Below are positions 1 through 64,000 of a DNA stretch of 64,000 nucleotides, one piece after another. The stretch covers positions 160,001-224,000 of the forward strand of contig CBDCXV010000001.1 of assembly GCA_965223905.1 (NCBI GenBank), written 5' to 3'. This DNA comes from Candidatus Latescibacterota bacterium. GTDB taxonomy: Bacteria > Latescibacterota > UBA2968 > UBA8231. The notes beneath the pieces are model-generated. The model was not told the origin of the DNA. It made no database searches and worked only from the letters and a program-made list of their open reading frames with translations. Positions within the stretch are counted from its first letter, which is position 1; each line of letters opens with the position of its first letter. The position numbers and the translations under genes are program-made.

Positions 1-627
1 ATCGCCCAGTGCCGCATCCACGAGTTTCTGCCCCACGAGCAGATGGAGCTCGCCGACGAGCGCGGCTGCTGGGTGACGATGCACCTGTCCAGGTTCCACG
101 GGTGCGCCGACCGGCGCAACCTCGACGATCTCGAGGAGTACACCACAAGGCGCTATCCCAACATCCGCTGGCTGCTCGCCCACTGCGCGCGCAGTTTCAC
201 CTACTGGCCGATTCGCAACGCGGTCGAGAGACTCCGGGACCTGCCCAACATTCACTACGACACCTCGGCGGTCACCGACGTCCGGCCCTACATCACGCTG
301 CTGACCCAGGAGAGGACGGAGCGCATTTTCTGGGGTACGGACGGCGTCGGCGCAGCCTTCTTCCACGGACATTACGCGGCCCTGGGCCGGTCCTGGCAGC
401 ACTACGACGCCGACGAGGGTGGGCTGCAGTTTCCGCACTGTGACGGGCGTCCGATCCTGGCGGTGTACGAGCAGCTCCTTTCGCTCAAGTTGGCCTCCGA
501 AATCGCGGGGCTGTCGCGCCACCAGATCGAGGGAATCTTCTGGCGCCATGCGGCGACAGCCCTGGGAATCGGCGAGGAGGAGGGCTTCGCCAACGGCGAT
601 CGAAGCGGCGGCGCCACCGGTTCCTGA
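1..627 (+). CDS. Amidohydrolase family protein, 5'-truncated by the window edge
   Basis: Frame open from base 1. Motifs TMH, LAHCARSF, YDTSAV and IFWGTD are typical of amidohydrolase_2 TIM barrels. Confidence 0.75.
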   Translation: MAQCRIHEFLPHEQMELADERGCWVTMHLSRFHGCADRRNLDDLEEYTTRRYPNIRWLLAHCARSFTYWPIRNAVERLRDLPNIHYDTSAVTDVRPYITLLTQERTERIFWGTDGVGAAFFHGHYAALGRSWQHYDADEGGLQFPHCDGRPILAVYEQLLSLKLASEIAGLSRHQIEGIFWRHAATALGIGEEEGFANGDRSGGATGS

Positions 628-756
628 AAGACCCCGGGACAACGAGCAGGAGACGGGTTTTTTCCGCCATGACGGCACGGGCACAGCGCGGGGCACAGTC
701 GGGTTCCCACTTCGACAACGCCGGCGATGCGCCGGGGGCGGCCGCTTCCGGGTTCC

Positions 757-2562
757 ATGTCGTCGCCTGAAAAGGCGCGTCCCGGAGGCGCGGTCGATCC
801 GATTACCCGTGAAATCATTCAGCACGCCCTGGCATCGGCCGCCGACGAGATGGCCCTGGCCCTGTACCGCACTGCGTACTCGACCATCGTCCGGGACGCC
901 CTGGACTTCTCGACCTCTCTGTGCGACGGCGACGGCGAATTGATAGGACAGGGGGTCACCCTCCCGCACCACATTGCCTCGGTGCCGGCTGCGATGGAAA
1001 CGCTGTTCGCGAAGTTCGCCGGCGACATCGAACCCGGGGATGTATTCATCCTCAACGACCCTTTCGACGGGGGCATGCACATCCCCGACATCTTCATCGT
1101 CAAGCCGGTCTTCTGGGAAGGCCAGCGAGTGGCGTTCGCCGTCAGCACCGCCCACCACATGGACCTGGGAGGACGCCTTCCCGGCAGCGCCGCCTGCGAC
1201 AATACCGAGATTTTTCAGGAAGGCTTGCGCATCCCCTGGCTGAAGCTGCATCACCGGGGCGAAGCGGACGCGGCGATCCGGACGCTGCTGCGCGCGAATG
1301 TGCGGGCGCCGCACATGACCATGGGCGACATCAACGCCCAGTTGGCAGCCTGCCATGCAGGGGAGGTCGCCATTCACGGTCTGATAAGGCGCTACGGTTT
1401 GCAGAAATTTACCGCGTGCTGCGCCGATCTGATCGACCACACGGAGCGCCTTGTGCGCGCGGAAATCAGCTCCTGGCCGGACGGCAGCCAGGCGTTCACC
1501 GATTTCATGGACAGCGACGGCACAGGCGGCCCTCCCGTGCGTATCCAGGTCACTGTAACCGTGGAAGGGGACACCCTCACCGCCGATTTCACCGGAACGG
1601 CCCCACAGGTTGCCGGCGGCATCAACTGCACGCGCTCGTTCACGGTTTCGGTGGTCACCGTGTGCGTGAGACAGATGCTGCGGGAAGATATTCCAAATAC
1701 CGCGGGCATGTTCAGACCCCTGAAGATCATCGCCCCGGAGGGGACGGTCTGCAACGGAGTCATGCCCGCGGCTTCCTCGATGCGCGGGGTCACCGGGTTT
1801 CGACTCGCCGACGCCGTTCGCGGCGCCCTGGCCGGACTGCTTCCCGACCGGGTTCCGGCGGCCGGCGAGGGAGGAAACAGTCTCGTCATCATCGGCGGAC
1901 AGCGGGACGACGGCAGGCCCTATGTCTTTTACGAACTGGTAGCGGGCACCTGGGGAGCGCGGCCGGGCCGGGACGGCAACGACGGGTTGTGCAACCCATC
2001 CACGACCGAGAGCAACGTCCCCGTCGAGGAGGCGGAAGCAGAGTATCCCGTTCGCGTCGAACGCTACGGCCTGGTGCGCGACAGCGGCGGCGCAGGCCGA
2101 TTCCGCGGCGGCATGGCGGTCGAACGCGAATGGCGGCTGTTGGCGGGAGAAGCGAGCTTGACGATCCGTTCCGACCGGAGGGATCACCTGCCCTACGGCC
2201 TCTGCGGCGGCGGACCGGGGACGGCGTCGACGAATATCCTCTACCGCGGGGATGATCGGGAACGGGAACCGGAAGTGCTGCCGACGATGATCTCGACGAC
2301 GATGAAGGCTGGCGAACGGATCTATCACCGCCAGGCGGGCGCCGGAGGCTGGGGAGACCCACTGCTGCGATCTCCGGCTGCCGTGGCTCGCGATGTCGCC
2401 GACGACAGGGTTTCGCTGCGGGGGGCGCGGGATCAGTACGGGGTGGTCCTGAACGAGCGCACGCTGGAGGTGGATGCGGACGCCACCGCGTCGCTGCGCC
2501 GGCGCATGCGCGGCGACGAACCCGGACAGACGAGGGAAGGTGGATATGGATCTGCTGATTAG
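757..2562 (+). CDS. Hydantoinase B / oxoprolinase family protein
   Basis: Motifs RTAYSTIVRDALDFS, NDPFDGGMHIPD, HHMDLGG, EIFQEGLRIP, DSGGAGRFRGG and GAGGWGDP. Start taken at ATG 757 (727 also possible). Confidence 0.92.
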   Translation: MSSPEKARPGGAVDPITREIIQHALASAADEMALALYRTAYSTIVRDALDFSTSLCDGDGELIGQGVTLPHHIASVPAAMETLFAKFAGDIEPGDVFILNDPFDGGMHIPDIFIVKPVFWEGQRVAFAVSTAHHMDLGGRLPGSAACDNTEIFQEGLRIPWLKLHHRGEADAAIRTLLRANVRAPHMTMGDINAQLAACHAGEVAIHGLIRRYGLQKFTACCADLIDHTERLVRAEISSWPDGSQAFTDFMDSDGTGGPPVRIQVTVTVEGDTLTADFTGTAPQVAGGINCTRSFTVSVVTVCVRQMLREDIPNTAGMFRPLKIIAPEGTVCNGVMPAASSMRGVTGFRLADAVRGALAGLLPDRVPAAGEGGNSLVIIGGQRDDGRPYVFYELVAGTWGARPGRDGNDGLCNPSTTESNVPVEEAEAEYPVRVERYGLVRDSGGAGRFRGGMAVEREWRLLAGEASLTIRSDRRDHLPYGLCGGGPGTASTNILYRGDDREREPEVLPTMISTTMKAGERIYHRQAGAGGWGDPLLRSPAAVARDVADDRVSLRGARDQYGVVLNERTLEVDADATASLRRRMRGDEPGQTREGGYGSAD

Positions 2563-4135
2563 CGGCGGCAGCGTCGTGGACGGTACCGGGAACCCACCAC
2601 GGCGCGCCGACGTGGCGGTCGAAGATGGGCGCATCCTCGACGTGGGACCCATCGAAAAACGGGAAGAAGTGCCCTGTCTCTACGCCAGCGGCCTGCTGGT
2701 GGCCCCCGGCTTCATCGACATCCACAGTCATTCGGACTTCACCCTGATCGTCGACCCCCGCGCGGTGAGCTCGATCACCCAGGGCGTGACCTTGGAAGTG
2801 GTCGGCAACTGCGGTCACGGGTGCGCGCCCATCGTCGACGCCGAGCTGGCCAGGTCGAACATCTACGGCAGTCGCGCTGACTCGGAGATCGACTGGCATA
2901 CGATGGCCGAATACCTCGAACGTCTCGAAGCAGGAAGACCGGCGGTCAACGTAGCGACTCTGGTTCCAAACGGCATCCTGCGGCTTGCCGCCGTCGAGCA
3001 GCTCGACCGCCCGTCGACGCCAGACGAGCTCGAGCAGATGAAACGGCTGCTCGCCCAAGGGTTGGAGGAAGGGGCGATCGGCTTTTCCACCGGACTCGAA
3101 TACGGCCCGGAAACGGCCTGCCCGGAGGAGGAGATCGTCGAACTCTGCCGGGTAGCAGCGCAGGCCGGGGGTTTGTACGCGACGCACACCCGGAACCGCT
3201 ACGGGGAAGCACACGAGACCATCGCCGAGGCGATCCGCACCAGCACCGCCTCCGGCGTCCCCCTTCAAATCTCACATATTCAAGTAGTGGCGCGATTGGG
3301 CGAGGACGGCCGGGAGGCGTTCGAGCATGCCCTCCAACAGGTCGAACAGGCGCGGGATCAGGGGGTGGATATCGGCTTCGACATGCACACCCGCCTGTTC
3401 GGGACCACGCACCTGAGCACCGCCCTGCCGCCGTGGGCGGTCAAGGGGGACAAGGCGGCCATCGCGGCGCGGTTGCGGGACCGCGGCGTGCGCGCAGAGC
3501 TGAAGAGCTACCGCAGCCACCTGCGCTCGCTGGTTCAGGACGACTGGAATAAAATCATTCTGTTTGACAGCAAAACGGCGCCCGAGCTGTCCCGCAGGAG
3601 CATCGCCGAGATCGCGGAGCTGACGGGCGTCGACCCATTCGATGCCATCTGCGACCTCCTGCTCGGCGAAATCGGCGACATGCACAGCCTGATGGTGATC
3701 GCCCTGACCTACCGGGAGGAAGAAAACAGAATCGCCTTCGAGCATCGCCACTGCATGGTCGCCTCCGACGCCACCGCGCTGGCGATCGATGGTCCCCTGC
3801 AGGGCACCTCGTTCCACGGGGCCTACACCTGGGCTTCCTGGTTTTACCGCCATTTCGTCCGCGACACCGCGACCTTCAGTCCCCAGGAGGCGGTGCGACG
3901 GCTCACCTCCCTCCCGGCGCGGCGGCTCGGCATCAGCGACCGGGGAGTCCTCCGCAAAGGCGCGTGGGCCGATCTGGCGATTTTCGATCCGCAGACGTTC
4001 GGCGAGCGCGGCACCACCTACGAGCCGAACCAGACCGCTGCCGGCATGATCCACGTCGTCGTCAACGGTATCGTTTCTGTAGAGAACGGCGAGCTTACGG
4101 GAATGCGCGGGGGACAGGTGGTGCGCAGCGGATAG
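2546..4135 (+). CDS. N-acyl-D-amino-acid deacylase (D-aminoacylase family)
   Basis: APGFIDIHSHSD, GNCG, HTR, SHI, ASD and ADLAIFDP motifs. Overlaps the end of the upstream gene. Confidence 0.9.
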   Translation: MDLLISGGSVVDGTGNPPRRADVAVEDGRILDVGPIEKREEVPCLYASGLLVAPGFIDIHSHSDFTLIVDPRAVSSITQGVTLEVVGNCGHGCAPIVDAELARSNIYGSRADSEIDWHTMAEYLERLEAGRPAVNVATLVPNGILRLAAVEQLDRPSTPDELEQMKRLLAQGLEEGAIGFSTGLEYGPETACPEEEIVELCRVAAQAGGLYATHTRNRYGEAHETIAEAIRTSTASGVPLQISHIQVVARLGEDGREAFEHALQQVEQARDQGVDIGFDMHTRLFGTTHLSTALPPWAVKGDKAAIAARLRDRGVRAELKSYRSHLRSLVQDDWNKIILFDSKTAPELSRRSIAEIAELTGVDPFDAICDLLLGEIGDMHSLMVIALTYREEENRIAFEHRHCMVASDATALAIDGPLQGTSFHGAYTWASWFYRHFVRDTATFSPQEAVRRLTSLPARRLGISDRGVLRKGAWADLAIFDPQTFGERGTTYEPNQTAAGMIHVVVNGIVSVENGELTGMRGGQVVRSG

Positions 4136-4140
4136 GATCC

Positions 4141-5136
4141 TCAAAACCGGGTGTGGTCGTAGTCTCCAAAGGGCACATCCACCCCAAGCTCCGCGGCGAT
4201 CTCCTCCAAAGCTTGCCGGTGCTCGGGACCGACCGGGATGCCGTGCCGCCGGTGCTCCCGCTCCCAGGCCCACTCGATACCCCCGGCCAGCTCGGCCCTG
4301 TCCGTGCCGGGCAAGGGCTGCATGGCGCGGGCCTGGCCGATAAAGCGGTCCATCTCCTTCTTGAACTCATCCACCGGCAGAAAGCGCCCCACGTCGAAGA
4401 AGGCGACGAAGGCGCCTTGATTGGTCTGCCAGGGAGTCTGCGGTTCCTGAAATTCGGGCCGGTAGATGCCGGGGAGGATCGCCCCCAGGGCCTGGATCAC
4501 CGCGCCCAGGCCCAAGGTCTTGAAAACCAGCGCGGGGTATTGCTCGAACAGTCCCGGGTATACCGGGTTGGCCATGTCCAACACCAGGGGGGGTTGTTCC
4601 CCTGCGGGAAGAGCGATGCTGAAGGGTGAGTTGATACCGGCCGCGGAGACGGGTTTGTCCGGCTCGGGCCAGTAGCGGTGCGACGAGGTCGCGATACCGA
4701 TGAGTTGGCGCGACAGCCCCATGCGGGAATAGAGGCCGGCGGCGCCGAAGTGGTAGTGGTTGCGGGTAGTGAGCGCGGCCATCCCGCACTCGGCGACCTT
4801 GTCGATGAGCTGCTCGGCCCCGCGCCAGCACGGGAAGTAACCCAGGCCGCCGTCGCCGTCCAATACCAGGGTGGTAGCGGATTCCTGGACCACCTCGATT
4901 TCGGGTCGCGGGTTGACCTTGCCTTCAAGAATCAAAGGGAGATAGTGCGCCACCAGTTTGGTACCATGGCTGAACACGCAGCGCAGATCGCTGCCGACGA
5001 GCAGATCCGCCAGGAGTTCGGCGTCCAGTCGCCGGAGACCTGCCCGTTCGCCGAGGGTGGTCACCAGCTTTCGAAGAACGCCGGCTGGCACACGGATGCC
5101 TTCTTCGGGTGGAAAATTGCCTGAGGGATGTTTCAC
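4141..5136 (-). CDS. Ldh_2 family oxidoreductase (malate/L-lactate/ureidoglycolate dehydrogenase-like)
   Basis: DLRCVFSHG, DGDGGLG, RNHYHFGAAG and LVLDMA motifs. Start moved to GTG 5136 because a promoter-like sequence occupies 5180-5208. Confidence 0.85.
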   Translation of the reverse strand: MKHPSGNFPPEEGIRVPAGVLRKLVTTLGERAGLRRLDAELLADLLVGSDLRCVFSHGTKLVAHYLPLILEGKVNPRPEIEVVQESATTLVLDGDGGLGYFPCWRGAEQLIDKVAECGMAALTTRNHYHFGAAGLYSRMGLSRQLIGIATSSHRYWPEPDKPVSAAGINSPFSIALPAGEQPPLVLDMANPVYPGLFEQYPALVFKTLGLGAVIQALGAILPGIYRPEFQEPQTPWQTNQGAFVAFFDVGRFLPVDEFKKEMDRFIGQARAMQPLPGTDRAELAGGIEWAWEREHRRHGIPVGPEHRQALEEIAAELGVDVPFGDYDHTRF

Positions 5137-5179
5137 GGACGGGCAAAGTAGGCCGTGCCGGACGGAGCAGCCAGTCGTT

Positions 5180-5208
5180 TTGACACGCAAAATCCGAACA
5201 GCTATTCT
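5180..5208 (+). promoter_or_regulatory. Sigma70-type promoter for the PPIase-TPR gene
   Basis: TTGACA (5180-5185), 17-nt spacer, TATTCT (5203-5208), about 50 nt upstream of ATG 5261. Confidence 0.6.
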
Positions 5209-5260
5209 CCCGCCGCTCACCGTATATCCCAATCCTTGAAGATTGCACACGAATAGGCAG

Positions 5261-7687
5261 ATGTCCTACCAGAGGTTCATGTGGGGCTGCAGAGTTCTCT
5301 GCACACTGACTTGCCTGAGCACTGCGTGCACCGAACCGCCTGCACAACATGAGGGAACGGTAGCCCTGGTCGCTCAGGAGGCCATCAGCGGTGCTGAACT
5401 GGAGGAGTTTGCCGCGGGATTGCTGCCCGGGTTGCGCTCAAAAAAGAGCGGACAGGAAGCCCGGGTCGATTATGTGCGCACCCTGATCGACGAGAAGCTG
5501 CTCGTCCTCGAAGCTCGCTCACGGGGACTCGATACCACCCGGACCTTCAGGACGAATCTCGAACAGGCGTTCCGTGCCCACGTCGTCGAGTATTACCGAG
5601 CACGCCACCTGTATCCACAGATAGAGATTTCAGAAAAGGAGATTCGCGATCGGTTCGTACAAGACAGCTTCAGCCGCGAAAGGGAGATGCGGCTGCTGGT
5701 GGTCTCGACGGCGGCGGCGGCGACTCGACTCCGTGAGCAGATCGAGAAGCGAGGAGCCGACTTCTCCGAGCTTGCCCGGTCTCACAGCATCGACAAGCGC
5801 AGGGCTCCCGAGGGAGGGTACGTCGGATTCGTCAACACGCACCGGGCTGAGAGATTCTTCGTTCCGCGCCAGGTCTTCGACACCCTTCCCACCGGGGAGG
5901 TATCTCGACCCCTGCCCGTGCGGGACCTCTTTCAGCTCGCCCTGTTCACGCAGGAACGGGCAGGGGACTTCACCCGCGGTAGAGGGAGAATCAGAGGCCG
6001 CCTTTGGAAAGAGAGACTTGCCATTCACAGCCAAGCCCTGGCCGAGGAGCTGGCCCTCAGGTTCGGCCTCGGAATGGACGGCGAGGGACTGAAGGTTCTG
6101 CGGCAGGGGAAGGGGCAAGCGGCATCGCCAGGGCCGAAGCTGACGTCCTCGGAAGCAGGGACAGTGCTCTACGGCTACGATCGCGGACGGATAACGGTCG
6201 CCGAGTACCTCGATGCATTCCGCGGCACCGGCGCCCGCCCGGGCATAGGAGACAGTCTCGAGGTGGCCGGAGCCGCCTGGAAGCACGTGATACCCAGGGT
6301 GTTGTTCTGGGAAGCCGCACGCCAGGAGGGCTATCACGAGCTGCCGTCCATGCTCGAGTGGAGGGACCGGGAAGAGACCGACCAGCTGCTCAAGGCCTTG
6401 CGCCAAAAAGAGGTCGCCGAACAGATAGTCATCGATGAGGAAGAGGTGGAGCAGTTCTACCGCGACACCCCGGCATTGTTCGCGGAGGCGGAGGCGGTCT
6501 GGATCCGGGAGGTGCTGGTCGAGGATGCAGACCAGGCCACCCAGCTGCGGCGACGTCTGGATTCAGGGGAGGAGATGGATTCCCTCGTCCATCTGAGCCG
6601 CCGTCCCGGAGCCGATGAGAACGAGGGGAAGTTGCACATCCACCCCGACCAGAGGCCGACTTTCGGGAACCTCGTGGACCGGGCCCTTGCCGCCGAGGTG
6701 GGCCAGGTGGTCGGCCCGGTGGAGACGAAGGACGGTTACTCCCTCTTCCGTGTGCTGGAAAAAAGCGGGGGTCAGTTGCCGTTTACCGAAGTCGCGAAAC
6801 GGGCGAGGGCCACCCTCCGGCTTCGCGAGGAGAACCGGCTCTTCAACGTCATGGTCGGCGCGATCCGAGAGAAATACGCCGATCAGGTGCAGATTTTCGA
6901 GGAAGAGCTCAGTGCCGTGCAGATTCCGGGAAAGGATACGCCACCCCCCCATGTGCAGCAGCGACGCCGCAACAAGCTAAACAAGCTCGCTGCGGAGCAC
7001 TTCAATGGAGGCAGGTACGACAAGGCTGCGGAAACCTACCAGAAGGTTCTGGAAATGGATTCTTCCCTCGTGGACGCGCACTACAATCTCGGCGCGGCCT
7101 ACCAGAAAATGGGTCGTGTCGACGAGGCGATCTCGGCCTACGAGACCGCCATCCGCGTGGATTCGACCTTCATTCCCACATATCACGATCTCGCCCTCGC
7201 CCTCGTGCACGGGAGAGATTTCGGGGCGGCATACAGACAGTTGGAAAGGGCTCTTCGGATCGAGCCTGGGTCAGCGGATACCTACCGCACCCTGGCCTTT
7301 TTCTATTCTGCCCAGGAGCAGTTCGACCGCGCAGAGGAAGCCCTGTCGAAGGCAGTAGAGGCCGACTCCAGCAGTGCGGGAGCGTGGCGTGAACTCGGCA
7401 TCCTGTACAGACAACTGGGACGGTCCGAGGATGCGGAGGCCCCGCTGTTGCGGGCGGTCGAGCTCGATCCGGCCGACAAGGAGGCCTTGAATGAGCTAGG
7501 TGGACTGTATGCGGAGGAAGGGCGCTACGACGAGGCGGAGAGGAGTCTGCAGCAGGCCCTGGAGATCGATCCGGATTACGCCGAAGCCTACTACAACCTG
7601 TCGCAGCTGCGCTCAGCGCAGGGAATGGTGGAAGAAGCGCAAAGGATGCTCGAGCGCTTCGACAGCCTTTCTACACAAGCGAGATGA
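5261..7687 (+). CDS. Putative lipoprotein with two PpiC/rotamase-like domains (SurA/PrsA-like) and C-terminal TPR repeats
   Basis: Lipobox-like LSTAC. Parvulin motifs GADFSELARSHSID...EGGYVG and VGPVETKDGYSLF. About 7 TPRs (AHYNLGAAYQKMG, AYYNLS). Confidence 0.8.
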   Translation: MSYQRFMWGCRVLCTLTCLSTACTEPPAQHEGTVALVAQEAISGAELEEFAAGLLPGLRSKKSGQEARVDYVRTLIDEKLLVLEARSRGLDTTRTFRTNLEQAFRAHVVEYYRARHLYPQIEISEKEIRDRFVQDSFSREREMRLLVVSTAAAATRLREQIEKRGADFSELARSHSIDKRRAPEGGYVGFVNTHRAERFFVPRQVFDTLPTGEVSRPLPVRDLFQLALFTQERAGDFTRGRGRIRGRLWKERLAIHSQALAEELALRFGLGMDGEGLKVLRQGKGQAASPGPKLTSSEAGTVLYGYDRGRITVAEYLDAFRGTGARPGIGDSLEVAGAAWKHVIPRVLFWEAARQEGYHELPSMLEWRDREETDQLLKALRQKEVAEQIVIDEEEVEQFYRDTPALFAEAEAVWIREVLVEDADQATQLRRRLDSGEEMDSLVHLSRRPGADENEGKLHIHPDQRPTFGNLVDRALAAEVGQVVGPVETKDGYSLFRVLEKSGGQLPFTEVAKRARATLRLREENRLFNVMVGAIREKYADQVQIFEEELSAVQIPGKDTPPPHVQQRRRNKLNKLAAEHFNGGRYDKAAETYQKVLEMDSSLVDAHYNLGAAYQKMGRVDEAISAYETAIRVDSTFIPTYHDLALALVHGRDFGAAYRQLERALRIEPGSADTYRTLAFFYSAQEQFDRAEEALSKAVEADSSSAGAWRELGILYRQLGRSEDAEAPLLRAVELDPADKEALNELGGLYAEEGRYDEAERSLQQALEIDPDYAEAYYNLSQLRSAQGMVEEAQRMLERFDSLSTQAR

Positions 7688-7696
7688 AGTGACCGA

Positions 7697-8467
7697 TCAT
7701 CGGTACTGATCCAGGTCGCCCCGGTACTGGAGTCCGAGTACTTCTCGAGAGCGCGCCACGTTGCAGTGCGCATCGGCCTCGGGTGTGCCCACGATGTGGA
7801 AGATGTCGAAATCGATGGAATCCGATTCAATCGCCAGTCTGCAGGCCTCGGCCAAATCGTGCCGGCAGACCCAGCCATTCGCCCGGGGTGACCCTCCCGG
7901 CCCCAATTTTTCTCGCGCGCGGCCCAGGCCCAGCCTGCTGTCGACGATGTAGTCGGGCCGCAACACGATGATCCTGAGCCCGTAGGCCTCGTGGTGCTGC
8001 CGGCACATCTCCTCCTGCAGCCGCTTTGAGATGGCGTACGGACTGCCGTCCGGTCTCCTCACCTCGGAGGTGAAGAACACGCCCCAGGGGTGCACGGTAG
8101 GACACGAGCCCAGGTGCACGACGCGCCTGACACCGTGCTGGCGGGCCGATTCGAGGACATTCCAGAGCCCCTTCAGGTTGAAGAGGTAGGGCCGCTCGTC
8201 GTCCACGGTGTAGGCGTTCGGGGCAGCGGCGTAGAGGACGGCGGCGTGAATGACGGCATCCGAGCCGGCGACCGCCCGGTCCACCATTGAGTAATCCGCG
8301 ATGTCGCCATGGACGATCTCGCCGTCGTCCCAGGTTCCGTCCACATCCTTCCACGCGTCCCAGGCCTCGGGGGAGTAGTCGGCGGCGCGAACTTCGTGCC
8401 GGCCGGACAGATTCTGCAGTATGGCTCGTCCCAGCCAGCCGGCAGCGCCAAACACTACCACCTTCAC
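7697..8467 (-). CDS. NAD-dependent epimerase/dehydratase (SDR, uronate dehydrogenase-like)
   Basis: GAAGWLG Rossmann motif and YAISK catalytic YxxxK. Confidence 0.85.
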   Translation of the reverse strand: MKVVVFGAAGWLGRAILQNLSGRHEVRAADYSPEAWDAWKDVDGTWDDGEIVHGDIADYSMVDRAVAGSDAVIHAAVLYAAAPNAYTVDDERPYLFNLKGLWNVLESARQHGVRRVVHLGSCPTVHPWGVFFTSEVRRPDGSPYAISKRLQEEMCRQHHEAYGLRIIVLRPDYIVDSRLGLGRAREKLGPGGSPRANGWVCRHDLAEACRLAIESDSIDFDIFHIVGTPEADAHCNVARSREVLGLQYRGDLDQYR

Positions 8468-8572
8468 GTCTCTACCTCCTGCAAGTGGGGGTTGAAGTTG
8501 AGAACTCCTCGCCGGGCTGGTCCTCCGTATATCAGGTCCACGATCGTCATTCTGCCTCCCAACTGAGTCGCT

Positions 8573-10948
8573 TCAGGGCGTCGCCTTCGGCTTGCGCAGT
8601 TTGACGAGGGCGAGAATTTGCGCATGCGAAAGTTCCCGATCGCTGGCGATCAGCTGGACCGGCTTCCACACCCCTCCCATGCCATCCGTGTTCTTGACTC
8701 GCACAGCCAGCGCGTCACCTCCGCGAAGTTGCCCGGTCAGCGGCACGGTGAAGGGGACCCTCCAGATCTCCCACGAGATCAGGCCGGTCGTCTCCAGGCT
8801 GTGGTCGAAGATCAACCGCCCGTTCAGGTACACCCAGCAGTCCTCGTCCACCCCGCCGAAGAACAGGTACCGGTGCTTCTTCGCCAGATCCTCGACCGCC
8901 AGGGGCAGCGCGGTGCGGTACCAGCCGTATCCGGCGTTGTCCCTGGTGCCGTATCGCGCTGAATCCCACCCCTTGTCCACGTCGGTGCGGATCTCCTCCC
9001 ACTCGCTGATGTCGACGCTCTCTCCAAACCATCGCCCCTCGATACCCTCGTCGTCCTGGTCGGGCTTGAACCTCCAAGGCTCGGGGATGGTCGTGAGTCG
9101 CAGCTGGTCGAGGTCGATGTCGGCGAACATCTCCTCCGGCGACAACCTGCGATAACCCAGGCCTTGAAGGGCGATGATGCGCCGGGCCATCTCGCTACGG
9201 ATGGCGTCGAGGTCGCCCTCGGCGGCGTCGACCTGCCGGAGCCAGTTCCAGGTATCCTCCACGAGCGGCTCGTCAGGGAACCGTCCGGCAGACTCTCCGA
9301 GTCGGGCCAAAAGGGTCGTTAGGTAGCGCACGTCGTAGACACCTTCGCGAAAGCCCTCCCAGGTCAGCCCGTCGAGCACTCCATCTTCGGTGCGGTAGAC
9401 CATGCCGTAGATCATGGGCTGGTCGGCTCTGTCTTTTGACTCGATGTGTGCGTAGGCCCAGTTCATGGCGCCGTCGAAGCCGACGCGCCACATGCCGAGA
9501 CCGTTGTTGCGGCGGTGCAGACCGGGAACGGGAAAGCCGGCCTGCGGATTCATGTAGGTGAAAATCTTGCGGCCCTGGCGGTGCATCCCGTCGATCGCCT
9601 CGCGGTACCTGGGATCGTTCGCCTGTCGCGTGAAGGTGCCGGCCTCGCCGAGCTCGTGCATCTTTCGCAGGCCCTCCTGCGCCGACCATGCCTTGCGCTG
9701 ATGATCGAGGTGATACAGGACGCTGGACAGGAGCACGGGGCGCGTCAGCACATCGCCGACGCGTTCGAAAAACGTCGTGAACATCACGGCGACGAAGGTG
9801 GAGCCGCCCGCCTCTTCGATGGCGATCATGCTGTCGCGCTCGAGCGAGAGGTGGTCGCCCCACGACTCGTCCGGCATCGCCATGAACACGTCGTCATATC
9901 CTCGGCCCCGGGCCCAGGCATTGATGGCGGCTACACGGGTTTTCACCTGGCGATGTTCCTCCTCGGTCAGGGGGCGCAACGGCCTGGGCACGTGAGGGCT
10001 GATCATGTAGAGCACCCGCGGCCTCAGCCCGGCCTGCTCGCGCAGGTCGAGGATGCGATCGAGCTTTTTGAACTCGAAGCCGCCATCCGGCATGATCTCG
10101 GGACCGTCGTAGATGTTCGGGTTCGTCAGGCCGTGGTCGCGCATGTTGCGAAACTCGGCGAGCATCTGCTCGGCGCTCAGATCGCCGAACTTGTACCTGC
10201 TGGTATCGGGTGTTCCGGCTTCGAGGTAAGCCGGGTAGTAGATCGAATACTCGATCATCGGCGGCAGCAGATCGAAGGGATGGATTTCGATGGCGACGTC
10301 GAACTCCGTCGTTTCGCTGTTGCCCGGTGCGATATGAACTGTGGTCTGGTAGGTGCCCGCCCTGGCTTTCTCCGGAATCTGGATCGTCACCCAGAATTGT
10401 CTGCGCATGGCGATATCGACCGGCTGCAGCGAATCGGCATCCCGCAGCGGGCCTCTGGCGACGTTCGCCAGGCGATCGGGACGGCGCTCCGTAGGAGCCG
10501 GCTCGATCGCCAGGAAGCTGTCGTCGTGGACGAGGAGCGAAGGCATCACCGCCCAGCGGCTGGCCACCGTGTTGCGGTAGTAATCCTTGACGACGCGCAC
10601 GTCGACCGCAGTGGCCGGCCAGGTGCGTCCCTCACCGCGGACCGGGTCGACCTCGACGCCGACCTTCTCGAGCGGCTTCGAGGCACTGACAACGAAGGCG
10701 AGCGGCAGAAACTGACCGCGGCAACCGTGCAGCTCAATGTCCTCTACGGGCCGGCACACCGGCGGCAGCGGGCCGTCGGGAAGGATGGCGTGGTCGGTGA
10801 TGGGCGGGTCGACCAGGTGGACCTGGTAATCCGCGGCGACTGCGGGCAGCGCAATCAGGGTGAAAAGCAGTTGAGGTATCCCATACTTGGGTCGCCTGAA
10901 CCGAATTCTCCCCGCAGCGAGGGTCCTGAAGATGTTTCCACGTTCCAT
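8573..10948 (-). CDS. Putative secreted glycoside-hydrolase-like protein (GH123/DUF4091-like core) with C-terminal GH2_N-type sugar-binding domain
   Basis: Signal-like LLFTLIALPAVAA. WEGFREGVYDVRYL motif. C-terminal WRFKPD...GYGWYR...FGGVDEDCWVYLNG...GGVWKPV. Start uncertain. Confidence 0.6.
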   Translation of the reverse strand: MERGNIFRTLAAGRIRFRRPKYGIPQLLFTLIALPAVAADYQVHLVDPPITDHAILPDGPLPPVCRPVEDIELHGCRGQFLPLAFVVSASKPLEKVGVEVDPVRGEGRTWPATAVDVRVVKDYYRNTVASRWAVMPSLLVHDDSFLAIEPAPTERRPDRLANVARGPLRDADSLQPVDIAMRRQFWVTIQIPEKARAGTYQTTVHIAPGNSETTEFDVAIEIHPFDLLPPMIEYSIYYPAYLEAGTPDTSRYKFGDLSAEQMLAEFRNMRDHGLTNPNIYDGPEIMPDGGFEFKKLDRILDLREQAGLRPRVLYMISPHVPRPLRPLTEEEHRQVKTRVAAINAWARGRGYDDVFMAMPDESWGDHLSLERDSMIAIEEAGGSTFVAVMFTTFFERVGDVLTRPVLLSSVLYHLDHQRKAWSAQEGLRKMHELGEAGTFTRQANDPRYREAIDGMHRQGRKIFTYMNPQAGFPVPGLHRRNNGLGMWRVGFDGAMNWAYAHIESKDRADQPMIYGMVYRTEDGVLDGLTWEGFREGVYDVRYLTTLLARLGESAGRFPDEPLVEDTWNWLRQVDAAEGDLDAIRSEMARRIIALQGLGYRRLSPEEMFADIDLDQLRLTTIPEPWRFKPDQDDEGIEGRWFGESVDISEWEEIRTDVDKGWDSARYGTRDNAGYGWYRTALPLAVEDLAKKHRYLFFGGVDEDCWVYLNGRLIFDHSLETTGLISWEIWRVPFTVPLTGQLRGGDALAVRVKNTDGMGGVWKPVQLIASDRELSHAQILALVKLRKPKATP

Positions 10949-11126
10949 CGTCCTGCTCCGAATCTCGAACGGATCAGGATTCAGCAAAGGTGCTCTCGGG
11001 ATGATACAACGCCGTCCACGTTGCCACCTGTATCCGCGTAGTGATCGACGACCTCGACCGGGGATCGCCCCTTGATAATGCGGTGTTTTCGGTGCAATGT
11101 AGTCAATAGACCTGCGGACGAAAGCG

Positions 11127-11588
11127 ATGGTATCCTACCTGAAGCACCCGATGGTGCTGGCGTTAACCGGGCTCATAGCCGTGCTGGTACCCGGGCTGGC
11201 TCTGCTCACCCAGGCTTACGACGAGGCGCGCGATCGGTATTTCGACAGTTCCCTGCCGGCAGTACCCACAGATACAGAGATAGCGGCTATAGCTCGGCGA
11301 TTGTCTCCTGAGGAGACGGTGCTGCGCCTTACTGGCAACGTGCATGCTCCGGATTCCCCGCTTCGGTCAGGACTCGTTCGGGTCGATGCGGCCACGGATG
11401 ACAGGGGCGGGGAGTACTACGTCGCCCCTCGACCCTTGGGCTACAAAGTCCTCGAAGGTGCGTCCGCAGATGAGCCCGACGCACTTGATTGGGCCGCGCT
11501 TTCTCACGGCCTTCGGTTGACCCAGGAGGAATCGGTCTGCCACACCCCGGTCCTCCTCAGTGAAGTGATTACCGAACCAAAGATATAA
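11127..11588 (+). CDS. Hypothetical membrane-anchored or secreted protein heading the paralogue array
   Basis: N-terminal hydrophobic segment. Its stop codon abuts the RBS (AAGGAGG) of the next gene. Confidence 0.55.
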   Translation: MVSYLKHPMVLALTGLIAVLVPGLALLTQAYDEARDRYFDSSLPAVPTDTEIAAIARRLSPEETVLRLTGNVHAPDSPLRSGLVRVDAATDDRGGEYYVAPRPLGYKVLEGASADEPDALDWAALSHGLRLTQEESVCHTPVLLSEVITEPKI

Positions 11589-11600
11589 GGAGGGGGTGAC

Positions 11601-12521
11601 ATGGGAGTACACGGGTTGCTCACAGCAACAGCAGGGTTTTTTCTGGTTGGTGTCAGCGTGACGCTGGGACACATTGGCGACCGGGTGGTTCCGTTTTACG
11701 AAATCACCGAGGAGCTGCGGGAGACGATCGATCTGAATGACGGCTCAGTCGAGGATTGGATAGAGGTGGGGCCGCCCACTTTGACGCTGCTGGACTTCTT
11801 TGTTAGGAGTTCTATGCCCCCCAACACACAGCGCGATCCCGGCGATCTGGATATCCAGATCTGGCTGGGCTGGATGAAGTCTCCCCCCCGGATCTACGTG
11901 GCCGCTGTCCGAGCCGACAACGACTACGTGAACGAGTATCCGGATATTGAGGGGGATATGCTGATCTACGACTCGATCTCCCTGGGAGTCGACGGCGATC
12001 ACAGCGGAGGACAGCTGTTCGGCGAAGGTGGTAGCGAGACAGAGGAAGCTCGATTGATGCTCAACAAGCAAGTGCAACTTTACTCCGCCCTGCCCGAGGT
12101 GCCGGAGGGAAGCAATGTACAGTTGATTTTATCGTCGATGTGGAAGTGGCTCGTATGGCCGAATGAGCCGCCGTTCAGTCTTGGCGGCGGGGCGGTCGCA
12201 GGAGAGAATCCGTTCGTGTCGATTACCGAATTCTACGTGACGCCGTTCGATCTCTTCGTGTATAACAGCCCGGAGGAGAGCGTGGAATCGGAGTTGTACG
12301 CGGGCAAGACGATCGGCTTCAGACTCTTTGTGTTTGATAGGGCACCCGGCGTTTACTGGGTGATATATGAGCTGCAATCCGATTCTCCTTGGGAGCTTGA
12401 TGGGGAGTTCAACGACGGCATATTGCTTGGGGCGGACGATCTGAGCGGGCAAGACGCCGGTGACGGGTCTGTGGTGAAGCCCGACTCATGGGCCCGAATC
12501 AAGGCGTCGTTCGCGGAGTGA
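11601..12521 (+). CDS. Secreted CBM9/DOMON-like acidic protein with SWARIKA tail, copy A
   Basis: RBS, signal peptide, IDLNDGSVEDW, WLGW...IYVA, VDGDHSGG, EFYVTPFD, GKTIGF motifs. Fold is inferred. Confidence 0.8.
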   Translation: MGVHGLLTATAGFFLVGVSVTLGHIGDRVVPFYEITEELRETIDLNDGSVEDWIEVGPPTLTLLDFFVRSSMPPNTQRDPGDLDIQIWLGWMKSPPRIYVAAVRADNDYVNEYPDIEGDMLIYDSISLGVDGDHSGGQLFGEGGSETEEARLMLNKQVQLYSALPEVPEGSNVQLILSSMWKWLVWPNEPPFSLGGGAVAGENPFVSITEFYVTPFDLFVYNSPEESVESELYAGKTIGFRLFVFDRAPGVYWVIYELQSDSPWELDGEFNDGILLGADDLSGQDAGDGSVVKPDSWARIKASFAE

Positions 12522-12774
12522 AGCCGGACGGGCGGCACATCTGCTTCCACGGCAACTCCTCTCCGTAATACAGCAAGACCTTCGCATCACTCACCCTTAT
12601 TTTTCCACTCGCACTCATCGAGAAACTCGCCACTCGTCAATGACGAGCCCTTCCCGCCCGCGCAGCATTCGCTCGGGAGTCCGGGGAAGCGCCTCGCGGA
12701 TTTCAGACCCTTAACGCGATGGATGAAGCGCACATGGGGCGACTGAGCCTGAGATAAAGGGAGGAGGCGATGAC

Positions 12775-13680
12775 ATGGGAACACACGGACTGCTAGCGGC
12801 AACAGCAGGGTTTTATCTGTTCGGTGTCAGCGTGACGCTGGGACACACAGGCGACCGGGTGTATCCGTTTTACGAAATCACCGAGGAGCTGCGGGAGACG
12901 ATCGATCTGAATGACGGCTCAATCGAGGATTGGATAGAGGTGGGGCCGCCCAGTTTGACGCTGCTGGATTTCTTTGTTACGGGGCCCAGTTCCACCAACA
13001 TACAGCGCGATCCCGGCGATCTGGATATCCAGATCTGGCTGGGCTGGATGAAGTCTCCCCCCCGGATCTACGTGGCCGCTGTCCGAGCCGACAACGACTA
13101 TGTGAACGAGTATCCGGATATTGATGGGGATATGATGATCCACGACTCGATCTCTCTGGGAGTCGACGGCGATCACAGCGGAGGATCGCTGTTCGACTTC
13201 GACGAATTGATGCACAGCAAGCAAGCGCAACTTTACTCCGCCCTACCCGAGGTGCCGGAGGGAAGCAATGTCCAGTTGGGTTTATCGGCGAGTTGGAAGT
13301 GGCTCGTATGGCCGTCAGAGCCGCCGTTCAGTCTTGGCGGCGGGGCGGTCGCAGGAGAGAATCCGTTCGTGTCGATAACCGAATTCTACGTGACGCCGTT
13401 CGATCTTTTCGTGTCTACGAGCCCGGAGGAGAGCGTGGAATCGGAGTTGTACGCGGGCAAGACGATCGGCTTCAGACTCTTTGTGTTTGATAGGGATTCG
13501 GCACCCGGCTTGTACTGGGCGATGTATGATCTGCAATCCGATCCTCTCTGGGAGCTTGATCGGGAGTTCAACGACGGCATATTGCTTGGGGCGGACGATC
13601 TGAGCGGTCAAGACGCCGGTGACGGCTCGGTGGTGGAGGCCGATTCGTGGGCGCGGATCAAAGCGTCGTTGGCGGAGTGA
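12775..13680 (+). CDS. Secreted CBM9/DOMON-like protein with SWARIKA tail, copy B (close paralogue of A)
   Basis: RBS GGAGG and long stretches of DNA identical to copy A. Confidence 0.8.
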   Translation: MGTHGLLAATAGFYLFGVSVTLGHTGDRVYPFYEITEELRETIDLNDGSIEDWIEVGPPSLTLLDFFVTGPSSTNIQRDPGDLDIQIWLGWMKSPPRIYVAAVRADNDYVNEYPDIDGDMMIHDSISLGVDGDHSGGSLFDFDELMHSKQAQLYSALPEVPEGSNVQLGLSASWKWLVWPSEPPFSLGGGAVAGENPFVSITEFYVTPFDLFVSTSPEESVESELYAGKTIGFRLFVFDRDSAPGLYWAMYDLQSDPLWELDREFNDGILLGADDLSGQDAGDGSVVEADSWARIKASLAE

Positions 13681-13709
13681 AACCGAACAAGCTCGGAAGG
13701 GGGAAGGTG

Positions 13710-14570
13710 ATGTCCGTGCTGATGAGATATGTAGGGTTGATGGCCCTCGTGAATCTCGGCGTCCCGCTCGCCGCAGATGCCCATACCGGGGATCGCGTCT
13801 ATCCCATTGTCGAGTTGACGGACGAAATGCTCGCGCAGATCGATCTCAAGGACGTATCGGTGCAGGACTGGATAGACCTCCTGGGTGAGCCGGTGTTGAC
13901 GGCCCTCGATTTTGAAACGCGCGATGGAGACAGCTACAATCCCGGCGACATGGACTTTCGGATATGGTTGGCATGGCATGACGAGTCCGACAAGCTGTTT
14001 GTTGCCGGTCAATTTGCCGACGACGCTACCCAGGTAAAGAACAGCATCTATGATAATGTTCTCCGGGTAGACACTGTTTTGCTGTTTGTTGACGGCGATC
14101 ACAGCGGACCGCCGTATACTGGACCAGAAGGTATCACTCAAGGCTCGAGTTACATAGCGACACCATTCGTAGCGGAGGGGCCGGTTGTTGGCTGGCTTGG
14201 TCCACCCCATTGGGTGTCGAGCCCACCCTACAGTGATGGAGGGGGAGGAGTGTTCAATGAGAGTCCGATCCTCTGGGTCATCGAATTTCTGGTCACCCCG
14301 TTCGATGTTTTTGGCTGGGATGATGATTCTCCGGACGGGAGCATAGCCTCCACCCTGGAGGCCGGCGAAGTGATCGGATTAGGCATCGAAGTCTTGGATT
14401 TGGACGCTTTAGGGGTGAAGGAAGGCACGCGCTTCGCCCTGTCCGGTGTCCATTGGTGGCAGGACGATTTGCTTGACGGTCTCCTGCTTGGGGCGGGTGA
14501 AATCCTCGACGACGGCTCGGTGGTAGAGGCCGATTCGTGGGCGCGGATCAAGGCGACGTTCGAGGAGTGA
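13710..14570 (+). CDS. Secreted CBM9/DOMON-like protein with SWARIKA tail, copy C
   Basis: ATG 13710, signal peptide ending ADA, same motif order as A/B (GDRVYP, DW, WLAW, VDGDHS, EFLVTPFD, GEVIG). Confidence 0.8.
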   Translation: MSVLMRYVGLMALVNLGVPLAADAHTGDRVYPIVELTDEMLAQIDLKDVSVQDWIDLLGEPVLTALDFETRDGDSYNPGDMDFRIWLAWHDESDKLFVAGQFADDATQVKNSIYDNVLRVDTVLLFVDGDHSGPPYTGPEGITQGSSYIATPFVAEGPVVGWLGPPHWVSSPPYSDGGGGVFNESPILWVIEFLVTPFDVFGWDDDSPDGSIASTLEAGEVIGLGIEVLDLDALGVKEGTRFALSGVHWWQDDLLDGLLLGAGEILDDGSVVEADSWARIKATFEE

Positions 14571-14598
14571 GACTAACAGACCCGCAAGGAGGTAGGTG

Positions 14599-15465
14599 AT
14601 GTCCGTGCTGATGAGATATGTAGTGTCGATGGCCCTCGTGAATCTCGGCGTTCCGCTCGCAGCAGATGCCCATACCGGGGATCGCGTCTATCCCATTGTC
14701 GAGTTGACGGACGAGATGCTCGCGCAGATCGATCTCAAGGACGTATCGGTGCAGGACTGGATAGATGTCCTGGGTGAACCGGTGTTGACGGCCCTGAATT
14801 TTGAAACGGATATAGGCAGTTACGATCCCGGGGACATGGACTTTCGAATATGGTTGGCATGGCATGACGAGTCCGACAAGCTGTTTGTTGCCGGCCAATT
14901 TGCCGACGACGCTACCCAGGTAGAGGGCAGCATCTATGAGAATGCTCGCTGGGAGATAGACAGGGTTTCGCTGTTCGTTGACGGCGATCACAGCGAACCG
15001 CCGTATGCTGGGCCAGAAGGTTTCCATCAAGGCACGTGGTACATAGCGACACCATTCCTGGCGGAGGATCCGGATGTACTCTTCCCTGCTGATGAACCCC
15101 ATTGGGCGTCGAGTCCACCCTACAGCGATGGAGGAGGAGGAGTGTTCAATGAGAGTCCGATCCTCTGGGTCATCGAATTTCTGGTCACCCCGTTCGATGT
15201 TTTTGGCTGGGATGAGGATTCTCCGGACGGAAGCATAGCCTCCACCCTGGAGGCCGGCGAAGTGATCGGACTGGCCATCGAAGTCCATGATAACGACGAT
15301 TTTAGGGTGAAGGAGCGCACGCGCTTCGCCCTGTCCGGTGTCCTTTGGTGGCAGGACGATTTGCTGCTTGACGGTCTCCTGCTTGGGGCAGGTGAAATCC
15401 TCGACGACGGCTCGGTGGTGGAGGCCGATTCGTGGGCGCGGATCAAGGCGACGTTCGAGGAGTGA
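14599..15465 (+). CDS. Secreted CBM9/DOMON-like protein with SWARIKA tail, copy D (close paralogue of C)
   Basis: RBS AAGGAGGT and framework DNA nearly identical to copy C. Confidence 0.8.
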   Translation: MSVLMRYVVSMALVNLGVPLAADAHTGDRVYPIVELTDEMLAQIDLKDVSVQDWIDVLGEPVLTALNFETDIGSYDPGDMDFRIWLAWHDESDKLFVAGQFADDATQVEGSIYENARWEIDRVSLFVDGDHSEPPYAGPEGFHQGTWYIATPFLAEDPDVLFPADEPHWASSPPYSDGGGGVFNESPILWVIEFLVTPFDVFGWDEDSPDGSIASTLEAGEVIGLAIEVHDNDDFRVKERTRFALSGVLWWQDDLLLDGLLLGAGEILDDGSVVEADSWARIKATFEE

Positions 15466-15495
15466 AAGCTGAACTAACCGGCGTGGTTGATTTAA

Positions 15496-15585
15496 CATCT
15501 GATTGAATTCTTCCGTGCCACCTGGGATAGGTTCCTCAAGGGCAAGAAGCTCGAGAACATCATCGACAAGAAACTCGGTTATTGA
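15496..15585 (+). pseudogene. 3' remnant of a D-2-hydroxyacid dehydrogenase-like gene
   Basis: Reads HLIEFFRATWDRFLKGKKLENIIDKKLGY* with no start and an in-frame stop just upstream. Resembles the family's typical C-terminus (F..N..R.L.G..L.N.VDK..GY). Confidence 0.55.
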
Positions 15586-15688
15586 TTTGCCGATTCCCTC
15601 CGTCCTGCTCCCACCCACCGGTTGGCTTCGGGCCTGGATCTTCGACAGTGGACTCTGCCGGTCATTGTCGCGGGCCCCCGTCCTTTCT

Positions 15689-16492
15689 TCAGTATCCCAA
15701 TCGCTTCAGATACTCGCGAGTCCCCCTGCTCCGCTGCGCCTCTGTAACCGGTTCGTCCCCGGGCGGGGGCTGGCCGGGACAGCAGGTGACGCAGCGATCG
15801 AAGCCCTGGTCTGCCAGCAACTTCAGTATTCCCGGGAAATCCATGTTGTCGCCTTGCCCCACATCGCACCAGACCGGCAGGTAGTATCCGTCCTGTCGCC
15901 GCGACGTGGAGGTGTAGTCCTGTAGGTGGACATAGTTGAGCTGATCCCAAAAATTGACGATGGACTCCAGCGGATCGTACCCCCACAGCTGGGAATGGGA
16001 AACGTCGATACAGAGCTTCGCCTTGCGCAGGCAGCTCATGTAGAGGCGCCAGTGTTCGATTGAGTCCACCAGCGTGTTGGTGTGGATGTGATAGCTCACC
16101 TCCAGATCCAACCGCGCGGCGTATTCCGCCCAGGACTCGGCACTCTCAGCGGCGGCCCTGATGTCGTCATCACCTGCCGCACGACCCTCCGGCTTGGGGC
16201 CGCTCATGAACATGAAACAGTCGGCCTCGACCTCAGCGGCGAATTCCATGCGCCGCCGGTTCCTCTCCACGTGCTCCCACTCCGTGTTGTCCGGCGAGCC
16301 ACGGGCAGCGAGCACGTACATCGGCATTCCGGTGTCGGCGCAGATTCGGCGCAGCCTCGCAGGCGAGCCAAGCCAGTCGAGAGGAAGGCGACACTCCCAG
16401 CCATCCCACCCGGCCCTCTTGAGCTCTTCCAAGGCAACCTCAAGGTCTGGTGTTTGCCAGAACAGAGTACTGTAGCACATCGTGAATGCCAT
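15689..16492 (-). CDS. Sugar phosphate isomerase/epimerase (IolE-like TIM barrel)
   Basis: GWDGWE, YHIH, CIDVSH, YVHLQD and VGQGDNMDF motifs. RBS GAGGAGG. Confidence 0.8.
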   Translation of the reverse strand: MAFTMCYSTLFWQTPDLEVALEELKRAGWDGWECRLPLDWLGSPARLRRICADTGMPMYVLAARGSPDNTEWEHVERNRRRMEFAAEVEADCFMFMSGPKPEGRAAGDDDIRAAAESAESWAEYAARLDLEVSYHIHTNTLVDSIEHWRLYMSCLRKAKLCIDVSHSQLWGYDPLESIVNFWDQLNYVHLQDYTSTSRRQDGYYLPVWCDVGQGDNMDFPGILKLLADQGFDRCVTCCPGQPPPGDEPVTEAQRSRGTREYLKRLGY

Positions 16493-16754
16493 ACACGACC
16501 TCCTCTCTTCAGAGATCACTTCGATCCGATCGGAAGAAAGCTCTTCTGAACCGTGGAGTCCGCATGAACAGTATTATCGCCTGTCTGGTCAAGATTTTCA
16601 GCTTGCTTTGTGAGGCGTTGCGGTGGTCGATGTGCTGGCCGGCCCGGAAGAGGATCGAGCCGCAGCGGCGGCGCGCTGAAATTTCCGGCTGTGAGGAAGA
16701 GCTGAACAAGACCCCTACTGCGCCAGCCTCCACTTCAATTAGGGCTGCATTTTC

Positions 16755-17636
16755 TCAACGCTCGAAAAAGAACCTCGCCGCCGTGCCGCCGAGAATCTGC
16801 TCTTTCTGGGGGGCAGTGAGGAATTCCGCCTCGGCGATCACGGCGATTGCAGCTGGATAATCCTGGAGAGGGTTTTCCATCCCGACCGGGCCGCCGCTGT
16901 CGCTTTCCCACATGCAGCGTTCGGCGCCGAAGGCTTCGACGACCGGCCGGACGAGCTCCCGTGTTTCGTGGAACGGCGCGCGGCGATCGCCGACGCCGTG
17001 CAGGGGCCCCAGTTTCACCATCACCCGCGGATGCCGGGCAAGTCCGCACAGGGCCTGCAGATCCCCCCGGTCGATTCCGCCGTCCCTGACACGAACGCCG
17101 CCGAAGTGATCGACGATGACGGGCGTTTCCGTAAAACGCGAACACATGCGGTCGAGCTCGGGCAAGTCCTGCGGTCCCATGAGAAAGCTGAGCGCCAGAT
17201 TGTCTTCGGCGCCGGCTGCAAACATCTGCTCGTACCCCTCCTGGTCGAGCCAGCGGTCCACCTGTCCCCACTGCGGCTGCGCCCCACCGCCGCGAATTCT
17301 GAAGGCGTAGACCCCGCACCTGGCCAAGTCCCTCATCGCTCGATCGGGCGGTGCCAGCGCCACGTCGCTGACGGCAGGGACGATCCCGGTACCGCCGAAC
17401 GTGTCCGGGTCGGACGCTATCAGATCGATGATGTAGCGGTGGTCGAGGCCGTACCAGGTCATCTGCACAAGGTTGATGCGCACCTTCCCCACCTGCCGGC
17501 TGTAGCGAAAATGGTCGTCGGGCGTAAACGACGGCTGCCACAGATCGGATTCTGCAAACCCTGGAGCCAGGGGATAGCGCTCGAAATCTCCGCTCCAGAC
17601 GTGTATGTGTGCGTCTACGATTCTTCCCATGTCCAT
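16755..17636 (-). CDS. Amidohydrolase_2 family protein (sugar lactonase-like)
   Basis: DAHIHVW, VIVDHFG, VMVKL and FGAERCMWESD motifs. Confidence 0.85.
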   Translation of the reverse strand: MDMGRIVDAHIHVWSGDFERYPLAPGFAESDLWQPSFTPDDHFRYSRQVGKVRINLVQMTWYGLDHRYIIDLIASDPDTFGGTGIVPAVSDVALAPPDRAMRDLARCGVYAFRIRGGGAQPQWGQVDRWLDQEGYEQMFAAGAEDNLALSFLMGPQDLPELDRMCSRFTETPVIVDHFGGVRVRDGGIDRGDLQALCGLARHPRVMVKLGPLHGVGDRRAPFHETRELVRPVVEAFGAERCMWESDSGGPVGMENPLQDYPAAIAVIAEAEFLTAPQKEQILGGTAARFFFER

Positions 17637-17954
17637 ATCTCGACCTTTCTGACCTTTCCAGCGTATTCGGCGCCGGCCTCCCGGCAGCCTCGCCCGGCGG
17701 CAACACGAGAGCTGCCCCCGGCGACCGCATTGTTCACGCGTTCAGGCCTGTCGCGCCACCCCGGACGCTGGTGACCCCAGGGTGCATGGTCGCTGCCTTC
17801 ACGCGCCTCCGCGGCGATCCGCCGATCCCAACGCCAACCTGGCCGGAAGGCATCATTTGTGGCTATGCGAGGAGAGTCGGATCGGGATCGGCCAATCTCC
17901 AGCCAAGTGACTCATTGGCCGGAACTCGAATATCCGCAACGGTATCTGATCCTC

Positions 17955-19697
17955 CTACAGACGTCTCCGGAGGCTGCGTGGAGCGCCCGCGGCCCCTTCC
18001 ACCAGCTCGATCGAGCGACCCGACTGCACCGCATAGAGCCGATCGATCACACCAGACGGCCAATCCACGCGCACACTGTCCACAACACTGCTGGTTCCCA
18101 GCCCGAAGTGGACACGCAGATCGTTCCCCCCGAGAAAGCTGGAGCCTGCGGCGACTTCGCGGACCTGCCTGCGGCCGCCGGTAAAGGCCGTTACCCTCGC
18201 GCCGACGGCACTCCGGTTGCTCTGCTGCCCGATCAGGTTCAGCAACAGCCAGTTCCCGGAAGACGCGTCGTTGCGCAGCAACGTTGGCCGGTCGTCCAGA
18301 TTCAGAACCAGCAGGTCGAAATCGCCGTCGTTGTCGTAGTCTCCCGCGCAGCTCCCACGGCTGACCCGGCGCAGCGCCAAAGCGTCCACACCACCCACTT
18401 CTCCGAAGGTGCCGTCCCCCCTGTTCTCGAACAGCTGATTCGGCTGCGAGTAGGTCTCCTCGCCCAGCTCGAGCCGGTCGATCTGGGGATAGGCATGACC
18501 GTTGGCCACGAACAGATCCAGGTCGCCGTCGTGGTCGTAGTCGATGAAATTGGTCCCCCATCCCACGTACGGCTGGCTCTTGCTTCCCAATCCAGCCTGC
18601 ATGGTGATGTCCAGGAAGTGACGGCCGGCTTGGTTGCGGTACAGGGCGTTGTAGTCGCTGGCAAAATGGGTCACGAACAGGTCGGGAAATCCATCCCCGT
18701 TGAAGTCGCCAAATGCCGCTCCCATCCCGGCCTGCCCCTTCCCCTGGTAGTTGTAGGCCACGCCTGCGGCAAGGGCCACCTCGCGAAAGGATCCATCGCC
18801 ACGGTTGTGGTAGAGCAGGTTAGGGGTCGAGTCATTGGCGATGAACAGGTCGGGCCAGCCGTCCAGATCGTAATCCCCGAACAGGGCGGCAAATCCGTAG
18901 TATTCGTTCTTGTCCTCCACTCCCGCATCCGCGGTCGCCTCGAGAAATCGGCCGTCCCCTTCGTTGCGGTAGAGACGGTCGGCCGCACCCCCCAGGCTGC
19001 GCGGACCGCAAAAGACATCCACCGACTTCCACTGGCAGAATGGACGATTCTCCCGCTCCAGGTGTGGGTCGAAATTGACGTAGTTGACCACGTAGAGGTC
19101 CAGGTCCCCGTCCAGATCGTAGTCGCCGAATGCCGCTCCCGTGCTCCACCTTGAGTCACCGACGCCGGCAAAGCCGGAAATCTCCGAAAAGTGGCCGTCG
19201 CCTTCGTTGCGGTAAAACCGATTGGTCCCATAGTTGGTGACGTACAGGTCCGTATCCGAGTCGTTGTCGTAATCGGCGGCGACGCAACCCATCCCCCATC
19301 CGGTATCCCCGACTCCCGCCGCCTCGGTAACGTCGCCGAAGGTGCCATCCGTCTCGTTGCGGTAGAGCGCATTGTGCCTGGGAATCCCGCTGGCATGAGC
19401 TTCGAGCTTCGATCCATTGACGAAATAGATGTCGACATAGCCGTCGCCGTCGTAGTCGAAAAAGGCGCCCCCGCCACCCTTGGCTTCGACGATATGCCAT
19501 TTTTCCGGACCACCCGATCCATGCACCCAATCCAGTCCTGCCTCTGCGGTCACGTCGACGATCTGTGGCCTCGTCGCAGGCGCGGATCTCACGTTTTCAT
19601 GTCGAGTAAGGCTCGGATCCTCCGGCGACGGGGAACTGCAGGCGCTCAGGCAGCACGCGCCTATCCATGCAGGGAGCAGATGGAAAACGCGATTCAT
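17955..19697 (-). CDS. CRTAC1-family lipoprotein (FG-GAP/VCBS repeats plus ASPIC-UnbV)
   Basis: Repeated DYDxDGDxDLY(V/F) motifs, NRSAVGARV and VHFGLG. Lipobox LSAC. Confidence 0.9.
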   Translation of the reverse strand: MNRVFHLLPAWIGACCLSACSSPSPEDPSLTRHENVRSAPATRPQIVDVTAEAGLDWVHGSGGPEKWHIVEAKGGGGAFFDYDGDGYVDIYFVNGSKLEAHASGIPRHNALYRNETDGTFGDVTEAAGVGDTGWGMGCVAADYDNDSDTDLYVTNYGTNRFYRNEGDGHFSEISGFAGVGDSRWSTGAAFGDYDLDGDLDLYVVNYVNFDPHLERENRPFCQWKSVDVFCGPRSLGGAADRLYRNEGDGRFLEATADAGVEDKNEYYGFAALFGDYDLDGWPDLFIANDSTPNLLYHNRGDGSFREVALAAGVAYNYQGKGQAGMGAAFGDFNGDGFPDLFVTHFASDYNALYRNQAGRHFLDITMQAGLGSKSQPYVGWGTNFIDYDHDGDLDLFVANGHAYPQIDRLELGEETYSQPNQLFENRGDGTFGEVGGVDALALRRVSRGSCAGDYDNDGDFDLLVLNLDDRPTLLRNDASSGNWLLLNLIGQQSNRSAVGARVTAFTGGRRQVREVAAGSSFLGGNDLRVHFGLGTSSVVDSVRVDWPSGVIDRLYAVQSGRSIELVEGAAGAPRSLRRRL

Positions 19698-21424
19698 TCA
19701 AGCACTCCCTCAGACCCCGCCCACTGTTCCACGCCCCTTCCCTCGACAACGGTGAGAAACTGATTGGCGTCGACGCCCTGGAATCTTTCCATGGCGCCGC
19801 CCGGCCACCTGACCTCGACGACATCGGCCCTCGTTCGGTGGCCGAGTCCGAAGCTCACCCGCGTGTCACTCTGCGACAGGTAGCTGTAGCTGCCCTTGAC
19901 CTCCTTCGTCTGGGCCAGATCGCCTGCCTTGACGAGGATACGAGCCCCGATGCTGTGCCGCTTGCTCAAAGCTCCGACGGCACTGATGGACAACCAGTTG
20001 CCGGCATTGCCTCCGTCGTTGCGCAACAAAGCTGCCCGCCCGCCCGAGTTGCCCACGAGGATGTCGACATCGCCGTCGTTGTCATAGTCGCCGAATGCAC
20101 ATCCCCTTCCGACGTTTACCAGCCTGAGACCGGCGCCGGCCACGTCCGATACGTCCTCGAACCTGTATCGCCCGCTCTCGTCCGGACCGCTGTTGCGTAA
20201 CAGCAGATCCTGTTGCGCGTAGGATGTGTACGGGTCGACTACGTCCGCGTGGTCCTGAACGTGGCCGTTGGCGACGAACAAGTCCTGGAAACCATCGTTG
20301 TCGTAGTCGACAAAACCGATGCCGAATCCCAGGGGGCGCAGACTCGCCAGCCCGGCGCCGGACGTGTAGGAAGCGTTGGAAAACCGGAGTCTCTGTTTGT
20401 ACTCGTACAAGCTGTTGGGCTCATTCTGAAAGTTCGCAACGACGATGTCCATGTCCCCGTCGTTGTCGTAGTCTCCCGCATCCACTCCCATGCCGGCCTC
20501 TTTCTGGCCGTCGAGGCCGTAGGCCACACCCGCCATTGCACCGATCTCCCGGAACGAACCGTCTCCGGTGCCGTGGTAGAGGAAGTTCCTCGACGCGTCG
20601 TTGGCCACATAGAGATCGACCAGGCCATCCCCGTCAAAATCCGTTGCAACGACTCCCAGTCCCCGACCTTCCGTCTCGACGGTGTCCACCAGCCCGGCGC
20701 CATTCGTCACGTCGAAGAACATGCCGTCTCCTTCGTTGCGGTATAGGATATCGGCCGCCCCACTGAAATTGCGGGGGTGGGGATAGGATTTGAGATTCCG
20801 CACCGAAATGGATCCAGCCAAGTAAGGCTCCAGCTCCAGAGCTGCGAACGACAGATCGTACTTCACGTAGTTGGCGACGTACAGGTCCAGGTCCCCGTCG
20901 TTGTCGAAGTCGAGGAATGCCGCGCTGGTGCTCCAGCTGGTGTCCCCGACAGCCGCCCGCCGGGTGGCATCGAGGAAGCGACCGTTACCCTGGTTTCTAT
21001 AGATCGCGTTGGCGCCGTAGTTGGTCACCAGGAGGTCGAGGTGGCCATCGTTGTCGTAGTCGGCGGCGGCACAGCCCATCCCGTAGCCAAGGTCATTCGC
21101 TCCCGCTGCCTCGCTGATCTGTTTGAATATCCCACTTCCCCTGTTGCGGTAGAGCGCGTTGCCCGTTTCGGAGGTCGCTCGATACCCGGGCAGGGGTGCG
21201 CCGTTGACCAGGTAGACATCGAGATGGTCATCCCCGTCGTAGTCCAGGAAGGCGACCCCTCCTCCCATGGTCTCGGGGAAGTACTTCTGCCCACTGGCGC
21301 CGTTCACGTGCTGGAAGTCGATGCCGGCCTCGGCGGATACCTCGACAAACCGGACTCCGAGAACGGGATCGGCCAGCACCAACAGAAACATGTAGACACC
21401 CCAACGAAAAAACCGATTCGTCAT
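19694..21424 (-). CDS. CRTAC1-family protein (FG-GAP repeats plus ASPIC-UnbV)
   Basis: ETMGGGVAFLDYDGD, repeated DYDNDG, SYLSQSD and SFGLG. Confidence 0.9.
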   Translation of the reverse strand: MTNRFFRWGVYMFLLVLADPVLGVRFVEVSAEAGIDFQHVNGASGQKYFPETMGGGVAFLDYDGDDHLDVYLVNGAPLPGYRATSETGNALYRNRGSGIFKQISEAAGANDLGYGMGCAAADYDNDGHLDLLVTNYGANAIYRNQGNGRFLDATRRAAVGDTSWSTSAAFLDFDNDGDLDLYVANYVKYDLSFAALELEPYLAGSISVRNLKSYPHPRNFSGAADILYRNEGDGMFFDVTNGAGLVDTVETEGRGLGVVATDFDGDGLVDLYVANDASRNFLYHGTGDGSFREIGAMAGVAYGLDGQKEAGMGVDAGDYDNDGDMDIVVANFQNEPNSLYEYKQRLRFSNASYTSGAGLASLRPLGFGIGFVDYDNDGFQDLFVANGHVQDHADVVDPYTSYAQQDLLLRNSGPDESGRYRFEDVSDVAGAGLRLVNVGRGCAFGDYDNDGDVDILVGNSGGRAALLRNDGGNAGNWLSISAVGALSKRHSIGARILVKAGDLAQTKEVKGSYSYLSQSDTRVSFGLGHRTRADVVEVRWPGGAMERFQGVDANQFLTVVEGRGVEQWAGSEGVLE

Positions 21425-21508
21425 ATTCGATCGAGGAATTTCACCTTCTCGCAAGCACTCGAGTTGGGCCGCGCGCGTATCTCGACTCGAGGCCGGGATG
21501 GCAGAGCC

Positions 21509-22705
21509 CTACCTGCCTTCCGCCGACACTCTCCTGGCCATTTGCCGGGCTCGCCGCTCTTTTTGGTGATCCCCGCTTTGTCGGTACGCGGTGGCCAGCT
21601 GATCGTACAGTCCCGCCTGGCCGGAATCGATTTCGGCCGCCTTTTCCAGCATTCGGACGGCCCGTTCGTACCTCTTCAAAAGCAGGTAGGCCTTGCCGAG
21701 CCCGAAATAGGCTGCACCCAGAGAGCTGTCGAGTTCGATAGCCTTGAGGTAGTGCGTTTCGGCGGGCCCCGGTTCCCCTTCGCGGAAGAAGGCAGAGGCC
21801 AAGCGAAGATGTGTATTGGCGTTTCCTGGATCGGCTTCGACTTCGGCAAGGAGCACGGAGGCATCCTCCGCGAGGCTCGTCAGCACCCGGAATCGCTGCA
21901 AGGCATTTTCTGCTGCTTCTTCCCGCCCGAGCGCCAGGTAGAGCTGGCCGAGGTTGGAATAGGCCATGGCCAGATTGGTGTCCAGCATGGCGGCCTTCTC
22001 CAGCAATTCCAGAGCCTCGGCAAGGCGTGTGTCGGCCCGGTAAAAAACCGCAAGCTCACACATGGCCTCGGCGTGCTCCGGGCGCAGTTCCAGCAGTTTG
22101 CGGTAAGCCTCTTCGGCCTCCGAGGAGCGGCCCTGGAACTTGAAGAGGCCCCCGAGCCGTTCATAGGCAGGGGCCAGTGCCGGATCCAGACTCAGCGAGC
22201 GGCGGTAGGCGACCTCGGCGGAATCCAGATCCCCTCCATGGGTGTAGAGGTTTCCAAGGGTATAGAAATAGGCCTTGCTGTCTGGGTCCAACCGAACGGC
22301 CCTTTGCGCCTCGGCCACGGCGGAATCCAGTAAAGGACCGCGATGAGTCTCCAGGAACTGGTCCAGAAGCAGCTCCGCGCGGGCAAAAGGCACCTCCGCA
22401 CGCGATCTGTCCAGGGATGCCGCCCGCTGCAGCGCTTCCCCGGCCTGCACTCTGTCCCCCATGCCCAGGTGGGAACGGCTCAATCCCGAATATGCCCGGA
22501 CAGAATCTTCTCCTCCTTCGAGGGCCGCCTGGAAAGCTTGCAGAGCCCGCTCGTGGCGTCGATTGCCAAGATGCGTTTCCCCCAGGCGATTCTGCAGGTC
22601 GAGGCCATCCGGCCTGGATTCGGGCAGAAAGATCCCATCCTGCCCCGGCTCCGAGCACCCCCACCAGAGGGAAAGGATGGAACAGATCCTTATCGCCCGA
22701 AGCAT
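21509..22705 (-). CDS. TPR-repeat lipoprotein
   Basis: Signal ending WWGC and multiple TPRs (AYSNLGQLY, AYFGLGKAY). Confidence 0.8.
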   Translation of the reverse strand: MLRAIRICSILSLWWGCSEPGQDGIFLPESRPDGLDLQNRLGETHLGNRRHERALQAFQAALEGGEDSVRAYSGLSRSHLGMGDRVQAGEALQRAASLDRSRAEVPFARAELLLDQFLETHRGPLLDSAVAEAQRAVRLDPDSKAYFYTLGNLYTHGGDLDSAEVAYRRSLSLDPALAPAYERLGGLFKFQGRSSEAEEAYRKLLELRPEHAEAMCELAVFYRADTRLAEALELLEKAAMLDTNLAMAYSNLGQLYLALGREEAAENALQRFRVLTSLAEDASVLLAEVEADPGNANTHLRLASAFFREGEPGPAETHYLKAIELDSSLGAAYFGLGKAYLLLKRYERAVRMLEKAAEIDSGQAGLYDQLATAYRQSGDHQKERRARQMARRVSAEGR

Positions 22706-22791
22706 CGCGAATCTCGCCGGACTCGGTGAAGTGACTCGGATAGATGGACGCACACATACCGCCCTGTTCTTCCTCCGTGCAAAAGGCATTG

Positions 22792-24045
22792 TCATTGCCC
22801 CCGGCCCATGCCGGCCAAGCCGCTGTCCGGATCAGCTGCCAGGGCGCGGAAGTCCGCGCCGGCAGGTTGCTGGAACACCCGCAGGTCGAACTCGGGCACC
22901 ACCGCGAGCAGGTGGTCGAAGATGTCGGCCTGGATCGTCTCGTAGTTCGCCCACACGGTGTCGTTGGTAAATACGTAGATCTCGATCGGCAGGCCGGCGT
23001 CGCCCGGTTGCAGCTGGCGCACGAGAAAAGTGAGGTCCTGGCGGATCCTGGGGTGGCGGCGCAGGTAGGCGATCACGTACGCCCTGAAAGTCCCGACGTT
23101 GGTCAGTCTCCTGCCGTTGATCAGTTGGCTCGTGTCGACCTCGGTGGAGGCGTTGTAGTCGGCGACTTCCCGCCGCCTCTCGCGCACGTATTCCCGAATC
23201 AGCTCGAACTTCTCGAACCGCTCCAGCATCTCGTCGCTGCATATCCGGATCGTCTGCATGTCGATGAACAGCGAGCGCTTGATGCGCCGGCCGCCGCTCT
23301 CCTTCATGCCGCGCCAGTTCTTGAAGGAGGCGTCGATCAGCTTGGGAGTCGGGATGGTGGTAATCGTCTTGTCCCAGTTCTGGACCTGGATCGTGTGCAG
23401 GGAGATGTCGATGACGTCGCCGTCCGCTCCGAAAGCCGGCGCCTCGATCCAGTCCCCCTCGTCGACGAGGTTCTGCGAGCGGATCTGAATGCTGGCGACC
23501 AGGGACAGGATGGTGTCGCGGAAAATCAGCAGCACGACCGCGGTCATGGCGCCGATGCCGCCCAGCAGGCCCAGGGGCGAGCGCCCCAGCATCAGCGCCG
23601 CCACCACCAGCGAGCCCACCACGTACAGGGCGATTCTGGTGATCTGCACGTAGCTCCTGATCGGGACCTTCTCCGCCACGGGGAGCCGCCCGTAGAACCC
23701 GTCGAATGCGCTCAGCATCGAACCGCCGATGAGCAGCCCCAACACGCCTACGACTGCCACCAGGATTTGCCGGATCAGCTCGGGCGGACCGGGAAGGACT
23801 TCGGCGCCGTGGAACAGGACGGCGGCCGGCACCAGCATGGCAGAGCGTCTGAGAACACCGGTATCGAGCAGAAGGTCGTCGAGGTCGGTGCGGCTGCGCC
23901 GGATCAGTCGCTCCAGGACGCGGAGAAAGACGTTGCGGGCAAGGAAGTAGCTGAGCCAGACCAGCCCCAGCAGAAGCGCGGTCTGTCCGAATTCATGGGC
24001 TACCCGGCGGGCCAGTTGTGCGGACATCTCGACTATTCCGTCCAT
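22792..24045 (-). CDS. MscS-family mechanosensitive channel (YbdG-like)
   Basis: GDWIE...GADGDVIDI, VQNWDKT, FKNWRGM...GGRRIKRS, TNVGTFRAY and QADIFDH motifs. Confidence 0.92.
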   Translation of the reverse strand: MDGIVEMSAQLARRVAHEFGQTALLLGLVWLSYFLARNVFLRVLERLIRRSRTDLDDLLLDTGVLRRSAMLVPAAVLFHGAEVLPGPPELIRQILVAVVGVLGLLIGGSMLSAFDGFYGRLPVAEKVPIRSYVQITRIALYVVGSLVVAALMLGRSPLGLLGGIGAMTAVVLLIFRDTILSLVASIQIRSQNLVDEGDWIEAPAFGADGDVIDISLHTIQVQNWDKTITTIPTPKLIDASFKNWRGMKESGGRRIKRSLFIDMQTIRICSDEMLERFEKFELIREYVRERRREVADYNASTEVDTSQLINGRRLTNVGTFRAYVIAYLRRHPRIRQDLTFLVRQLQPGDAGLPIEIYVFTNDTVWANYETIQADIFDHLLAVVPEFDLRVFQQPAGADFRALAADPDSGLAGMGRGQ

Positions 24046-24179
24046 GGGTTCAAATGTATCAACACCGGAAGGGTTGCGCCCGGGTTCCGGGTGGATGTGC
24101 CCGCCCTCTTCTTCTCACCTCCCGTACTGCAGGCGTTATGTTTGAAACATGCCCGTACTGCTGTTTGCGAATCTGAACC

Positions 24180-27100
24180 ATGCCGATGCCTGACGACGCC
24201 GACCCGGTTGCCGACCTCGAGGCGGCCCTGGATGACTGCCTGCTCGGCGACCGCGTGCACATCGGCCGCCGCCTGAAGGACCTGCGCAGCGCTCCGTCCG
24301 GGGGGTCTCACGGAAGCCAGTCCCGCGAGCTCGACCGGCTGCGCGAGCGCGTCGAGGCCTCGAGGCGGCTGCGCTCCGAGCGCCTCCGCCTCATCCCCGC
24401 GGTTTCCTACCCGGAAGAGCTGCCGATCACCGCGCGCAAGGAGGAGATTCTCCGGGCGATCGCGGGGCACCAGGTCGTCGTCGTAGCCGGGGAGACCGGG
24501 TCGGGGAAAACCACCCAGCTTCCCAAGATCTGCCTCGAAGCGGGGCGCGGCCGCGACGCGCGCATCGTCTGCACACAGCCGCGCCGGGTGGCGGCGCTGT
24601 CGCTGTCGAGGCGCCTGGCCGAAGAGCTCGGTGTCACCTGGGGCCGCGAGGTGGGTTGCAAGATCCGCTTCCGGGACCGGACCGAGTCCGAGACCCTGAT
24701 CAAGCTGGTCACCGACGGCATGCTGCTGAGCGAAATCCGCGGCGACCCCGACCTTCTCGAGTACGACACCGTCATCCTCGACGAGGCCCACGAACGCAGC
24801 CTCAACATCGATTTCCTGCTGGGGTACCTGCGCCTGCTTCTGAAAAGGCGGCCCGGCCTCAAGCTCGTCATCACCTCGGCGACCATCGACGTCGAGAAGT
24901 TCTCGCGAGCCTTCGGCGGCGCCCCTGTCGTCGAGGTCTCGGGGCGGATGTACCCTGTCGAGGTCCGGTACCGGCCGCTCGAAGAGATTCTCGGAGAAGG
25001 AGAGGAGCTCTCCTACACCGACGCCGCGGTGGCCGAGGTGCAACAACTGCTGGACGAGTCCCCCTCGGGGGACGTCCTCGTCTTCATGCCGGGGGAGCGG
25101 GACATACGCGAAACCAGCGACCTCCTGCACCACCGGCTGGCAAAACGGAACGTCGAGATCCTGCCGCTGTTCAGCCGTCTGACCGCTGCCGAGCAGCAGC
25201 GGGTGTTCGACCGCCGGGGACGCCGCCGGGTCGTCGTCGCCACCAACATCGCCGAAACATCGCTGACGATTCCCGGCATCCGCTACGTCGTCGACCCGGG
25301 ACTGGCACGGATCAACCGCTACAACCCGCGCACGCATACGCAACGGCTGCCGATCGAGGCGATTTCCCGCAGCAGCGCCGAGCAGCGCAAGGGCCGATGC
25401 GGCCGCGTCGCCGAAGGGGTGTGCGTGCGCCTCTACAGCGAGGAGGAGTTCCTGGCGAGGCCGGAGTACACGGCCCCCGAGATTCAGCGCTCGGACCTGG
25501 CCGACATAATCCTGCGCATGCTCGACCTTCAGCTCGGCAAGGTAGAGGAGTTCCCTTTCGTCGACCCGCCGTCGCCGCGGGCGATCAACAGCGGCTACGT
25601 GCAGCTGCAGGAGCTGGGCGCTCTCGATTCCGGTCGCCGGCTGACCCGCCTCGGCCGCGACATGGCGCGCCTGCCGATCGCCCCGACGGTGTCCCGCATG
25701 ATCCTGCAGGCCCAGGCCGAAGGTGCGCTGTCGGAGCTGCTCGTCATCGCCGCGGCCATCGGCATCCAGGATCCGCGCGAGCGGCCGCTCGCGCACCGCG
25801 ACGAAGCGGACCGCACGCACCGGCAGTTCGTCGACAGGCACTCCGACTTCCTGACCTTGCTCAACATCTGGAACCGCTATCACGAGCGCTTCGAGCAGCT
25901 CGAAACCCAGAGCCAGATGCGCAAGTTCTGCCGCAGCCACTTCCTCTCCTTCACACGCATGCGCGAGTGGCGGGACATTCACGCCCAGCTGACCGAGGTC
26001 CTGTCCGAACTCGGGGGGTTCCGCCTGCAGCCCGGCAGGCGCCCTGCCGGGTACGAGGCGATCCACAGGTCGATTGTGACCGGCCTGTTGAGCAGCATCG
26101 CCCGGAAGAAGGAGCACAACCTCTACCGGGCGGCGCGCAGCAGGGATGTGATGCTCTTTCCCGGGTCGGGCCTTTTCGTGCGGCGGGAGGCCGCCGCTGG
26201 AAAGGACGAAAGGGAAGTGCAGGCTGAAGGCGCCCCGCCTGAGTGGATCGTGGCGGCCGAGATTGTGGAGACCTCCCGCCTGTTCGCCCGCACCGCCGCA
26301 CGCATCCGGGAAGGTTGGCTGCCCGACCTCGGCGGCCACCTGTGCCGCAGTTCATACGGAGATCCGTACTGGAGCCGCAGCGCCGGGCGCGTCCTCGTGC
26401 AGGAGACGGTGCACCTCCACGGGCTGCAGATCGCCAGGCGCCGCGTTCCCGGCCAGCAGGTGAAGCCGCGCGAGGCCGCGGAGGTCTTCATCCGCGATGC
26501 GCTGGTCGCCGGAGATGTCGACACCCCTCGCGAGTTTCTGGCGCGCAACCGCCAACTGGCCGACCGCATAGAGACCTGGCAAACGCGTACGCGTCGCACC
26601 GCCATCGACGTCGACGAGGCGGTTCGCCGGTTTTATGCCTCGCGTCTCGAGGAGGATTTCTCCTCTGTGCACGATCTCAATCGCATCGTCAACGCGCGCC
26701 CGGACGGCGACCGCTTCCTGCACATGGAAGAGGCGGACCTGCTCGGTGCGGGCGAGGCATCCTTCGACCGCGACGCCTTTCCCGACCGAATCGAGCTCGA
26801 CGGCGAGGCAGTCGAGCTGGCGTACGCATACGAACCGGGCCGGGAAGAGGACGGCATCACGGTCCGTCTCCCGTACCGGTTGATGGACGCCATCAACCCG
26901 GAGTTGCTCGACTGGCTGGTCCCCGGCGTTCGCGAAGAGCGAATCACCTGCCTGCTGCGCTCCCTTCCCAAGCAGAAGCGCAAGCAGTTGCTGCCGATTC
27001 CGCAAACCGCCAGGAGGATCGCCGCGGAGCTCGAGCCGACCCATCCCTCCTTCCTCGAGTCGCTCAAGGAGCACCTGGCGGACCGCTACCGGTTGCAGGT

Positions 27101-28130
27101 GCGGCGCACCGACTGGAAACCGGAGGCGATTCCCGAGCATCTGCGCCTGCGCGTCGAGGTCCGTGGGAGCGACGGTCAGGCGGTGGCGGCAGGGCGGGAC
27201 CTCGAGCAGCTGAGCGCGAAGCTGCAACGCCACGACACCCCGGTCGAGCAGGATGCCTGGCGAAAGGCGGCGGCCCGTTGGGAGCGGGACGACATGACCT
27301 CCTGGGATTGCGGCGACCTTCCGGAGAAGGTCGAGGTGAGCGAGATCGCCGGCATCCCGCTGCTCGCCTATCCGGGGCTGCTGTGCCGCGGCGAGGGAGT
27401 CGGCCTGCGCCTCTTCAGGAAACGGGCGGATGCCGAGCAGGCGAGCCGGGAGGGTATCGTCCGACTGTCGGAGCTGGTGCTGAAGGAGCAGATGCGGCAG
27501 TTGCGCAGGGACTTGGCCGAGCTGCGGCGGTTGCAACCCCTCTGGGCCTCATTCGGGGGGGCCTCCGAGCTCGAGCAGCAGGCATACACCTGCCTGCTCC
27601 GCTACCTGTTCGGACGCCAGCCGGCCATCCCCCTGAGCCGTGAGAGTTTCGAGGAGGGCTGCTGGCAGGCCCGCCGGAAACTGGCCGGGGCCGCCGAAAA
27701 AATGGTCGGCCTGGTCGAGACCTTGCTGGAAACCCGCCGCCTGATCGTCACCTGTCCCCAGCCTTACCCCGGGATGGAGGAGGACCTGGACCGGCTGTTG
27801 CCGCCCGGTTTTCTCGCCGCCGCCGATTTCGAACGGCTGCCCCATCTGTGCCGCTATCTCAAGGGAGTTTTCGTGCGCGCCGACCGCGCCCGCGGCGATG
27901 CCGCCAGAGACTGCCGCAAGGCGCAACTAATCACGCCCTATCAGCACGCTCTCGACGAGCTTTCGTCCGCTGCCGACCCTGCGAATGGAGAGCACCTGCG
28001 GAGGATCGAGGAGTTCCGCCGGCTCCTGGAGGAGTGGCGCATATCGGTATTCGCCCAGGAGCTGGGCACAGCAGGCAAGGTGTCGGCACGACGGCTCGAC
28101 AAGAAACTCGAGGAAATCAGGAAGGTGTAG
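24180..28130 (+). CDS. hrpA: ATP-dependent RNA helicase HrpA
   Basis: GETGSGKTTQLPK, TQPRRVAA, DEAHERS, SAT, TNIAETSLT, QRKGRCGR and C-terminal EEWRISVFAQEL. Confidence 0.95.
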   Translation: MPMPDDADPVADLEAALDDCLLGDRVHIGRRLKDLRSAPSGGSHGSQSRELDRLRERVEASRRLRSERLRLIPAVSYPEELPITARKEEILRAIAGHQVVVVAGETGSGKTTQLPKICLEAGRGRDARIVCTQPRRVAALSLSRRLAEELGVTWGREVGCKIRFRDRTESETLIKLVTDGMLLSEIRGDPDLLEYDTVILDEAHERSLNIDFLLGYLRLLLKRRPGLKLVITSATIDVEKFSRAFGGAPVVEVSGRMYPVEVRYRPLEEILGEGEELSYTDAAVAEVQQLLDESPSGDVLVFMPGERDIRETSDLLHHRLAKRNVEILPLFSRLTAAEQQRVFDRRGRRRVVVATNIAETSLTIPGIRYVVDPGLARINRYNPRTHTQRLPIEAISRSSAEQRKGRCGRVAEGVCVRLYSEEEFLARPEYTAPEIQRSDLADIILRMLDLQLGKVEEFPFVDPPSPRAINSGYVQLQELGALDSGRRLTRLGRDMARLPIAPTVSRMILQAQAEGALSELLVIAAAIGIQDPRERPLAHRDEADRTHRQFVDRHSDFLTLLNIWNRYHERFEQLETQSQMRKFCRSHFLSFTRMREWRDIHAQLTEVLSELGGFRLQPGRRPAGYEAIHRSIVTGLLSSIARKKEHNLYRAARSRDVMLFPGSGLFVRREAAAGKDEREVQAEGAPPEWIVAAEIVETSRLFARTAARIREGWLPDLGGHLCRSSYGDPYWSRSAGRVLVQETVHLHGLQIARRRVPGQQVKPREAAEVFIRDALVAGDVDTPREFLARNRQLADRIETWQTRTRRTAIDVDEAVRRFYASRLEEDFSSVHDLNRIVNARPDGDRFLHMEEADLLGAGEASFDRDAFPDRIELDGEAVELAYAYEPGREEDGITVRLPYRLMDAINPELLDWLVPGVREERITCLLRSLPKQKRKQLLPIPQTARRIAAELEPTHPSFLESLKEHLADRYRLQVRRTDWKPEAIPEHLRLRVEVRGSDGQAVAAGRDLEQLSAKLQRHDTPVEQDAWRKAAARWERDDMTSWDCGDLPEKVEVSEIAGIPLLAYPGLLCRGEGVGLRLFRKRADAEQASREGIVRLSELVLKEQMRQLRRDLAELRRLQPLWASFGGASELEQQAYTCLLRYLFGRQPAIPLSRESFEEGCWQARRKLAGAAEKMVGLVETLLETRRLIVTCPQPYPGMEEDLDRLLPPGFLAAADFERLPHLCRYLKGVFVRADRARGDAARDCRKAQLITPYQHALDELSSAADPANGEHLRRIEEFRRLLEEWRISVFAQELGTAGKVSARRLDKKLEEIRKV

Positions 28131-28133
28131 CCG

Positions 28134-28430
28134 ATGTCCAAATCCATCCATACTTCGCCAAGTCCGCCGAGTGTGTGGTCCCGGCAAAAGGGCGAGATCG
28201 TTGTCGAACTCACACCAGATCAAGTCGATTTCCTGAACCGGCGTCTACGAGGGCAAGGGGGCTACCAATCCCTTCTCGCACGGCTCCAGAGCAACATTAA
28301 CAGAAACTTTCTCAGACTGACGCAGGACGACTGCGAGAAAGTGGTCCGCTATGCCACGCAATACGGGCAAGGCGGCTTCCAAGAACGCCTGAAATCCATT
28401 GTTCAACTAGCGGAACAATTCAACGCTTGA
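28134..28430 (+). CDS. Small hypothetical protein with a duplicated GQGG(Y/F)Q motif
   Basis: Fills the gap between hrpA and the methyltransferase. Contains GQGGYQSLL and GQGGFQERL. Start uncertain. Confidence 0.65.
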   Translation: MSKSIHTSPSPPSVWSRQKGEIVVELTPDQVDFLNRRLRGQGGYQSLLARLQSNINRNFLRLTQDDCEKVVRYATQYGQGGFQERLKSIVQLAEQFNA

Positions 28431-28449
28431 TTTTGCCGACTGAGACAAA

Positions 28450-29346
28450 ATGGAGACAACTGAGTTCCGGCATACATCACAAGGCGGCGAAATCATCCTC
28501 CATCGGCGGGACTGCATCTCGGGAATGCAGGAGCTGCTGAAGCCTGAGTCGATCGACGTCGTGGTGACCTCGCCCCCCTACAACCTCGGGGTCGCCTACC
28601 GGTCCTACGACGACACCGCCCCGCGAAATGAGTACCTCGACTGGATCGAGGCCTGGGGAGAGGCGCTCCACAGGGTATTGAGCCGCCGCGGATCGCTGTT
28701 CCTCAACGTGTCGGGAAAACCGTCGGATCCCTGGGGGCCCTTCGAGATTCTTCAGCGGCTACGGAACCGGTTCGCACTTCAGAACACGCTGCATTGGATA
28801 AAATCGATCGCAATCGACGCGGACCTCGTAGGGAGCACCAGTGCGCTCGCGACGAACGTCGCAGTCGGCCACTACAAGCCGATAAACAGCAGGCGTTACG
28901 TAAACGACTGCCACGAATACATCTTCCACCTGACCAAGTTCGGCGATGTCGAATTGGATCGACTCGCAGTCGGAGTAGAGTACCAGGACAAGTCCAACGT
29001 GGACAGATGGTCGGGAGCAAAGGATGACCTGCGCTGCCGCGGCAACACCTGGTTCATTCCGTACCGGACGATTCAGAGCCGCGACCGGGAACGGCCGCAC
29101 CCTGCAACGTTTCCGGTCAGGGTGCCCGAGATGTGCATCCGCCTGCACGGACTGCAACGAGTCGACCGCGCCATGGATCCATTCCTTGGGCTCGGACACA
29201 CCGCATTGGCATGCAAGGCACTGGGGGTCCCCTTCCTGGGCTTCGAGCTGGACGAAGGGTACTTCTCGGAGGCGTGCCATCTGCTTGAAAGCTTTGATCC
29301 CGCGCCGATGGAAAGTCGGTCCCAGGATCAGTTATCCCTTTTCTGA
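28450..29346 (+). CDS. Site-specific DNA methyltransferase, beta class, probably N4-cytosine (M.MjaV-like)
   Basis: Catalytic TSPPY precedes SAM-binding DPFLGLG (beta order). VGHYKPINS, HEYIFH, RGNTWFIPY and HPATFP recall M.MjaV from memory. Confidence 0.9.
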   Translation: METTEFRHTSQGGEIILHRRDCISGMQELLKPESIDVVVTSPPYNLGVAYRSYDDTAPRNEYLDWIEAWGEALHRVLSRRGSLFLNVSGKPSDPWGPFEILQRLRNRFALQNTLHWIKSIAIDADLVGSTSALATNVAVGHYKPINSRRYVNDCHEYIFHLTKFGDVELDRLAVGVEYQDKSNVDRWSGAKDDLRCRGNTWFIPYRTIQSRDRERPHPATFPVRVPEMCIRLHGLQRVDRAMDPFLGLGHTALACKALGVPFLGFELDEGYFSEACHLLESFDPAPMESRSQDQLSLF

Positions 29347-29356
29347 AGGAAAAAAC

Positions 29357-29482
29357 GTGGCAGGGTTAAGCGGGGCGCTCGGCAACCAGATCGCCAAGAC
29401 CAACAAGAGCCTTGAATCCCGCTTCACGTGGCTCATAACCATAATGGTGGCGCTAGGCTTCCTCATCGCCGTTATCAAATGA
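29357..29482 (+). CDS. 41-aa coiled-coil plus TM peptide, possibly a gene remnant
   Basis: AAGGA RBS and GTG start. Reads ...KTNKSLESRFTWLITIMVALGFLIAVIK. Confidence 0.35.
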   Translation: MAGLSGALGNQIAKTNKSLESRFTWLITIMVALGFLIAVIK

Positions 29483-29677
29483 GATGGGTCGCTCCGTCGG
29501 GAAAACCACGGCTTCGAATTTCGACCTCTTGCAACTGCTCAGCGTCCTGACTGTTAGTGAAGGAGACCCGATTTCAGGAAGAATAACCATGCCTGAGTAG
29601 CCCCCCTTTGCTGTTGGGTCTTCGTTTCCTTCCTCAAATTCACTCACATGGCAGATCCAGAGATGGAGTCAAACTTC

Positions 29678-30102
29678 ATGCCAACAGATTCCAAGACTAT
29701 TGCTGAATCGGTACAACAGCTCACAGACAGCATCTTGAAACTGAGTACGGCTCTCCTGATTGTGCCAGTAGTTTTTCTCCGGTTTGTTGCTAAATCGGAC
29801 GAGTTACTTACCCAGAAGCTCTGCGGGGAGTCTACCCTGTAGGGAATCTGCTAAAGACCGGGATATTTGTTCCTCTTGGTGTGGGTATCGTTCTGGGACT
29901 ACTAGCAAAGTTCCAGTTAATGCACAAGCTCAATTCCGATTCGCTCGGATCCGGAAACGCCCTTTCAAAATCCATTCTTCTTCCTGCTTGGGGCTCTGGA
30001 ATCTGTCTTCTAATTGGACTTGCCTTTCTCATAGTCCTCTTTTACCAACTCCCAATTGACATCCCGGAACCGTTCAGATTGAATAGATCACATCTTGGCT
30101 GA
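29678..30102 (+). pseudogene. Frameshifted ~3-TM membrane protein in an AT-richer segment
   Basis: ORFs 29648-29842 and 29881-30102 join into one hydrophobic protein if one A is added to AAA at 29792-29794 (FVAK-IGRVTYPE...). Confidence 0.5.
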
Positions 30103-30240
30103 ATGTAAGTCCGTGTGGCTAGCATGCACCCCCTCGATGCAAAACATGATGGGCCAGTTGCCGGACACCCTGACCGACCCTGTCCCGGAAATGGAAGTGT
30201 CGGATTCGGTCCCCACATCATCACCTCGATACGCCCGCTC

Positions 30241-31041
30241 TCACACGTGGTCGGTCATCCACTCGAAACACTTCTCGAACCCCACCGCTCCCTCGGCCTC
30301 CTCTCCCTCGTACTCGACCGCCCAGACCCCGTCGTACCCGGCCTGTTTCACGCAGGCGACCGCGTGCCCGAGGTCGATTTCCCCTTCCCCCAGAACCATT
30401 CCCCGGTACTGCTGCCGCGAGCCGGTCCCGTCCTTTATATGGACGTGGAACACGTGCGGCGCCACCAACTCGTAGAAGCGGTTGCAGCGCTCCCGGTCCC
30501 AACCGGCCCAGCGGTAGTTCATGGTGTCGAGGTTGACCCCGAGCCGCTCGGACCCGACCCGTTCTATCAGGCTCACCTGCCACTCGCCGTCGTTGGTCGC
30601 CATCCCGTGGTTGTCGAGGGCGATGCGCACCCCTGAGGCCTCGGCGAAATCGCCGCAGCGCTTGAACGCCTCCAGCATCATGCCGTCCCACTGATCCCGG
30701 GGAACCTCCTCGCCCCAGCCGCCGTCGCTGCGCACGATGTCGGTGCCGGTGTGAGGTATCCATTCGCACAGCTTGCGGTAGCGGTCGATCTCCGCTTCCT
30801 GTTGCACTGGGTCCGCCCGGAGGAAGTTGTTGCCCGCCGAAACAGCGCTCACCGCCATGCCGTGGCGCTCGAGCATTTCCCGGACCATTACGGCAGCACG
30901 TTCGCCGCCCCGGGTTTCGTCCGGCCACACGTCCCGGAACTGCAACTCGCAGTAGCGGTAACCGATCTCGGCCGCCCTGGCGGCGAAACCCTCCAGGTCG
31001 TAGCCGCCCCAGTTGTGATGAACCACCCCTGTTTTCGCCAT
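30241..31041 (-). CDS. Sugar phosphate isomerase/epimerase (xylose isomerase-like TIM barrel)
   Basis: ALDNHG, NLDTMN, HVHIKD, LGEGEID and AVEYEG motifs. Confidence 0.88.
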   Translation of the reverse strand: MAKTGVVHHNWGGYDLEGFAARAAEIGYRYCELQFRDVWPDETRGGERAAVMVREMLERHGMAVSAVSAGNNFLRADPVQQEAEIDRYRKLCEWIPHTGTDIVRSDGGWGEEVPRDQWDGMMLEAFKRCGDFAEASGVRIALDNHGMATNDGEWQVSLIERVGSERLGVNLDTMNYRWAGWDRERCNRFYELVAPHVFHVHIKDGTGSRQQYRGMVLGEGEIDLGHAVACVKQAGYDGVWAVEYEGEEAEGAVGFEKCFEWMTDHV

Positions 31042-31060
31042 GTTCCGTGTCCTCATCGGT

Positions 31061-32017
31061 TCAGTAAAGGCGGAAGACCGCGGTCTGCAGCGGCAGCACC
31101 CGCATCTCGAGGCCGCCGTCCGCCCTTGCCGACCACCGCAACGCGGACCCCTCCGGTGCCAACCCGGGGGCGCGGTAGGAGTCGAACAGCAGCTCCATCG
31201 GCGCCGCCCGCCTCCGCAGGTAGTCGAAGCGGCAGGTGACCGCTCGCGCCGCCCGGTGGTCGAGGTTGTGAATCATCAGAAGGGCGCTTTCGCAATCGTA
31301 GCGCACGTACCCGAACACCCGGTCTTCCGGGTCTCCCCCTTCAAAGCTGTTGCGATGGTAATGGACTGCTCCCGTGGGAATCGGCGTCCACTCCGGCAGC
31401 CTGCGATACAGGGCTGAGTAGGCCCGCTCGCATCGGGCTCCCACCTTGCGCACGCACACTTCCATCACCGGCGGGCAGGCCGCCACCCAGTCCGGGCTGA
31501 CGGCGATAACGCGGTCGCGGTTTTCGCCGATGTCGTTGAGAGGGATCCACTCCTTTTCGCCGGTGCCGGTTGCGAAGGAATCGGCCGAAAACTCCGCGGT
31601 GCAGGTATGGACCCGCGTCTCCTGCAGCTGCAAGGAAGGGGACTCGAATACCAGGTTGCCGTCCGCCAGCTCGGGATCCCCGGACGGGTTGCAGACGAGA
31701 TTCATCGGAAGAAAGCGGCCGGCCCCCGGCGTTCCGGGCCGATCGATCCGCAGGCGCACATCGACGTCGGCTGCCCGTACGCGTATCGCCTCGACCTCGG
31801 CAACAAACAGCTCGACCCGGACCTTGGCTTCGACCTGGGGTTTTCCCGGACCGACATAGCCTCGCGCAAGAACCGAATCGAAGCGCTGACCGTCGAGCTG
31901 AATCGTGAGGTTTCCCGCCCAGACCACCCAGTTGTCGAAGGCGCCAGGGGCAAAGCGGCGGTGGAGCTGATCGAAGAAGATGGCGCGGCTGCCCTCGGCG
32001 GCCGCAACGGCGGTCAC
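31061..32017 (-). CDS. GH13/alpha-amylase-like protein apparently lacking most of the catalytic barrel
   Basis: SPDWV...VMEVCVR (barrel beta-1-like) is followed almost directly by an amylase C-domain-like segment (VFGYVR...LLMIHNLD...VLPLQTAVFRL). Confidence 0.5.
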   Translation of the reverse strand: MTAVAAAEGSRAIFFDQLHRRFAPGAFDNWVVWAGNLTIQLDGQRFDSVLARGYVGPGKPQVEAKVRVELFVAEVEAIRVRAADVDVRLRIDRPGTPGAGRFLPMNLVCNPSGDPELADGNLVFESPSLQLQETRVHTCTAEFSADSFATGTGEKEWIPLNDIGENRDRVIAVSPDWVAACPPVMEVCVRKVGARCERAYSALYRRLPEWTPIPTGAVHYHRNSFEGGDPEDRVFGYVRYDCESALLMIHNLDHRAARAVTCRFDYLRRRAAPMELLFDSYRAPGLAPEGSALRWSARADGGLEMRVLPLQTAVFRLY

Positions 32018-32018
32018 T

Positions 32019-33002
32019 TCAGTGGGCCTCGCGGTAGTGTGCTTTCAGGAGGTCTTCGCCGAAGTCGTTGTGCAGATCCCGCCACACTGCGTGGATGTGG
32101 TTGGCGTCGTTTTGCGTGTTGTCGTACTCGGCCAGGAAGACCGGTCCCTGCACCCGGTAATAGTGCCCCTCGCCGCGCTCCGCGGGGCCTGCCCAGGCAA
32201 AGCGGGCTTTTGCGTAGTCGGCGTGCTCCAGCCTGGCGTGCTCCACTGCGGCGACGGCTTCGGGCAGGCGGTCGACGTAGACGGCGACCAGGTCCTTGAG
32301 CTGCCGGAGCTGCGCGGCGTTCATGTCGGTGCCGGCCAATCCTTCGGGCTTCACTTCTCCGCGGACGTGGGGGACGGCCCTGGTGAGGATGTCGGAAGGC
32401 GCCTCCCGGGCCACGACCGCCTCCCGGCGCTGCTCGCCGTCGAGATCGATCAACAGCGCCCTCGCCATCTCCTCCTCCTCCTTCAGGGCCCGCAAGCCCT
32501 GGCGCGCACCGTGGCGCACTTCGGCAGGGTTGGCGCCGAAGAAAACCGGGCTGGCTGAAATCAGCTCGCCGTGGAGAACCGTGTTGTTCAGCGAGATGTG
32601 ATGGCCCTCGAAGCGCCACCCCCACGCCCCTTCGTCCCCGGGGGTTCCGAACAAGGTCACGTAATACAGGCCGGGATCGCGCGCGAACTTCCGTCCATCC
32701 CCTTCGACCTCTGCAAGGATCGGTTCGAGCTCGATGATGGTGTTGGCGCGCCGGTGGGCGGCGGAGCTCAGGCCGGTGTGGATCAGGTTCTGGGTGAGGC
32801 TGCGCTGCCGGGAATCCATCTCCTTGAGAGGCAGCCCGGTCCGGTCGCGGGGGATGTAGTGCCAGTTCTCCCGTTCCTCATCCTCGAAATCCAGCACCGC
32901 CTTGACGCGCTGATCGGAGCTGAAGGTTGCGAGCAACGCAGCCGCGGCGTCGGCCATGCGCCTCGCCGTCTCTGTCCGCACCAAGCTGTCTTCGGCTGTC
33001 AA
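32019..33002 (-). CDS. DUF3500 family protein
   Basis: WHYIP, WGWRFEGHHISLN, YYRVQGP and EYDNTQNDANHIHAVWRD. Confidence 0.92.
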   Translation of the reverse strand: MTAEDSLVRTETARRMADAAAALLATFSSDQRVKAVLDFEDEERENWHYIPRDRTGLPLKEMDSRQRSLTQNLIHTGLSSAAHRRANTIIELEPILAEVEGDGRKFARDPGLYYVTLFGTPGDEGAWGWRFEGHHISLNNTVLHGELISASPVFFGANPAEVRHGARQGLRALKEEEEMARALLIDLDGEQRREAVVAREAPSDILTRAVPHVRGEVKPEGLAGTDMNAAQLRQLKDLVAVYVDRLPEAVAAVEHARLEHADYAKARFAWAGPAERGEGHYYRVQGPVFLAEYDNTQNDANHIHAVWRDLHNDFGEDLLKAHYREAH

Positions 33003-33772
33003 GATATACCTCGTTTCTTTGACTGGTCGGTGGGAGTCCTTGTGCTCAAGTCGTCGTCGAGGTCAATCGTCGCGACCTCCTCGCCGGGAATCGCCACGGC
33101 AATGCGCAGGAAGTCGAGCGGGGCACTGTCGGGGTTGTAGATGCCGTGACCCTTTCCGATGCCCTGATAGGTCACGGACCCGGATCCGACCGCGAAGGTC
33201 TCCCCGTCGACGGTCATGTAGCCGCGGCCCCCGAGAACGACGAAGCACTCCTCGAGGGCCTCGTGAAAGTGGTAGCCGACCGCGCTTCCCGGAGACAGAA
33301 TCGCGTGGTCGAGAAAGGTCCAGCTGCTGGAAAAATCACCGGGCCCCCAGATGTGGCGGGTCGCAATTTCTCCGCCCCCCCCGTGGATGGACGGCCGCCT
33401 CGTCAGCTTTCCGGCATCGACCGAGTCGACCCGCAGGTGACCGAGCGACGGCGCCTCCGCAAGGTCGACGACTATCGAGAGGGCGGTGCAGGTCCCTGCC
33501 GTCGCCCGCAGGCGGGAGGCTCCCGTGGCCACGACCGCTGCAGTTTCCCCGACCTCTGCGACGGTGCCGTTGGCTTCGAAACACGCCTTCCCCCTCAGAA
33601 CGAGGAACCCCTGCTCACAATCGTCGTCGGGCAATTCGGCGGCTTCCCCCGGAGGGAGCTCCACGAGATCGAAGATCCGCCACGGAGTGGCGAAAGCCGC
33701 CCCGGGAAAGACCGGTCGCGAGCTCGCCTTGCTGATCTCCCTTTCAAATGGAAGTTGTGCGTGTCTGACCAC
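32999..33772 (-). CDS. Bicupin-like protein
   Basis: C-terminal cupin metal motif YHFHEALEE...GHGIYN and a degenerate N-terminal cupin. Start GTG 33772 is estimated. Confidence 0.75.
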   Translation of the reverse strand: MVRHAQLPFEREISKASSRPVFPGAAFATPWRIFDLVELPPGEAAELPDDDCEQGFLVLRGKACFEANGTVAEVGETAAVVATGASRLRATAGTCTALSIVVDLAEAPSLGHLRVDSVDAGKLTRRPSIHGGGGEIATRHIWGPGDFSSSWTFLDHAILSPGSAVGYHFHEALEECFVVLGGRGYMTVDGETFAVGSGSVTYQGIGKGHGIYNPDSAPLDFLRIAVAIPGEEVATIDLDDDLSTRTPTDQSKKRGIS

Positions 33773-34188
33773 CTGATTTGCCCTGCCTCTTCCGGGTAGG
33801 CGCAAAAAGTATGGGCAGCTCCGGCGCCGGCGCCACTGAAGCGACCTCCGAAACCCGGCGCCCCGCAGCCCATGGCGAGGCCCCTTCGATTGCGAGGACG
33901 GGCCACAGGCGCCCGATACCGGGATGGCCACGTTTCTCAGTAACCGGAATGTTGTGGGGACCGAGCGCCCCCGAGTGATCGCAAGGGGACGCCGGCTGCC
34001 CGACTGCCTGCTTGCCACGCCACACAGGCCAAAGGGGCAGTGCGGAATCCGCTCTGCTACAGGGCTGGTTCTGCCTTGAAGGGGAGAGCCCTGCTAAATG
34101 GGATGCCGCCGAGCAGACCGATTCCGGCAGGTCGGCAGCCAGGTTGTAATTGAATCGTGGACACCTGGCCTTCCCGACTGAGTCGCCG

Positions 34189-34668
34189 TCAACGAGCGGT
34201 GCAACGGGCCTCGTGGGCGAGCAGGAATTCCTTGATTTCCATCCCGCCGGAATAGCCGGTAAGGCTGCCGTCGCTGCCGACGACTCGGTGGCACGGGACG
34301 ATTATGGGGAGCGGATTGTTGCCGTTGGCTGCTCCGACGGCGCGACTCGCCTTCGGTCGGCAGACACGACGCGCGATTTCCCCGTACGATGCGGTCTCGG
34401 CGAAAGGAATTCGGGTCAGTTCGCTCCACACGGCCTGCTGGAAGGCGGTGCCACCTGGAGCCAGGGGCAGGTCGAACTGCGTCAGGTGTCCGGAGAAATA
34501 GGAATCGAGCTGCGCGCGGGCGCCGAATGCAGGCTCCGATGCGGCCATCCAGTCGGAAGCGGGCTCGACAGCCTTGCTCCCTTCGAGAAAGCTCACCCGG
34601 GTCAAACCGCGTTCCTTCCAGGCCAGAAGCAGGGCACCAAGCGGGCTTTCGATGGTCGCGTATTGCAC
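34189..34668 (-). CDS. ogt: Methylated-DNA-protein-cysteine methyltransferase
   Basis: GTAFQQAVW, SYGEIA, RAVGAANGNNP and PCHRV active site. Confidence 0.95.
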   Translation of the reverse strand: MQYATIESPLGALLLAWKERGLTRVSFLEGSKAVEPASDWMAASEPAFGARAQLDSYFSGHLTQFDLPLAPGGTAFQQAVWSELTRIPFAETASYGEIARRVCRPKASRAVGAANGNNPLPIIVPCHRVVGSDGSLTGYSGGMEIKEFLLAHEARCTAR

Positions 34669-34789
34669 CGAAGATGCCTGAGTTGAGTTCAGCCGGAGAT
34701 TGTGAAGCGAACACCATCGCCGGAGCAGCCCAGCCAGGGACTGCTTCGGACGCGTCTGGACCTAAGGCCGAGGATGGAGGGAGGCCCGC

Positions 34790-35053
34790 CTAACTCGCCG
34801 GTGACGGTTCTTCCTCGAAGTAATCGGTCCTGATCGTTTTCAGATAATCCTGAAGGGCGGCTCCGTCAGCAGGAAGATCGAGGACATCGGAAAAGGGCCA
34901 CATGTCTCCCTGGAGAAACTCCACGGCACTCATCTGGTCCTGACCGGTGGGGCCCGCAGCCATGTCTTTGATGGCTTGAAGGATGACTGCCGCAGCGAGG
35001 CGGCGGTGACCGTCAAACTGGGAGCGATACGCTGATTTACGTTCTTTTGCCAT
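34790..35053 (-). CDS. Small conserved hypothetical protein (RLAAAVILQAIKD motif)
   Basis: Stand-alone ORF downstream of an AT-rich stretch. Confidence 0.65.
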   Translation of the reverse strand: MAKERKSAYRSQFDGHRRLAAAVILQAIKDMAAGPTGQDQMSAVEFLQGDMWPFSDVLDLPADGAALQDYLKTIRTDYFEEEPSPAS

Positions 35054-35325
35054 TTCTCAAAGCCAGTATGGGAACATTCACAACCTGTATTTGGTCTTGA
35101 AATCGCAGCCTAAATCTAAGCATTGAAAGGACGTTTCGACAGGCTTTGAGATCCGGTTTTTTTGAATTTTCCGCGGACGTGCGAATCTTGGATCAGATGG
35201 CGCCGCGCGACCGGGAAATGGCGCAATCCATTTAATTTCAATCTGTTATGGAATTGTGGAAAAGCCCGGAATCACCTTGCTGTACCCCCGCAGAAGGACA
35301 GCTCTGACCTCCGGCGAAGCGATTC

Positions 35326-36589
35326 TCAGGCCAGGATCCCTATCACGCACCCGGTCAGCATAGTCGCCAGTGTTCCCGCAACCAGGGAGCGCAATCCGAG
35401 ACGGGCGAGATCGGGCCGTCTCTCCGGGGCGATCCCCCCGATTCCGCCGATCATGATCGCCACCGAACCGAAGTTGGCAAACCCGCACAGCGCATAGGTC
35501 GCCACGAGGAAGCCGCGAGGGCTCAGGGGTGCGGACTCGCTCGACATCATCCGGGAGAGCTTCAACGTAGGCGACGAATTCGTTCAGGATCGTCTTTAGC
35601 CCGAGCAGTTTTCCAACACTGGCCGCTTCCTGCCAGGTGATCCCCATGAACCAGGCCGGAATCCGGAACGCGGACCCCAGCCCCGCCTGCAGACTCCACG
35701 AACCCGCTGCAGCCCCGTTGACGAGTCTGTCCGCAAGCCCGACCAAGGCGTTGCCGAGAGCGACGAGACCGATGAATGCAATCAGCATCGCCAGGATATT
35801 GATGAAGAGGTGCATCCCTTCGGTCGCCCCGCGCGCGGCCGCGTCCAGGCCGTTGCCGGTGTCCTCTTCGGGCAGCTCGGCAACGACTCCGGCAGTCGCC
35901 GGTTCCCCTGTCTCGGGCATCATCAGCTTCGCCACGGCGATTGCCGCCGGGGCGCTGATGACGGAGGCGGTGAAAAGGTGGCCTGCAATTTCGGCATTCA
36001 CCCCGGACAGCATGCTGGCGTAGACGACCATGACCGTTCCCGCGATCGTCGCCATGCCTGCTGTCATCAGGCAGAAGAGCTCGCTCTGGGTCAGGCCTGC
36101 TACGTAGGGGCGAATCAGCAGCGGCGCTTCCGTCATACCGAGAAAGATGTTGGCGGAGACACCCACGGCCTCGGCACTGCTGATTCCGAAGGCCCGCTGC
36201 ATGAAACGGCTCATACCGCGGATCAGCCAGGGCAGGAACCGGTAGTGGTACAAAACCCTGGAAAGCGATGCGACGAATACGAGGATGGCGGCGATCTCGA
36301 GGGCAATCGTCGCTCCGTACGCGGCCGTGAAGTCAGGGTTCGAGAGCCCGGCGAACAGAAGCGACTCGTTCGCCTTCAGAGCCGTCTTACGGAGCAGGTC
36401 GGTAAGCCCCCCGATCAGGGCGAAAACCTGGTGGCGCAAGCCGGTATGCAGAAGCAGGGCAGCGAAACCCACCTGCATCGCCGCAGCGATGAGGAGGATG
36501 CGCACCGGAACTCCGCCGCGGCGGGAACCGCACGCCCAGGCGATCAGGAGCAGCACCCCGTACCCGAAAGCGCTGTGCAGGGCGGACAT
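35326..36589 (-). pseudogene. nupC: NupC/NupG (CNT) nucleoside transporter with a +1 frameshift near 35566
   Basis: ANIFLGMTEAPL, GMATIAG, SAPAA and KTILNEFVAY in one frame. YALCGFANFGS...LVAGTLAT continues in another. Could be a sequencing error. Confidence 0.85.
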
Positions 36590-36595
36590 CGACCT

Positions 36596-37261
36596 CTACC
36601 ACCCTGTCTGGGAGGCGACCGCCGCAAGCGCCTTCTCGACCACCTCGTTGCCCGAACCGCCGCCGGGAAGTCGGACCGCCCCCTCCCACACAGGAAGCCC
36701 GCCGACGGCGCCGCAAAACGATTCGAACCAGGGACTGTCGGTACGCGACCCGCGCGCCGCCATGCGCGCCCGCCACTCCTCGATTCCGGGGGGGTCGAGG
36801 TGAATCACGACCAGCTTCGACGGGGCGATCCTGTCACGCAGCGAAGTCCACAGGTGCTCGACACCCAGCTCCGGCCCCCATCCGCCGACCAGGAATACCG
36901 TGCGCGCACCCACCAGGTTGGCACAGGCGGCGGCCGCGGCGGTCCCGTACTCGATCGGGCGCAGTCGCTCCCAGTACAGATCGGTGCCGTAGGCTTCTTC
37001 TGTCGGGGTTGCGGTCTGCCGGGCGATCTCGAGAATGAAGGGACCTGAGCACCAGTCCTTGTCCACTGTAAACGATCCCGGAAGCAGCCGCTGCAGCGCT
37101 CCAGCCAGGCTGCTCTTGCCGGATCCGGGGGGGCCGGCGATGACGGCGAGCCGAGCTGCCGCCGAGCCGGGAGCTGCGGCCCTGATCACCGCCTCTACCG
37201 TAGGCAGCGGACGCGGGGCGGATTCGGCGTACCCTCCACCCAGAAGGGAGACGCCCCTCAC
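36596..37261 (-). CDS. P-loop NTPase/kinase (AAA_33-like)
   Basis: Walker A GPPGSGKS, VDKD and RMAARG lid. GTG start overlaps the upstream stop (GTGA). Confidence 0.75.
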   Translation of the reverse strand: MRGVSLLGGGYAESAPRPLPTVEAVIRAAAPGSAAARLAVIAGPPGSGKSSLAGALQRLLPGSFTVDKDWCSGPFILEIARQTATPTEEAYGTDLYWERLRPIEYGTAAAAACANLVGARTVFLVGGWGPELGVEHLWTSLRDRIAPSKLVVIHLDPPGIEEWRARMAARGSRTDSPWFESFCGAVGGLPVWEGAVRLPGGGSGNEVVEKALAAVASQTGW

Positions 37262-38394
37262 TGCTTTCCACCGCGGCGAAACGCTGCGAAATCGAGCCCT
37301 GTGACCAGGAGTGCGGCCGCCAAGGCGAGCACCAACGCGAGCGGCGTGGGCGACCTGGTCAGCAGCAGGGTTCCCCCAACAGCTACCGCCGTCGCCGCAT
37401 ACAGGACAAGGACGCTGTCGCGGCGTGACAGTCCCAGGCGCACGAGGCGATGGCTGGTGTGGTTCTGGTCCCCGTGCCAGGGGGGGATCCGACGCGACAG
37501 GCGGATGGCCACCACAGAAGCGAGGTCGTAAGCCGGCACGGCCAGCACGAGAAGCGGCAGGAGAGCGGCCTGGCCATCGAAAGCCTGCATTTCGACGAGG
37601 CGCCGAGTGACGAGGACGCTGAGGCCACCGGCGACGAAACCGAGGAACAAGGCCCCGCTGTCCCCCATGAACACGGTGGCCCGGGGAAAGTTGAAAACCA
37701 GAAACCCGCACGCTGATCCGATGAGGAGCAGTCCCAGGAGCGCCGCGGGAATATGGCCGCATGCCAGAGACAGGCTGACCAACCCGGACAGGGCTATCGC
37801 TGCAACTCCCGCGGCCAGCCCTTCCATGTTGTCCAACATGTTGAAGGCGTTCGTTATCGAAGCGATCCATACAGCGCTGAGGGCTGCCGACAAAAGCGGC
37901 TCGGAGCCGGCAATCGGCAGTCTGAAACCCGGGATCCACCCTGCGAGCAAGGTGGCGATAGCCAGCTGCGCCGCGAGGCGAAACTGCGGCGACAGCCCGC
38001 GAAAATCATCGACCATGCCGACCAGCCAGACCACCGAGGCGCAGGCGAACAAGGCTGCTGCCTGGCTCACTTCAAAAACTGTGGTCGGAAAGTTGCCGAA
38101 CGGAGTCACCCAGTAAGGTGCCCAGGGGCTGATCCAGCCGGAGCCGTCCCGGAGCAGGCCGGACGCCTCGCGCAGGACCGCGGCCAGCCCCCCCGCGGCG
38201 GGAAGCAGGCAGGCGGCATACATGGCGACTCCGCCTCCGTACGGGGTGACTTGGCGATGGGATTTGTATGAGGCGCGGCCGGGATCGTCGACCAGACCAA
38301 CCTTGAGGGCCAGCCGGCGGGCTATTGGAACCCCCAACAGGGTGGCAAGCATCGATGCCGCGGCGACAGCGGCGAGGTGCCAGGGCGCGTTCAC
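37258..38394 (-). CDS. MraY/WecA/TagO-family polyprenyl-phosphate HexNAc-1-P transferase
   Basis: PYGGG, GMVDDF, NAFNMLDNMEGLA, FMGDSGALFLG and DQNHTSHRL. The 5' part of the listed 810-aa ORF is a shadow. Confidence 0.9.
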   Translation of the reverse strand: MNAPWHLAAVAAASMLATLLGVPIARRLALKVGLVDDPGRASYKSHRQVTPYGGGVAMYAACLLPAAGGLAAVLREASGLLRDGSGWISPWAPYWVTPFGNFPTTVFEVSQAAALFACASVVWLVGMVDDFRGLSPQFRLAAQLAIATLLAGWIPGFRLPIAGSEPLLSAALSAVWIASITNAFNMLDNMEGLAAGVAAIALSGLVSLSLACGHIPAALLGLLLIGSACGFLVFNFPRATVFMGDSGALFLGFVAGGLSVLVTRRLVEMQAFDGQAALLPLLVLAVPAYDLASVVAIRLSRRIPPWHGDQNHTSHRLVRLGLSRRDSVLVLYAATAVAVGGTLLLTRSPTPLALVLALAAALLVTGLDFAAFRRGGKQ

Positions 38395-38575
38395 TCGGCG
38401 GTGTCGTCTGAACAGGCGTTTCCAGGCTCTGGCGTTCGGGAATATGCGGCACCCCCGGGGGGGGCCGCACCCGTCCCGGGGGGCCAACCGAGCAGGCCGG
38501 AAACTGCCCGTCCGCAGCCTGGGTTTCCGAGGCCAGGGAAGCGCTTGCAGGTGCCCGGCACACCCTTGGATTCGA

Positions 38576-38603
38576 TTGACATAAAAAACCGTCCGGTTAC
38601 CTT
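38576..38603 (+). promoter_or_regulatory. Sigma70-type promoter candidate
   Basis: TTGACA, 16 nt, TACCTT in an AT-rich divergent intergenic region, about 45 nt before the start at 38647. Confidence 0.5.
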
Positions 38604-38646
38604 CAACCCGTGATAAGTATAGAAAAATTAGAAAGGTAGACCACAT

Positions 38647-41600
38647 TTGCGAGTTCTGAAAACCACCGGAAAAACAGCGTTTTACGCGGCGATTCCGACG
38701 CTGATTCTCGCGTTGGCGCCACCTGCCGAAGCCCAGCTGACCAGCTTTCAGACCGATCACTACGTCATCAGCTATTTCCCCGGCGCCGAAGGCACGGCGC
38801 GCCGGGTGGCAGAGGTCGCCGAAGAGGTTTTCGCGCCGCTGGCAGCGGCGTACGGGTATTACGACGAGTACTCCCCGATTCACATCGTCGTTCTCGACAA
38901 CAGCGATTTCGGAAACGGCGCCGCGGACAACTACAGCAACACCGTCTACATCTGGGCCTCGGCCCTCGACTGGGAGATCCGCGGCGACCACCCCTGGATC
39001 AAGAACGTCCTCACCCACGAGATCTCCCACGTCATGACCCTGGACAAGGCGCGCAAGAGGTGGCCCTTCCGCGTCGCCCTGTTTTCGGTCTCCCGGTTCG
39101 ACTCCAACCCCGACATCAGCTTCAATTTCCCGCTTTACTATCTGAACACCCCTGCGTGGTGGGTGGAGGGAATCGCCCAATTCGCTCCCACGCAGTTCGG
39201 GTGGGACACATGGGATTCCCATCGCGACATGCTGCTGCGGATGGCGGTGCTCGAGGACGACCTGTCTACGCTGAACGAGATGGGCGGCCTGAGGCACCGC
39301 GCCGGCGGCTACCGCGGCGAGCAGGTCTACAATCAGGGCTTCGGACTGCTGATGTACACGGCGGCGACGTACGGCTCGGAAAAGGTTGAGGAACTGCAGG
39401 ACAATGTCGGGTCGTTGAGTTTCGACCCGGCGATTCGCAAGGTGCTCGGCATTTCGGCCGACCAGCTGTACGACGACTGGGTCCGCTTCATGGAGGACCA
39501 GTACGGCCAGCAAGTGGAAGAGATTGTCGCGGAGGGGTTCTTCGAGGGAAACGAGCTCGGGGACGTCAACGAAGGAGTGATCGACTTCCACCCATCGTAT
39601 TCGCCAGACGGCAGCAAACTCGCCTACATCACCAGCCAGAACCGGGACTACCGCATCCCGTACGTCGCCATCTACGACTTCGATACGCAAAAGAAAAAAG
39701 TCCTCAAGGAGTTCGTCGACACCCGGATATCCTGGTTTCCCGACTCCGACAAAATTCTGTTTCTACGCAACAAGAGCGGCTACAACGACCTCTTCGTCTA
39801 CGACATCGAAAAAGAAAAGGAGCACCGCATCAGCGCCGGCATGCGCGCCAGGGACCCGAACGTCTCCCCGGACGGGGAGCGCATCGCATTCGTCCGCCTC
39901 CGCGACGGCAACCACAGCCTCTGTCTGATCGATAACGACGGCACCGACCTCGTCCAGCTCACCAACCACAACGACCGCACCCAGATCTACGCACCGCGAT
40001 GGTCCCCCGACGGCAAGTGGATCCTGTTCAGCATTTTCAGCGGCGAAGACCGCGACATCGCCATGATGCGGGCGGACAGTCCACCCCTGCCCAAGAAAAC
40101 GGGCCTGCGTCCGCCCAAGGACGACACGCCGGACTCGCTGAAGGTTTTCCCCGACAGTCTGGCCTTTCCAGCCGCGGACTCCTCGGGATTCACCCCACTG
40201 CTGGCGTCGTCCGCGGACGAGCGCGATCCGTACTGGCTGCCGGACGGAAGCGGCTTCGTCTTCGCCTGCGACCGCACCGGCATCTTCAACATCTACCAGT
40301 ACACCCTGGCGACCGGAGAGGTGCGGCAGCTCACCAACGTACTTGGCGGGGCCTTCTCGCCCACCGTGTCGACTGACGGGCGCGTGACCTACGCCAGCTA
40401 CCACGCCAACAATTTCGACCTCTACGAATTCGAACTCGACGGGGCCGGGGAACGCACCGTCCACTGGGATCCCCTGGCCGACCGCGACTATCAAACCGTA
40501 GTTCGCGGGCCGAAACTTTCGGAGGAGTACAGCGTTTTCCGCTACCGCGGCCGGCGCGTGCTCGACATCATTCCCCTGTTTCAGGTCGGACCGACCTTCA
40601 TCGGCAATACATTCGGACTCAACCAGATCAGCGGTGGCGGCCAGATCTCCGTCGGTGAAACCCTCGGCGGCGACGTCTTCCGCTTCTGGGGGATCCTCGG
40701 CAAGAACTTTCGCGAGAGCACCGATCTCAACACCGATTTCGGCATCTACGCAGAGCGCAGACTGCTCCCTGCCGTCGGCAACAACCGCACCTTCAACCCT
40801 TCTCTGTGGGCGGGATGGCGGCGCCGAGAGGTCGACTGGGTAATCCGCGGGAGCCAGGTGGACGTTCGCGTCGACACTGTGGCAAATACGATCTACCCGG
40901 CGCCAGTGGACACCGCCAACCTGCTGATCCCGAACGCCATCCGCTACCGCTACGAGGGAGAAGCGAGGAAGGATCTGTTCAAGGATGTTTTTCAGCTGTG
41001 GTCCGTCGGGGTAGATCTGCCGGTCAGCAGGCGGCAACAGCTGACGGCGTTGTACACCAACCGCAACTACGACGAGAACTGGTCGCTGCATCGGTATCGC
41101 CAGCGCCTCGAGACATTCATAGTCCAGGACAGCGTCGACATTACCGGGACCTTGCCTCGCTCCCTTACCAGTCTCGACACCACGACGGTGACTCCGGACG
41201 ACCAGTATTCATTTTATGACGATCTGGAATTCTTCACCTCGAACGATCTGACCTTGGCGTGGAATTACCGCAGGATCAAACCGACCTCAGATCGCATGAT
41301 CAATGCGACGGGGCGCTCGATCGCCCTCATCTACCGCTACATGAAGTCCAACCTCGCCGATTCGCTCGCCTTTACGGTGGATGACGGCATGCCCCACGAC
41401 CTGCTGATACCCGCGCGGCGTCCCCTGACTGTCAACGAGTACGTAGGGGCCTATACCGAGAGGGTAGGGCTGCCGTTTCGCAACACCCTGACCTGGGAGG
41501 TCATTGCAGCCTACCGCAACCTCCGCGTGAAACCATCGTACACACCGGAAGGGGGATTCTTCGAAGGCCGCTACTACTGGCCCCTGCGCTACTACCTGGG

Positions 41601-42000
41601 GGGGCGAAACTTTCTTAGCGGATATCCGTATTTCACACGCTCCGGCTCAAAGCTCCTGTACGGCCGCTTTGCCTACGGGTTTCCCGTGTTTCGCCGTCTC
41701 AACCTGGGTTTCCTGAACTTCAATTTCACCAAGGTCTACGCCGAGCTGTTTGCCGAGACCGGGGCGGTCGGCAACTTTCGCACGCTGAAGCTCGAGGACT
41801 TCGATAGCGAGTCGTTTTTGTCGGACGTCGGCGGGGAGGTGCGCATGGAGCTGTACACCTTCTACCGCATTCCGATGCGGGCCTTCTTCCAGATTGCCCA
41901 TCCCCTCAACCGCGATCGCGTCGAACTCGACCCTGACGAGCCGGAACTCGACAAATGGCGCTATTACTTCGGTCTCGGACTGGTGGGACGAGGGTTGTAG
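38647..42000 (+). CDS. Secreted/outer-membrane protein: HExxH metallopeptidase-like domain, TolB/PD40 propeller and Omp85-like C-terminal barrel
   Basis: Signal peptide. THEISH...WWVEGIAQ. PSYSPDG, PNVSPDG and PRWSPDG repeats. Terminal YYFGLG beta-strand. Confidence 0.8.
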   Translation: MRVLKTTGKTAFYAAIPTLILALAPPAEAQLTSFQTDHYVISYFPGAEGTARRVAEVAEEVFAPLAAAYGYYDEYSPIHIVVLDNSDFGNGAADNYSNTVYIWASALDWEIRGDHPWIKNVLTHEISHVMTLDKARKRWPFRVALFSVSRFDSNPDISFNFPLYYLNTPAWWVEGIAQFAPTQFGWDTWDSHRDMLLRMAVLEDDLSTLNEMGGLRHRAGGYRGEQVYNQGFGLLMYTAATYGSEKVEELQDNVGSLSFDPAIRKVLGISADQLYDDWVRFMEDQYGQQVEEIVAEGFFEGNELGDVNEGVIDFHPSYSPDGSKLAYITSQNRDYRIPYVAIYDFDTQKKKVLKEFVDTRISWFPDSDKILFLRNKSGYNDLFVYDIEKEKEHRISAGMRARDPNVSPDGERIAFVRLRDGNHSLCLIDNDGTDLVQLTNHNDRTQIYAPRWSPDGKWILFSIFSGEDRDIAMMRADSPPLPKKTGLRPPKDDTPDSLKVFPDSLAFPAADSSGFTPLLASSADERDPYWLPDGSGFVFACDRTGIFNIYQYTLATGEVRQLTNVLGGAFSPTVSTDGRVTYASYHANNFDLYEFELDGAGERTVHWDPLADRDYQTVVRGPKLSEEYSVFRYRGRRVLDIIPLFQVGPTFIGNTFGLNQISGGGQISVGETLGGDVFRFWGILGKNFRESTDLNTDFGIYAERRLLPAVGNNRTFNPSLWAGWRRREVDWVIRGSQVDVRVDTVANTIYPAPVDTANLLIPNAIRYRYEGEARKDLFKDVFQLWSVGVDLPVSRRQQLTALYTNRNYDENWSLHRYRQRLETFIVQDSVDITGTLPRSLTSLDTTTVTPDDQYSFYDDLEFFTSNDLTLAWNYRRIKPTSDRMINATGRSIALIYRYMKSNLADSLAFTVDDGMPHDLLIPARRPLTVNEYVGAYTERVGLPFRNTLTWEVIAAYRNLRVKPSYTPEGGFFEGRYYWPLRYYLGGRNFLSGYPYFTRSGSKLLYGRFAYGFPVFRRLNLGFLNFNFTKVYAELFAETGAVGNFRTLKLEDFDSESFLSDVGGEVRMELYTFYRIPMRAFFQIAHPLNRDRVELDPDEPELDKWRYYFGLGLVGRGL

Positions 42001-42134
42001 GAGAATCAGGTGGTCCGGGTCGACCTTCGAAAACTGGCACTGAGACTGAAGGTCGTGGAGATGCTCAGGATCTACGCTGAACGCAGACAGGTGCGCGACG
42101 CGCCGGCCCTGTGGCGCCGTCTGATCCGCCCGAA

Positions 42135-43308
42135 CTAGTGTCCCGTCGCAGAAATAACTAGCGTAATATCCGCTTCGTGGGTCCTTTTCTCCAAGGATCT
42201 TTTCCAAAGGAGAGACCCGATGCGATCAGGACGCCCGTTGGTTCCGTTTGAATTGAGTGAACCGACCCGGAAGCAATTGCAATCCCTAGTCCACTCCCGC
42301 AGTACTCCCCAAGGTCTGGTTCGTCGGGCAGAGATCGTTCTGCTGGCCGCCGACGGGTGGCCCAACCTGGCCATTGCCAGCTGTTTGTCCACTTCGCCGG
42401 CGACCGTTGGAAAATGGCGCAAGCGCTTTGTGGAGCAAGGTCTCATGGGCCTGTATGACGAGCTGCGTCCGGGGGCGCCGCGCTCCATCGATGACGAGCA
42501 GGTGGCGGCGGTGGTATACAAGACGCTCCACGAGAAGCCCGAACACCAGACCCAGTGGACGGTGCGCTCCATGGCGGCCGCGTCGGGGATATCCAAGGAC
42601 ACGGTGCATCGCATCTGGCGCACTTTCGGCTTGCAGCCCCATCGGCAGAAGACCTTCAAACTGTCCACCGATCCCTTCTTCGTGGAGAAAGTGCGCGACA
42701 TCGTCGGTCTGTATCTGCATCCTCCCGAGCATGCCCTGGTGTTATGCGTAGACGAGAAGAGCCAGATCCAGGCCCTGGAGCGCCCTCAGCCGTTGCTGCC
42801 TTTGGGCCTGGGCTATGTGGAAGGGGTACCCCACGACTACAAACGCCATGGCACGACCACCCTGTTTGCGGCGCTCAACATCGAGAGCGGAGAGGTCATA
42901 GCGCAGTGTAAGCCGCGCCATCGGCCTCAGGGATTTCTCCAGTTTCTTGGCCACATCAAGGCTCAGGTACCGGCGCATCTGGACATTCATCTGGTGGTCG
43001 ATAACTACGCTACCCACAAACACGCCAAAGTAAAGCAGTGGTTGGCCCGACACCCCCGCTTCCACCTCCATTTCACCCCGACCTATGCGTGCTGGCTCAA
43101 CCAGGTGGAGATCTGGTTCGGCATCCTCACGCGGCGGACGATTCGACGCGGCTCCTTCAGGAAGGTGAAGGAATTGATCCGTCGCATTGAGCACTTCACG
43201 GACCATTGGAACCAAAAGGCCCACCCTTTCGTATGGACGGCCACGGCCGATTCCATCCTCGCAAAGATCAAAAGACTTTGTGAGCGAATTTCTGCGACAG
43301 GACACTAG
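42135..43308 (+). mobile_element. IS630-family insertion sequence
   Basis: Terminal inverted repeats CTAGTGTCCCGTCGCAGAAAT and ATTTCTGCGACAGGACACTAG (1 mismatch in 21). CTAG at both ends fits TA target duplication. Confidence 0.95.
42220..43308 (+). CDS. IS630 transposase
   Basis: N-terminal HTH, FKLSTDPFF, DDE triad in CVDEKS, VVDNYATH and WLNQVEIWF. Stop codon lies in the right end. Confidence 0.95.
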   Translation: MRSGRPLVPFELSEPTRKQLQSLVHSRSTPQGLVRRAEIVLLAADGWPNLAIASCLSTSPATVGKWRKRFVEQGLMGLYDELRPGAPRSIDDEQVAAVVYKTLHEKPEHQTQWTVRSMAAASGISKDTVHRIWRTFGLQPHRQKTFKLSTDPFFVEKVRDIVGLYLHPPEHALVLCVDEKSQIQALERPQPLLPLGLGYVEGVPHDYKRHGTTTLFAALNIESGEVIAQCKPRHRPQGFLQFLGHIKAQVPAHLDIHLVVDNYATHKHAKVKQWLARHPRFHLHFTPTYACWLNQVEIWFGILTRRTIRRGSFRKVKELIRRIEHFTDHWNQKAHPFVWTATADSILAKIKRLCERISATGH

Positions 43309-43450
43309 TGCCTGCGCGCGCAATTCTGCGTGAACTCGGCCGCCCCTGCATCCCGGCTGGCCGCTTGGAGATTTCGTGAAACGCGACATCCTTTCCATGT
43401 GCGGTTGGCGCCATTCCATACGGGCTTTCCGGAGGGTGAGCCGGGGGCCG

Positions 43451-44179
43451 GTGAAAATCCAGCGATTCAAAGCCGGTCTGTTGCTCGCCGCGGCCATTTC
43501 GGCCTGCGAGGAGGGTCCTCCTCCCGACCCAGCGCATGCCCGCATGCGGATGAAGACGGAAGCCCTTCGCGAGCAGATCTCCGCCTCCCCTGACTCGCAG
43601 CGTCTCCACTACCGCCTTGGCATGGTGTTCGCCGAATTCGGTTACCTGGATTCGGCCTGCATCGCTCTCGAACGCTGCCTTCTCATCGACTCCGCCATCC
43701 CCGAGGTCCACTTCGAGCTCGGAGACCTGTACCTGCAGCAGAACAAGGTCGACGCCGCGGCTGCGGCTTACGAACAGGCCGTGAGATACAAACCGGACTG
43801 GGTCGACGCCTTCAACAATCTGGGATTCGTTTACAAGAAAGCGGGTCGACTCGACCTCGCCGAGTCGGCGTACGAGCGCGCCCTGCTACTCGACTCGAGC
43901 TTTGTGCAGGCGTACAACAACCTCGGTCAAGTGTACAAGCAGAGGGGGGAGTGGAGCGAAGCGATCCGTCTGTACCAAAAAGCTATTGCAGCCCGGCCCA
44001 TGTTTCAGGAAGCCTACCTGAACTTGGCCATGGCGTACAAGAGCAACGGCGACCACGACAAGGAAACCGAGATTCTGCAGGATATCGTCGAACTGTTCGG
44101 CACCGCCGAAAAGTGGGGAGCCTACGCCGAAAGTCGCCTTGCGGAGCTGCAGGCATTCGGCGGCAGCTCCACCCTATAG
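43451..44179 (+). CDS. TPR-repeat lipoprotein
   Basis: Lipobox ISAC and TPRs (AFNNLGFVY, AYNNLGQVY). Start estimated at GTG 43451. Confidence 0.8.
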   Translation: MKIQRFKAGLLLAAAISACEEGPPPDPAHARMRMKTEALREQISASPDSQRLHYRLGMVFAEFGYLDSACIALERCLLIDSAIPEVHFELGDLYLQQNKVDAAAAAYEQAVRYKPDWVDAFNNLGFVYKKAGRLDLAESAYERALLLDSSFVQAYNNLGQVYKQRGEWSEAIRLYQKAIAARPMFQEAYLNLAMAYKSNGDHDKETEILQDIVELFGTAEKWGAYAESRLAELQAFGGSSTL

Positions 44180-44182
44180 GAG

Positions 44183-44569
44183 CTACTCCTCCGCCTGCCC
44201 CTGCTTCCTGCGTTCGAAGAGCTGCAGGTTGATGTCGTTGGGCCCTTCGAAGAAGGCCAGGTGAATGCCCCCGGCTCCCGCGTCGAAAGGCTCCTTCGTT
44301 ATCGTCACCCCCTTTTGCCGCAGCTCCTCGGTTACCGCCTCGATCTCCTCTACCGCGAAAGATACGTGGTGAAAGCCCACCGGGTGCCCCGTTGACTTCG
44401 CGGGCATCAGCTCGAGGATGATGTCGCCTGCCTTCATGAAAACGTAGTCGTCGTCATCCTCGTTCGGGAAACGCTCGATGACTTCGAGCCCGAGGGTTTC
44501 GGTGAAAAAGCCCACCGCGCTTTCCACGTCGTCCGTCACGAACGCGATTTTGTGAATCCTATTGACCAT
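44183..44569 (-). CDS. VOC/glyoxalase family protein
   Basis: IHKIAF, FFTETLGL, LELM, HHVSFAV and FFEGP motifs. Confidence 0.85.
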   Translation of the reverse strand: MVNRIHKIAFVTDDVESAVGFFTETLGLEVIERFPNEDDDDYVFMKAGDIILELMPAKSTGHPVGFHHVSFAVEEIEAVTEELRQKGVTITKEPFDAGAGGIHLAFFEGPNDINLQLFERRKQGQAEE

Positions 44570-44592
44570 CGGTCGACTCCCGGGAATTTGGA

Positions 44593-45150
44593 TTATTGGG
44601 ATTGCAGTCGCAGAACGCGGCGAACGTAATCGAGACTCGACGCCAACAGCAGGGTTGTTGCTACAGCGACAGCCGCCTGTGCGAGCCCTCGCGGAGCCGC
44701 AAAGACGTACCCGGCAAGGGCGAGAACCATGGTGGCCGTGGCCGCCTTGCCCAGCGGGGAGGCCGGAAGGACGAGTCCACGAGTTCGAAACAGATATACG
44801 CCGACCGAAACGATGGCGGCATCCCTGACGAGCTGCAAAGCCATCAGCCACCCCGGTAAATCGAACCACACCACCAGCGCCAGGCCGAGTCCACCGACCG
44901 CTATCTTGTCGGCCAGGGGATCGAGAATCTTGCCGGTTCGGGAAACGAGCCCGAACCGGCGAGCAAAATAGCCGTCGAGGAAGTCGGTCGCAGCGGCCCC
45001 GATCAGCAGAACTCCCGAAAACCACGAAGCCCCGGTGCCATCGCCGGTTTCGGCATCGCGGCGCAAGCTCAACAGCAACGCGGGAACAAGAGCGACGCGA
45101 AGAGCGCTGAGCGCATTCGGAAGCGCGGAAAGGATACCGCCGGCCATCAC
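44593..45150 (-). CDS. CDP-alcohol phosphatidyltransferase (PgsA-like)
   Basis: PNALSALR and TDFLDGYFARR...GKILDPLADK signature. Confidence 0.9.
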   Translation of the reverse strand: MMAGGILSALPNALSALRVALVPALLLSLRRDAETGDGTGASWFSGVLLIGAAATDFLDGYFARRFGLVSRTGKILDPLADKIAVGGLGLALVVWFDLPGWLMALQLVRDAAIVSVGVYLFRTRGLVLPASPLGKAATATMVLALAGYVFAAPRGLAQAAVAVATTLLLASSLDYVRRVLRLQSQ

Positions 45151-46859
45151 CTCAGCAACTCTTCGGCGTGCTGTCGCGCTGTTTCCGATACCGACTCCCC
45201 GGCCAGAAGACGAGCTACTTCCTCTCGGCGTTCAGCCACATCGGACAGGGGATAGACCTCGGTCACGGTGCGCCCACGGCGCTGGATCTTGCGCACCGAA
45301 AAATGACAATCTGCGAGGCTCGCTATCTGCGGCAGGTGAGTGATCGCAATCGCCTGGTGGGAGTGGGCGAGGTCCTTGAGCCGCTGCCCGACAGCGCTGG
45401 CAGTGCGACCGGAAATACCGGAGTCGATCTCGTCGAAAACGAGGGTCGACACCACGTCCCGCTCGGCGATGATCCCCTTGAGCACTAGCATGATGCGCGA
45501 GATTTCGCCGCCCGAGGCGACTCGGGCGAGGGGGCGAGGCGGCTCCCCGGGGTTTGCGGAAATGAAAAAAGCCACCTTCTCGACCCCGGAGGCGTCGGCC
45601 CGGTAGCGGACCCCATCGATTTCTACCAGGCCGTCCGGATCCCGCTCCCGAGTGCACCTCGCTTCGAAGCTGGCGCCGGGGATGCCCAGGGCTCCGAGTC
45701 CTTTCTCAACTTCTCCTGCCAGCGCCGACGCCGCTCGCTCGCGCCGTCCTGACAGAACCAGACAGTCCCGGGCAAACCTTTCGGCGATCTCTGCGTGGCC
45801 ACTGCCCGCCGCGGCGATCGCGCTCTCTATTTCCTCCAGGCGATCCCCTGCCACCTCCAGTTCCCGGGCGGTCCGGGCTACGTCGGCCAGTGTGCCTCCG
45901 TACTTTCGAGTCAGGCGGTGCAGCTCGAACAGACGCTCCCGCGCCTGCTCGAGCCGCTCGGGATTCGGCTCCAAGCGATTGAGATACTCCCGGAATCTGG
46001 CGGCTACGTCCTCGGCGCGAAACAGCAGTTGCTCCACCTCCTCGGCGAGCTGCCCGAGACGAGGGTCGATCTCCACAAGTCGATCCAGCTGGCGCCGGCA
46101 CCCCCCGAGAACCTCCACGGTAGCTCCGTCTTCCCGGTACAGTCGATCGAAGACGGAACCCACTTCGGAGGAGAGTTCGGCTTGGTTTGCCAGTACTCTC
46201 ACCTCCGTTTCCAGGATTTCGTCTTCTCCCTCTTCGGGACCGATTCGCCGGATTTCCTCCAGCTGGAAACCCCGGAGTTCTTCCTCTCTCAGCAACTCGG
46301 CGCGTTCCCGCTCGAGGTTCGCCAGTTCCTCTGCGCAGCGCTCGACCTCGTTGAACGAGGCTCCCACTGAAGCTGCGGATTCCCCCAGTTGTGCGCAGTC
46401 GTCGAGAAAACGGGCGTGTTGGTCTTCGTCGAGAAGGGACTGGTGCTCGTGCTGGCCGTGAAGGTCGATCAATGCTCCGCCAATCTCCTGCAGCTTTTTC
46501 AGGGGCACGATACGGCCGTCGACAAAGGCGCGGGAACGGACGTTCTCCCTGATTTCGCGCCGAAGTACGAGCTGTTGGCCGTCGACCTCGACCCCCATCC
46601 GCCCCAGCCTGTCCAATGCTGCACTACCGGCGGCCTCGGCCTCATCGAATTCGAACAACCCCTCGACCACACAGCGGTCGCAGCCGCCGCGAATCAGATC
46701 GGATCGCGCCGGCCCACCGAGAATGCAGTTCAGGGCGCCGAGTAGGATCGACTTCCCGGCGCCCGTTTCTCCGGTAATGATATTGAGACCCCGGCCGAAC
46801 TCGATCTCGGAACGCTCTATCAAGGCGAAATTTTGGATGAGGAGCCGGGTCAGCATCAC
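45147..46859 (-). CDS. recN: DNA repair protein RecN
   Basis: TGETGAGKS, HGQHEHQ, ASGGE, FDEID and ITHLPQ. Confidence 0.96.
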   Translation of the reverse strand: MMLTRLLIQNFALIERSEIEFGRGLNIITGETGAGKSILLGALNCILGGPARSDLIRGGCDRCVVEGLFEFDEAEAAGSAALDRLGRMGVEVDGQQLVLRREIRENVRSRAFVDGRIVPLKKLQEIGGALIDLHGQHEHQSLLDEDQHARFLDDCAQLGESAASVGASFNEVERCAEELANLERERAELLREEELRGFQLEEIRRIGPEEGEDEILETEVRVLANQAELSSEVGSVFDRLYREDGATVEVLGGCRRQLDRLVEIDPRLGQLAEEVEQLLFRAEDVAARFREYLNRLEPNPERLEQARERLFELHRLTRKYGGTLADVARTARELEVAGDRLEEIESAIAAAGSGHAEIAERFARDCLVLSGRRERAASALAGEVEKGLGALGIPGASFEARCTRERDPDGLVEIDGVRYRADASGVEKVAFFISANPGEPPRPLARVASGGEISRIMLVLKGIIAERDVVSTLVFDEIDSGISGRTASAVGQRLKDLAHSHQAIAITHLPQIASLADCHFSVRKIQRRGRTVTEVYPLSDVAERREEVARLLAGESVSETARQHAEELLR

Positions 46860-46868
46860 CGCCTGCCT

Positions 46869-47135
46869 TCAATCGCCAGTATCGAAATCCTGTTCGGGTG
46901 CCTCTTCGAGAAACTCGAGCTCGAACTCTCCACCAACTTTCTCGATCAGCACTTGGACCCGCTTGCGCGTCTGATCCAGCATCCTGCCACAGACACGCGA
47001 GGCAGCAACTCCCCGCTCGAAGACCAGAAGGGACTCCTCCAGCGTCAGAGCCCCGGATTCCAGGCGCTCCACGCTTTCTTCCAGCAGCGCCATCGCCTCT
47101 TCGAAGCTTTGCGGCACGGTCGAATCTTCAGTCAT
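46869..47135 (-). CDS. xseB: Exodeoxyribonuclease VII small subunit
   Basis: SFEEAMALLE...LESGALTLEESL..FERG. Directly follows xseA. Confidence 0.92.
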   Translation of the reverse strand: MTEDSTVPQSFEEAMALLEESVERLESGALTLEESLLVFERGVAASRVCGRMLDQTRKRVQVLIEKVGGEFELEFLEEAPEQDFDTGD

Positions 47136-48378
47136 TGTCTTTCGTCCCAGTTGCCGTTCGGATGGTGAACCGCCTACTCGATGAAACCTCTTCGACCAGA
47201 CAGCCCGCCTCACCCTCTGCGAAACGCAACCGCAGGCGGTCCCCGGGAATCAGGTCGCCGCCGCGGCTCACGGGCAGTCCGCTTCCGGCACGTGAACAGT
47301 AGGCAAAACCACGCGACAACCCGGCGAGGGGATCGGTCGATTTCAGCCGCAGTACGGAGGTCCTGAACCGAACCCCCGTTTTGATCAGGTGTCGGTCCAG
47401 GGTGTCGGCGAGCCGGCCGCGCATCTCGTCCAGGCCCTGTTCCGACTGCACCAAGCGCCCCCGCAGGGCATCCAGCAGGCGCTCCGGTTCTCGGTCTTCG
47501 AGGTGCTGGCGGGATTCGGCGAGACCTTTGCGCACGACCCGCAGCAGGTCTTTGGTACGAGCTGCCACTTGCCTCCGCAGCTCCATCTGGTCGGGAGTTG
47601 CCAGCTCCGCGGCAGCGGAAGGGGTTGGTGCGCGGATATCCGCCACGTAATCGGCGATCGTGTAGTCGATCTCGTGACCGACGGCAGACACCACCGGAAC
47701 CCTGGAGTCATGGATCGCGCGGGCCACCACTTCCTCGTTGAATGGCCAGAGGTCCTCCGGCGATCCTCCGCCGCGACCGACGATCAATAAATCCGCTTCG
47801 GAATGGGCGTTCAGATCGGCGATGCCATTTGCGATTGCCTGGGCGGCTCCGGGGCCTTGTACCCGTGTCGGGCGCAGCACGATCTGCACTCCCGGTGAGC
47901 GCCGCTGCACGATCTGAAGAATGTCCCGTATCGCGGCTCCGCGGGCAGAGGTTACAACGCCCACACACCGCGGGAAGCGGGGCAGGGGTTTCTTCCGTTC
48001 CTCCGCAAACAGGCCCTCGGCTTCTAGGCGGGCGCGCAAGCGCTCGAAAGTGACCGCCATTTCCCCGACCCCGACCGGCTGCACCCAGTACACCTGCAAC
48101 TGGTAGCGCCCTCCGCGCTCGTAGACCGAGACGTTTCCGTAGACAAGCAACTGCACACCGGGCTCGGGAATAAAGGTCAGTTCGCGGGCGTAAAATCGAA
48201 ACATCACGCAACTGATCTGACTCGACTCGTCTCGCAACGTCCAGTAGCAGTGCCCCGACGAGGCACGCGAAAAATCGGATACCTCGCCGATGACCCACCC
48301 CATCTCCAGCGACTCTTCAAGGACGCTTTTGACTCGCGCCGTGATCTCCGAGACCGTCAGGGCCTGGTTCGCCATCAC
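47128..48378 (-). CDS. xseA: Exodeoxyribonuclease VII large subunit
   Basis: SGHCYWTL, RGGGSPEDLWPFN, SAVGHEID and APTPSAAAE. Confidence 0.96.
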   Translation of the reverse strand: MMANQALTVSEITARVKSVLEESLEMGWVIGEVSDFSRASSGHCYWTLRDESSQISCVMFRFYARELTFIPEPGVQLLVYGNVSVYERGGRYQLQVYWVQPVGVGEMAVTFERLRARLEAEGLFAEERKKPLPRFPRCVGVVTSARGAAIRDILQIVQRRSPGVQIVLRPTRVQGPGAAQAIANGIADLNAHSEADLLIVGRGGGSPEDLWPFNEEVVARAIHDSRVPVVSAVGHEIDYTIADYVADIRAPTPSAAAELATPDQMELRRQVAARTKDLLRVVRKGLAESRQHLEDREPERLLDALRGRLVQSEQGLDEMRGRLADTLDRHLIKTGVRFRTSVLRLKSTDPLAGLSRGFAYCSRAGSGLPVSRGGDLIPGDRLRLRFAEGEAGCLVEEVSSSRRFTIRTATGTKDND

Positions 48379-49193
48379 TCTTCCTCGTCGTCCGGGGGCC
48401 AGGGGGCCCTTTGGACCTCCGCGATCTGCAGGCGCTCGATGCCGCGGGCGCGGCCGTCCGCCTCATCGATGTCGACTACTGCGCCGCAGAAGACAGCCCT
48501 GCCTTCTGCTGGCTTGAAGCGTGTCGGCACCTGCTCGACGAAACGTTTGACGGCGATTTCGGGTCGTGTGCCGATCACTGAATCCTGGACACCCGTCATC
48601 CCCGCGTCCGTGATGTAGGCTGTTCCTCCAGAGAGCACTCGTTCGTCTGCCGTTTGAACATGAGTGTGCGTACCGATTACAGCCGAGGCGATACCGTCGA
48701 AATAGCGGCCGAGAGCAACCTTTTCCGCTGTCGCTTCGGCGTGAAAGTCGACGAACACGACGGGGGTTTCTCTTTTGAGCCGCTCGACTTCCGCCCGCCC
48801 GAGCACGAAGGGGCAGTTGATGGTGGGCATGAAGGTCCGCCCCTGCAAATTGACGACCGCCACGGGCGTTCCGGACTTCGCGGTTACGATGGTCGATCCG
48901 GACCCGGGAGCCTCCTTGGGGTAATTGAACGGCCGCAGCACCCTGTCCGACTTGGACAGGAAACGGGAGAAATCGGCACGGTTCCAGATGTGATTACCGG
49001 AGGTAATTACATCTACCCCGTAACTGTGCAGCTTGCGGGCGATCGTTTCGGTCATTCCGAAACCGCCGGCGGCATTCTCCCCGTTGGCTATGCACAGATC
49101 GATTTCGCGTTCGCGCACCAAGCGTGGGATTATGTCAGCCGCGACTCGTCTCCCGGGCCGGGCGTAGATGTCGGCTGCGAAAAGGATTCTCAA
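48375..49193 (-). CDS. ymdB: YmdB-like metallophosphoesterase (TIGR00282)
   Basis: NGENAAGG, TSGNHIW, DFHAEAT, GTHTHVQTAD and TDAGMTG. Follows rny. Confidence 0.92.
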   Translation of the reverse strand: MRILFAADIYARPGRRVAADIIPRLVREREIDLCIANGENAAGGFGMTETIARKLHSYGVDVITSGNHIWNRADFSRFLSKSDRVLRPFNYPKEAPGSGSTIVTAKSGTPVAVVNLQGRTFMPTINCPFVLGRAEVERLKRETPVVFVDFHAEATAEKVALGRYFDGIASAVIGTHTHVQTADERVLSGGTAYITDAGMTGVQDSVIGTRPEIAVKRFVEQVPTRFKPAEGRAVFCGAVVDIDEADGRARGIERLQIAEVQRAPWPPDDEEE

Positions 49194-49207
49194 TGCGGGC
49201 GGCGGCG

Positions 49208-50770
49208 TCAGCGGGCGAAATGAACCGCGCGCACCTCGCGTATAACGCAGACCTTGATCTGGCCCGGCTGTCCGAGTTCTTCCTCAAGGGTCTCGGTAAT
49301 CTCGTCGGCCAGCTGATCGGCATAAGTATCGTCGACTGCGGCGCTGTCGACGAGGACGCGAACTTCCCTTCCGTTTTGAAGCGCATAGGCGGTTCTGACG
49401 CCGGGGTTGGCGCTGGCGATCTCCTCGATCTCACGCATGCGTCGCACGTAATCCTCCGCCTTGTCCTTGCGGGCGCCAGGCCGGCTGGTCGAAATCTCAT
49501 CCGCTGCCTTGACGATGATGGCAATCGCGGAACGAGTAGGTGTCTCGAGATCGTGAGTCTCGATTACCTCGACGACTTCCGGGCTTTCGCCGCACTTGCG
49601 CGCCAGAGCCCCGCTCGACTGGGCGCTGTCGGCGCCGATCTGAAAATCCAGCGCCTTGCCGATGTCGTGAAGCAGTCCGGCACGGCCCGCCAGGTTGGCG
49701 TCGATTTCGAGACGCTCCGCCATGGTGCCTGCGAGCATGCCGACCTCCAGACAGTGAACCAGAAGGTTCTGGCCGTAGCTGGAAAGGAATCTCAACTTGC
49801 CGAGGAGTTCGAGCAGCGGTTCAGCCATGTCGTGGATGCCTAGGTCGAAAGCCGCTTTGGATCCCGACTCGCGAATCATCTCCTCGACGTCCTCCCGAGC
49901 TTTCTCGTACGCTTCCTCGATGCGTCCGGGGTGAATGCGGCCATCGAGGATGAGCTTTTCCAGAGTGCTCCTCGCCACCTCGCGGCGCAACGGATCAAAG
50001 CTGGAGAGCATGACGATTCCGGGAGTATCGTCGACGATGACCTCGACACCAGTAATCATGTCGAAGGAGCGAATATTGCGGCCGTCGCGACCGATGATCC
50101 GCCCCTTCATCTCCTCCGAGGGAAGGCTGACGACGGAGACCGTGCTCTCCCGCGCCAAATCTCCTGCGTAGCGCTGGATGGACCAGGATATGATCTCCCT
50201 GGCTTCGCGATTCGCCATCGCCACAGCCTCGTCCTTGATCTCGCGAACCTTGCGCGCGGCGAACTGGCGCGCGCTGTCTTCCTCCTGCTCGATGAGCATG
50301 ATCCTGGCTTCGGCCTGGCTCAGGCCCGCCAATTCCTCGAGAAAACGCCCCTGTTCGCTGACGCGGTCATTCACTCTTTCCTCCTTTGCCGCGATATGTT
50401 CCTCGCGCCGCGACAGCTCCTTCTCTGTCTTCAGGAGACTCCGCTCCTTGCTTTCGAGCACATCGACTTTGCGGTCGAGCTGGTGTTCGCGCTCCAACAG
50501 GCCGGTCTCCAGTTCCCGCAGCGATCGTTTGGAGTTCTCAATTTCGCGTTCCAAGGGCTCGCGCTCCCGCCGCCACTCGTCTTTGGCTTCGAGCTCTGCG
50601 GTCTTCTTCATCGACTCGACCTCTACTCGCGCTTCCTCGACGATGCGCTGAACTCTTTGCTGGGCATCTGCGGCCCTCCCACGCCGCAGGCGGCCGTTCA
50701 CTAACCACCCGATCACAGCACCGACCGCCACCAATGCAAAAGCCGACAATATGGCGCCTGCCATTACCAT
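49208..50770 (-). CDS. rny: Ribonuclease Y (divergent HD domain)
   Basis: N-terminal TM, coiled coil, KH (MKGRIIGRDGRNI), SYGQN, LLHDIGK and RPGAR. Confidence 0.93.
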   Translation of the reverse strand: MVMAGAILSAFALVAVGAVIGWLVNGRLRRGRAADAQQRVQRIVEEARVEVESMKKTAELEAKDEWRREREPLEREIENSKRSLRELETGLLEREHQLDRKVDVLESKERSLLKTEKELSRREEHIAAKEERVNDRVSEQGRFLEELAGLSQAEARIMLIEQEEDSARQFAARKVREIKDEAVAMANREAREIISWSIQRYAGDLARESTVSVVSLPSEEMKGRIIGRDGRNIRSFDMITGVEVIVDDTPGIVMLSSFDPLRREVARSTLEKLILDGRIHPGRIEEAYEKAREDVEEMIRESGSKAAFDLGIHDMAEPLLELLGKLRFLSSYGQNLLVHCLEVGMLAGTMAERLEIDANLAGRAGLLHDIGKALDFQIGADSAQSSGALARKCGESPEVVEVIETHDLETPTRSAIAIIVKAADEISTSRPGARKDKAEDYVRRMREIEEIASANPGVRTAYALQNGREVRVLVDSAAVDDTYADQLADEITETLEEELGQPGQIKVCVIREVRAVHFAR

Positions 50771-50782
50771 ATTTTTGGGGAT

Positions 50783-51193
50783 TTATGGGTCTTCCCGGGC
50801 GGGATTCGCCTCGGCAGCGGAGGAATGCTGCCGGTCCCATCCAGCCTCGGCTTGCCGTTCAGCGGCAATATCGGAGGGCCACCGAGGACCGACATCCTGC
50901 AACAGCTTGCCGAGACTCGACGTCAGGCGAGAGGTGCGCATGGCTATATCGGCTTCCGTCGATTGGTAGCGCTGGCGGAGACCGAAAAGCTCGTCGATGA
51001 GCTCAAGGGCGGCGATAATCGCCGTATGCCAAGGAGTCCGGGAACCGTGAACCGATTGGACGCGCCGCAATCTCTCATCGACCAAGGCAGCAACTTCCGC
51101 AATCTGCCGCGAAGTCATATCGTCGCTGCCGGCGAAGGTGTACTTCCGGTCCAGAATGTCGACAACCACTCCGCCGCTGTGATCGCTATCCAT
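50783..51193 (-). CDS. zapA: Cell division protein ZapA
   Basis: VDILDRKY...VAALVDERL...AIIAAL pattern and conserved position before rny. Confidence 0.8.
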   Translation of the reverse strand: MDSDHSGGVVVDILDRKYTFAGSDDMTSRQIAEVAALVDERLRRVQSVHGSRTPWHTAIIAALELIDELFGLRQRYQSTEADIAMRTSRLTSSLGKLLQDVGPRWPSDIAAERQAEAGWDRQHSSAAEANPAREDP

Positions 51194-51243
51194 CGATACT
51201 CCTCGGGGAAGGGTCCGTCATCTATTCCCAGAGGAAATTGGAT

Positions 51244-51522
51244 CTATTCTGCTGCCTCTGGATGCTCAACTGCAACCTGCTCGAGACGAGCCAGGATTTC
51301 TTGGATTTTTCCCCTTACCTGCTCGCGGTCCGCCGTCGCCTGACGGTTCTCTTCATCCGCCTTCGCGATCCGGGCCTTCAGCTCTTCGATCTCGACCTTT
51401 AGCAATTCACCGGCTTCCACCTGAGCCCGAAGCGTCTCGTTTTCCTGCCGGAACTGCTCCAGCACCCCGAGGAGGCGGTCCACTTCACTTTCAAGGCGCC
51501 TGAAATTTCCATCTACTCCCAT
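51244..51522 (-). CDS. ZapB-like coiled-coil protein
   Basis: Continuous heptad pattern, located between pheT and zapA. Confidence 0.7.
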   Translation of the reverse strand: MGVDGNFRRLESEVDRLLGVLEQFRQENETLRAQVEAGELLKVEIEELKARIAKADEENRQATADREQVRGKIQEILARLEQVAVEHPEAAE

Positions 51523-53924
51523 CCCGTTCGTTTCTCCTGTCTTGAACGCAACCTGACACCGAAGACTTCCCCCAAATGCCCCAGCACCCGCGCGATGACC
51601 GCGTCCGCCTCTCGATCCTGCAAGGTACGCTCCGGCGAGCGCAATAGCAGGTTGAAGGCAAGACTCTTTTCACCGGGGGCTACTTGGTCCCCGGTGTAGA
51701 CGTCGAACAACTCGACGGATTCGATCAACTTCAGATCGACATGCCGGACAGCCGCGATTACATCCCCTGCCGGAACCGATGCATCCAACAGGATGGCGAG
51801 ATCGCGTTCGACCGGGGGAAACTTCGGAGGCGGATGAAAGGCAGCGTCGCGCGCCCTCCAAGCCATCGCCAATACCTCGAAATCCAGCTCAAAAATATAC
51901 ACTGGTTCGGGCAGATCAAATGCTTCGCGAAGGTCGCGGCTGCACTCTCCGAGATTTCCCGCCGATTTCCCCGCAATGGTCACTTCAGCACAGTGCCCGA
52001 CCCGCATCAGAGGATGTGCTCCGTTGTGAAAACCGGGGCTCAGATCCTCCGTTATCGACTCGATCAAACCTTTGAGATCGAGAAAATCTACCTGCCGACG
52101 CTCGCCTCGCCAGGAGGAGCGCGTACCAAGGCCGAACCACAGTCCCCCCAATCGCAGCCTTTCTGCATGCCGGGAACCGGCGCGAAAATCACCTTGGAAA
52201 AAACATTTTCCTAGCTCGAATATGCAGACAGTGTGAGCGCGACGGTTGAAATTGCGGCGAGCGGCATCGGCGAGGCTGGGGATCAGGGAAGAACGCAACA
52301 GGTCGCCGGAGGTCGCCGGATTGGCCAGTTCCGGTGCAGATGGCAACCGATCCCATGAGATCCAACCGCCGTCGACGATGGTGCTGGTAACTACTTCGTC
52401 GGCCCCGGCCGCCGCCATTCGCTGCCGAAACTCCTGTTGCAGCTCGAAGCCGCTCACGACCGCGCTTTCGAGCGGACCCCGAAGAGCCCTGCTCGCTTCG
52501 ATGCCGTCGTACCCGTAAATGCGGCCTACCTCTTCGACCAGATCGACCTCGCGCTGCAGATCTGGGCGAAAACCAGGAACCGTGACCTGCAAGGAGTCGC
52601 CCAGAAGGTCGACGTCGCACCCGAGCAGTTCGAGAATTCGCCTGCATTCGCGCACCTGCAATCCCGTCGACAACAGGGCATTCGCCCACTTCGTGCGTAG
52701 CGGAATCCTTGGCCGCTGCAGGGGGAATGGGTAGGCATCGATACTACCGGGAGCGACGCGGCCTCCAGTCAACTCGGCGAGCAAGCCTGCAGCCCGGTCG
52801 CTGGCTACAGGTGGCAACTCCCAGTCGGTGCCGCGCTCGAAGCGTGCGGATGCCTCCGTGCTCAGACCCAGCCGCCGCGCCCCAGCTCGCGTCTTTTCCG
52901 GCAAAAAATAGGCCGACTCCAGAAGGATGTCGGTCGTCCCGCCGGTCACCTCCGTCGCCGCACCTCCCATGATGCCGGCGAGGGCGATCGGCCGCTGGCG
53001 GTCGGCGATAACCAACACGCTGTTATCGAGGTCGCACTCGCTGCCGTCCAGCAACCTCAGCCGCTCTCCGATGCACGCCCTGCGAACCACCACGGCCCCA
53101 TCTGGAATCTTCGCCAGATCGAAGGCGTGAAGGGGTTGCCCAAGCTCGAGCATCGCGAAGTTGGTCACGTCGACGACGTTGTTGACAGGACGCATTCCCA
53201 CCGCGTGCAGACGCCGCTGCATCCACTCCGGGGAGGGGCCGATTTCGACGCCGCGGACAACCCGACAAACATAGCGCGGGCAGCCATCGGCATCTTCGAT
53301 CTCGACGCTGGCCGAAGCGGTAACCGACTCTCCCGATTCAGCCGGCGCCTTTTCGGGCCGCCTGAGCTCGGATCCGGTCAGGGCTCGTATCTCCCTTGCA
53401 ATTCCGACGACGGAGAGGCAGTCGGGGCGGTTGGGAGTAACCTCGAATTCTACGACCACATCATCGAGACCGGCCGCCTCCGCGAAAGGCGCTCCCACCC
53501 TGCAATCTGCGGGCAGAACGAGGATACGGTCGGCGTCGGTTCCGAGATCGAGCTCCTCTTCCGAACAGATCATACCCTCCGACTCCACCCCCCTGATTCG
53601 AGTTCGTTCTATAACGGTGCCGTCCGGTAGGGTGTTGCCAGGGAGGAGCACCGCGACCTTCTGGCCGGTTGCAACGTTGAGAGCACCACAGACTATGGTC
53701 GCTCGGGCCGCCTCGCCGATGTCTACCTGACACACGCTCAACTTGTCGGCTCGGGGATGTCGAGAACGAGCGGTTACATGTCCGACGACGACACCGTGGT
53801 AACGCTCGCCGAGATCGTCCAGGGATTCGCATTCGAGACCGGACATGGTAAGGCGCTTTTCGAGCTCGACTGCATCCCAGTCGAAGTCGATGTACTCCCG
53901 GAGCCAATTGAGGGTGACTTTCAA
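51513..53924 (-). CDS. pheT: Phenylalanine-tRNA ligase beta subunit
   Basis: NWLREY, HPRADKL, TPNRPDCLS, GQPLHAFD, RFERG and RDLA. Confidence 0.97.
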   Translation of the reverse strand: MKVTLNWLREYIDFDWDAVELEKRLTMSGLECESLDDLGERYHGVVVGHVTARSRHPRADKLSVCQVDIGEAARATIVCGALNVATGQKVAVLLPGNTLPDGTVIERTRIRGVESEGMICSEEELDLGTDADRILVLPADCRVGAPFAEAAGLDDVVVEFEVTPNRPDCLSVVGIAREIRALTGSELRRPEKAPAESGESVTASASVEIEDADGCPRYVCRVVRGVEIGPSPEWMQRRLHAVGMRPVNNVVDVTNFAMLELGQPLHAFDLAKIPDGAVVVRRACIGERLRLLDGSECDLDNSVLVIADRQRPIALAGIMGGAATEVTGGTTDILLESAYFLPEKTRAGARRLGLSTEASARFERGTDWELPPVASDRAAGLLAELTGGRVAPGSIDAYPFPLQRPRIPLRTKWANALLSTGLQVRECRRILELLGCDVDLLGDSLQVTVPGFRPDLQREVDLVEEVGRIYGYDGIEASRALRGPLESAVVSGFELQQEFRQRMAAAGADEVVTSTIVDGGWISWDRLPSAPELANPATSGDLLRSSLIPSLADAARRNFNRRAHTVCIFELGKCFFQGDFRAGSRHAERLRLGGLWFGLGTRSSWRGERRQVDFLDLKGLIESITEDLSPGFHNGAHPLMRVGHCAEVTIAGKSAGNLGECSRDLREAFDLPEPVYIFELDFEVLAMAWRARDAAFHPPPKFPPVERDLAILLDASVPAGDVIAAVRHVDLKLIESVELFDVYTGDQVAPGEKSLAFNLLLRSPERTLQDREADAVIARVLGHLGEVFGVRLRSRQEKRTGWE

Positions 53925-53978
53925 AACTCAGCTCGTAGTAGGGGTCGTCCCATGGGCGACCGACTGAAATCGCACATG

Positions 53979-54992
53979 TCAGAACTGGCGCGTGAACCGC
54001 AGGTCGTTTTCGAGAAACAGCCGGATATCGCCGATGCCGCGGCGAATCATCTCGATCCGCTCGAAACCGAGCCCGAAGGCGAACCCGGTGTACACCTCCG
54101 GGTCATATCCGACCGCCTCGAACACGTTCGGATCGACCATGCCGGCTCCGCCGATTTCGATCCAGCCGGTGCCTTTGCAGACCCGGCAGGTGCGCTGGTC
54201 GCCCCCGCACAGACTGCAGGAGAAGTCGCACTCGACGCTGGGTTCGGTAAAGGGGAAGAAGTGGGGCCTCAGCCTGGTCTGGATACCCTCTCCCAAAATG
54301 CCGCGGCCGATCGCCGTCAGGGTCCCCTTCAAGTCGGCCATGGAGACCCCTTTGTCGACGTAGAGCCCTTCGATCTGGTGGAACACCATGTGGTGGGTGG
54401 CGTCGATGCTGTCGCGCCGGTAGCAGCGACCCGGACAGACGATTCGGACCGGGGGACTGACCTGCTCCATGACCCGTATCTGCACGGTCGAAGTCTGTGT
54501 CCTGAGCAGCTCGCCATTCTTGAGGTAGATGGTAGCGTGCAGATCCCGGGCGGGGTGATTGGCCGGGGTGTTGAGGGCGTCGAAATTGTGATACTCGTCC
54601 TCGATTTCGGGACCTTCGGCGATGGCGAATCCCATATCCCGGAGGATGCCGATTATCTCATCCGCGACGCGGGTCAGTGGATGCAGTTTGCCCGTCGCCG
54701 GCCGCCGGCCTGGGAGCGTTACATCGACGCCTTCGTCAGCATCGATCTCTTCTTCGAGTTGGCTCTGCCGCGCTGCCAAGGCTTGTTCGATCACGGACCG
54801 AAGCTCACCGCTGGCCTGTCCGACGGCAGGTCGTTGGGCTGCCGGCAAGGATCCGATGCCGCTCATGATCTCGCGCAGTCGGCTTCTGCGGCCCGTGAGC
54901 TGAACCCGGACCTCCTCGAGAGTTCTGACGTCCCTGGCCGCGGCAATCAACTCTTCAGCATGCGCCTTCAGTATCTCTATCTCATTCAGCAT
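53979..54992 (-). CDS. pheS: Phenylalanine-tRNA ligase alpha subunit
   Basis: HPARD, FHQIEGL, FPFTEPS, GFAFGLG and NDLRF. Confidence 0.97.
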   Translation of the reverse strand: MLNEIEILKAHAEELIAAARDVRTLEEVRVQLTGRRSRLREIMSGIGSLPAAQRPAVGQASGELRSVIEQALAARQSQLEEEIDADEGVDVTLPGRRPATGKLHPLTRVADEIIGILRDMGFAIAEGPEIEDEYHNFDALNTPANHPARDLHATIYLKNGELLRTQTSTVQIRVMEQVSPPVRIVCPGRCYRRDSIDATHHMVFHQIEGLYVDKGVSMADLKGTLTAIGRGILGEGIQTRLRPHFFPFTEPSVECDFSCSLCGGDQRTCRVCKGTGWIEIGGAGMVDPNVFEAVGYDPEVYTGFAFGLGFERIEMIRRGIGDIRLFLENDLRFTRQF

Positions 54993-55123
54993 TGCCTGAC
55001 TCCACCGCGGCGCCCCATCGGTTACATCACCGGGAACTCCATCGGCTCGGTCGGAAAGATTGCGAAAAGTGGGCTGCCGCGAGTCGCAGGGGGCTCAAAG
55101 TCGACGCCCCACAGGTTCGCGAC

Positions 55124-55477
55124 CTACAGGTGTGACTTGGCCTCTTCGACGACCGACGCAAAGGCGCCTGGATCGCGAACGGCCAGATCGGCGAGGATTT
55201 TTCGATTTACGGCGATGTCGGCCCGGGAAAGGCCGTTCATCAATTGACTGTACGACAGTCCATGAAGACGTGCTGCCGCGTTGATACGTACGATCCAAAG
55301 ACGACGGAATTCCCGCTTGCGATTGCGCCGATCGCGGTACGCGTATGCCTGGGCGCGATTCACCGCCTCTCTGGCAGTTCTGAACAGACGTCCTCGAGCT
55401 CCGAAGTATCCCTTGGCCTGTTTCAGGACCTTTTTTCGCCGCCGTCTGGAAGCGACGCTGTTCTTGGCGCGGGGCAT
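55124..55477 (-). CDS. rplT: 50S ribosomal protein L20
   Basis: [29 protein letters not shown]. Confidence 0.98.
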
Positions 55478-55479
55478 AC

Positions 55480-55677
55480 CTACTTCATTCCCAAGGCTCG
55501 CCTGACGTTAACGCTGTCGGCAGTGGAGACTTCGAGGTTCTGCCGCAATTCACGTTTTCGCTTCGGCGATCGCTTACGCAGCTTGTGGGTGCCATACGCC
55601 TTCTGCCGCTTCAGATTGGAGCCACCGCGCCGCTTGAAACGCTTGCCAGAAGATCTGTGTGTCTTGAGCTTGGGCAT
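55480..55677 (-). CDS. rpmI: 50S ribosomal protein L35
   Basis: MPKLKTH...KRFK, directly upstream of rplT. Confidence 0.95.
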
Positions 55678-55750
55678 TTTCCGGGGTTCGTCGCCGTAGG
55701 GGAATCTTCAAATATAGACGGCCTGCTCCCACCCGGCAAGAACGCCGGGG

Positions 55751-58700
55751 CTACTTCAGCAGCGTGACCTTGTGCATACGGTCGAAGCCGGCGATCTGGA
55801 CTCGGATCACATACACCCCTGAAGCTACCTCCAAACCCGATTCGTCTCTGCCATCCCACCTCCACAGGTGGAATCCCCGGGACAGCTGCTCCTCGTAAAC
55901 CCGCACGATGCGGCCTAGAAGGTCGATAACCCGCACCTGCACCCACTCGCTTTCGGAAAGGAAGAAGGAAATCGCCGTATCCGGATTGAACGGATTCGGA
56001 TACGGTGCATCGAGGACGATTTCGGTAGGGAGCGGGGACACTGCCACCGGCGGCGGCGGCGCGGTCGCCACCACGCGGCGATTCTCCTTCCCGACATAGG
56101 ACAGTACCGAACCGACGCGAACCTCACTCTTCTCCTGGGACAGCCGCCGGAACAGTATCGCACCCACGTCGGCGTTTGCGAACGGAGGGTGTCGCCCGCT
56201 GAGAGCGACCGCCACTGAGGTTGCTCCGTTGCTGCCGGGCTGCAGCCAGACCAGGGGCTTTGCCTGTTCCGGGGGAACGTACTCGGCGAACTGGAGAACC
56301 AGGGGGTCGTATTCCAGCCCGGCCGCGAAGCCGCGTAGATGATCCTCTCCAACCCAGCGCAGAGTGAGCTCGACAACCTCGGAACCGCGGGGCCGCGGAT
56401 CCAAGCTTGCCCGCAGGCCGAGGGCATCGGCTTGCGCTACATCAGCGACCGGTTTGGCTCTTGCCCCGAAGTGATCGGCAAACAGGAAGAAATCGTCCAA
56501 TCCGACCCCGCCGTCACCGTTGAGATCGTAACGGGAATCGAAATCAGGTTCCCCTTCGCGGCTTCCGAAATGATCGGCAAGAAGGAAGAAATCCTTGAAA
56601 TCGGTGTCGCCATCGCGATCGAAGTCGCCGGCCTGGCCAGCGCCGAGGTCCACCTCCACGATCAAGGCAGGTGTCAGGACGTCGCTGGCGGTCTGCCCTT
56701 CAGTTAGCAGTTTGACCTCACGCAACTCCACAGTCGTCTCAAGCTTTTCAGCGAGAGTCGAACTGACGGAGAACACGGCGCGTCCCAGAAATCCATCTCC
56801 GTCAGCTGGCCCCACGAGGGGATCCGCAGCCACCTGAATCAGAACCTGGCCCGGTGATGGCGCCGATGCCTCAGGCAGAACGGAGTTGCCCGCGGCGGCG
56901 AGCAGGCTGGTCCCGGATGCGTCGAATTCGACGAATTCCAGGATTTCGGGGTCAAATACCAGAAACAGTGAGTAGGATATCACACTGGCGACATCGAAAG
57001 CGTACGCCTCGAGCGCCAGCCGGTCACCCGCTTCCAGCGAGACAGTATGGACGCCTTGGTTGCCTGCTGAACTGTCCGCGTCGATGGCGACCGTCGTCGG
57101 CACGATTCCGATACCGGAAACCGCAACTGAGACTTCGGCCTGGTCGCTGTCGCTGGTAGCGAAGGCGATGGTGCTCGCCGCGGCCCCACGCGTCGCGGGG
57201 ATAAACCGCAATTCGAGGGTCGTCGAGTCATCGACGGCGACCGTGCTCGATCCGAAAACTACGGAGAACGCGAGATCGCCCACATGCAGTTGACTGATTT
57301 CAAGGTCGGCGTGGCCCTCGTTGACGATGTCGATAACCACCGATCCGGTATCGCCGATTGCCACCCTGCCGAAATCGACGGCCTCGGCGATGGATCGCAG
57401 GCGCGCCATTCGACGCCCATCGACGAACCAGACGCTCGTCGTCGTATCCTGCAGATCGGCGACCAGCACGGCGACCGTATCGACGCTCGCCACGTCAGGG
57501 ATGTAGGAGAAGGCGGAGTCGGCTTCCCCGGCCTGCTCAGTACTGTCGACATACCAAGTGAAACTGATTGTATCTCCCTCTTCGTCCGACGCTCTGACCA
57601 TCAAAGTCACTTCGGTTTCCGGCTCGAGGAATACCGTACTGTCGGCGGGAATACGCACGATTGCGGGCGCATCGTTGACGGCTTCCACATCGAGAGTAAA
57701 GCTCTGCATCGCCGTTTGACCTGCGGGGTCGGAGGCATTGAGGGTTATCGGCACCTCTCCGGTATCAGCTGCCGCTGGCGTCCACTCTACGAGGCCGGTG
57801 GGGCTTATCGACATCTGCTCCGGACCTGTGGCAACCTCATAGGACAGCTTTTCCCCCTCTTCGTCGACGGCTAGCAGTTCGTACCTGTACAGAGAGTCCT
57901 CGAGTGCGGTCGTCTCCGGAGTTCCGGAGATCACCGGCGGATCGTCGACTTCGACCACCGTAATCTCGAATCGCGTCGTGTCGGCTGCCCCCGCCAGGTC
58001 CACTACCTTGACCGCCACGGGATTGACACCGACATCCTCCTGCAAAGGTGTCCACGACAGGTTGCCGAGGGTGTCGACCGCTGCCATGTCGGGTGCGGTC
58101 GTGAGGGCATAGCTGAGGGAATCGGCCGGATCGACATCGGACCCGAAGCCGACCAGCGCCAGCCGGAACTCCACATCCTCGAAAATCGAGGTGTCCGCCA
58201 GGGAGGCAAGCACCGGCGGGTCGTTGGTGTTGATCACACGCAGCGTGAAAGGATGAGGACTGCTGGCGCCTTCGCTGTCGGTAACCCTTACCTCGACCGC
58301 TGCCGTGCCGACGTTTTCCTGGGCCGGCGTCCATTGCAAAACGCCGAGCTCGTCGAGCACCATTCCGGAAGGCCCACTGACGAGTGTGAAAGTGATGTTA
58401 TCTCCATCCTGATCTTCCGCTTCAATCCTGTAGGACAGCAGTGAATCCTCGAACACCTGCGTCGGCGGAGTACTGACAACGAACGGCGGCTCGTTGTCCG
58501 ATTTTACCCGCAGCGGAAAGATGTGGAATCCGTGGCCGGTATGGCTGTATACCTGTGCCTCGACGAGATACTTTCCGGTGTCCGCTGCGACAGGTGTCCA
58601 GGAGTGGGGAGGCAAGCCGGATATCTTCGTCAATTCCGTCGGTCCCCGGTGGAAATCGATGTGTATAACCTCCTGCCTGGGCTCGAATACAGGATCATAG

Positions 58701-60235
58701 ATGAACTCCTCCCCGACGGCGACGACGCTGTCCGGCAGGGTAGCGATCAGCAGCTCGGTGTGCTCTCCGGGGGCCGGAGTTCCCGCCGTCCGAGGCCCTC
58801 CGAACCTGCCGATGTCGTTGCGTGGTCCGGTCCCGGATCTGTCACGGTCGTTCATTGCGGCAATCGGGTTCCCGGAATCCCGGGCCGGTGAGGTCTGCTT
58901 CAACTCGAAGCGGAGAACGTCGAGGTTGAAGAACTCGGGATCGTCCACGATGTTGCCCCCGACATGCTCCTCGTCCGCCGCCCAGCCCGGGACCAGTGCG
59001 TTCAGAGCCGCCACGGCTCCGATCGTATCGGGCACCATGCTGATCTCCACCTGCGGACCTGTGTCCGTCAAGTCGGGAAAGTCTTTGGCCGTGAACACCT
59101 CGATGCGATACTTGAGGAATTCGTTCGCCCCTCCCCCGGGCGGAAAAATCTCCACGAGGACCTCGTGGGATCCGACATCGTCCATGGTTGGCGTAAACCG
59201 AATGGTGCGCTCCTCCTCGATCAGGGATGCGGAGGCGTCCAGCGGAGTCGTGCGGGCTTTGAAGATATAGAAGTCGACGTCTCCTTCGACCCCGATGACG
59301 TACTCGTACTCGACCCCTACCTGGGCGACAGTGTCAGGCTCGTTGGTGAAGAAGCTGGGGACCGAGACCCCCTGCTCTTCGAGTGTCAACGTATCCCGCA
59401 CGGTCTTCAGTACCTTGATGCTGTCAGCGTTGTCCGAGACGTAGAGGAGGTCCCAGTTCCAGAACATGTTGTAGCGCACCAGGGGGGTGTCCAGCATCGA
59501 TGGAATGGCGATCGCCGGGTCGACTCCGGTGGAGAAGATGTTGCTGCTTACGTCGACGCGTCCCCCCGATGTGGTGATGGCCGGCGAGTTGTTGTTGTGG
59601 AAGGTATTGTTTCGGATCGTATCTGGTTTGGTGGTATCGGCTATCGTGTTGTGAATCTCGACCAGGCCCCTGCCGATTCCGGTTTCGCCGTTTTCGCGCA
59701 CAATATTATTGAAAAAACTCAGCTGTCCGCGGTTCATGTAAATCAAATCGCCCCAGATCTCGGCGACGTTTCGCACGAACAGGTTCTCCGCAACGCGCAG
59801 GGTGCAGGCCCGGCAGGATACTACCCCCCCGGTTTCCGCGCTACCGTTGACGAAGGTGAAATTGCGCAGAACGAACTCGGCACCTTCTTCTGTTATTTCG
59901 AAAAACCTCCCCCTGCCCTCGGCGTCGAGGTTGGCGCCGTTCGTATGAACGAAAATGTCTCTTTCGGAAATCTCGATCGGAAACGATTCCGCGGTGGTGC
60001 TCGGCGAATAGGTGCCCGAGGCGATGTCGATCACGTGCGGTTTTCCGTGATCGAAGAGGTGGGCTACCTGGATCGCATGTGAGATGGAGCGGAACGGTGT
60101 TGTGTCGCTTTGGGCGCTCTGGATGCTTCTCCGGTCATCGCCGGTTTCTGCGTTGACGAAAAACCGTACCCCGTGGGCAGGAGCAACTGACCAATAGCCG
60201 AAAAACAGCAGCAGCGCCGCGGTGCTGAACCGCAT
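55751..60235 (-). CDS. 1494-aa secreted surface protein: beta-helix-like N-terminus, Ig/cadherin-like repeats, ASH-like Ig, cohesin-like, dockerin/EF-hand pair and FlgD-Ig C-terminal domain
   Basis: Signal peptide. Repeats of N(D/E)PP...ED...D.DGD...WTP. GDFDRDGDTDFKDFF and DLNGDGGVGLDDFF. PYPNPFNP...WDGRD...SGVY. Confidence 0.85.
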   Translation of the reverse strand: MRFSTAALLLFFGYWSVAPAHGVRFFVNAETGDDRRSIQSAQSDTTPFRSISHAIQVAHLFDHGKPHVIDIASGTYSPSTTAESFPIEISERDIFVHTNGANLDAEGRGRFFEITEEGAEFVLRNFTFVNGSAETGGVVSCRACTLRVAENLFVRNVAEIWGDLIYMNRGQLSFFNNIVRENGETGIGRGLVEIHNTIADTTKPDTIRNNTFHNNNSPAITTSGGRVDVSSNIFSTGVDPAIAIPSMLDTPLVRYNMFWNWDLLYVSDNADSIKVLKTVRDTLTLEEQGVSVPSFFTNEPDTVAQVGVEYEYVIGVEGDVDFYIFKARTTPLDASASLIEEERTIRFTPTMDDVGSHEVLVEIFPPGGGANEFLKYRIEVFTAKDFPDLTDTGPQVEISMVPDTIGAVAALNALVPGWAADEEHVGGNIVDDPEFFNLDVLRFELKQTSPARDSGNPIAAMNDRDRSGTGPRNDIGRFGGPRTAGTPAPGEHTELLIATLPDSVVAVGEEFIYDPVFEPRQEVIHIDFHRGPTELTKISGLPPHSWTPVAADTGKYLVEAQVYSHTGHGFHIFPLRVKSDNEPPFVVSTPPTQVFEDSLLSYRIEAEDQDGDNITFTLVSGPSGMVLDELGVLQWTPAQENVGTAAVEVRVTDSEGASSPHPFTLRVINTNDPPVLASLADTSIFEDVEFRLALVGFGSDVDPADSLSYALTTAPDMAAVDTLGNLSWTPLQEDVGVNPVAVKVVDLAGAADTTRFEITVVEVDDPPVISGTPETTALEDSLYRYELLAVDEEGEKLSYEVATGPEQMSISPTGLVEWTPAAADTGEVPITLNASDPAGQTAMQSFTLDVEAVNDAPAIVRIPADSTVFLEPETEVTLMVRASDEEGDTISFTWYVDSTEQAGEADSAFSYIPDVASVDTVAVLVADLQDTTTSVWFVDGRRMARLRSIAEAVDFGRVAIGDTGSVVIDIVNEGHADLEISQLHVGDLAFSVVFGSSTVAVDDSTTLELRFIPATRGAAASTIAFATSDSDQAEVSVAVSGIGIVPTTVAIDADSSAGNQGVHTVSLEAGDRLALEAYAFDVASVISYSLFLVFDPEILEFVEFDASGTSLLAAAGNSVLPEASAPSPGQVLIQVAADPLVGPADGDGFLGRAVFSVSSTLAEKLETTVELREVKLLTEGQTASDVLTPALIVEVDLGAGQAGDFDRDGDTDFKDFFLLADHFGSREGEPDFDSRYDLNGDGGVGLDDFFLFADHFGARAKPVADVAQADALGLRASLDPRPRGSEVVELTLRWVGEDHLRGFAAGLEYDPLVLQFAEYVPPEQAKPLVWLQPGSNGATSVAVALSGRHPPFANADVGAILFRRLSQEKSEVRVGSVLSYVGKENRRVVATAPPPPVAVSPLPTEIVLDAPYPNPFNPDTAISFFLSESEWVQVRVIDLLGRIVRVYEEQLSRGFHLWRWDGRDESGLEVASGVYVIRVQIAGFDRMHKVTLLK

Positions 60236-60546
60236 TATCCAGAAATTTCCCCGTTTTCAGAGGGCCGTCGGATCGATGCTTTTGGGGAGTATCCGACTTC
60301 CCGGGCTTCGAGAAGTTCCCGCACCTGAGGTCGCACGAAAACCGTCTCCAGCGGCAGGTTGACAATCTCGTCGAGCATCAGCCGAATTCGTTCTGCCAGG
60401 GACAGACTGGAGTCGACCAGCAGGAATCGCTTCCCGCCGAGCCTGCACATCCCCCCCCTGCTACCCTCCAGATCCGCGATGCGGATCTCGACTCCAAGCT
60501 GCTCGGTAACAGCCTCGAGTTCCCTATGAATGGCAGCATTATCCAT
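60235..60546 (-). CDS. Conserved small hypothetical protein
   Basis: LGVEIR...GGMCRL...VDSSLS...RPQVRELLE. Stop overlaps the next ATG (TAATG). Confidence 0.75.
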   Translation of the reverse strand: MDNAAIHRELEAVTEQLGVEIRIADLEGSRGGMCRLGGKRFLLVDSSLSLAERIRLMLDEIVNLPLETVFVRPQVRELLEAREVGYSPKASIRRPSENGEISG

Positions 60547-60719
60547 GCTGCACGTATGTATGTAAAATGACCTTAACCCAAAGTCTACACATCATTTACA
60601 TAAGATAATCAAATCGCTGGTTGGTGAACAGCTGATTTGTTGATAGAATATCTCCCGCGGCACGAGAACCGGTCAAAGCCGACCCCACGGGTTGCGAGCG
60701 ATGCTTAAATGGTGATGCG

Positions 60720-61580
60720 ATGACGGCTGCAGGTGAGATTTCCTGGGTATTGGTGACCAATGACGACGGCTGCGATTCGCCGGCATTGGTCCCGTTGATG
60801 CGCGAATTGCTGGCCCGGGCAGAGGTGAGCGCCCTGGTTCCCGAAAGGGAATACAGCTGGTCTTCGAAGACCATGAGTCGCTTCGGCGTGCTGGAATTGA
60901 GCGGGTGCGAACGCGACGGAATTACGTTCTTCGCCGCCAACGGCTCCCCGGCCGACTGCGCCAACCTGGGAATACACAAACTCAAACCTAGCAAACCCGA
61001 GCTGCTGGTTTCCGGCATCAATATCGGCGCGAACGCCGGTCTGGGGTACCTGCTGAGCTCCGGCACCATCGGCGCAGCTATCGAAGGCATGCTCAGCGGC
61101 ATTCCCGCGGTGGCGCTTTCGCTGCAGCTACACAGCGACGACTACCGGGACTGGAGGACTAACCGCAACCCCGATCGCCTCGCCGGCACCTTTTGCAGGG
61201 CGGCGGCAGTAGCAGCTGATATCGTCGGCGAAGTAATGGCCGGGGGCCTGCCTTCGGAAGCTTCGATTCTTTCGGTAAACATGCCGCCTGACGTAACACG
61301 GGACAGCCCGAGGCGGTTCTCCGGAGTCACCGATTCGCGCTACGGATCTTTCTTCAGCGAGACCGAGGAAGGCAGGTACGTTTACGGATTCGACAAACTG
61401 GATTTCTTCGCTACTCCCACTGTGCCGTCGGACCGTCCTGGGGACCTCGCAACCCTTGCCGGCGGCACCGTGGCGATGACCCCGCTCCGTTTCGATCTCA
61501 ACGTGGAAGCGAGTGCCCAGGACCGCTGCCGATTCGAACGGGGAGCCACAAAGAGCAGAAAGTCCACGAAGAACGAGTGA
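60720..61580 (+). CDS. surE: SurE-family 5'/3'-nucleotidase
   Basis: LVTNDDG, GSPADC, VSGINIGAN and SGTIGAAIEG. Confidence 0.9.
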   Translation: MTAAGEISWVLVTNDDGCDSPALVPLMRELLARAEVSALVPEREYSWSSKTMSRFGVLELSGCERDGITFFAANGSPADCANLGIHKLKPSKPELLVSGINIGANAGLGYLLSSGTIGAAIEGMLSGIPAVALSLQLHSDDYRDWRTNRNPDRLAGTFCRAAAVAADIVGEVMAGGLPSEASILSVNMPPDVTRDSPRRFSGVTDSRYGSFFSETEEGRYVYGFDKLDFFATPTVPSDRPGDLATLAGGTVAMTPLRFDLNVEASAQDRCRFERGATKSRKSTKNE

Positions 61581-62920
61581 GACCTCCTCAACGCACACAC
61601 CTGCCCGCATGCCCTCGGCAGGCAGGAGTGGCGACGGCCATTTTCGTTTCCGCGGCTTGCTGGATGATCGCGGTCCGTGCTCTTTTGCCCTCCGCCGCGG
61701 TTGCGGCTGCCGATTCCAACAATGCGCACCCTGCTGTTGTTCCAGACTCGACGAAATCGATAACCGGCAAACTGGAAGCGGTTCGGTGGATGGCAAAGAG
61801 GCGCCAGTTCACCCTTGGGGGCGTCGACTACGGGTTCACCGGGCTCCCTATTCTGTATTTCAGTCCATCCAACGGATGGAATTACGGAACACGATTGCAG
61901 CTAGCCGACTACAGTCGCAGACCCTACCGCTTCAAGCTGACGTTCTTCTCCCAGAATTCCACTGCTGGGCGCATCCACTATTTCCTCAAGCTCAGGGTGC
62001 CCCGCATCTCCGGCACCGGTTTCGGGGTACGCCTGCTGGCCAGTGTCAAGCGGGATATCCGGGTGCGCTATTACGGGCTGGGAAACGACAGCGAATACAA
62101 CAAGGGCTTCGTCGACAGGGAGCACTCGGAGTTTATCGACGAAGACTATTACCACTATATACTCCACTCTCCCCGGCTGCTGATGAGCCTCCTGAGGGAG
62201 ATCTACGGTCCCATGCTCCTCTCGGTCGGCTTCGGACTGGAACGCACCGACGTCGACCGGCGCGGGGACACCGCCTTCTACGTCGTCAACGACCCCCCGG
62301 ACGGCGTCAAGGACGGAATTACCGGGTTCGCAAGTATCACTGTGCGTTGGGACACCCGCGATGACCCGGTCATCCCCAGAACGGGGACCTTTCACGAGTG
62401 GTCGTACGAATCGTCGCGCAACTCGTTGTTGGGTCTGCTGTTCGAGCGCATCGACTTCCAGCGTTTGACGTTCACCGACAGCCGCTACTTGCCGCTGTCG
62501 ACACGTCTCAATCTCGCCCACCGCACCGTTCTCGATGTCCTGAAGGGCACGGTGCCACTATATGCCTATGGAGAGATCGGAGGCAGCCGCCGCATGAAGG
62601 GACTCGGAGGCTCGGACTCCCTGCGCGGCTTCGACCGGCAACGTTTCACAGACAACGTCCGCCTTATCACGAATACCGAACTCCGCTTTCACGTGCGTTC
62701 GGACCGCCTTTTCAAGCAATACATCGAGTGGCACACCGTGCTGTTCATCGATTCGGGCCAGGCGCAGCCAGGACTCAAGAGACTGGATGCCTTCGAATTG
62801 CACTGGACCGCAGGGGTCGCACAGCGGCTCTACTGGAACTCTGATTTCGTGATCCGCCTGGAAATCGGTTTCTCCAAGGAGCAGACCTACACCGGTCTCA
62901 AATACCGCAACATATTCTGA
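61577..62920 (+). CDS. Omp85/BamA-TamA family beta-barrel without obvious POTRA domains
   Basis: WDTRDD...P..G, LGGSDSLRGFDRQRF, NTELRF and terminal Phe. Start uncertain. Confidence 0.82.
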   Translation: MRPPQRTHLPACPRQAGVATAIFVSAACWMIAVRALLPSAAVAAADSNNAHPAVVPDSTKSITGKLEAVRWMAKRRQFTLGGVDYGFTGLPILYFSPSNGWNYGTRLQLADYSRRPYRFKLTFFSQNSTAGRIHYFLKLRVPRISGTGFGVRLLASVKRDIRVRYYGLGNDSEYNKGFVDREHSEFIDEDYYHYILHSPRLLMSLLREIYGPMLLSVGFGLERTDVDRRGDTAFYVVNDPPDGVKDGITGFASITVRWDTRDDPVIPRTGTFHEWSYESSRNSLLGLLFERIDFQRLTFTDSRYLPLSTRLNLAHRTVLDVLKGTVPLYAYGEIGGSRRMKGLGGSDSLRGFDRQRFTDNVRLITNTELRFHVRSDRLFKQYIEWHTVLFIDSGQAQPGLKRLDAFELHWTAGVAQRLYWNSDFVIRLEIGFSKEQTYTGLKYRNIF

Positions 62921-62998
62921 TCGCCTGCCGCCGGATATTCCCCGAAATGCGGAAGAAGGGGAACTCCAACAAAAACTGGCTGCAGTAGTGAATCAGGC

Positions 62999-63020
62999 CT
63001 AGTGTCCTGTCCCGGAAATA
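62999..63020 (+). mobile_element. Solo IS630-type terminal repeat (truncated IS or MITE remnant)
   Basis: CTAGTGTCCTGTCCCGGAAATA matches the right IR of the 42135-43308 element at 19 of 21 positions. Confidence 0.65.
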
Positions 63021-63089
63021 GATTGCCAGAATTCGGCCGCCGAGGCACGCGGGTCGCAGGCACCTAAGCGAGTGCCGAGGGAAGGTCGT

Positions 63090-63956
63090 TCAGCCTGCAA
63101 CGGCGGCTGCAGACTCTGGAGCCAGCAGGCCCATCAGCCGAGACAGAGTGGGGGCCAGTTCATCCCGGCGCACCACGCGATCGATGAAACCATGCCGCAG
63201 CACGTTCTCCGCTATCTGAAACCCATCCGGAAGCTCGTCGACTCCGAGGAACTGCTTGATGACGGAGGGTCCGGCGAATCCGACGCGGGCCCCCGGCTCG
63301 GCGAGGATGACGTCCCCGAGCATTGCAAAGCTGGCCGTCACTCCCCCGTACGTCGGATCTGCCAATACCGATACATAGAGCAGGCCGGAATCGGAAAAGC
63401 GCCGCAGCCGGGCGCTTATCTTGGCCATCTGCATCAGCGAAAAAGTGCTTTCCTGCATCCGGGCTCCGCCCGACTGACAGACGATGATCAGTGTGCGCCG
63501 GTCGGCGATGGCGCGATCTATCAAGCGCGCGATTTTCTCTCCCGTTGCCCCTCCCATGCTTCCGAGGATGTAGCGGGTATCCATGATACCGAGGGCGACG
63601 AGGTGACTGTCGAGCAAGCCGGCGCCTGTCCAAACCGCTTCGTTGAGTTTGCTGGCCTTGCGTCCGTCGCGGATTCGGTCGGTGTAACGGCGATGGTCGC
63701 GAAAGCGCAGGGGATCGGCGGTTGCGATGCCGGCGTTCAACTCCTCGACCGTCCCAGGGTCGAACAGCAGGTCGACGTATTTGTCGAAGCCGATGTGAAA
63801 GTGGTTTTCGCAGCGTGGGCAGACCCAGCCATTGCGCTGGAGGGCATTGTGATACGTGGCCTCGCCGCATTGATCGCACTTCGACCAGATACCCTCAGGG
63901 CTCTCGCGACGGATGCGGGTCAGAATCCCGCTTTTCATTTTTTCGAACCAGCTCAC
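63090..63956 (-). CDS. accD: Acetyl-CoA carboxylase carboxyltransferase beta subunit
   Basis: WSKCDQC...CPRC zinc finger, GSMG, SGGARMQE, PTYGGVTASFAMLGD. Confidence 0.96.
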   Translation of the reverse strand: MSWFEKMKSGILTRIRRESPEGIWSKCDQCGEATYHNALQRNGWVCPRCENHFHIGFDKYVDLLFDPGTVEELNAGIATADPLRFRDHRRYTDRIRDGRKASKLNEAVWTGAGLLDSHLVALGIMDTRYILGSMGGATGEKIARLIDRAIADRRTLIIVCQSGGARMQESTFSLMQMAKISARLRRFSDSGLLYVSVLADPTYGGVTASFAMLGDVILAEPGARVGFAGPSVIKQFLGVDELPDGFQIAENVLRHGFIDRVVRRDELAPTLSRLMGLLAPESAAAVAG

Positions 63957-64000
63957 TTTTTCTCCATGCGGCGCAGCGAATTCCGCCTACACCAATCCCC

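Follow-up and report, generated by a model that had tools for sequence, protein, structure and literature searches.

A tandem array of predicted secreted CBM9-like proteins with co-located variable segments in a Latescibacterota genome

Four open reading frames, A, B, C and D, lie on the same (+) strand at positions 11601-15465 of the window, as we call the 64-kb stretch of DNA that was analysed. They form two recent pairs, with amino acid identities of 87% for A/B (over HMM columns) and 84% for C/D (Table 1). The four frames and all the peptide differences quoted in the original prediction are present as described. In the best explanation, to which we give about an even chance, the locus is a tandem array of expanded CBM9-type binders whose core is constrained and whose binding segments are diversified, at least partly by selection. 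As part of the same explanation, and with the same confidence, A-D would belong to a family that is specific to this lineage, has expanded heavily and consists of small secreted proteins (about 290-310 aa), each with a single CBM9-type β-sandwich.

Table 1. Features of genes A-D, in window positions.
Feature	Position	Strand	Description	Basis
Gene A	11601..12521	+	306 aa, secreted CBM9-like (predicted), A/B subfamily	ORF, family alignment, family HMM E=1e-147
Gene B	12775..13680	+	301 aa, recent A paralogue	ORF, family alignment
Gene C	13710..14570	+	286 aa from ATG 13710; alternative GTG 13647 gives 307 aa	ORF, alignment
Gene D	14599..15465	+	288 aa from ATG 14599 (GTG at 14596); recent C paralogue; copy used for modelling	
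Predicted signal peptide	A 11601..11669, B 12775-12843, C 13710-13781, D 14599-14670	+		Hydrophobic N-terminus
Variable patch 1	A 11800..11835, B 12974-13009, C 13915-13945, D 14804-14831	+		DNA alignment
Variable patch 2	A 11949..11969, B 13123-13143, C 14030-14090, D 14916-14981	+		DNA alignment, register
Variable patch 3	A 12005..12075, B 13179-13228, C 14105-14150, D 14994-15039	+	3' of DGDHS motif	
Variable patch 4	A 12118..12170, B 13272-13323, C 14165-14215, D 15054-15107	+		DNA alignment
Variable patch 5	A 12330..12400, B 13483-13559, C 14375-14430, D 15265-15320	+		DNA alignment
Conserved C-terminal tag ...DGSVVEADSWARIKATFEE (D)	D 15406..15462, A 12462-12518, B 13621-13677, C 14511-14567	+		

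The array and its family

The locus had been described as an array of four, which proved too narrow, A-D being four copies among about 50 loci. The 7.9-Mb genome gives 88 HMM matches, or 79 ORFs in 50 loci; two congeners (G001 and G002) have at least 75 matches each, from 141 and 135 candidates, and genome G012 has 36. Of the genomes searched, 17/18 from the same taxonomic family contain such genes, against 0/12 from two sister families. Among 1.84 billion representative clusters, 416 matched at E≤1e-30. Homologues are mostly 280-340 aa long, a few being fused into proteins of 608-1813 aa.

It is extremely unlikely that the array is an artefact of mis-assembled strain variants, or that its genes are targets of programmed hypermutation by a diversity-generating retroelement (DGR). 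Short-read contigs do break up within the array, with one ambiguous joint (13683 to 15417, side 21), and the genome contains six reverse transcriptase (RT) genes. However, the window lies on a contig of 1.72 Mb, the A-B junction is bridged by a zero-difference contig (12489-12865) and the C-D junction by an RNA-library contig (14441-14656), and tandem arrays of similar kind are present in several other complete genomes. Gene A is fully covered by a contig of an independent study, with 8 differences and one gap in 1411 nt; within gene C, zero-difference short-read contigs (X3 14010-14270, X4 14010-14260) and an RNA-library contig (14142-14320) were found. Mis-assembly was rejected because the junctions are bridged and alleles are stable between studies. 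No RT lies within the window, as had been stated; none of the six adjoins a family locus, and on contig C1, which carries the window, the closest RT match lies at C1:30583. Mismatches have no adenine bias (16/70 for A/B and 19/97 for C/D at A, no more than at other bases). Given no adjacent RT, no such bias and no second copy of any patch, a DGR was rejected. The companion statement that the window contains no recombinase was not supported, as it encodes a DDE_3 transposase (42220-43305), although this lies some 27 kb from the array.

Variable segments within the pairs

Substitutions and in-frame indels were expected to cluster within A/B and C/D, and by permutation they do so significantly. 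The A/B codon alignment has 239 identical, 18 synonymous, 42 nonsynonymous and 9 gapped codons, and the C/D alignment 222, 23, 40 and 5, respectively. Variable columns lie at most two columns apart in 52% of cases for A/B, versus 30% in permuted alignments (p=0.0002), and in 54% versus 27% for C/D (0/5000 permutations). The longest perfect DNA run is 99 nt in A/B (permuted mean 42, p<0.0005) and 80 nt in C/D (permuted mean 47, p=0.016).

Whether the same segments vary in both pairs received a marginal answer when the pairs were compared directly, with 11 shared columns for 6.9 expected (Fisher p=0.056) and a smoothed correlation of 0.32 (shift test p=0.047). The answer was strong when 21 other, independent sister pairs were used to define 68 hot and 210 cold columns: A/B varies at 31/68 hot versus 17/210 cold columns (OR 9.5, p=5e-11), and C/D at 22/68 versus 25/210 (OR 3.5, p=2e-4). 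Indels follow the same partition, with 87/1369 hot column-cells versus 44/5025 cold ones (OR 7.7). Each of the five variable segments is a hotspot at homologous positions family-wide. Patch 1 corresponds to hot columns at D residues 72-75, and patch 5 belongs to the family's largest hot block (D residues 229-252). Patch 3 has a 7-codon indel between A and B, and one 90-nt alignment window spanning patch 4 of C contains 16 C-specific changes.

The description of the framework DNA as nearly identical was overstated. In cold columns, A/B share 94.5% (581/615) of nucleotides and C/D 90.8% (550/606); at third positions, the values are 91.2% (187/205) and 88.1% (178/202), and whole-gene dS is 0.139 and 0.163.

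Predicted fold, ligand slot and export

An AF2 model of D (pLDDT 80.9, pTM 0.79) matched 1i82_A with a VIA Z of 17.0 (rmsd 2.8, 185/189 residues) and 4jpq with a VIA Z of 14.9 (rmsd 3.4, 197 aligned). Foldseek matched it to 7nwn (E=1.5e-9), and some of the nearest ESM Atlas clusters are annotated CBM9_1. At the level of the model, these matches bear out the CBM9/DOMON-like β-sandwich proposed from motif order. Pfam CBM9_1 (PF06452) did not match A, B or C and gave D only 14 bits (E=0.047), below its cut-off of 23.4; no NCBIfam match was found for A-D, and no CBM9 was retrieved when PDB sequences were searched with the family profile. The model has the CBM9 β-sandwich, whereas the Pfam gathering score is not reached, and A-D are single-domain proteins of 286-306 aa rather than modules on a glycoside hydrolase. 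Members of CBM9 recognise glucan or xylan reducing ends.

The family has the β-sandwich in common with TmCBM9-2 of Thermotoga maritima xylanase 10A (PDB 1I82/1I8A/1I8U) and CkCBM9.3 (7NWN/7NWO), at 9-14% sequence identity, and its core motifs are in register with those of TmCBM9-2 (W..D, then W-x-x-D-x-V-x-x-F-x-D-x-x-H). Whereas TmCBM9-2 is a xylanase-appended module, members of the A-D family are stand-alone, predicted secreted proteins, present in dozens to >75 copies per genome. They also differ from it by about 46 additional loop residues, an extra conserved N-terminal His, a C-terminal tag, and a clamp aromatic that is not conserved. BACUNI_03838 of Bacteroides uniformis (PDB 4JPQ), a putative carbohydrate-binding protein with 7% identity, is likewise stand-alone with a CBM9-like fold, but shows no sign of expansion or of the C-terminal tag.

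The fold superfamily is also shared with EbdC and NxrC (EB_dh/DOMON-like), and the D model matched these heme-b subunits (NxrC, 7B04_C, Z 11.6; EbdC, 2IVF_C, Z 11.1) and the cytochrome domains of cellobiose dehydrogenase (Z 6.0). With the predicted first mature His (His26 in D) kept in 96/116 copies and His132 (D numbering) conserved in 112/116, the proteins could be imagined to bind a cofactor or metal through the N-terminal His and the His of DGDHS, in redox or metal handling and not as glycan binders. We regard this as very unlikely, since the model matches CBM9 much better. The axial heme ligands of DOMON/EB_dh domains are Met/Lys or Met/His; at ≥85% conservation among 116 copies, two His are found but no Met or Cys, and the sole Lys is in the C-terminal tag. 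Unlike EbdC and NxrC, A-D lie outside any molybdoenzyme operon. The DGDHS His is a CBM9 feature, because it aligns with a His of TmCBM9-2.

According to the TmCBM9-2 paper, sugar is held in an aromatic clamp (Trp71/Trp175), with Ala31, Gln96, Gly108, Ile164 and Asn172 in the binding area and the first clamp residue on the helix between strands 4 and 5. In a bridging alignment, W-E-Q-D-S-V-E-I-F-I-D of TmCBM9-2 is in register with W119-E-I-D-R-V-S-L-F-V-D of D, so that patch 2 includes the position in register with Trp71. In the model, W119 belongs to helix 117-120, flanked by strands 95-104 and 123-129 as in TmCBM9-2, and it falls within hot segment 114-120; W251/W252 come close to the offset of Trp175. 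In the Trp71 register itself, A, B and C carry no aromatic residue; family-wide, W, Y or F occupies this exact position in 29/116 copies and occurs in the 6 columns before it in 83/116. This register, exact for Trp71 and approximate for the remaining binding residues, supports placing the variable segments at, or close to, the residues with which CBM9 binds sugar. By homology with the clamp and adjacent residues, the fast segments would form a predicted ligand-binding slot, and their convergence on one face is likewise suggested by sequence register with TmCBM9-2.

Export is probably by Sec. The N-terminus of D is a helix (2-23) in the model, and cleavage at a small-x-small site before His would make this His the first mature residue. 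At the other end, W280, R282, I283, K284 and A285 of D are conserved in 92-100% of 116 copies, although pLDDT there is <50. This W-G/A-R-I-K-A tag is common to the family and to unrelated secreted proteins. The conserved element of A-D, about 15-20 aa, is far shorter than the sorting domain of T9SS cargo (about 80 aa), and A-D have no Pfam match to the T9SS Por_Secre_tail or to CHU_C. Other proteins of the genome do bear FlgD_ig or CHU_C tails. The tag may direct sorting or anchoring, and could be a new sorting signal.

Recombination, possible selection and possible function

Under a synonymous rate shared by hot and cold columns, the ML omega_hot was 2.07 for A/B (p=0.026) and 2.22 for C/D (p=0.010), with omega_cold of 0.24 and 0.50. 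The shared rate was not rejected, the hot/cold synonymous ratio being 0.63 for A/B (p=0.60) and 1.8 for C/D (p=0.26), neither different from 1. With a separate synonymous rate for hot columns, omega_hot was 3.2 (p=0.14) and 1.3 (p=0.61), not significantly above 1, and counting tests gave p=0.09 and 0.47 (pooled 0.20). The positive selection put forward in the original prediction is thus significant with a shared rate and not with a free one; diversifying selection on hot columns is suggested, not proven.

These weaker tests, and a leave-one-out hot omega of 0.73 over 23 pooled pairs, would fit neutral birth-and-death, in which copies arise by tandem expansion, the least constrained surface stretches drift at omega about 1, many copies decay to pseudogenes, and there is no selected diversity of specificities. 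So would the fact that hot columns have the highest entropy family-wide (3.38 versus 1.82 bits) and overlap lower-pLDDT blocks of the D model; their enrichment in coil was not significant (OR 1.57, p=0.17). Exactly two ORF matches were found at 15 loci, many being complementary halves of one copy, and one close copy has an in-frame TAG, compatible with such decay or with long-read frameshift errors. Neutral drift nevertheless seems somewhat unlikely to us. Between genomes, hot columns are constrained: omega_hot is 0.03-1.05 in 6/7 pairs, and its median is 0.58 if hot and cold columns share a synonymous rate or 0.28 if each has its own. Gene A has hardly changed in a sample from another study. 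Omega_hot exceeds 1 in 10/16 within-genome pairs versus 2/7 between-genome pairs (medians 1.29 versus 0.58), the pairs being phylogenetically non-independent. Two pairs in relatives have omega_hot of 2.86 (LRT 5.1) and 4.32 (LRT 8.3) even with a free synonymous rate. At dS values as low as about 0.14-0.16, 42-49% of changed codons already carry at least two nucleotide changes.

Recombination has also been at work. The duplicated units 11588-12529 and 12762-13688 are 88.6% identical in DNA, and units 13621-14570 and 14511-15465 are 89.5% identical. The boundary of the C-to-D unit falls where the preceding gene encodes its conserved 3' tag, compatible with unequal crossover at the tag. Only three high-identity tracts join divergent copies, all at the 3' tag; the 3' end of B is 93.5% identical to that of C/D, though the proteins are about 43% identical. 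The C/D clade is mosaic: of its 231 informative column pairs, 92 violate the four-gamete condition (PHI-like p=0.001).

Such mosaicism, the tracts at the tag and the long perfect runs could mean that the duplications are older, that conversion between neighbours homogenises frameworks, and that the patches escape it or are imported from other copies. The hot/cold synonymous ratio is above 1 in 19/23 pairs (median 1.8), and therefore framework homogenisation or multi-nucleotide mutation may inflate apparent omega. As the main cause, however, gene conversion looks improbable. No donor for any A, B or C patch was found in the 93.6%-complete genome, so donor-templated patches from within it were rejected, and in a genome-wide search D patches matched a sister pseudogene only; no internal conversion tract was seen among 43 copies. 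In A/B and C/D themselves, the hot/cold synonymous ratio does not depart from 1, and unchanged-residue codons are no more diverged in hot columns (synonymous differences at 0/32 hot versus 15/191 cold in A/B, and 3/33 versus 18/177 in C/D). Segmental gene conversion, as put forward in the original prediction, is only suggested: recombination is real in the C/D clade and at the 3' tag, but this genome has no donor for the A, B or C patches.

Tandem duplication supplies new copies, after which the β-sandwich core remains under purifying selection. Five or six short segments change fast, by multi-nucleotide substitutions and in-frame indels, and close copies swap segments by recombination. Matched copies between genomes mostly retain their variable segments. 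In the best explanation, diversifying selection would account at least in part for the persistence of differences among paralogues.

Antibodies, and DGR targets such as the C-type-lectin-fold Mtd, are variable-loop binding repertoires on a fixed scaffold. The A-D family resembles them in its conserved scaffold and in variation concentrated in a few segments around the binding site, here placed by register. Unlike theirs, its diversity is germline, in the form of many paralogues, with alleles stable between samples and no programmed rearrangement evident. The term antibody-like is not supported as a mechanism and stands as an analogy only, because the variants are stable germline alleles.

If the fast segments do form the ligand slot, the genome would hold a germline repertoire of binders with differing, probably glycan, specificities. 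We tentatively suggest, as a possibility less likely than not, that this Latescibacterota genus carries a germline 'lectin repertoire', its clamp segments diversified by selection, in-frame indels and segment shuffling. Each copy may then serve for a different host, prey or matrix glycan, and be displayed or exported via the previously undescribed W-G/A-R-I-K-A tag.

The four-gene array and its family

Genes A to D fall into two recent pairs, A/B and C/D, with protein identities of 87% and 84%, respectively, over the family HMM columns, and of about 43% between the pairs. All four N-termini are hydrophobic and signal-like, and the first mature residue would be a histidine by our own reading of the cleavage site; this predicted histidine is kept in 96 of 116 copies. 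The C-termini share a conserved tag, ...V-x-x-x-S-W-A/G-R-I-K-A..., modelled with low confidence. The window is an ordinary chromosomal region, with PheT, RNase Y and XseA among its genes, and the array neighbours encode a GH123-like protein, a sugar-isomerase-like TIM barrel, an amidohydrolase and two FG-GAP/ASPIC proteins. Long antisense ORFs overlap family genes and are taken to be by-products of high G+C rather than genes. A promoter and terminator scan of positions 10900-15800 was uninformative, as it gave one promoter-like and one terminator-like site, both below shuffle expectation.

The four genes make up only a small fraction of a large family. The genome that holds the array (7.9 Mb, 11 contigs) contains 88 family HMM matches, or 79 ORFs at 50 loci, with further tandem arrays on contigs C6, C10 and C11; under the stricter criterion of an uninterrupted full domain, 24 ORFs are counted. 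No partner gene recurred beside the 50 loci: the biggest similarity group had 3 members among 100 flanking ORFs, the group representatives being a CotH+FlgD_ig protein, a CHU_C-tailed protein, an M9 collagenase and unknowns. Two congeners have at least 75 matches each (141 and 135 candidates), and a genome of another genus has 36. The family is present in 17 of the 18 genomes searched from the same taxonomic family and in none of 12 from two sister families, and the named relatives with copies are Candidatus Latescibacterota MAGs. An exhaustive profile search of 1.84 billion representatives gave 416 clusters at E<=1e-30; among the 120 homologues listed, none had a functional name or a Pfam domain. 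Scanning JGI metagenomes for DNA of close relatives gave 146 pattern matches, none of them confirmed.

Copies also occur in MAGs titled Gemmatimonadaceae and Aminicenantes (loci L063, L069, L088, L094 and L065, L067). Those of a Gemmatimonadaceae-titled MAG are 82-89% identical to Latescibacterota MAG copies and include a syntenic three-gene array, which suggests mis-binning or recent transfer. Within the genome, 15 loci have exactly two ORF hits, and in many of these loci the two hits are the complementary halves of a single copy; on C10, a copy closely related to D contains an in-frame TAG, and the fourth of its variable segments described below is identical to that of D. These are either birth-and-death pseudogenes or long-read frameshift errors. 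One A-like pair, on different contigs, is 95.6% identical in DNA.

Features of the array, the window and the genome that holds it (C-numbers are contigs of that genome; other coordinates are those of the window unless stated)
Feature	Location	Strand	Description
A	11601-12521	same as B-D	ORF, 306 aa
B	12775-13680	same as A, C, D	ORF, 301 aa
C	13710-14570	same as A, B, D	ORF, 286 aa counted from ATG
D	14599-15465	same as A-C	ORF, 288 aa
Tag coding sequence	last ~57 nt of each of A-D
Hot blocks	72-75; 114-120; 136-142 (+148, 150); 159-165; 229-252		D numbering
ORF 5' of A	11127-11588	+	153 aa, hydrophobic N-terminus, no family match; immediately 5' of A
RNA-library contig	11242-11400		inside the 153-aa ORF; zero differences
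Antisense ORF	13608-14210	-	200 aa
Antisense ORF	14548-15618	-	356 aa
FG-GAP/ASPIC-UnbV paralogues	17955-19697; 19694-21454	-	tandem, shortly downstream of array
TPR protein	21509-22795		follows the paralogues
N6_N4 DNA methylase	28450-29343	+	distant from array
PD40-repeat protein	38647-42000	+	1117 aa; large secreted or surface protein
DDE_3/HTH transposase	42220-43305	+	distant from array
He_PIG/Big_9/Ig-like protein	55751-60235	-	1494 aa, FlgD_ig tail; large secreted or surface protein
Arrays with closest relatives of A/B and C/D	C10:2137939-2141635; C11:1697527-1700568
Two-ORF loci, examples	C1:288204-289165; C1:796654-797689; C10:1332414-1333369; C11:1914414-1916633
Tag-ending ORFs, examples	C1:770615-771988; C2:59582-61463; C10:1852266-1853210; C7:4812-5306

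Clustered variation within pairs and across the family

The original prediction described five variable segments per gene set in a frozen framework, and every peptide difference that it quoted is present in the ORFs and alignments. Variable columns are indeed clustered (A/B, p=0.0002; C/D, 0 of 5000 permutations), perfect DNA runs of up to 99 nt (A/B) and 80 nt (C/D) being interrupted by patches of 20-70 nt with approximately 40-50% mismatch. Codon alignments contain 18 synonymous, 42 nonsynonymous and 9 gapped codons for A/B, and 23, 40 and 5 for C/D; two or more nucleotide changes are found in 14 of 33 and 21 of 43 changed codons, respectively. The word frozen was too strong, as framework DNA is 94.5% (A/B) and 90.8% (C/D) identical, with 91% and 88% at third positions. 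Over the whole gene, dS is 0.14-0.16 and dN/dS 0.55-0.59.

That the same segments vary in both pairs was marginal by direct overlap (11 columns against 6.9 expected, p=0.056) and was borne out by columns defined family-wide. From 116 distinct full-length copies, taken from this genome and relatives' loci, 23 reciprocal-nearest pairs of 70-97% identity were drawn; hot columns were defined from 21 of them with A/B and C/D left out, and make up 68 of the 278 mature columns. They hold 31 of the 48 variable mature columns of A/B (OR 9.5, p=5e-11) and 22 of the 47 of C/D (OR 3.5, p=2e-4), and the five predicted segments match the resulting hot blocks. Indels affect 87 of 1369 hot cells versus 44 of 5025 cold ones.

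Could the copies be mis-assembled strain variants? Short-read contigs with no differences agree with the patch sequences and span the A-B junction, an RNA-library contig bridges C to D, and comparable arrays exist in other complete genomes, so that this reading is excluded. The read evidence consists of assembled contigs, which break inside the array and mix in paralogues, and the RNA-library pieces are of low depth with possible DNA carry-over. In one short-read run, X1, a contig joins 13683, at the 3' end of B, to 15417, at the 3' end of D, with only 21 letters on one side; the repeated tag sequence most likely made the path ambiguous there, and a deletion variant is the less likely reading. 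Libraries labelled sponge metagenome contain parts of the sequence.

A diversity-generating retroelement was rejected, since no RT is adjacent, the mismatches are not adenine-biased and there is no template repeat. The claim that the window has neither RT nor recombinase holds for the RT and, given the distant transposase listed in the table, does not hold strictly for the recombinase. Ongoing hypervariation is likewise excluded: in a contig from a different study that spans the whole of gene A, 1411 nt show 8 differences and 1 gap. The proposed likeness to antibodies thus stands as a pattern and not as a mechanism.

Fold, presumed binding slot and selection

Sequence searches said little on the fold. 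In Pfam only D matched CBM9_1, below threshold (14 bits versus 23.4), NCBIfam gave no match at E<=1 for A-D, and searching PDB sequences with the family profile returned a single chance ribosomal match (E=0.46). The AlphaFold2 model of D (pLDDT 80.9, pTM 0.79) superposes on the CBM9 module of Thermotoga maritima Xyn10A, TmCBM9-2, with Z 17.0 and rmsd 2.8 over 185 of 189 residues, and Foldseek matched it to another CBM9 at E 1.5e-9; a CBM9-like protein of Bacteroides that stands alone matched less strongly (Z 14.9), as did the heme subunits NxrC and EbdC (Z ~11). Because of these CBM9 matches, and because the nearest ESM Atlas clusters are in part annotated CBM9_1, the earlier guess of a CBM9-like beta-sandwich was correct. 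The idea of a 'histidine brace' built on the predicted N-terminal histidine is downgraded, since the histidine of DGDHS aligns with one of TmCBM9-2.

The sugar-binding site was mapped by sequence register rather than by 3D coordinates. The bridge was a genuine CBM9_1 protein encoded in this genome, which aligns to 1i82_A at E=7e-4; it placed W-E-Q-D-S-V-E-I-F-I-D of TmCBM9-2 opposite W119-E-I-D-R-V-S-L-F-V-D of D. W119 thereby corresponds to Trp71, one half of the sugar clamp according to PMC8280721, where the equivalent residue of CkCBM9.3 lies on a helix joining strands 4 and 5; in the model of D, W119 lies in a helix (117-120) between strands 4 and 5, within the second hot block. Other binding-area residues named in PMC8280721 were placed approximately, by offset from the conserved anchors W89, D129, Q147, E194 and D232: Ala31, Gln96 and Ile164/Asn172 fall in or beside blocks 1, 3 and 5, respectively, Trp175 one residue beyond block 5, close to W251/W252, and Gly108 a few residues beyond block 4. 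The clamp position is itself hypervariable: 29 of 116 copies have an aromatic there in register, and 83 of 116 have one in the six columns before it. Hot blocks overlap lower-pLDDT stretches of the model; hot columns are not purely coil, and coil enrichment was not significant (OR 1.57, p=0.17). The family is a new, stand-alone and heavily expanded CBM9-fold variant, whose variation is concentrated in the presumed binding slot.

Selection was estimated with a pairwise maximum-likelihood codon model having separate omega for hot and cold columns. With a shared synonymous rate, which was not rejected (p=0.60 for A/B, 0.26 for C/D), omega was 0.24 in cold and 2.07 in hot columns of A/B (LRT versus 1, p=0.026), and 0.50 and 2.22 in C/D (p=0.010). 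With a free synonymous rate, hot omega was 3.2 (p=0.14) and 1.3 (p=0.61), neither significant, and counting tests agreed with this result (p=0.09, 0.47 and 0.20 pooled). Under the shared rate, hot omega exceeded 1 in 10 of the 16 pairs within genomes and in 2 of the 7 between genomes (medians 1.29 and 0.58, respectively); under the free rate, it did so in 7 and 1 of these pairs, respectively. The hot/cold synonymous ratio was above 1 in 19 of 23 pairs, and the pooled leave-one-out hot omega was 0.73. Overall, hot sites diverge fast between paralogues and are mostly conserved in matched copies between genomes.

Old patches surviving in a converted framework would be another way to obtain such contrasts. 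Codons that differ with the amino acid unchanged number 0 of 32 in hot versus 15 of 191 in cold columns for A/B, and 3 of 33 versus 18 of 177 for C/D; this lack of excess divergence argues against old patches. Positive selection, as originally proposed, is plausible but unproven, omega above 1 being significant in A/B and C/D only with the shared rate and not established. If neutral drift is right instead, this would be an ordinary but unusually large birth-and-death family.

Recombination, the C-terminal tag and the family's significance

Segmental gene conversion, the other process first proposed, fared unevenly. Searching the whole genome for donors of each patch found no second copy for A, B or C, and those of D matched only the sister pseudogene on C10; templated import from within this genome is thus rejected. 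Recombination among close copies is real, because homologues of the C/D clade in other assemblies combine patch types differently and, in that clade, the four-gamete test fails for 92 of 231 informative column pairs, with compatibility between neighbouring sites higher than under permutation (p=0.001). A conversion-tract scan of 43 copies found only three high-identity tracts between otherwise divergent genes, all at the extreme 3' end. Copies arising by unequal crossover at the tag-coding sequence would fit, since the last ~60 nt of B are 93.5% identical to the 3' ends of C and D and the C/D repeat unit begins within the preceding gene's 3' end.

The tag extends beyond the family. The motif S/T-W-G/A-R/Q-I/V-K-A/S, at most 12 residues from the stop, ends 58 ORFs of this genome, 42 of the family and 16 outside it; domain hits among 11 of the latter that were scanned were a PD40 propeller, FGE-sulfatase, Temptin_C, FlgD_ig and a true CBM9_1. 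Its coding pattern occurs 30 times here, 68 and 52 times in the two congeners and 22 times in the other genus, versus 0-1 for a reversed-pattern control. Of the genomes from the same taxonomic family, 15 of 18 contain the pattern, and none of 12 from the sister families does. The tag may represent a new signal for sorting or anchoring.

In the literature searched, with passages of PMC8280721, PMC12993501 and PMC6081418 among the text covered, no description of the family, its expansion or the tag was found; PMC6081418 lists CBM9-annotated proteins among the more frequently detected CAZy families of one sponge metaproteome, with nothing further on the topic.

The family is real and interesting. 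If our reading holds, bacteria of an uncultured phylum would have one of the largest sets of paralogues known for a single carbohydrate-binding fold, and the variation would be focused on the binding slot. Such a natural collection of CBM9 scaffolds, differing in specificity, would be of use for glycan probes and for learning how uncultured members of the phylum sense or retain complex glycans. The family would offer a tractable case of duplication, recombination and selection building a binding repertoire without a somatic mechanism, and the tag, if a sorting signal, would open a new way into the study of protein export in these bacteria.
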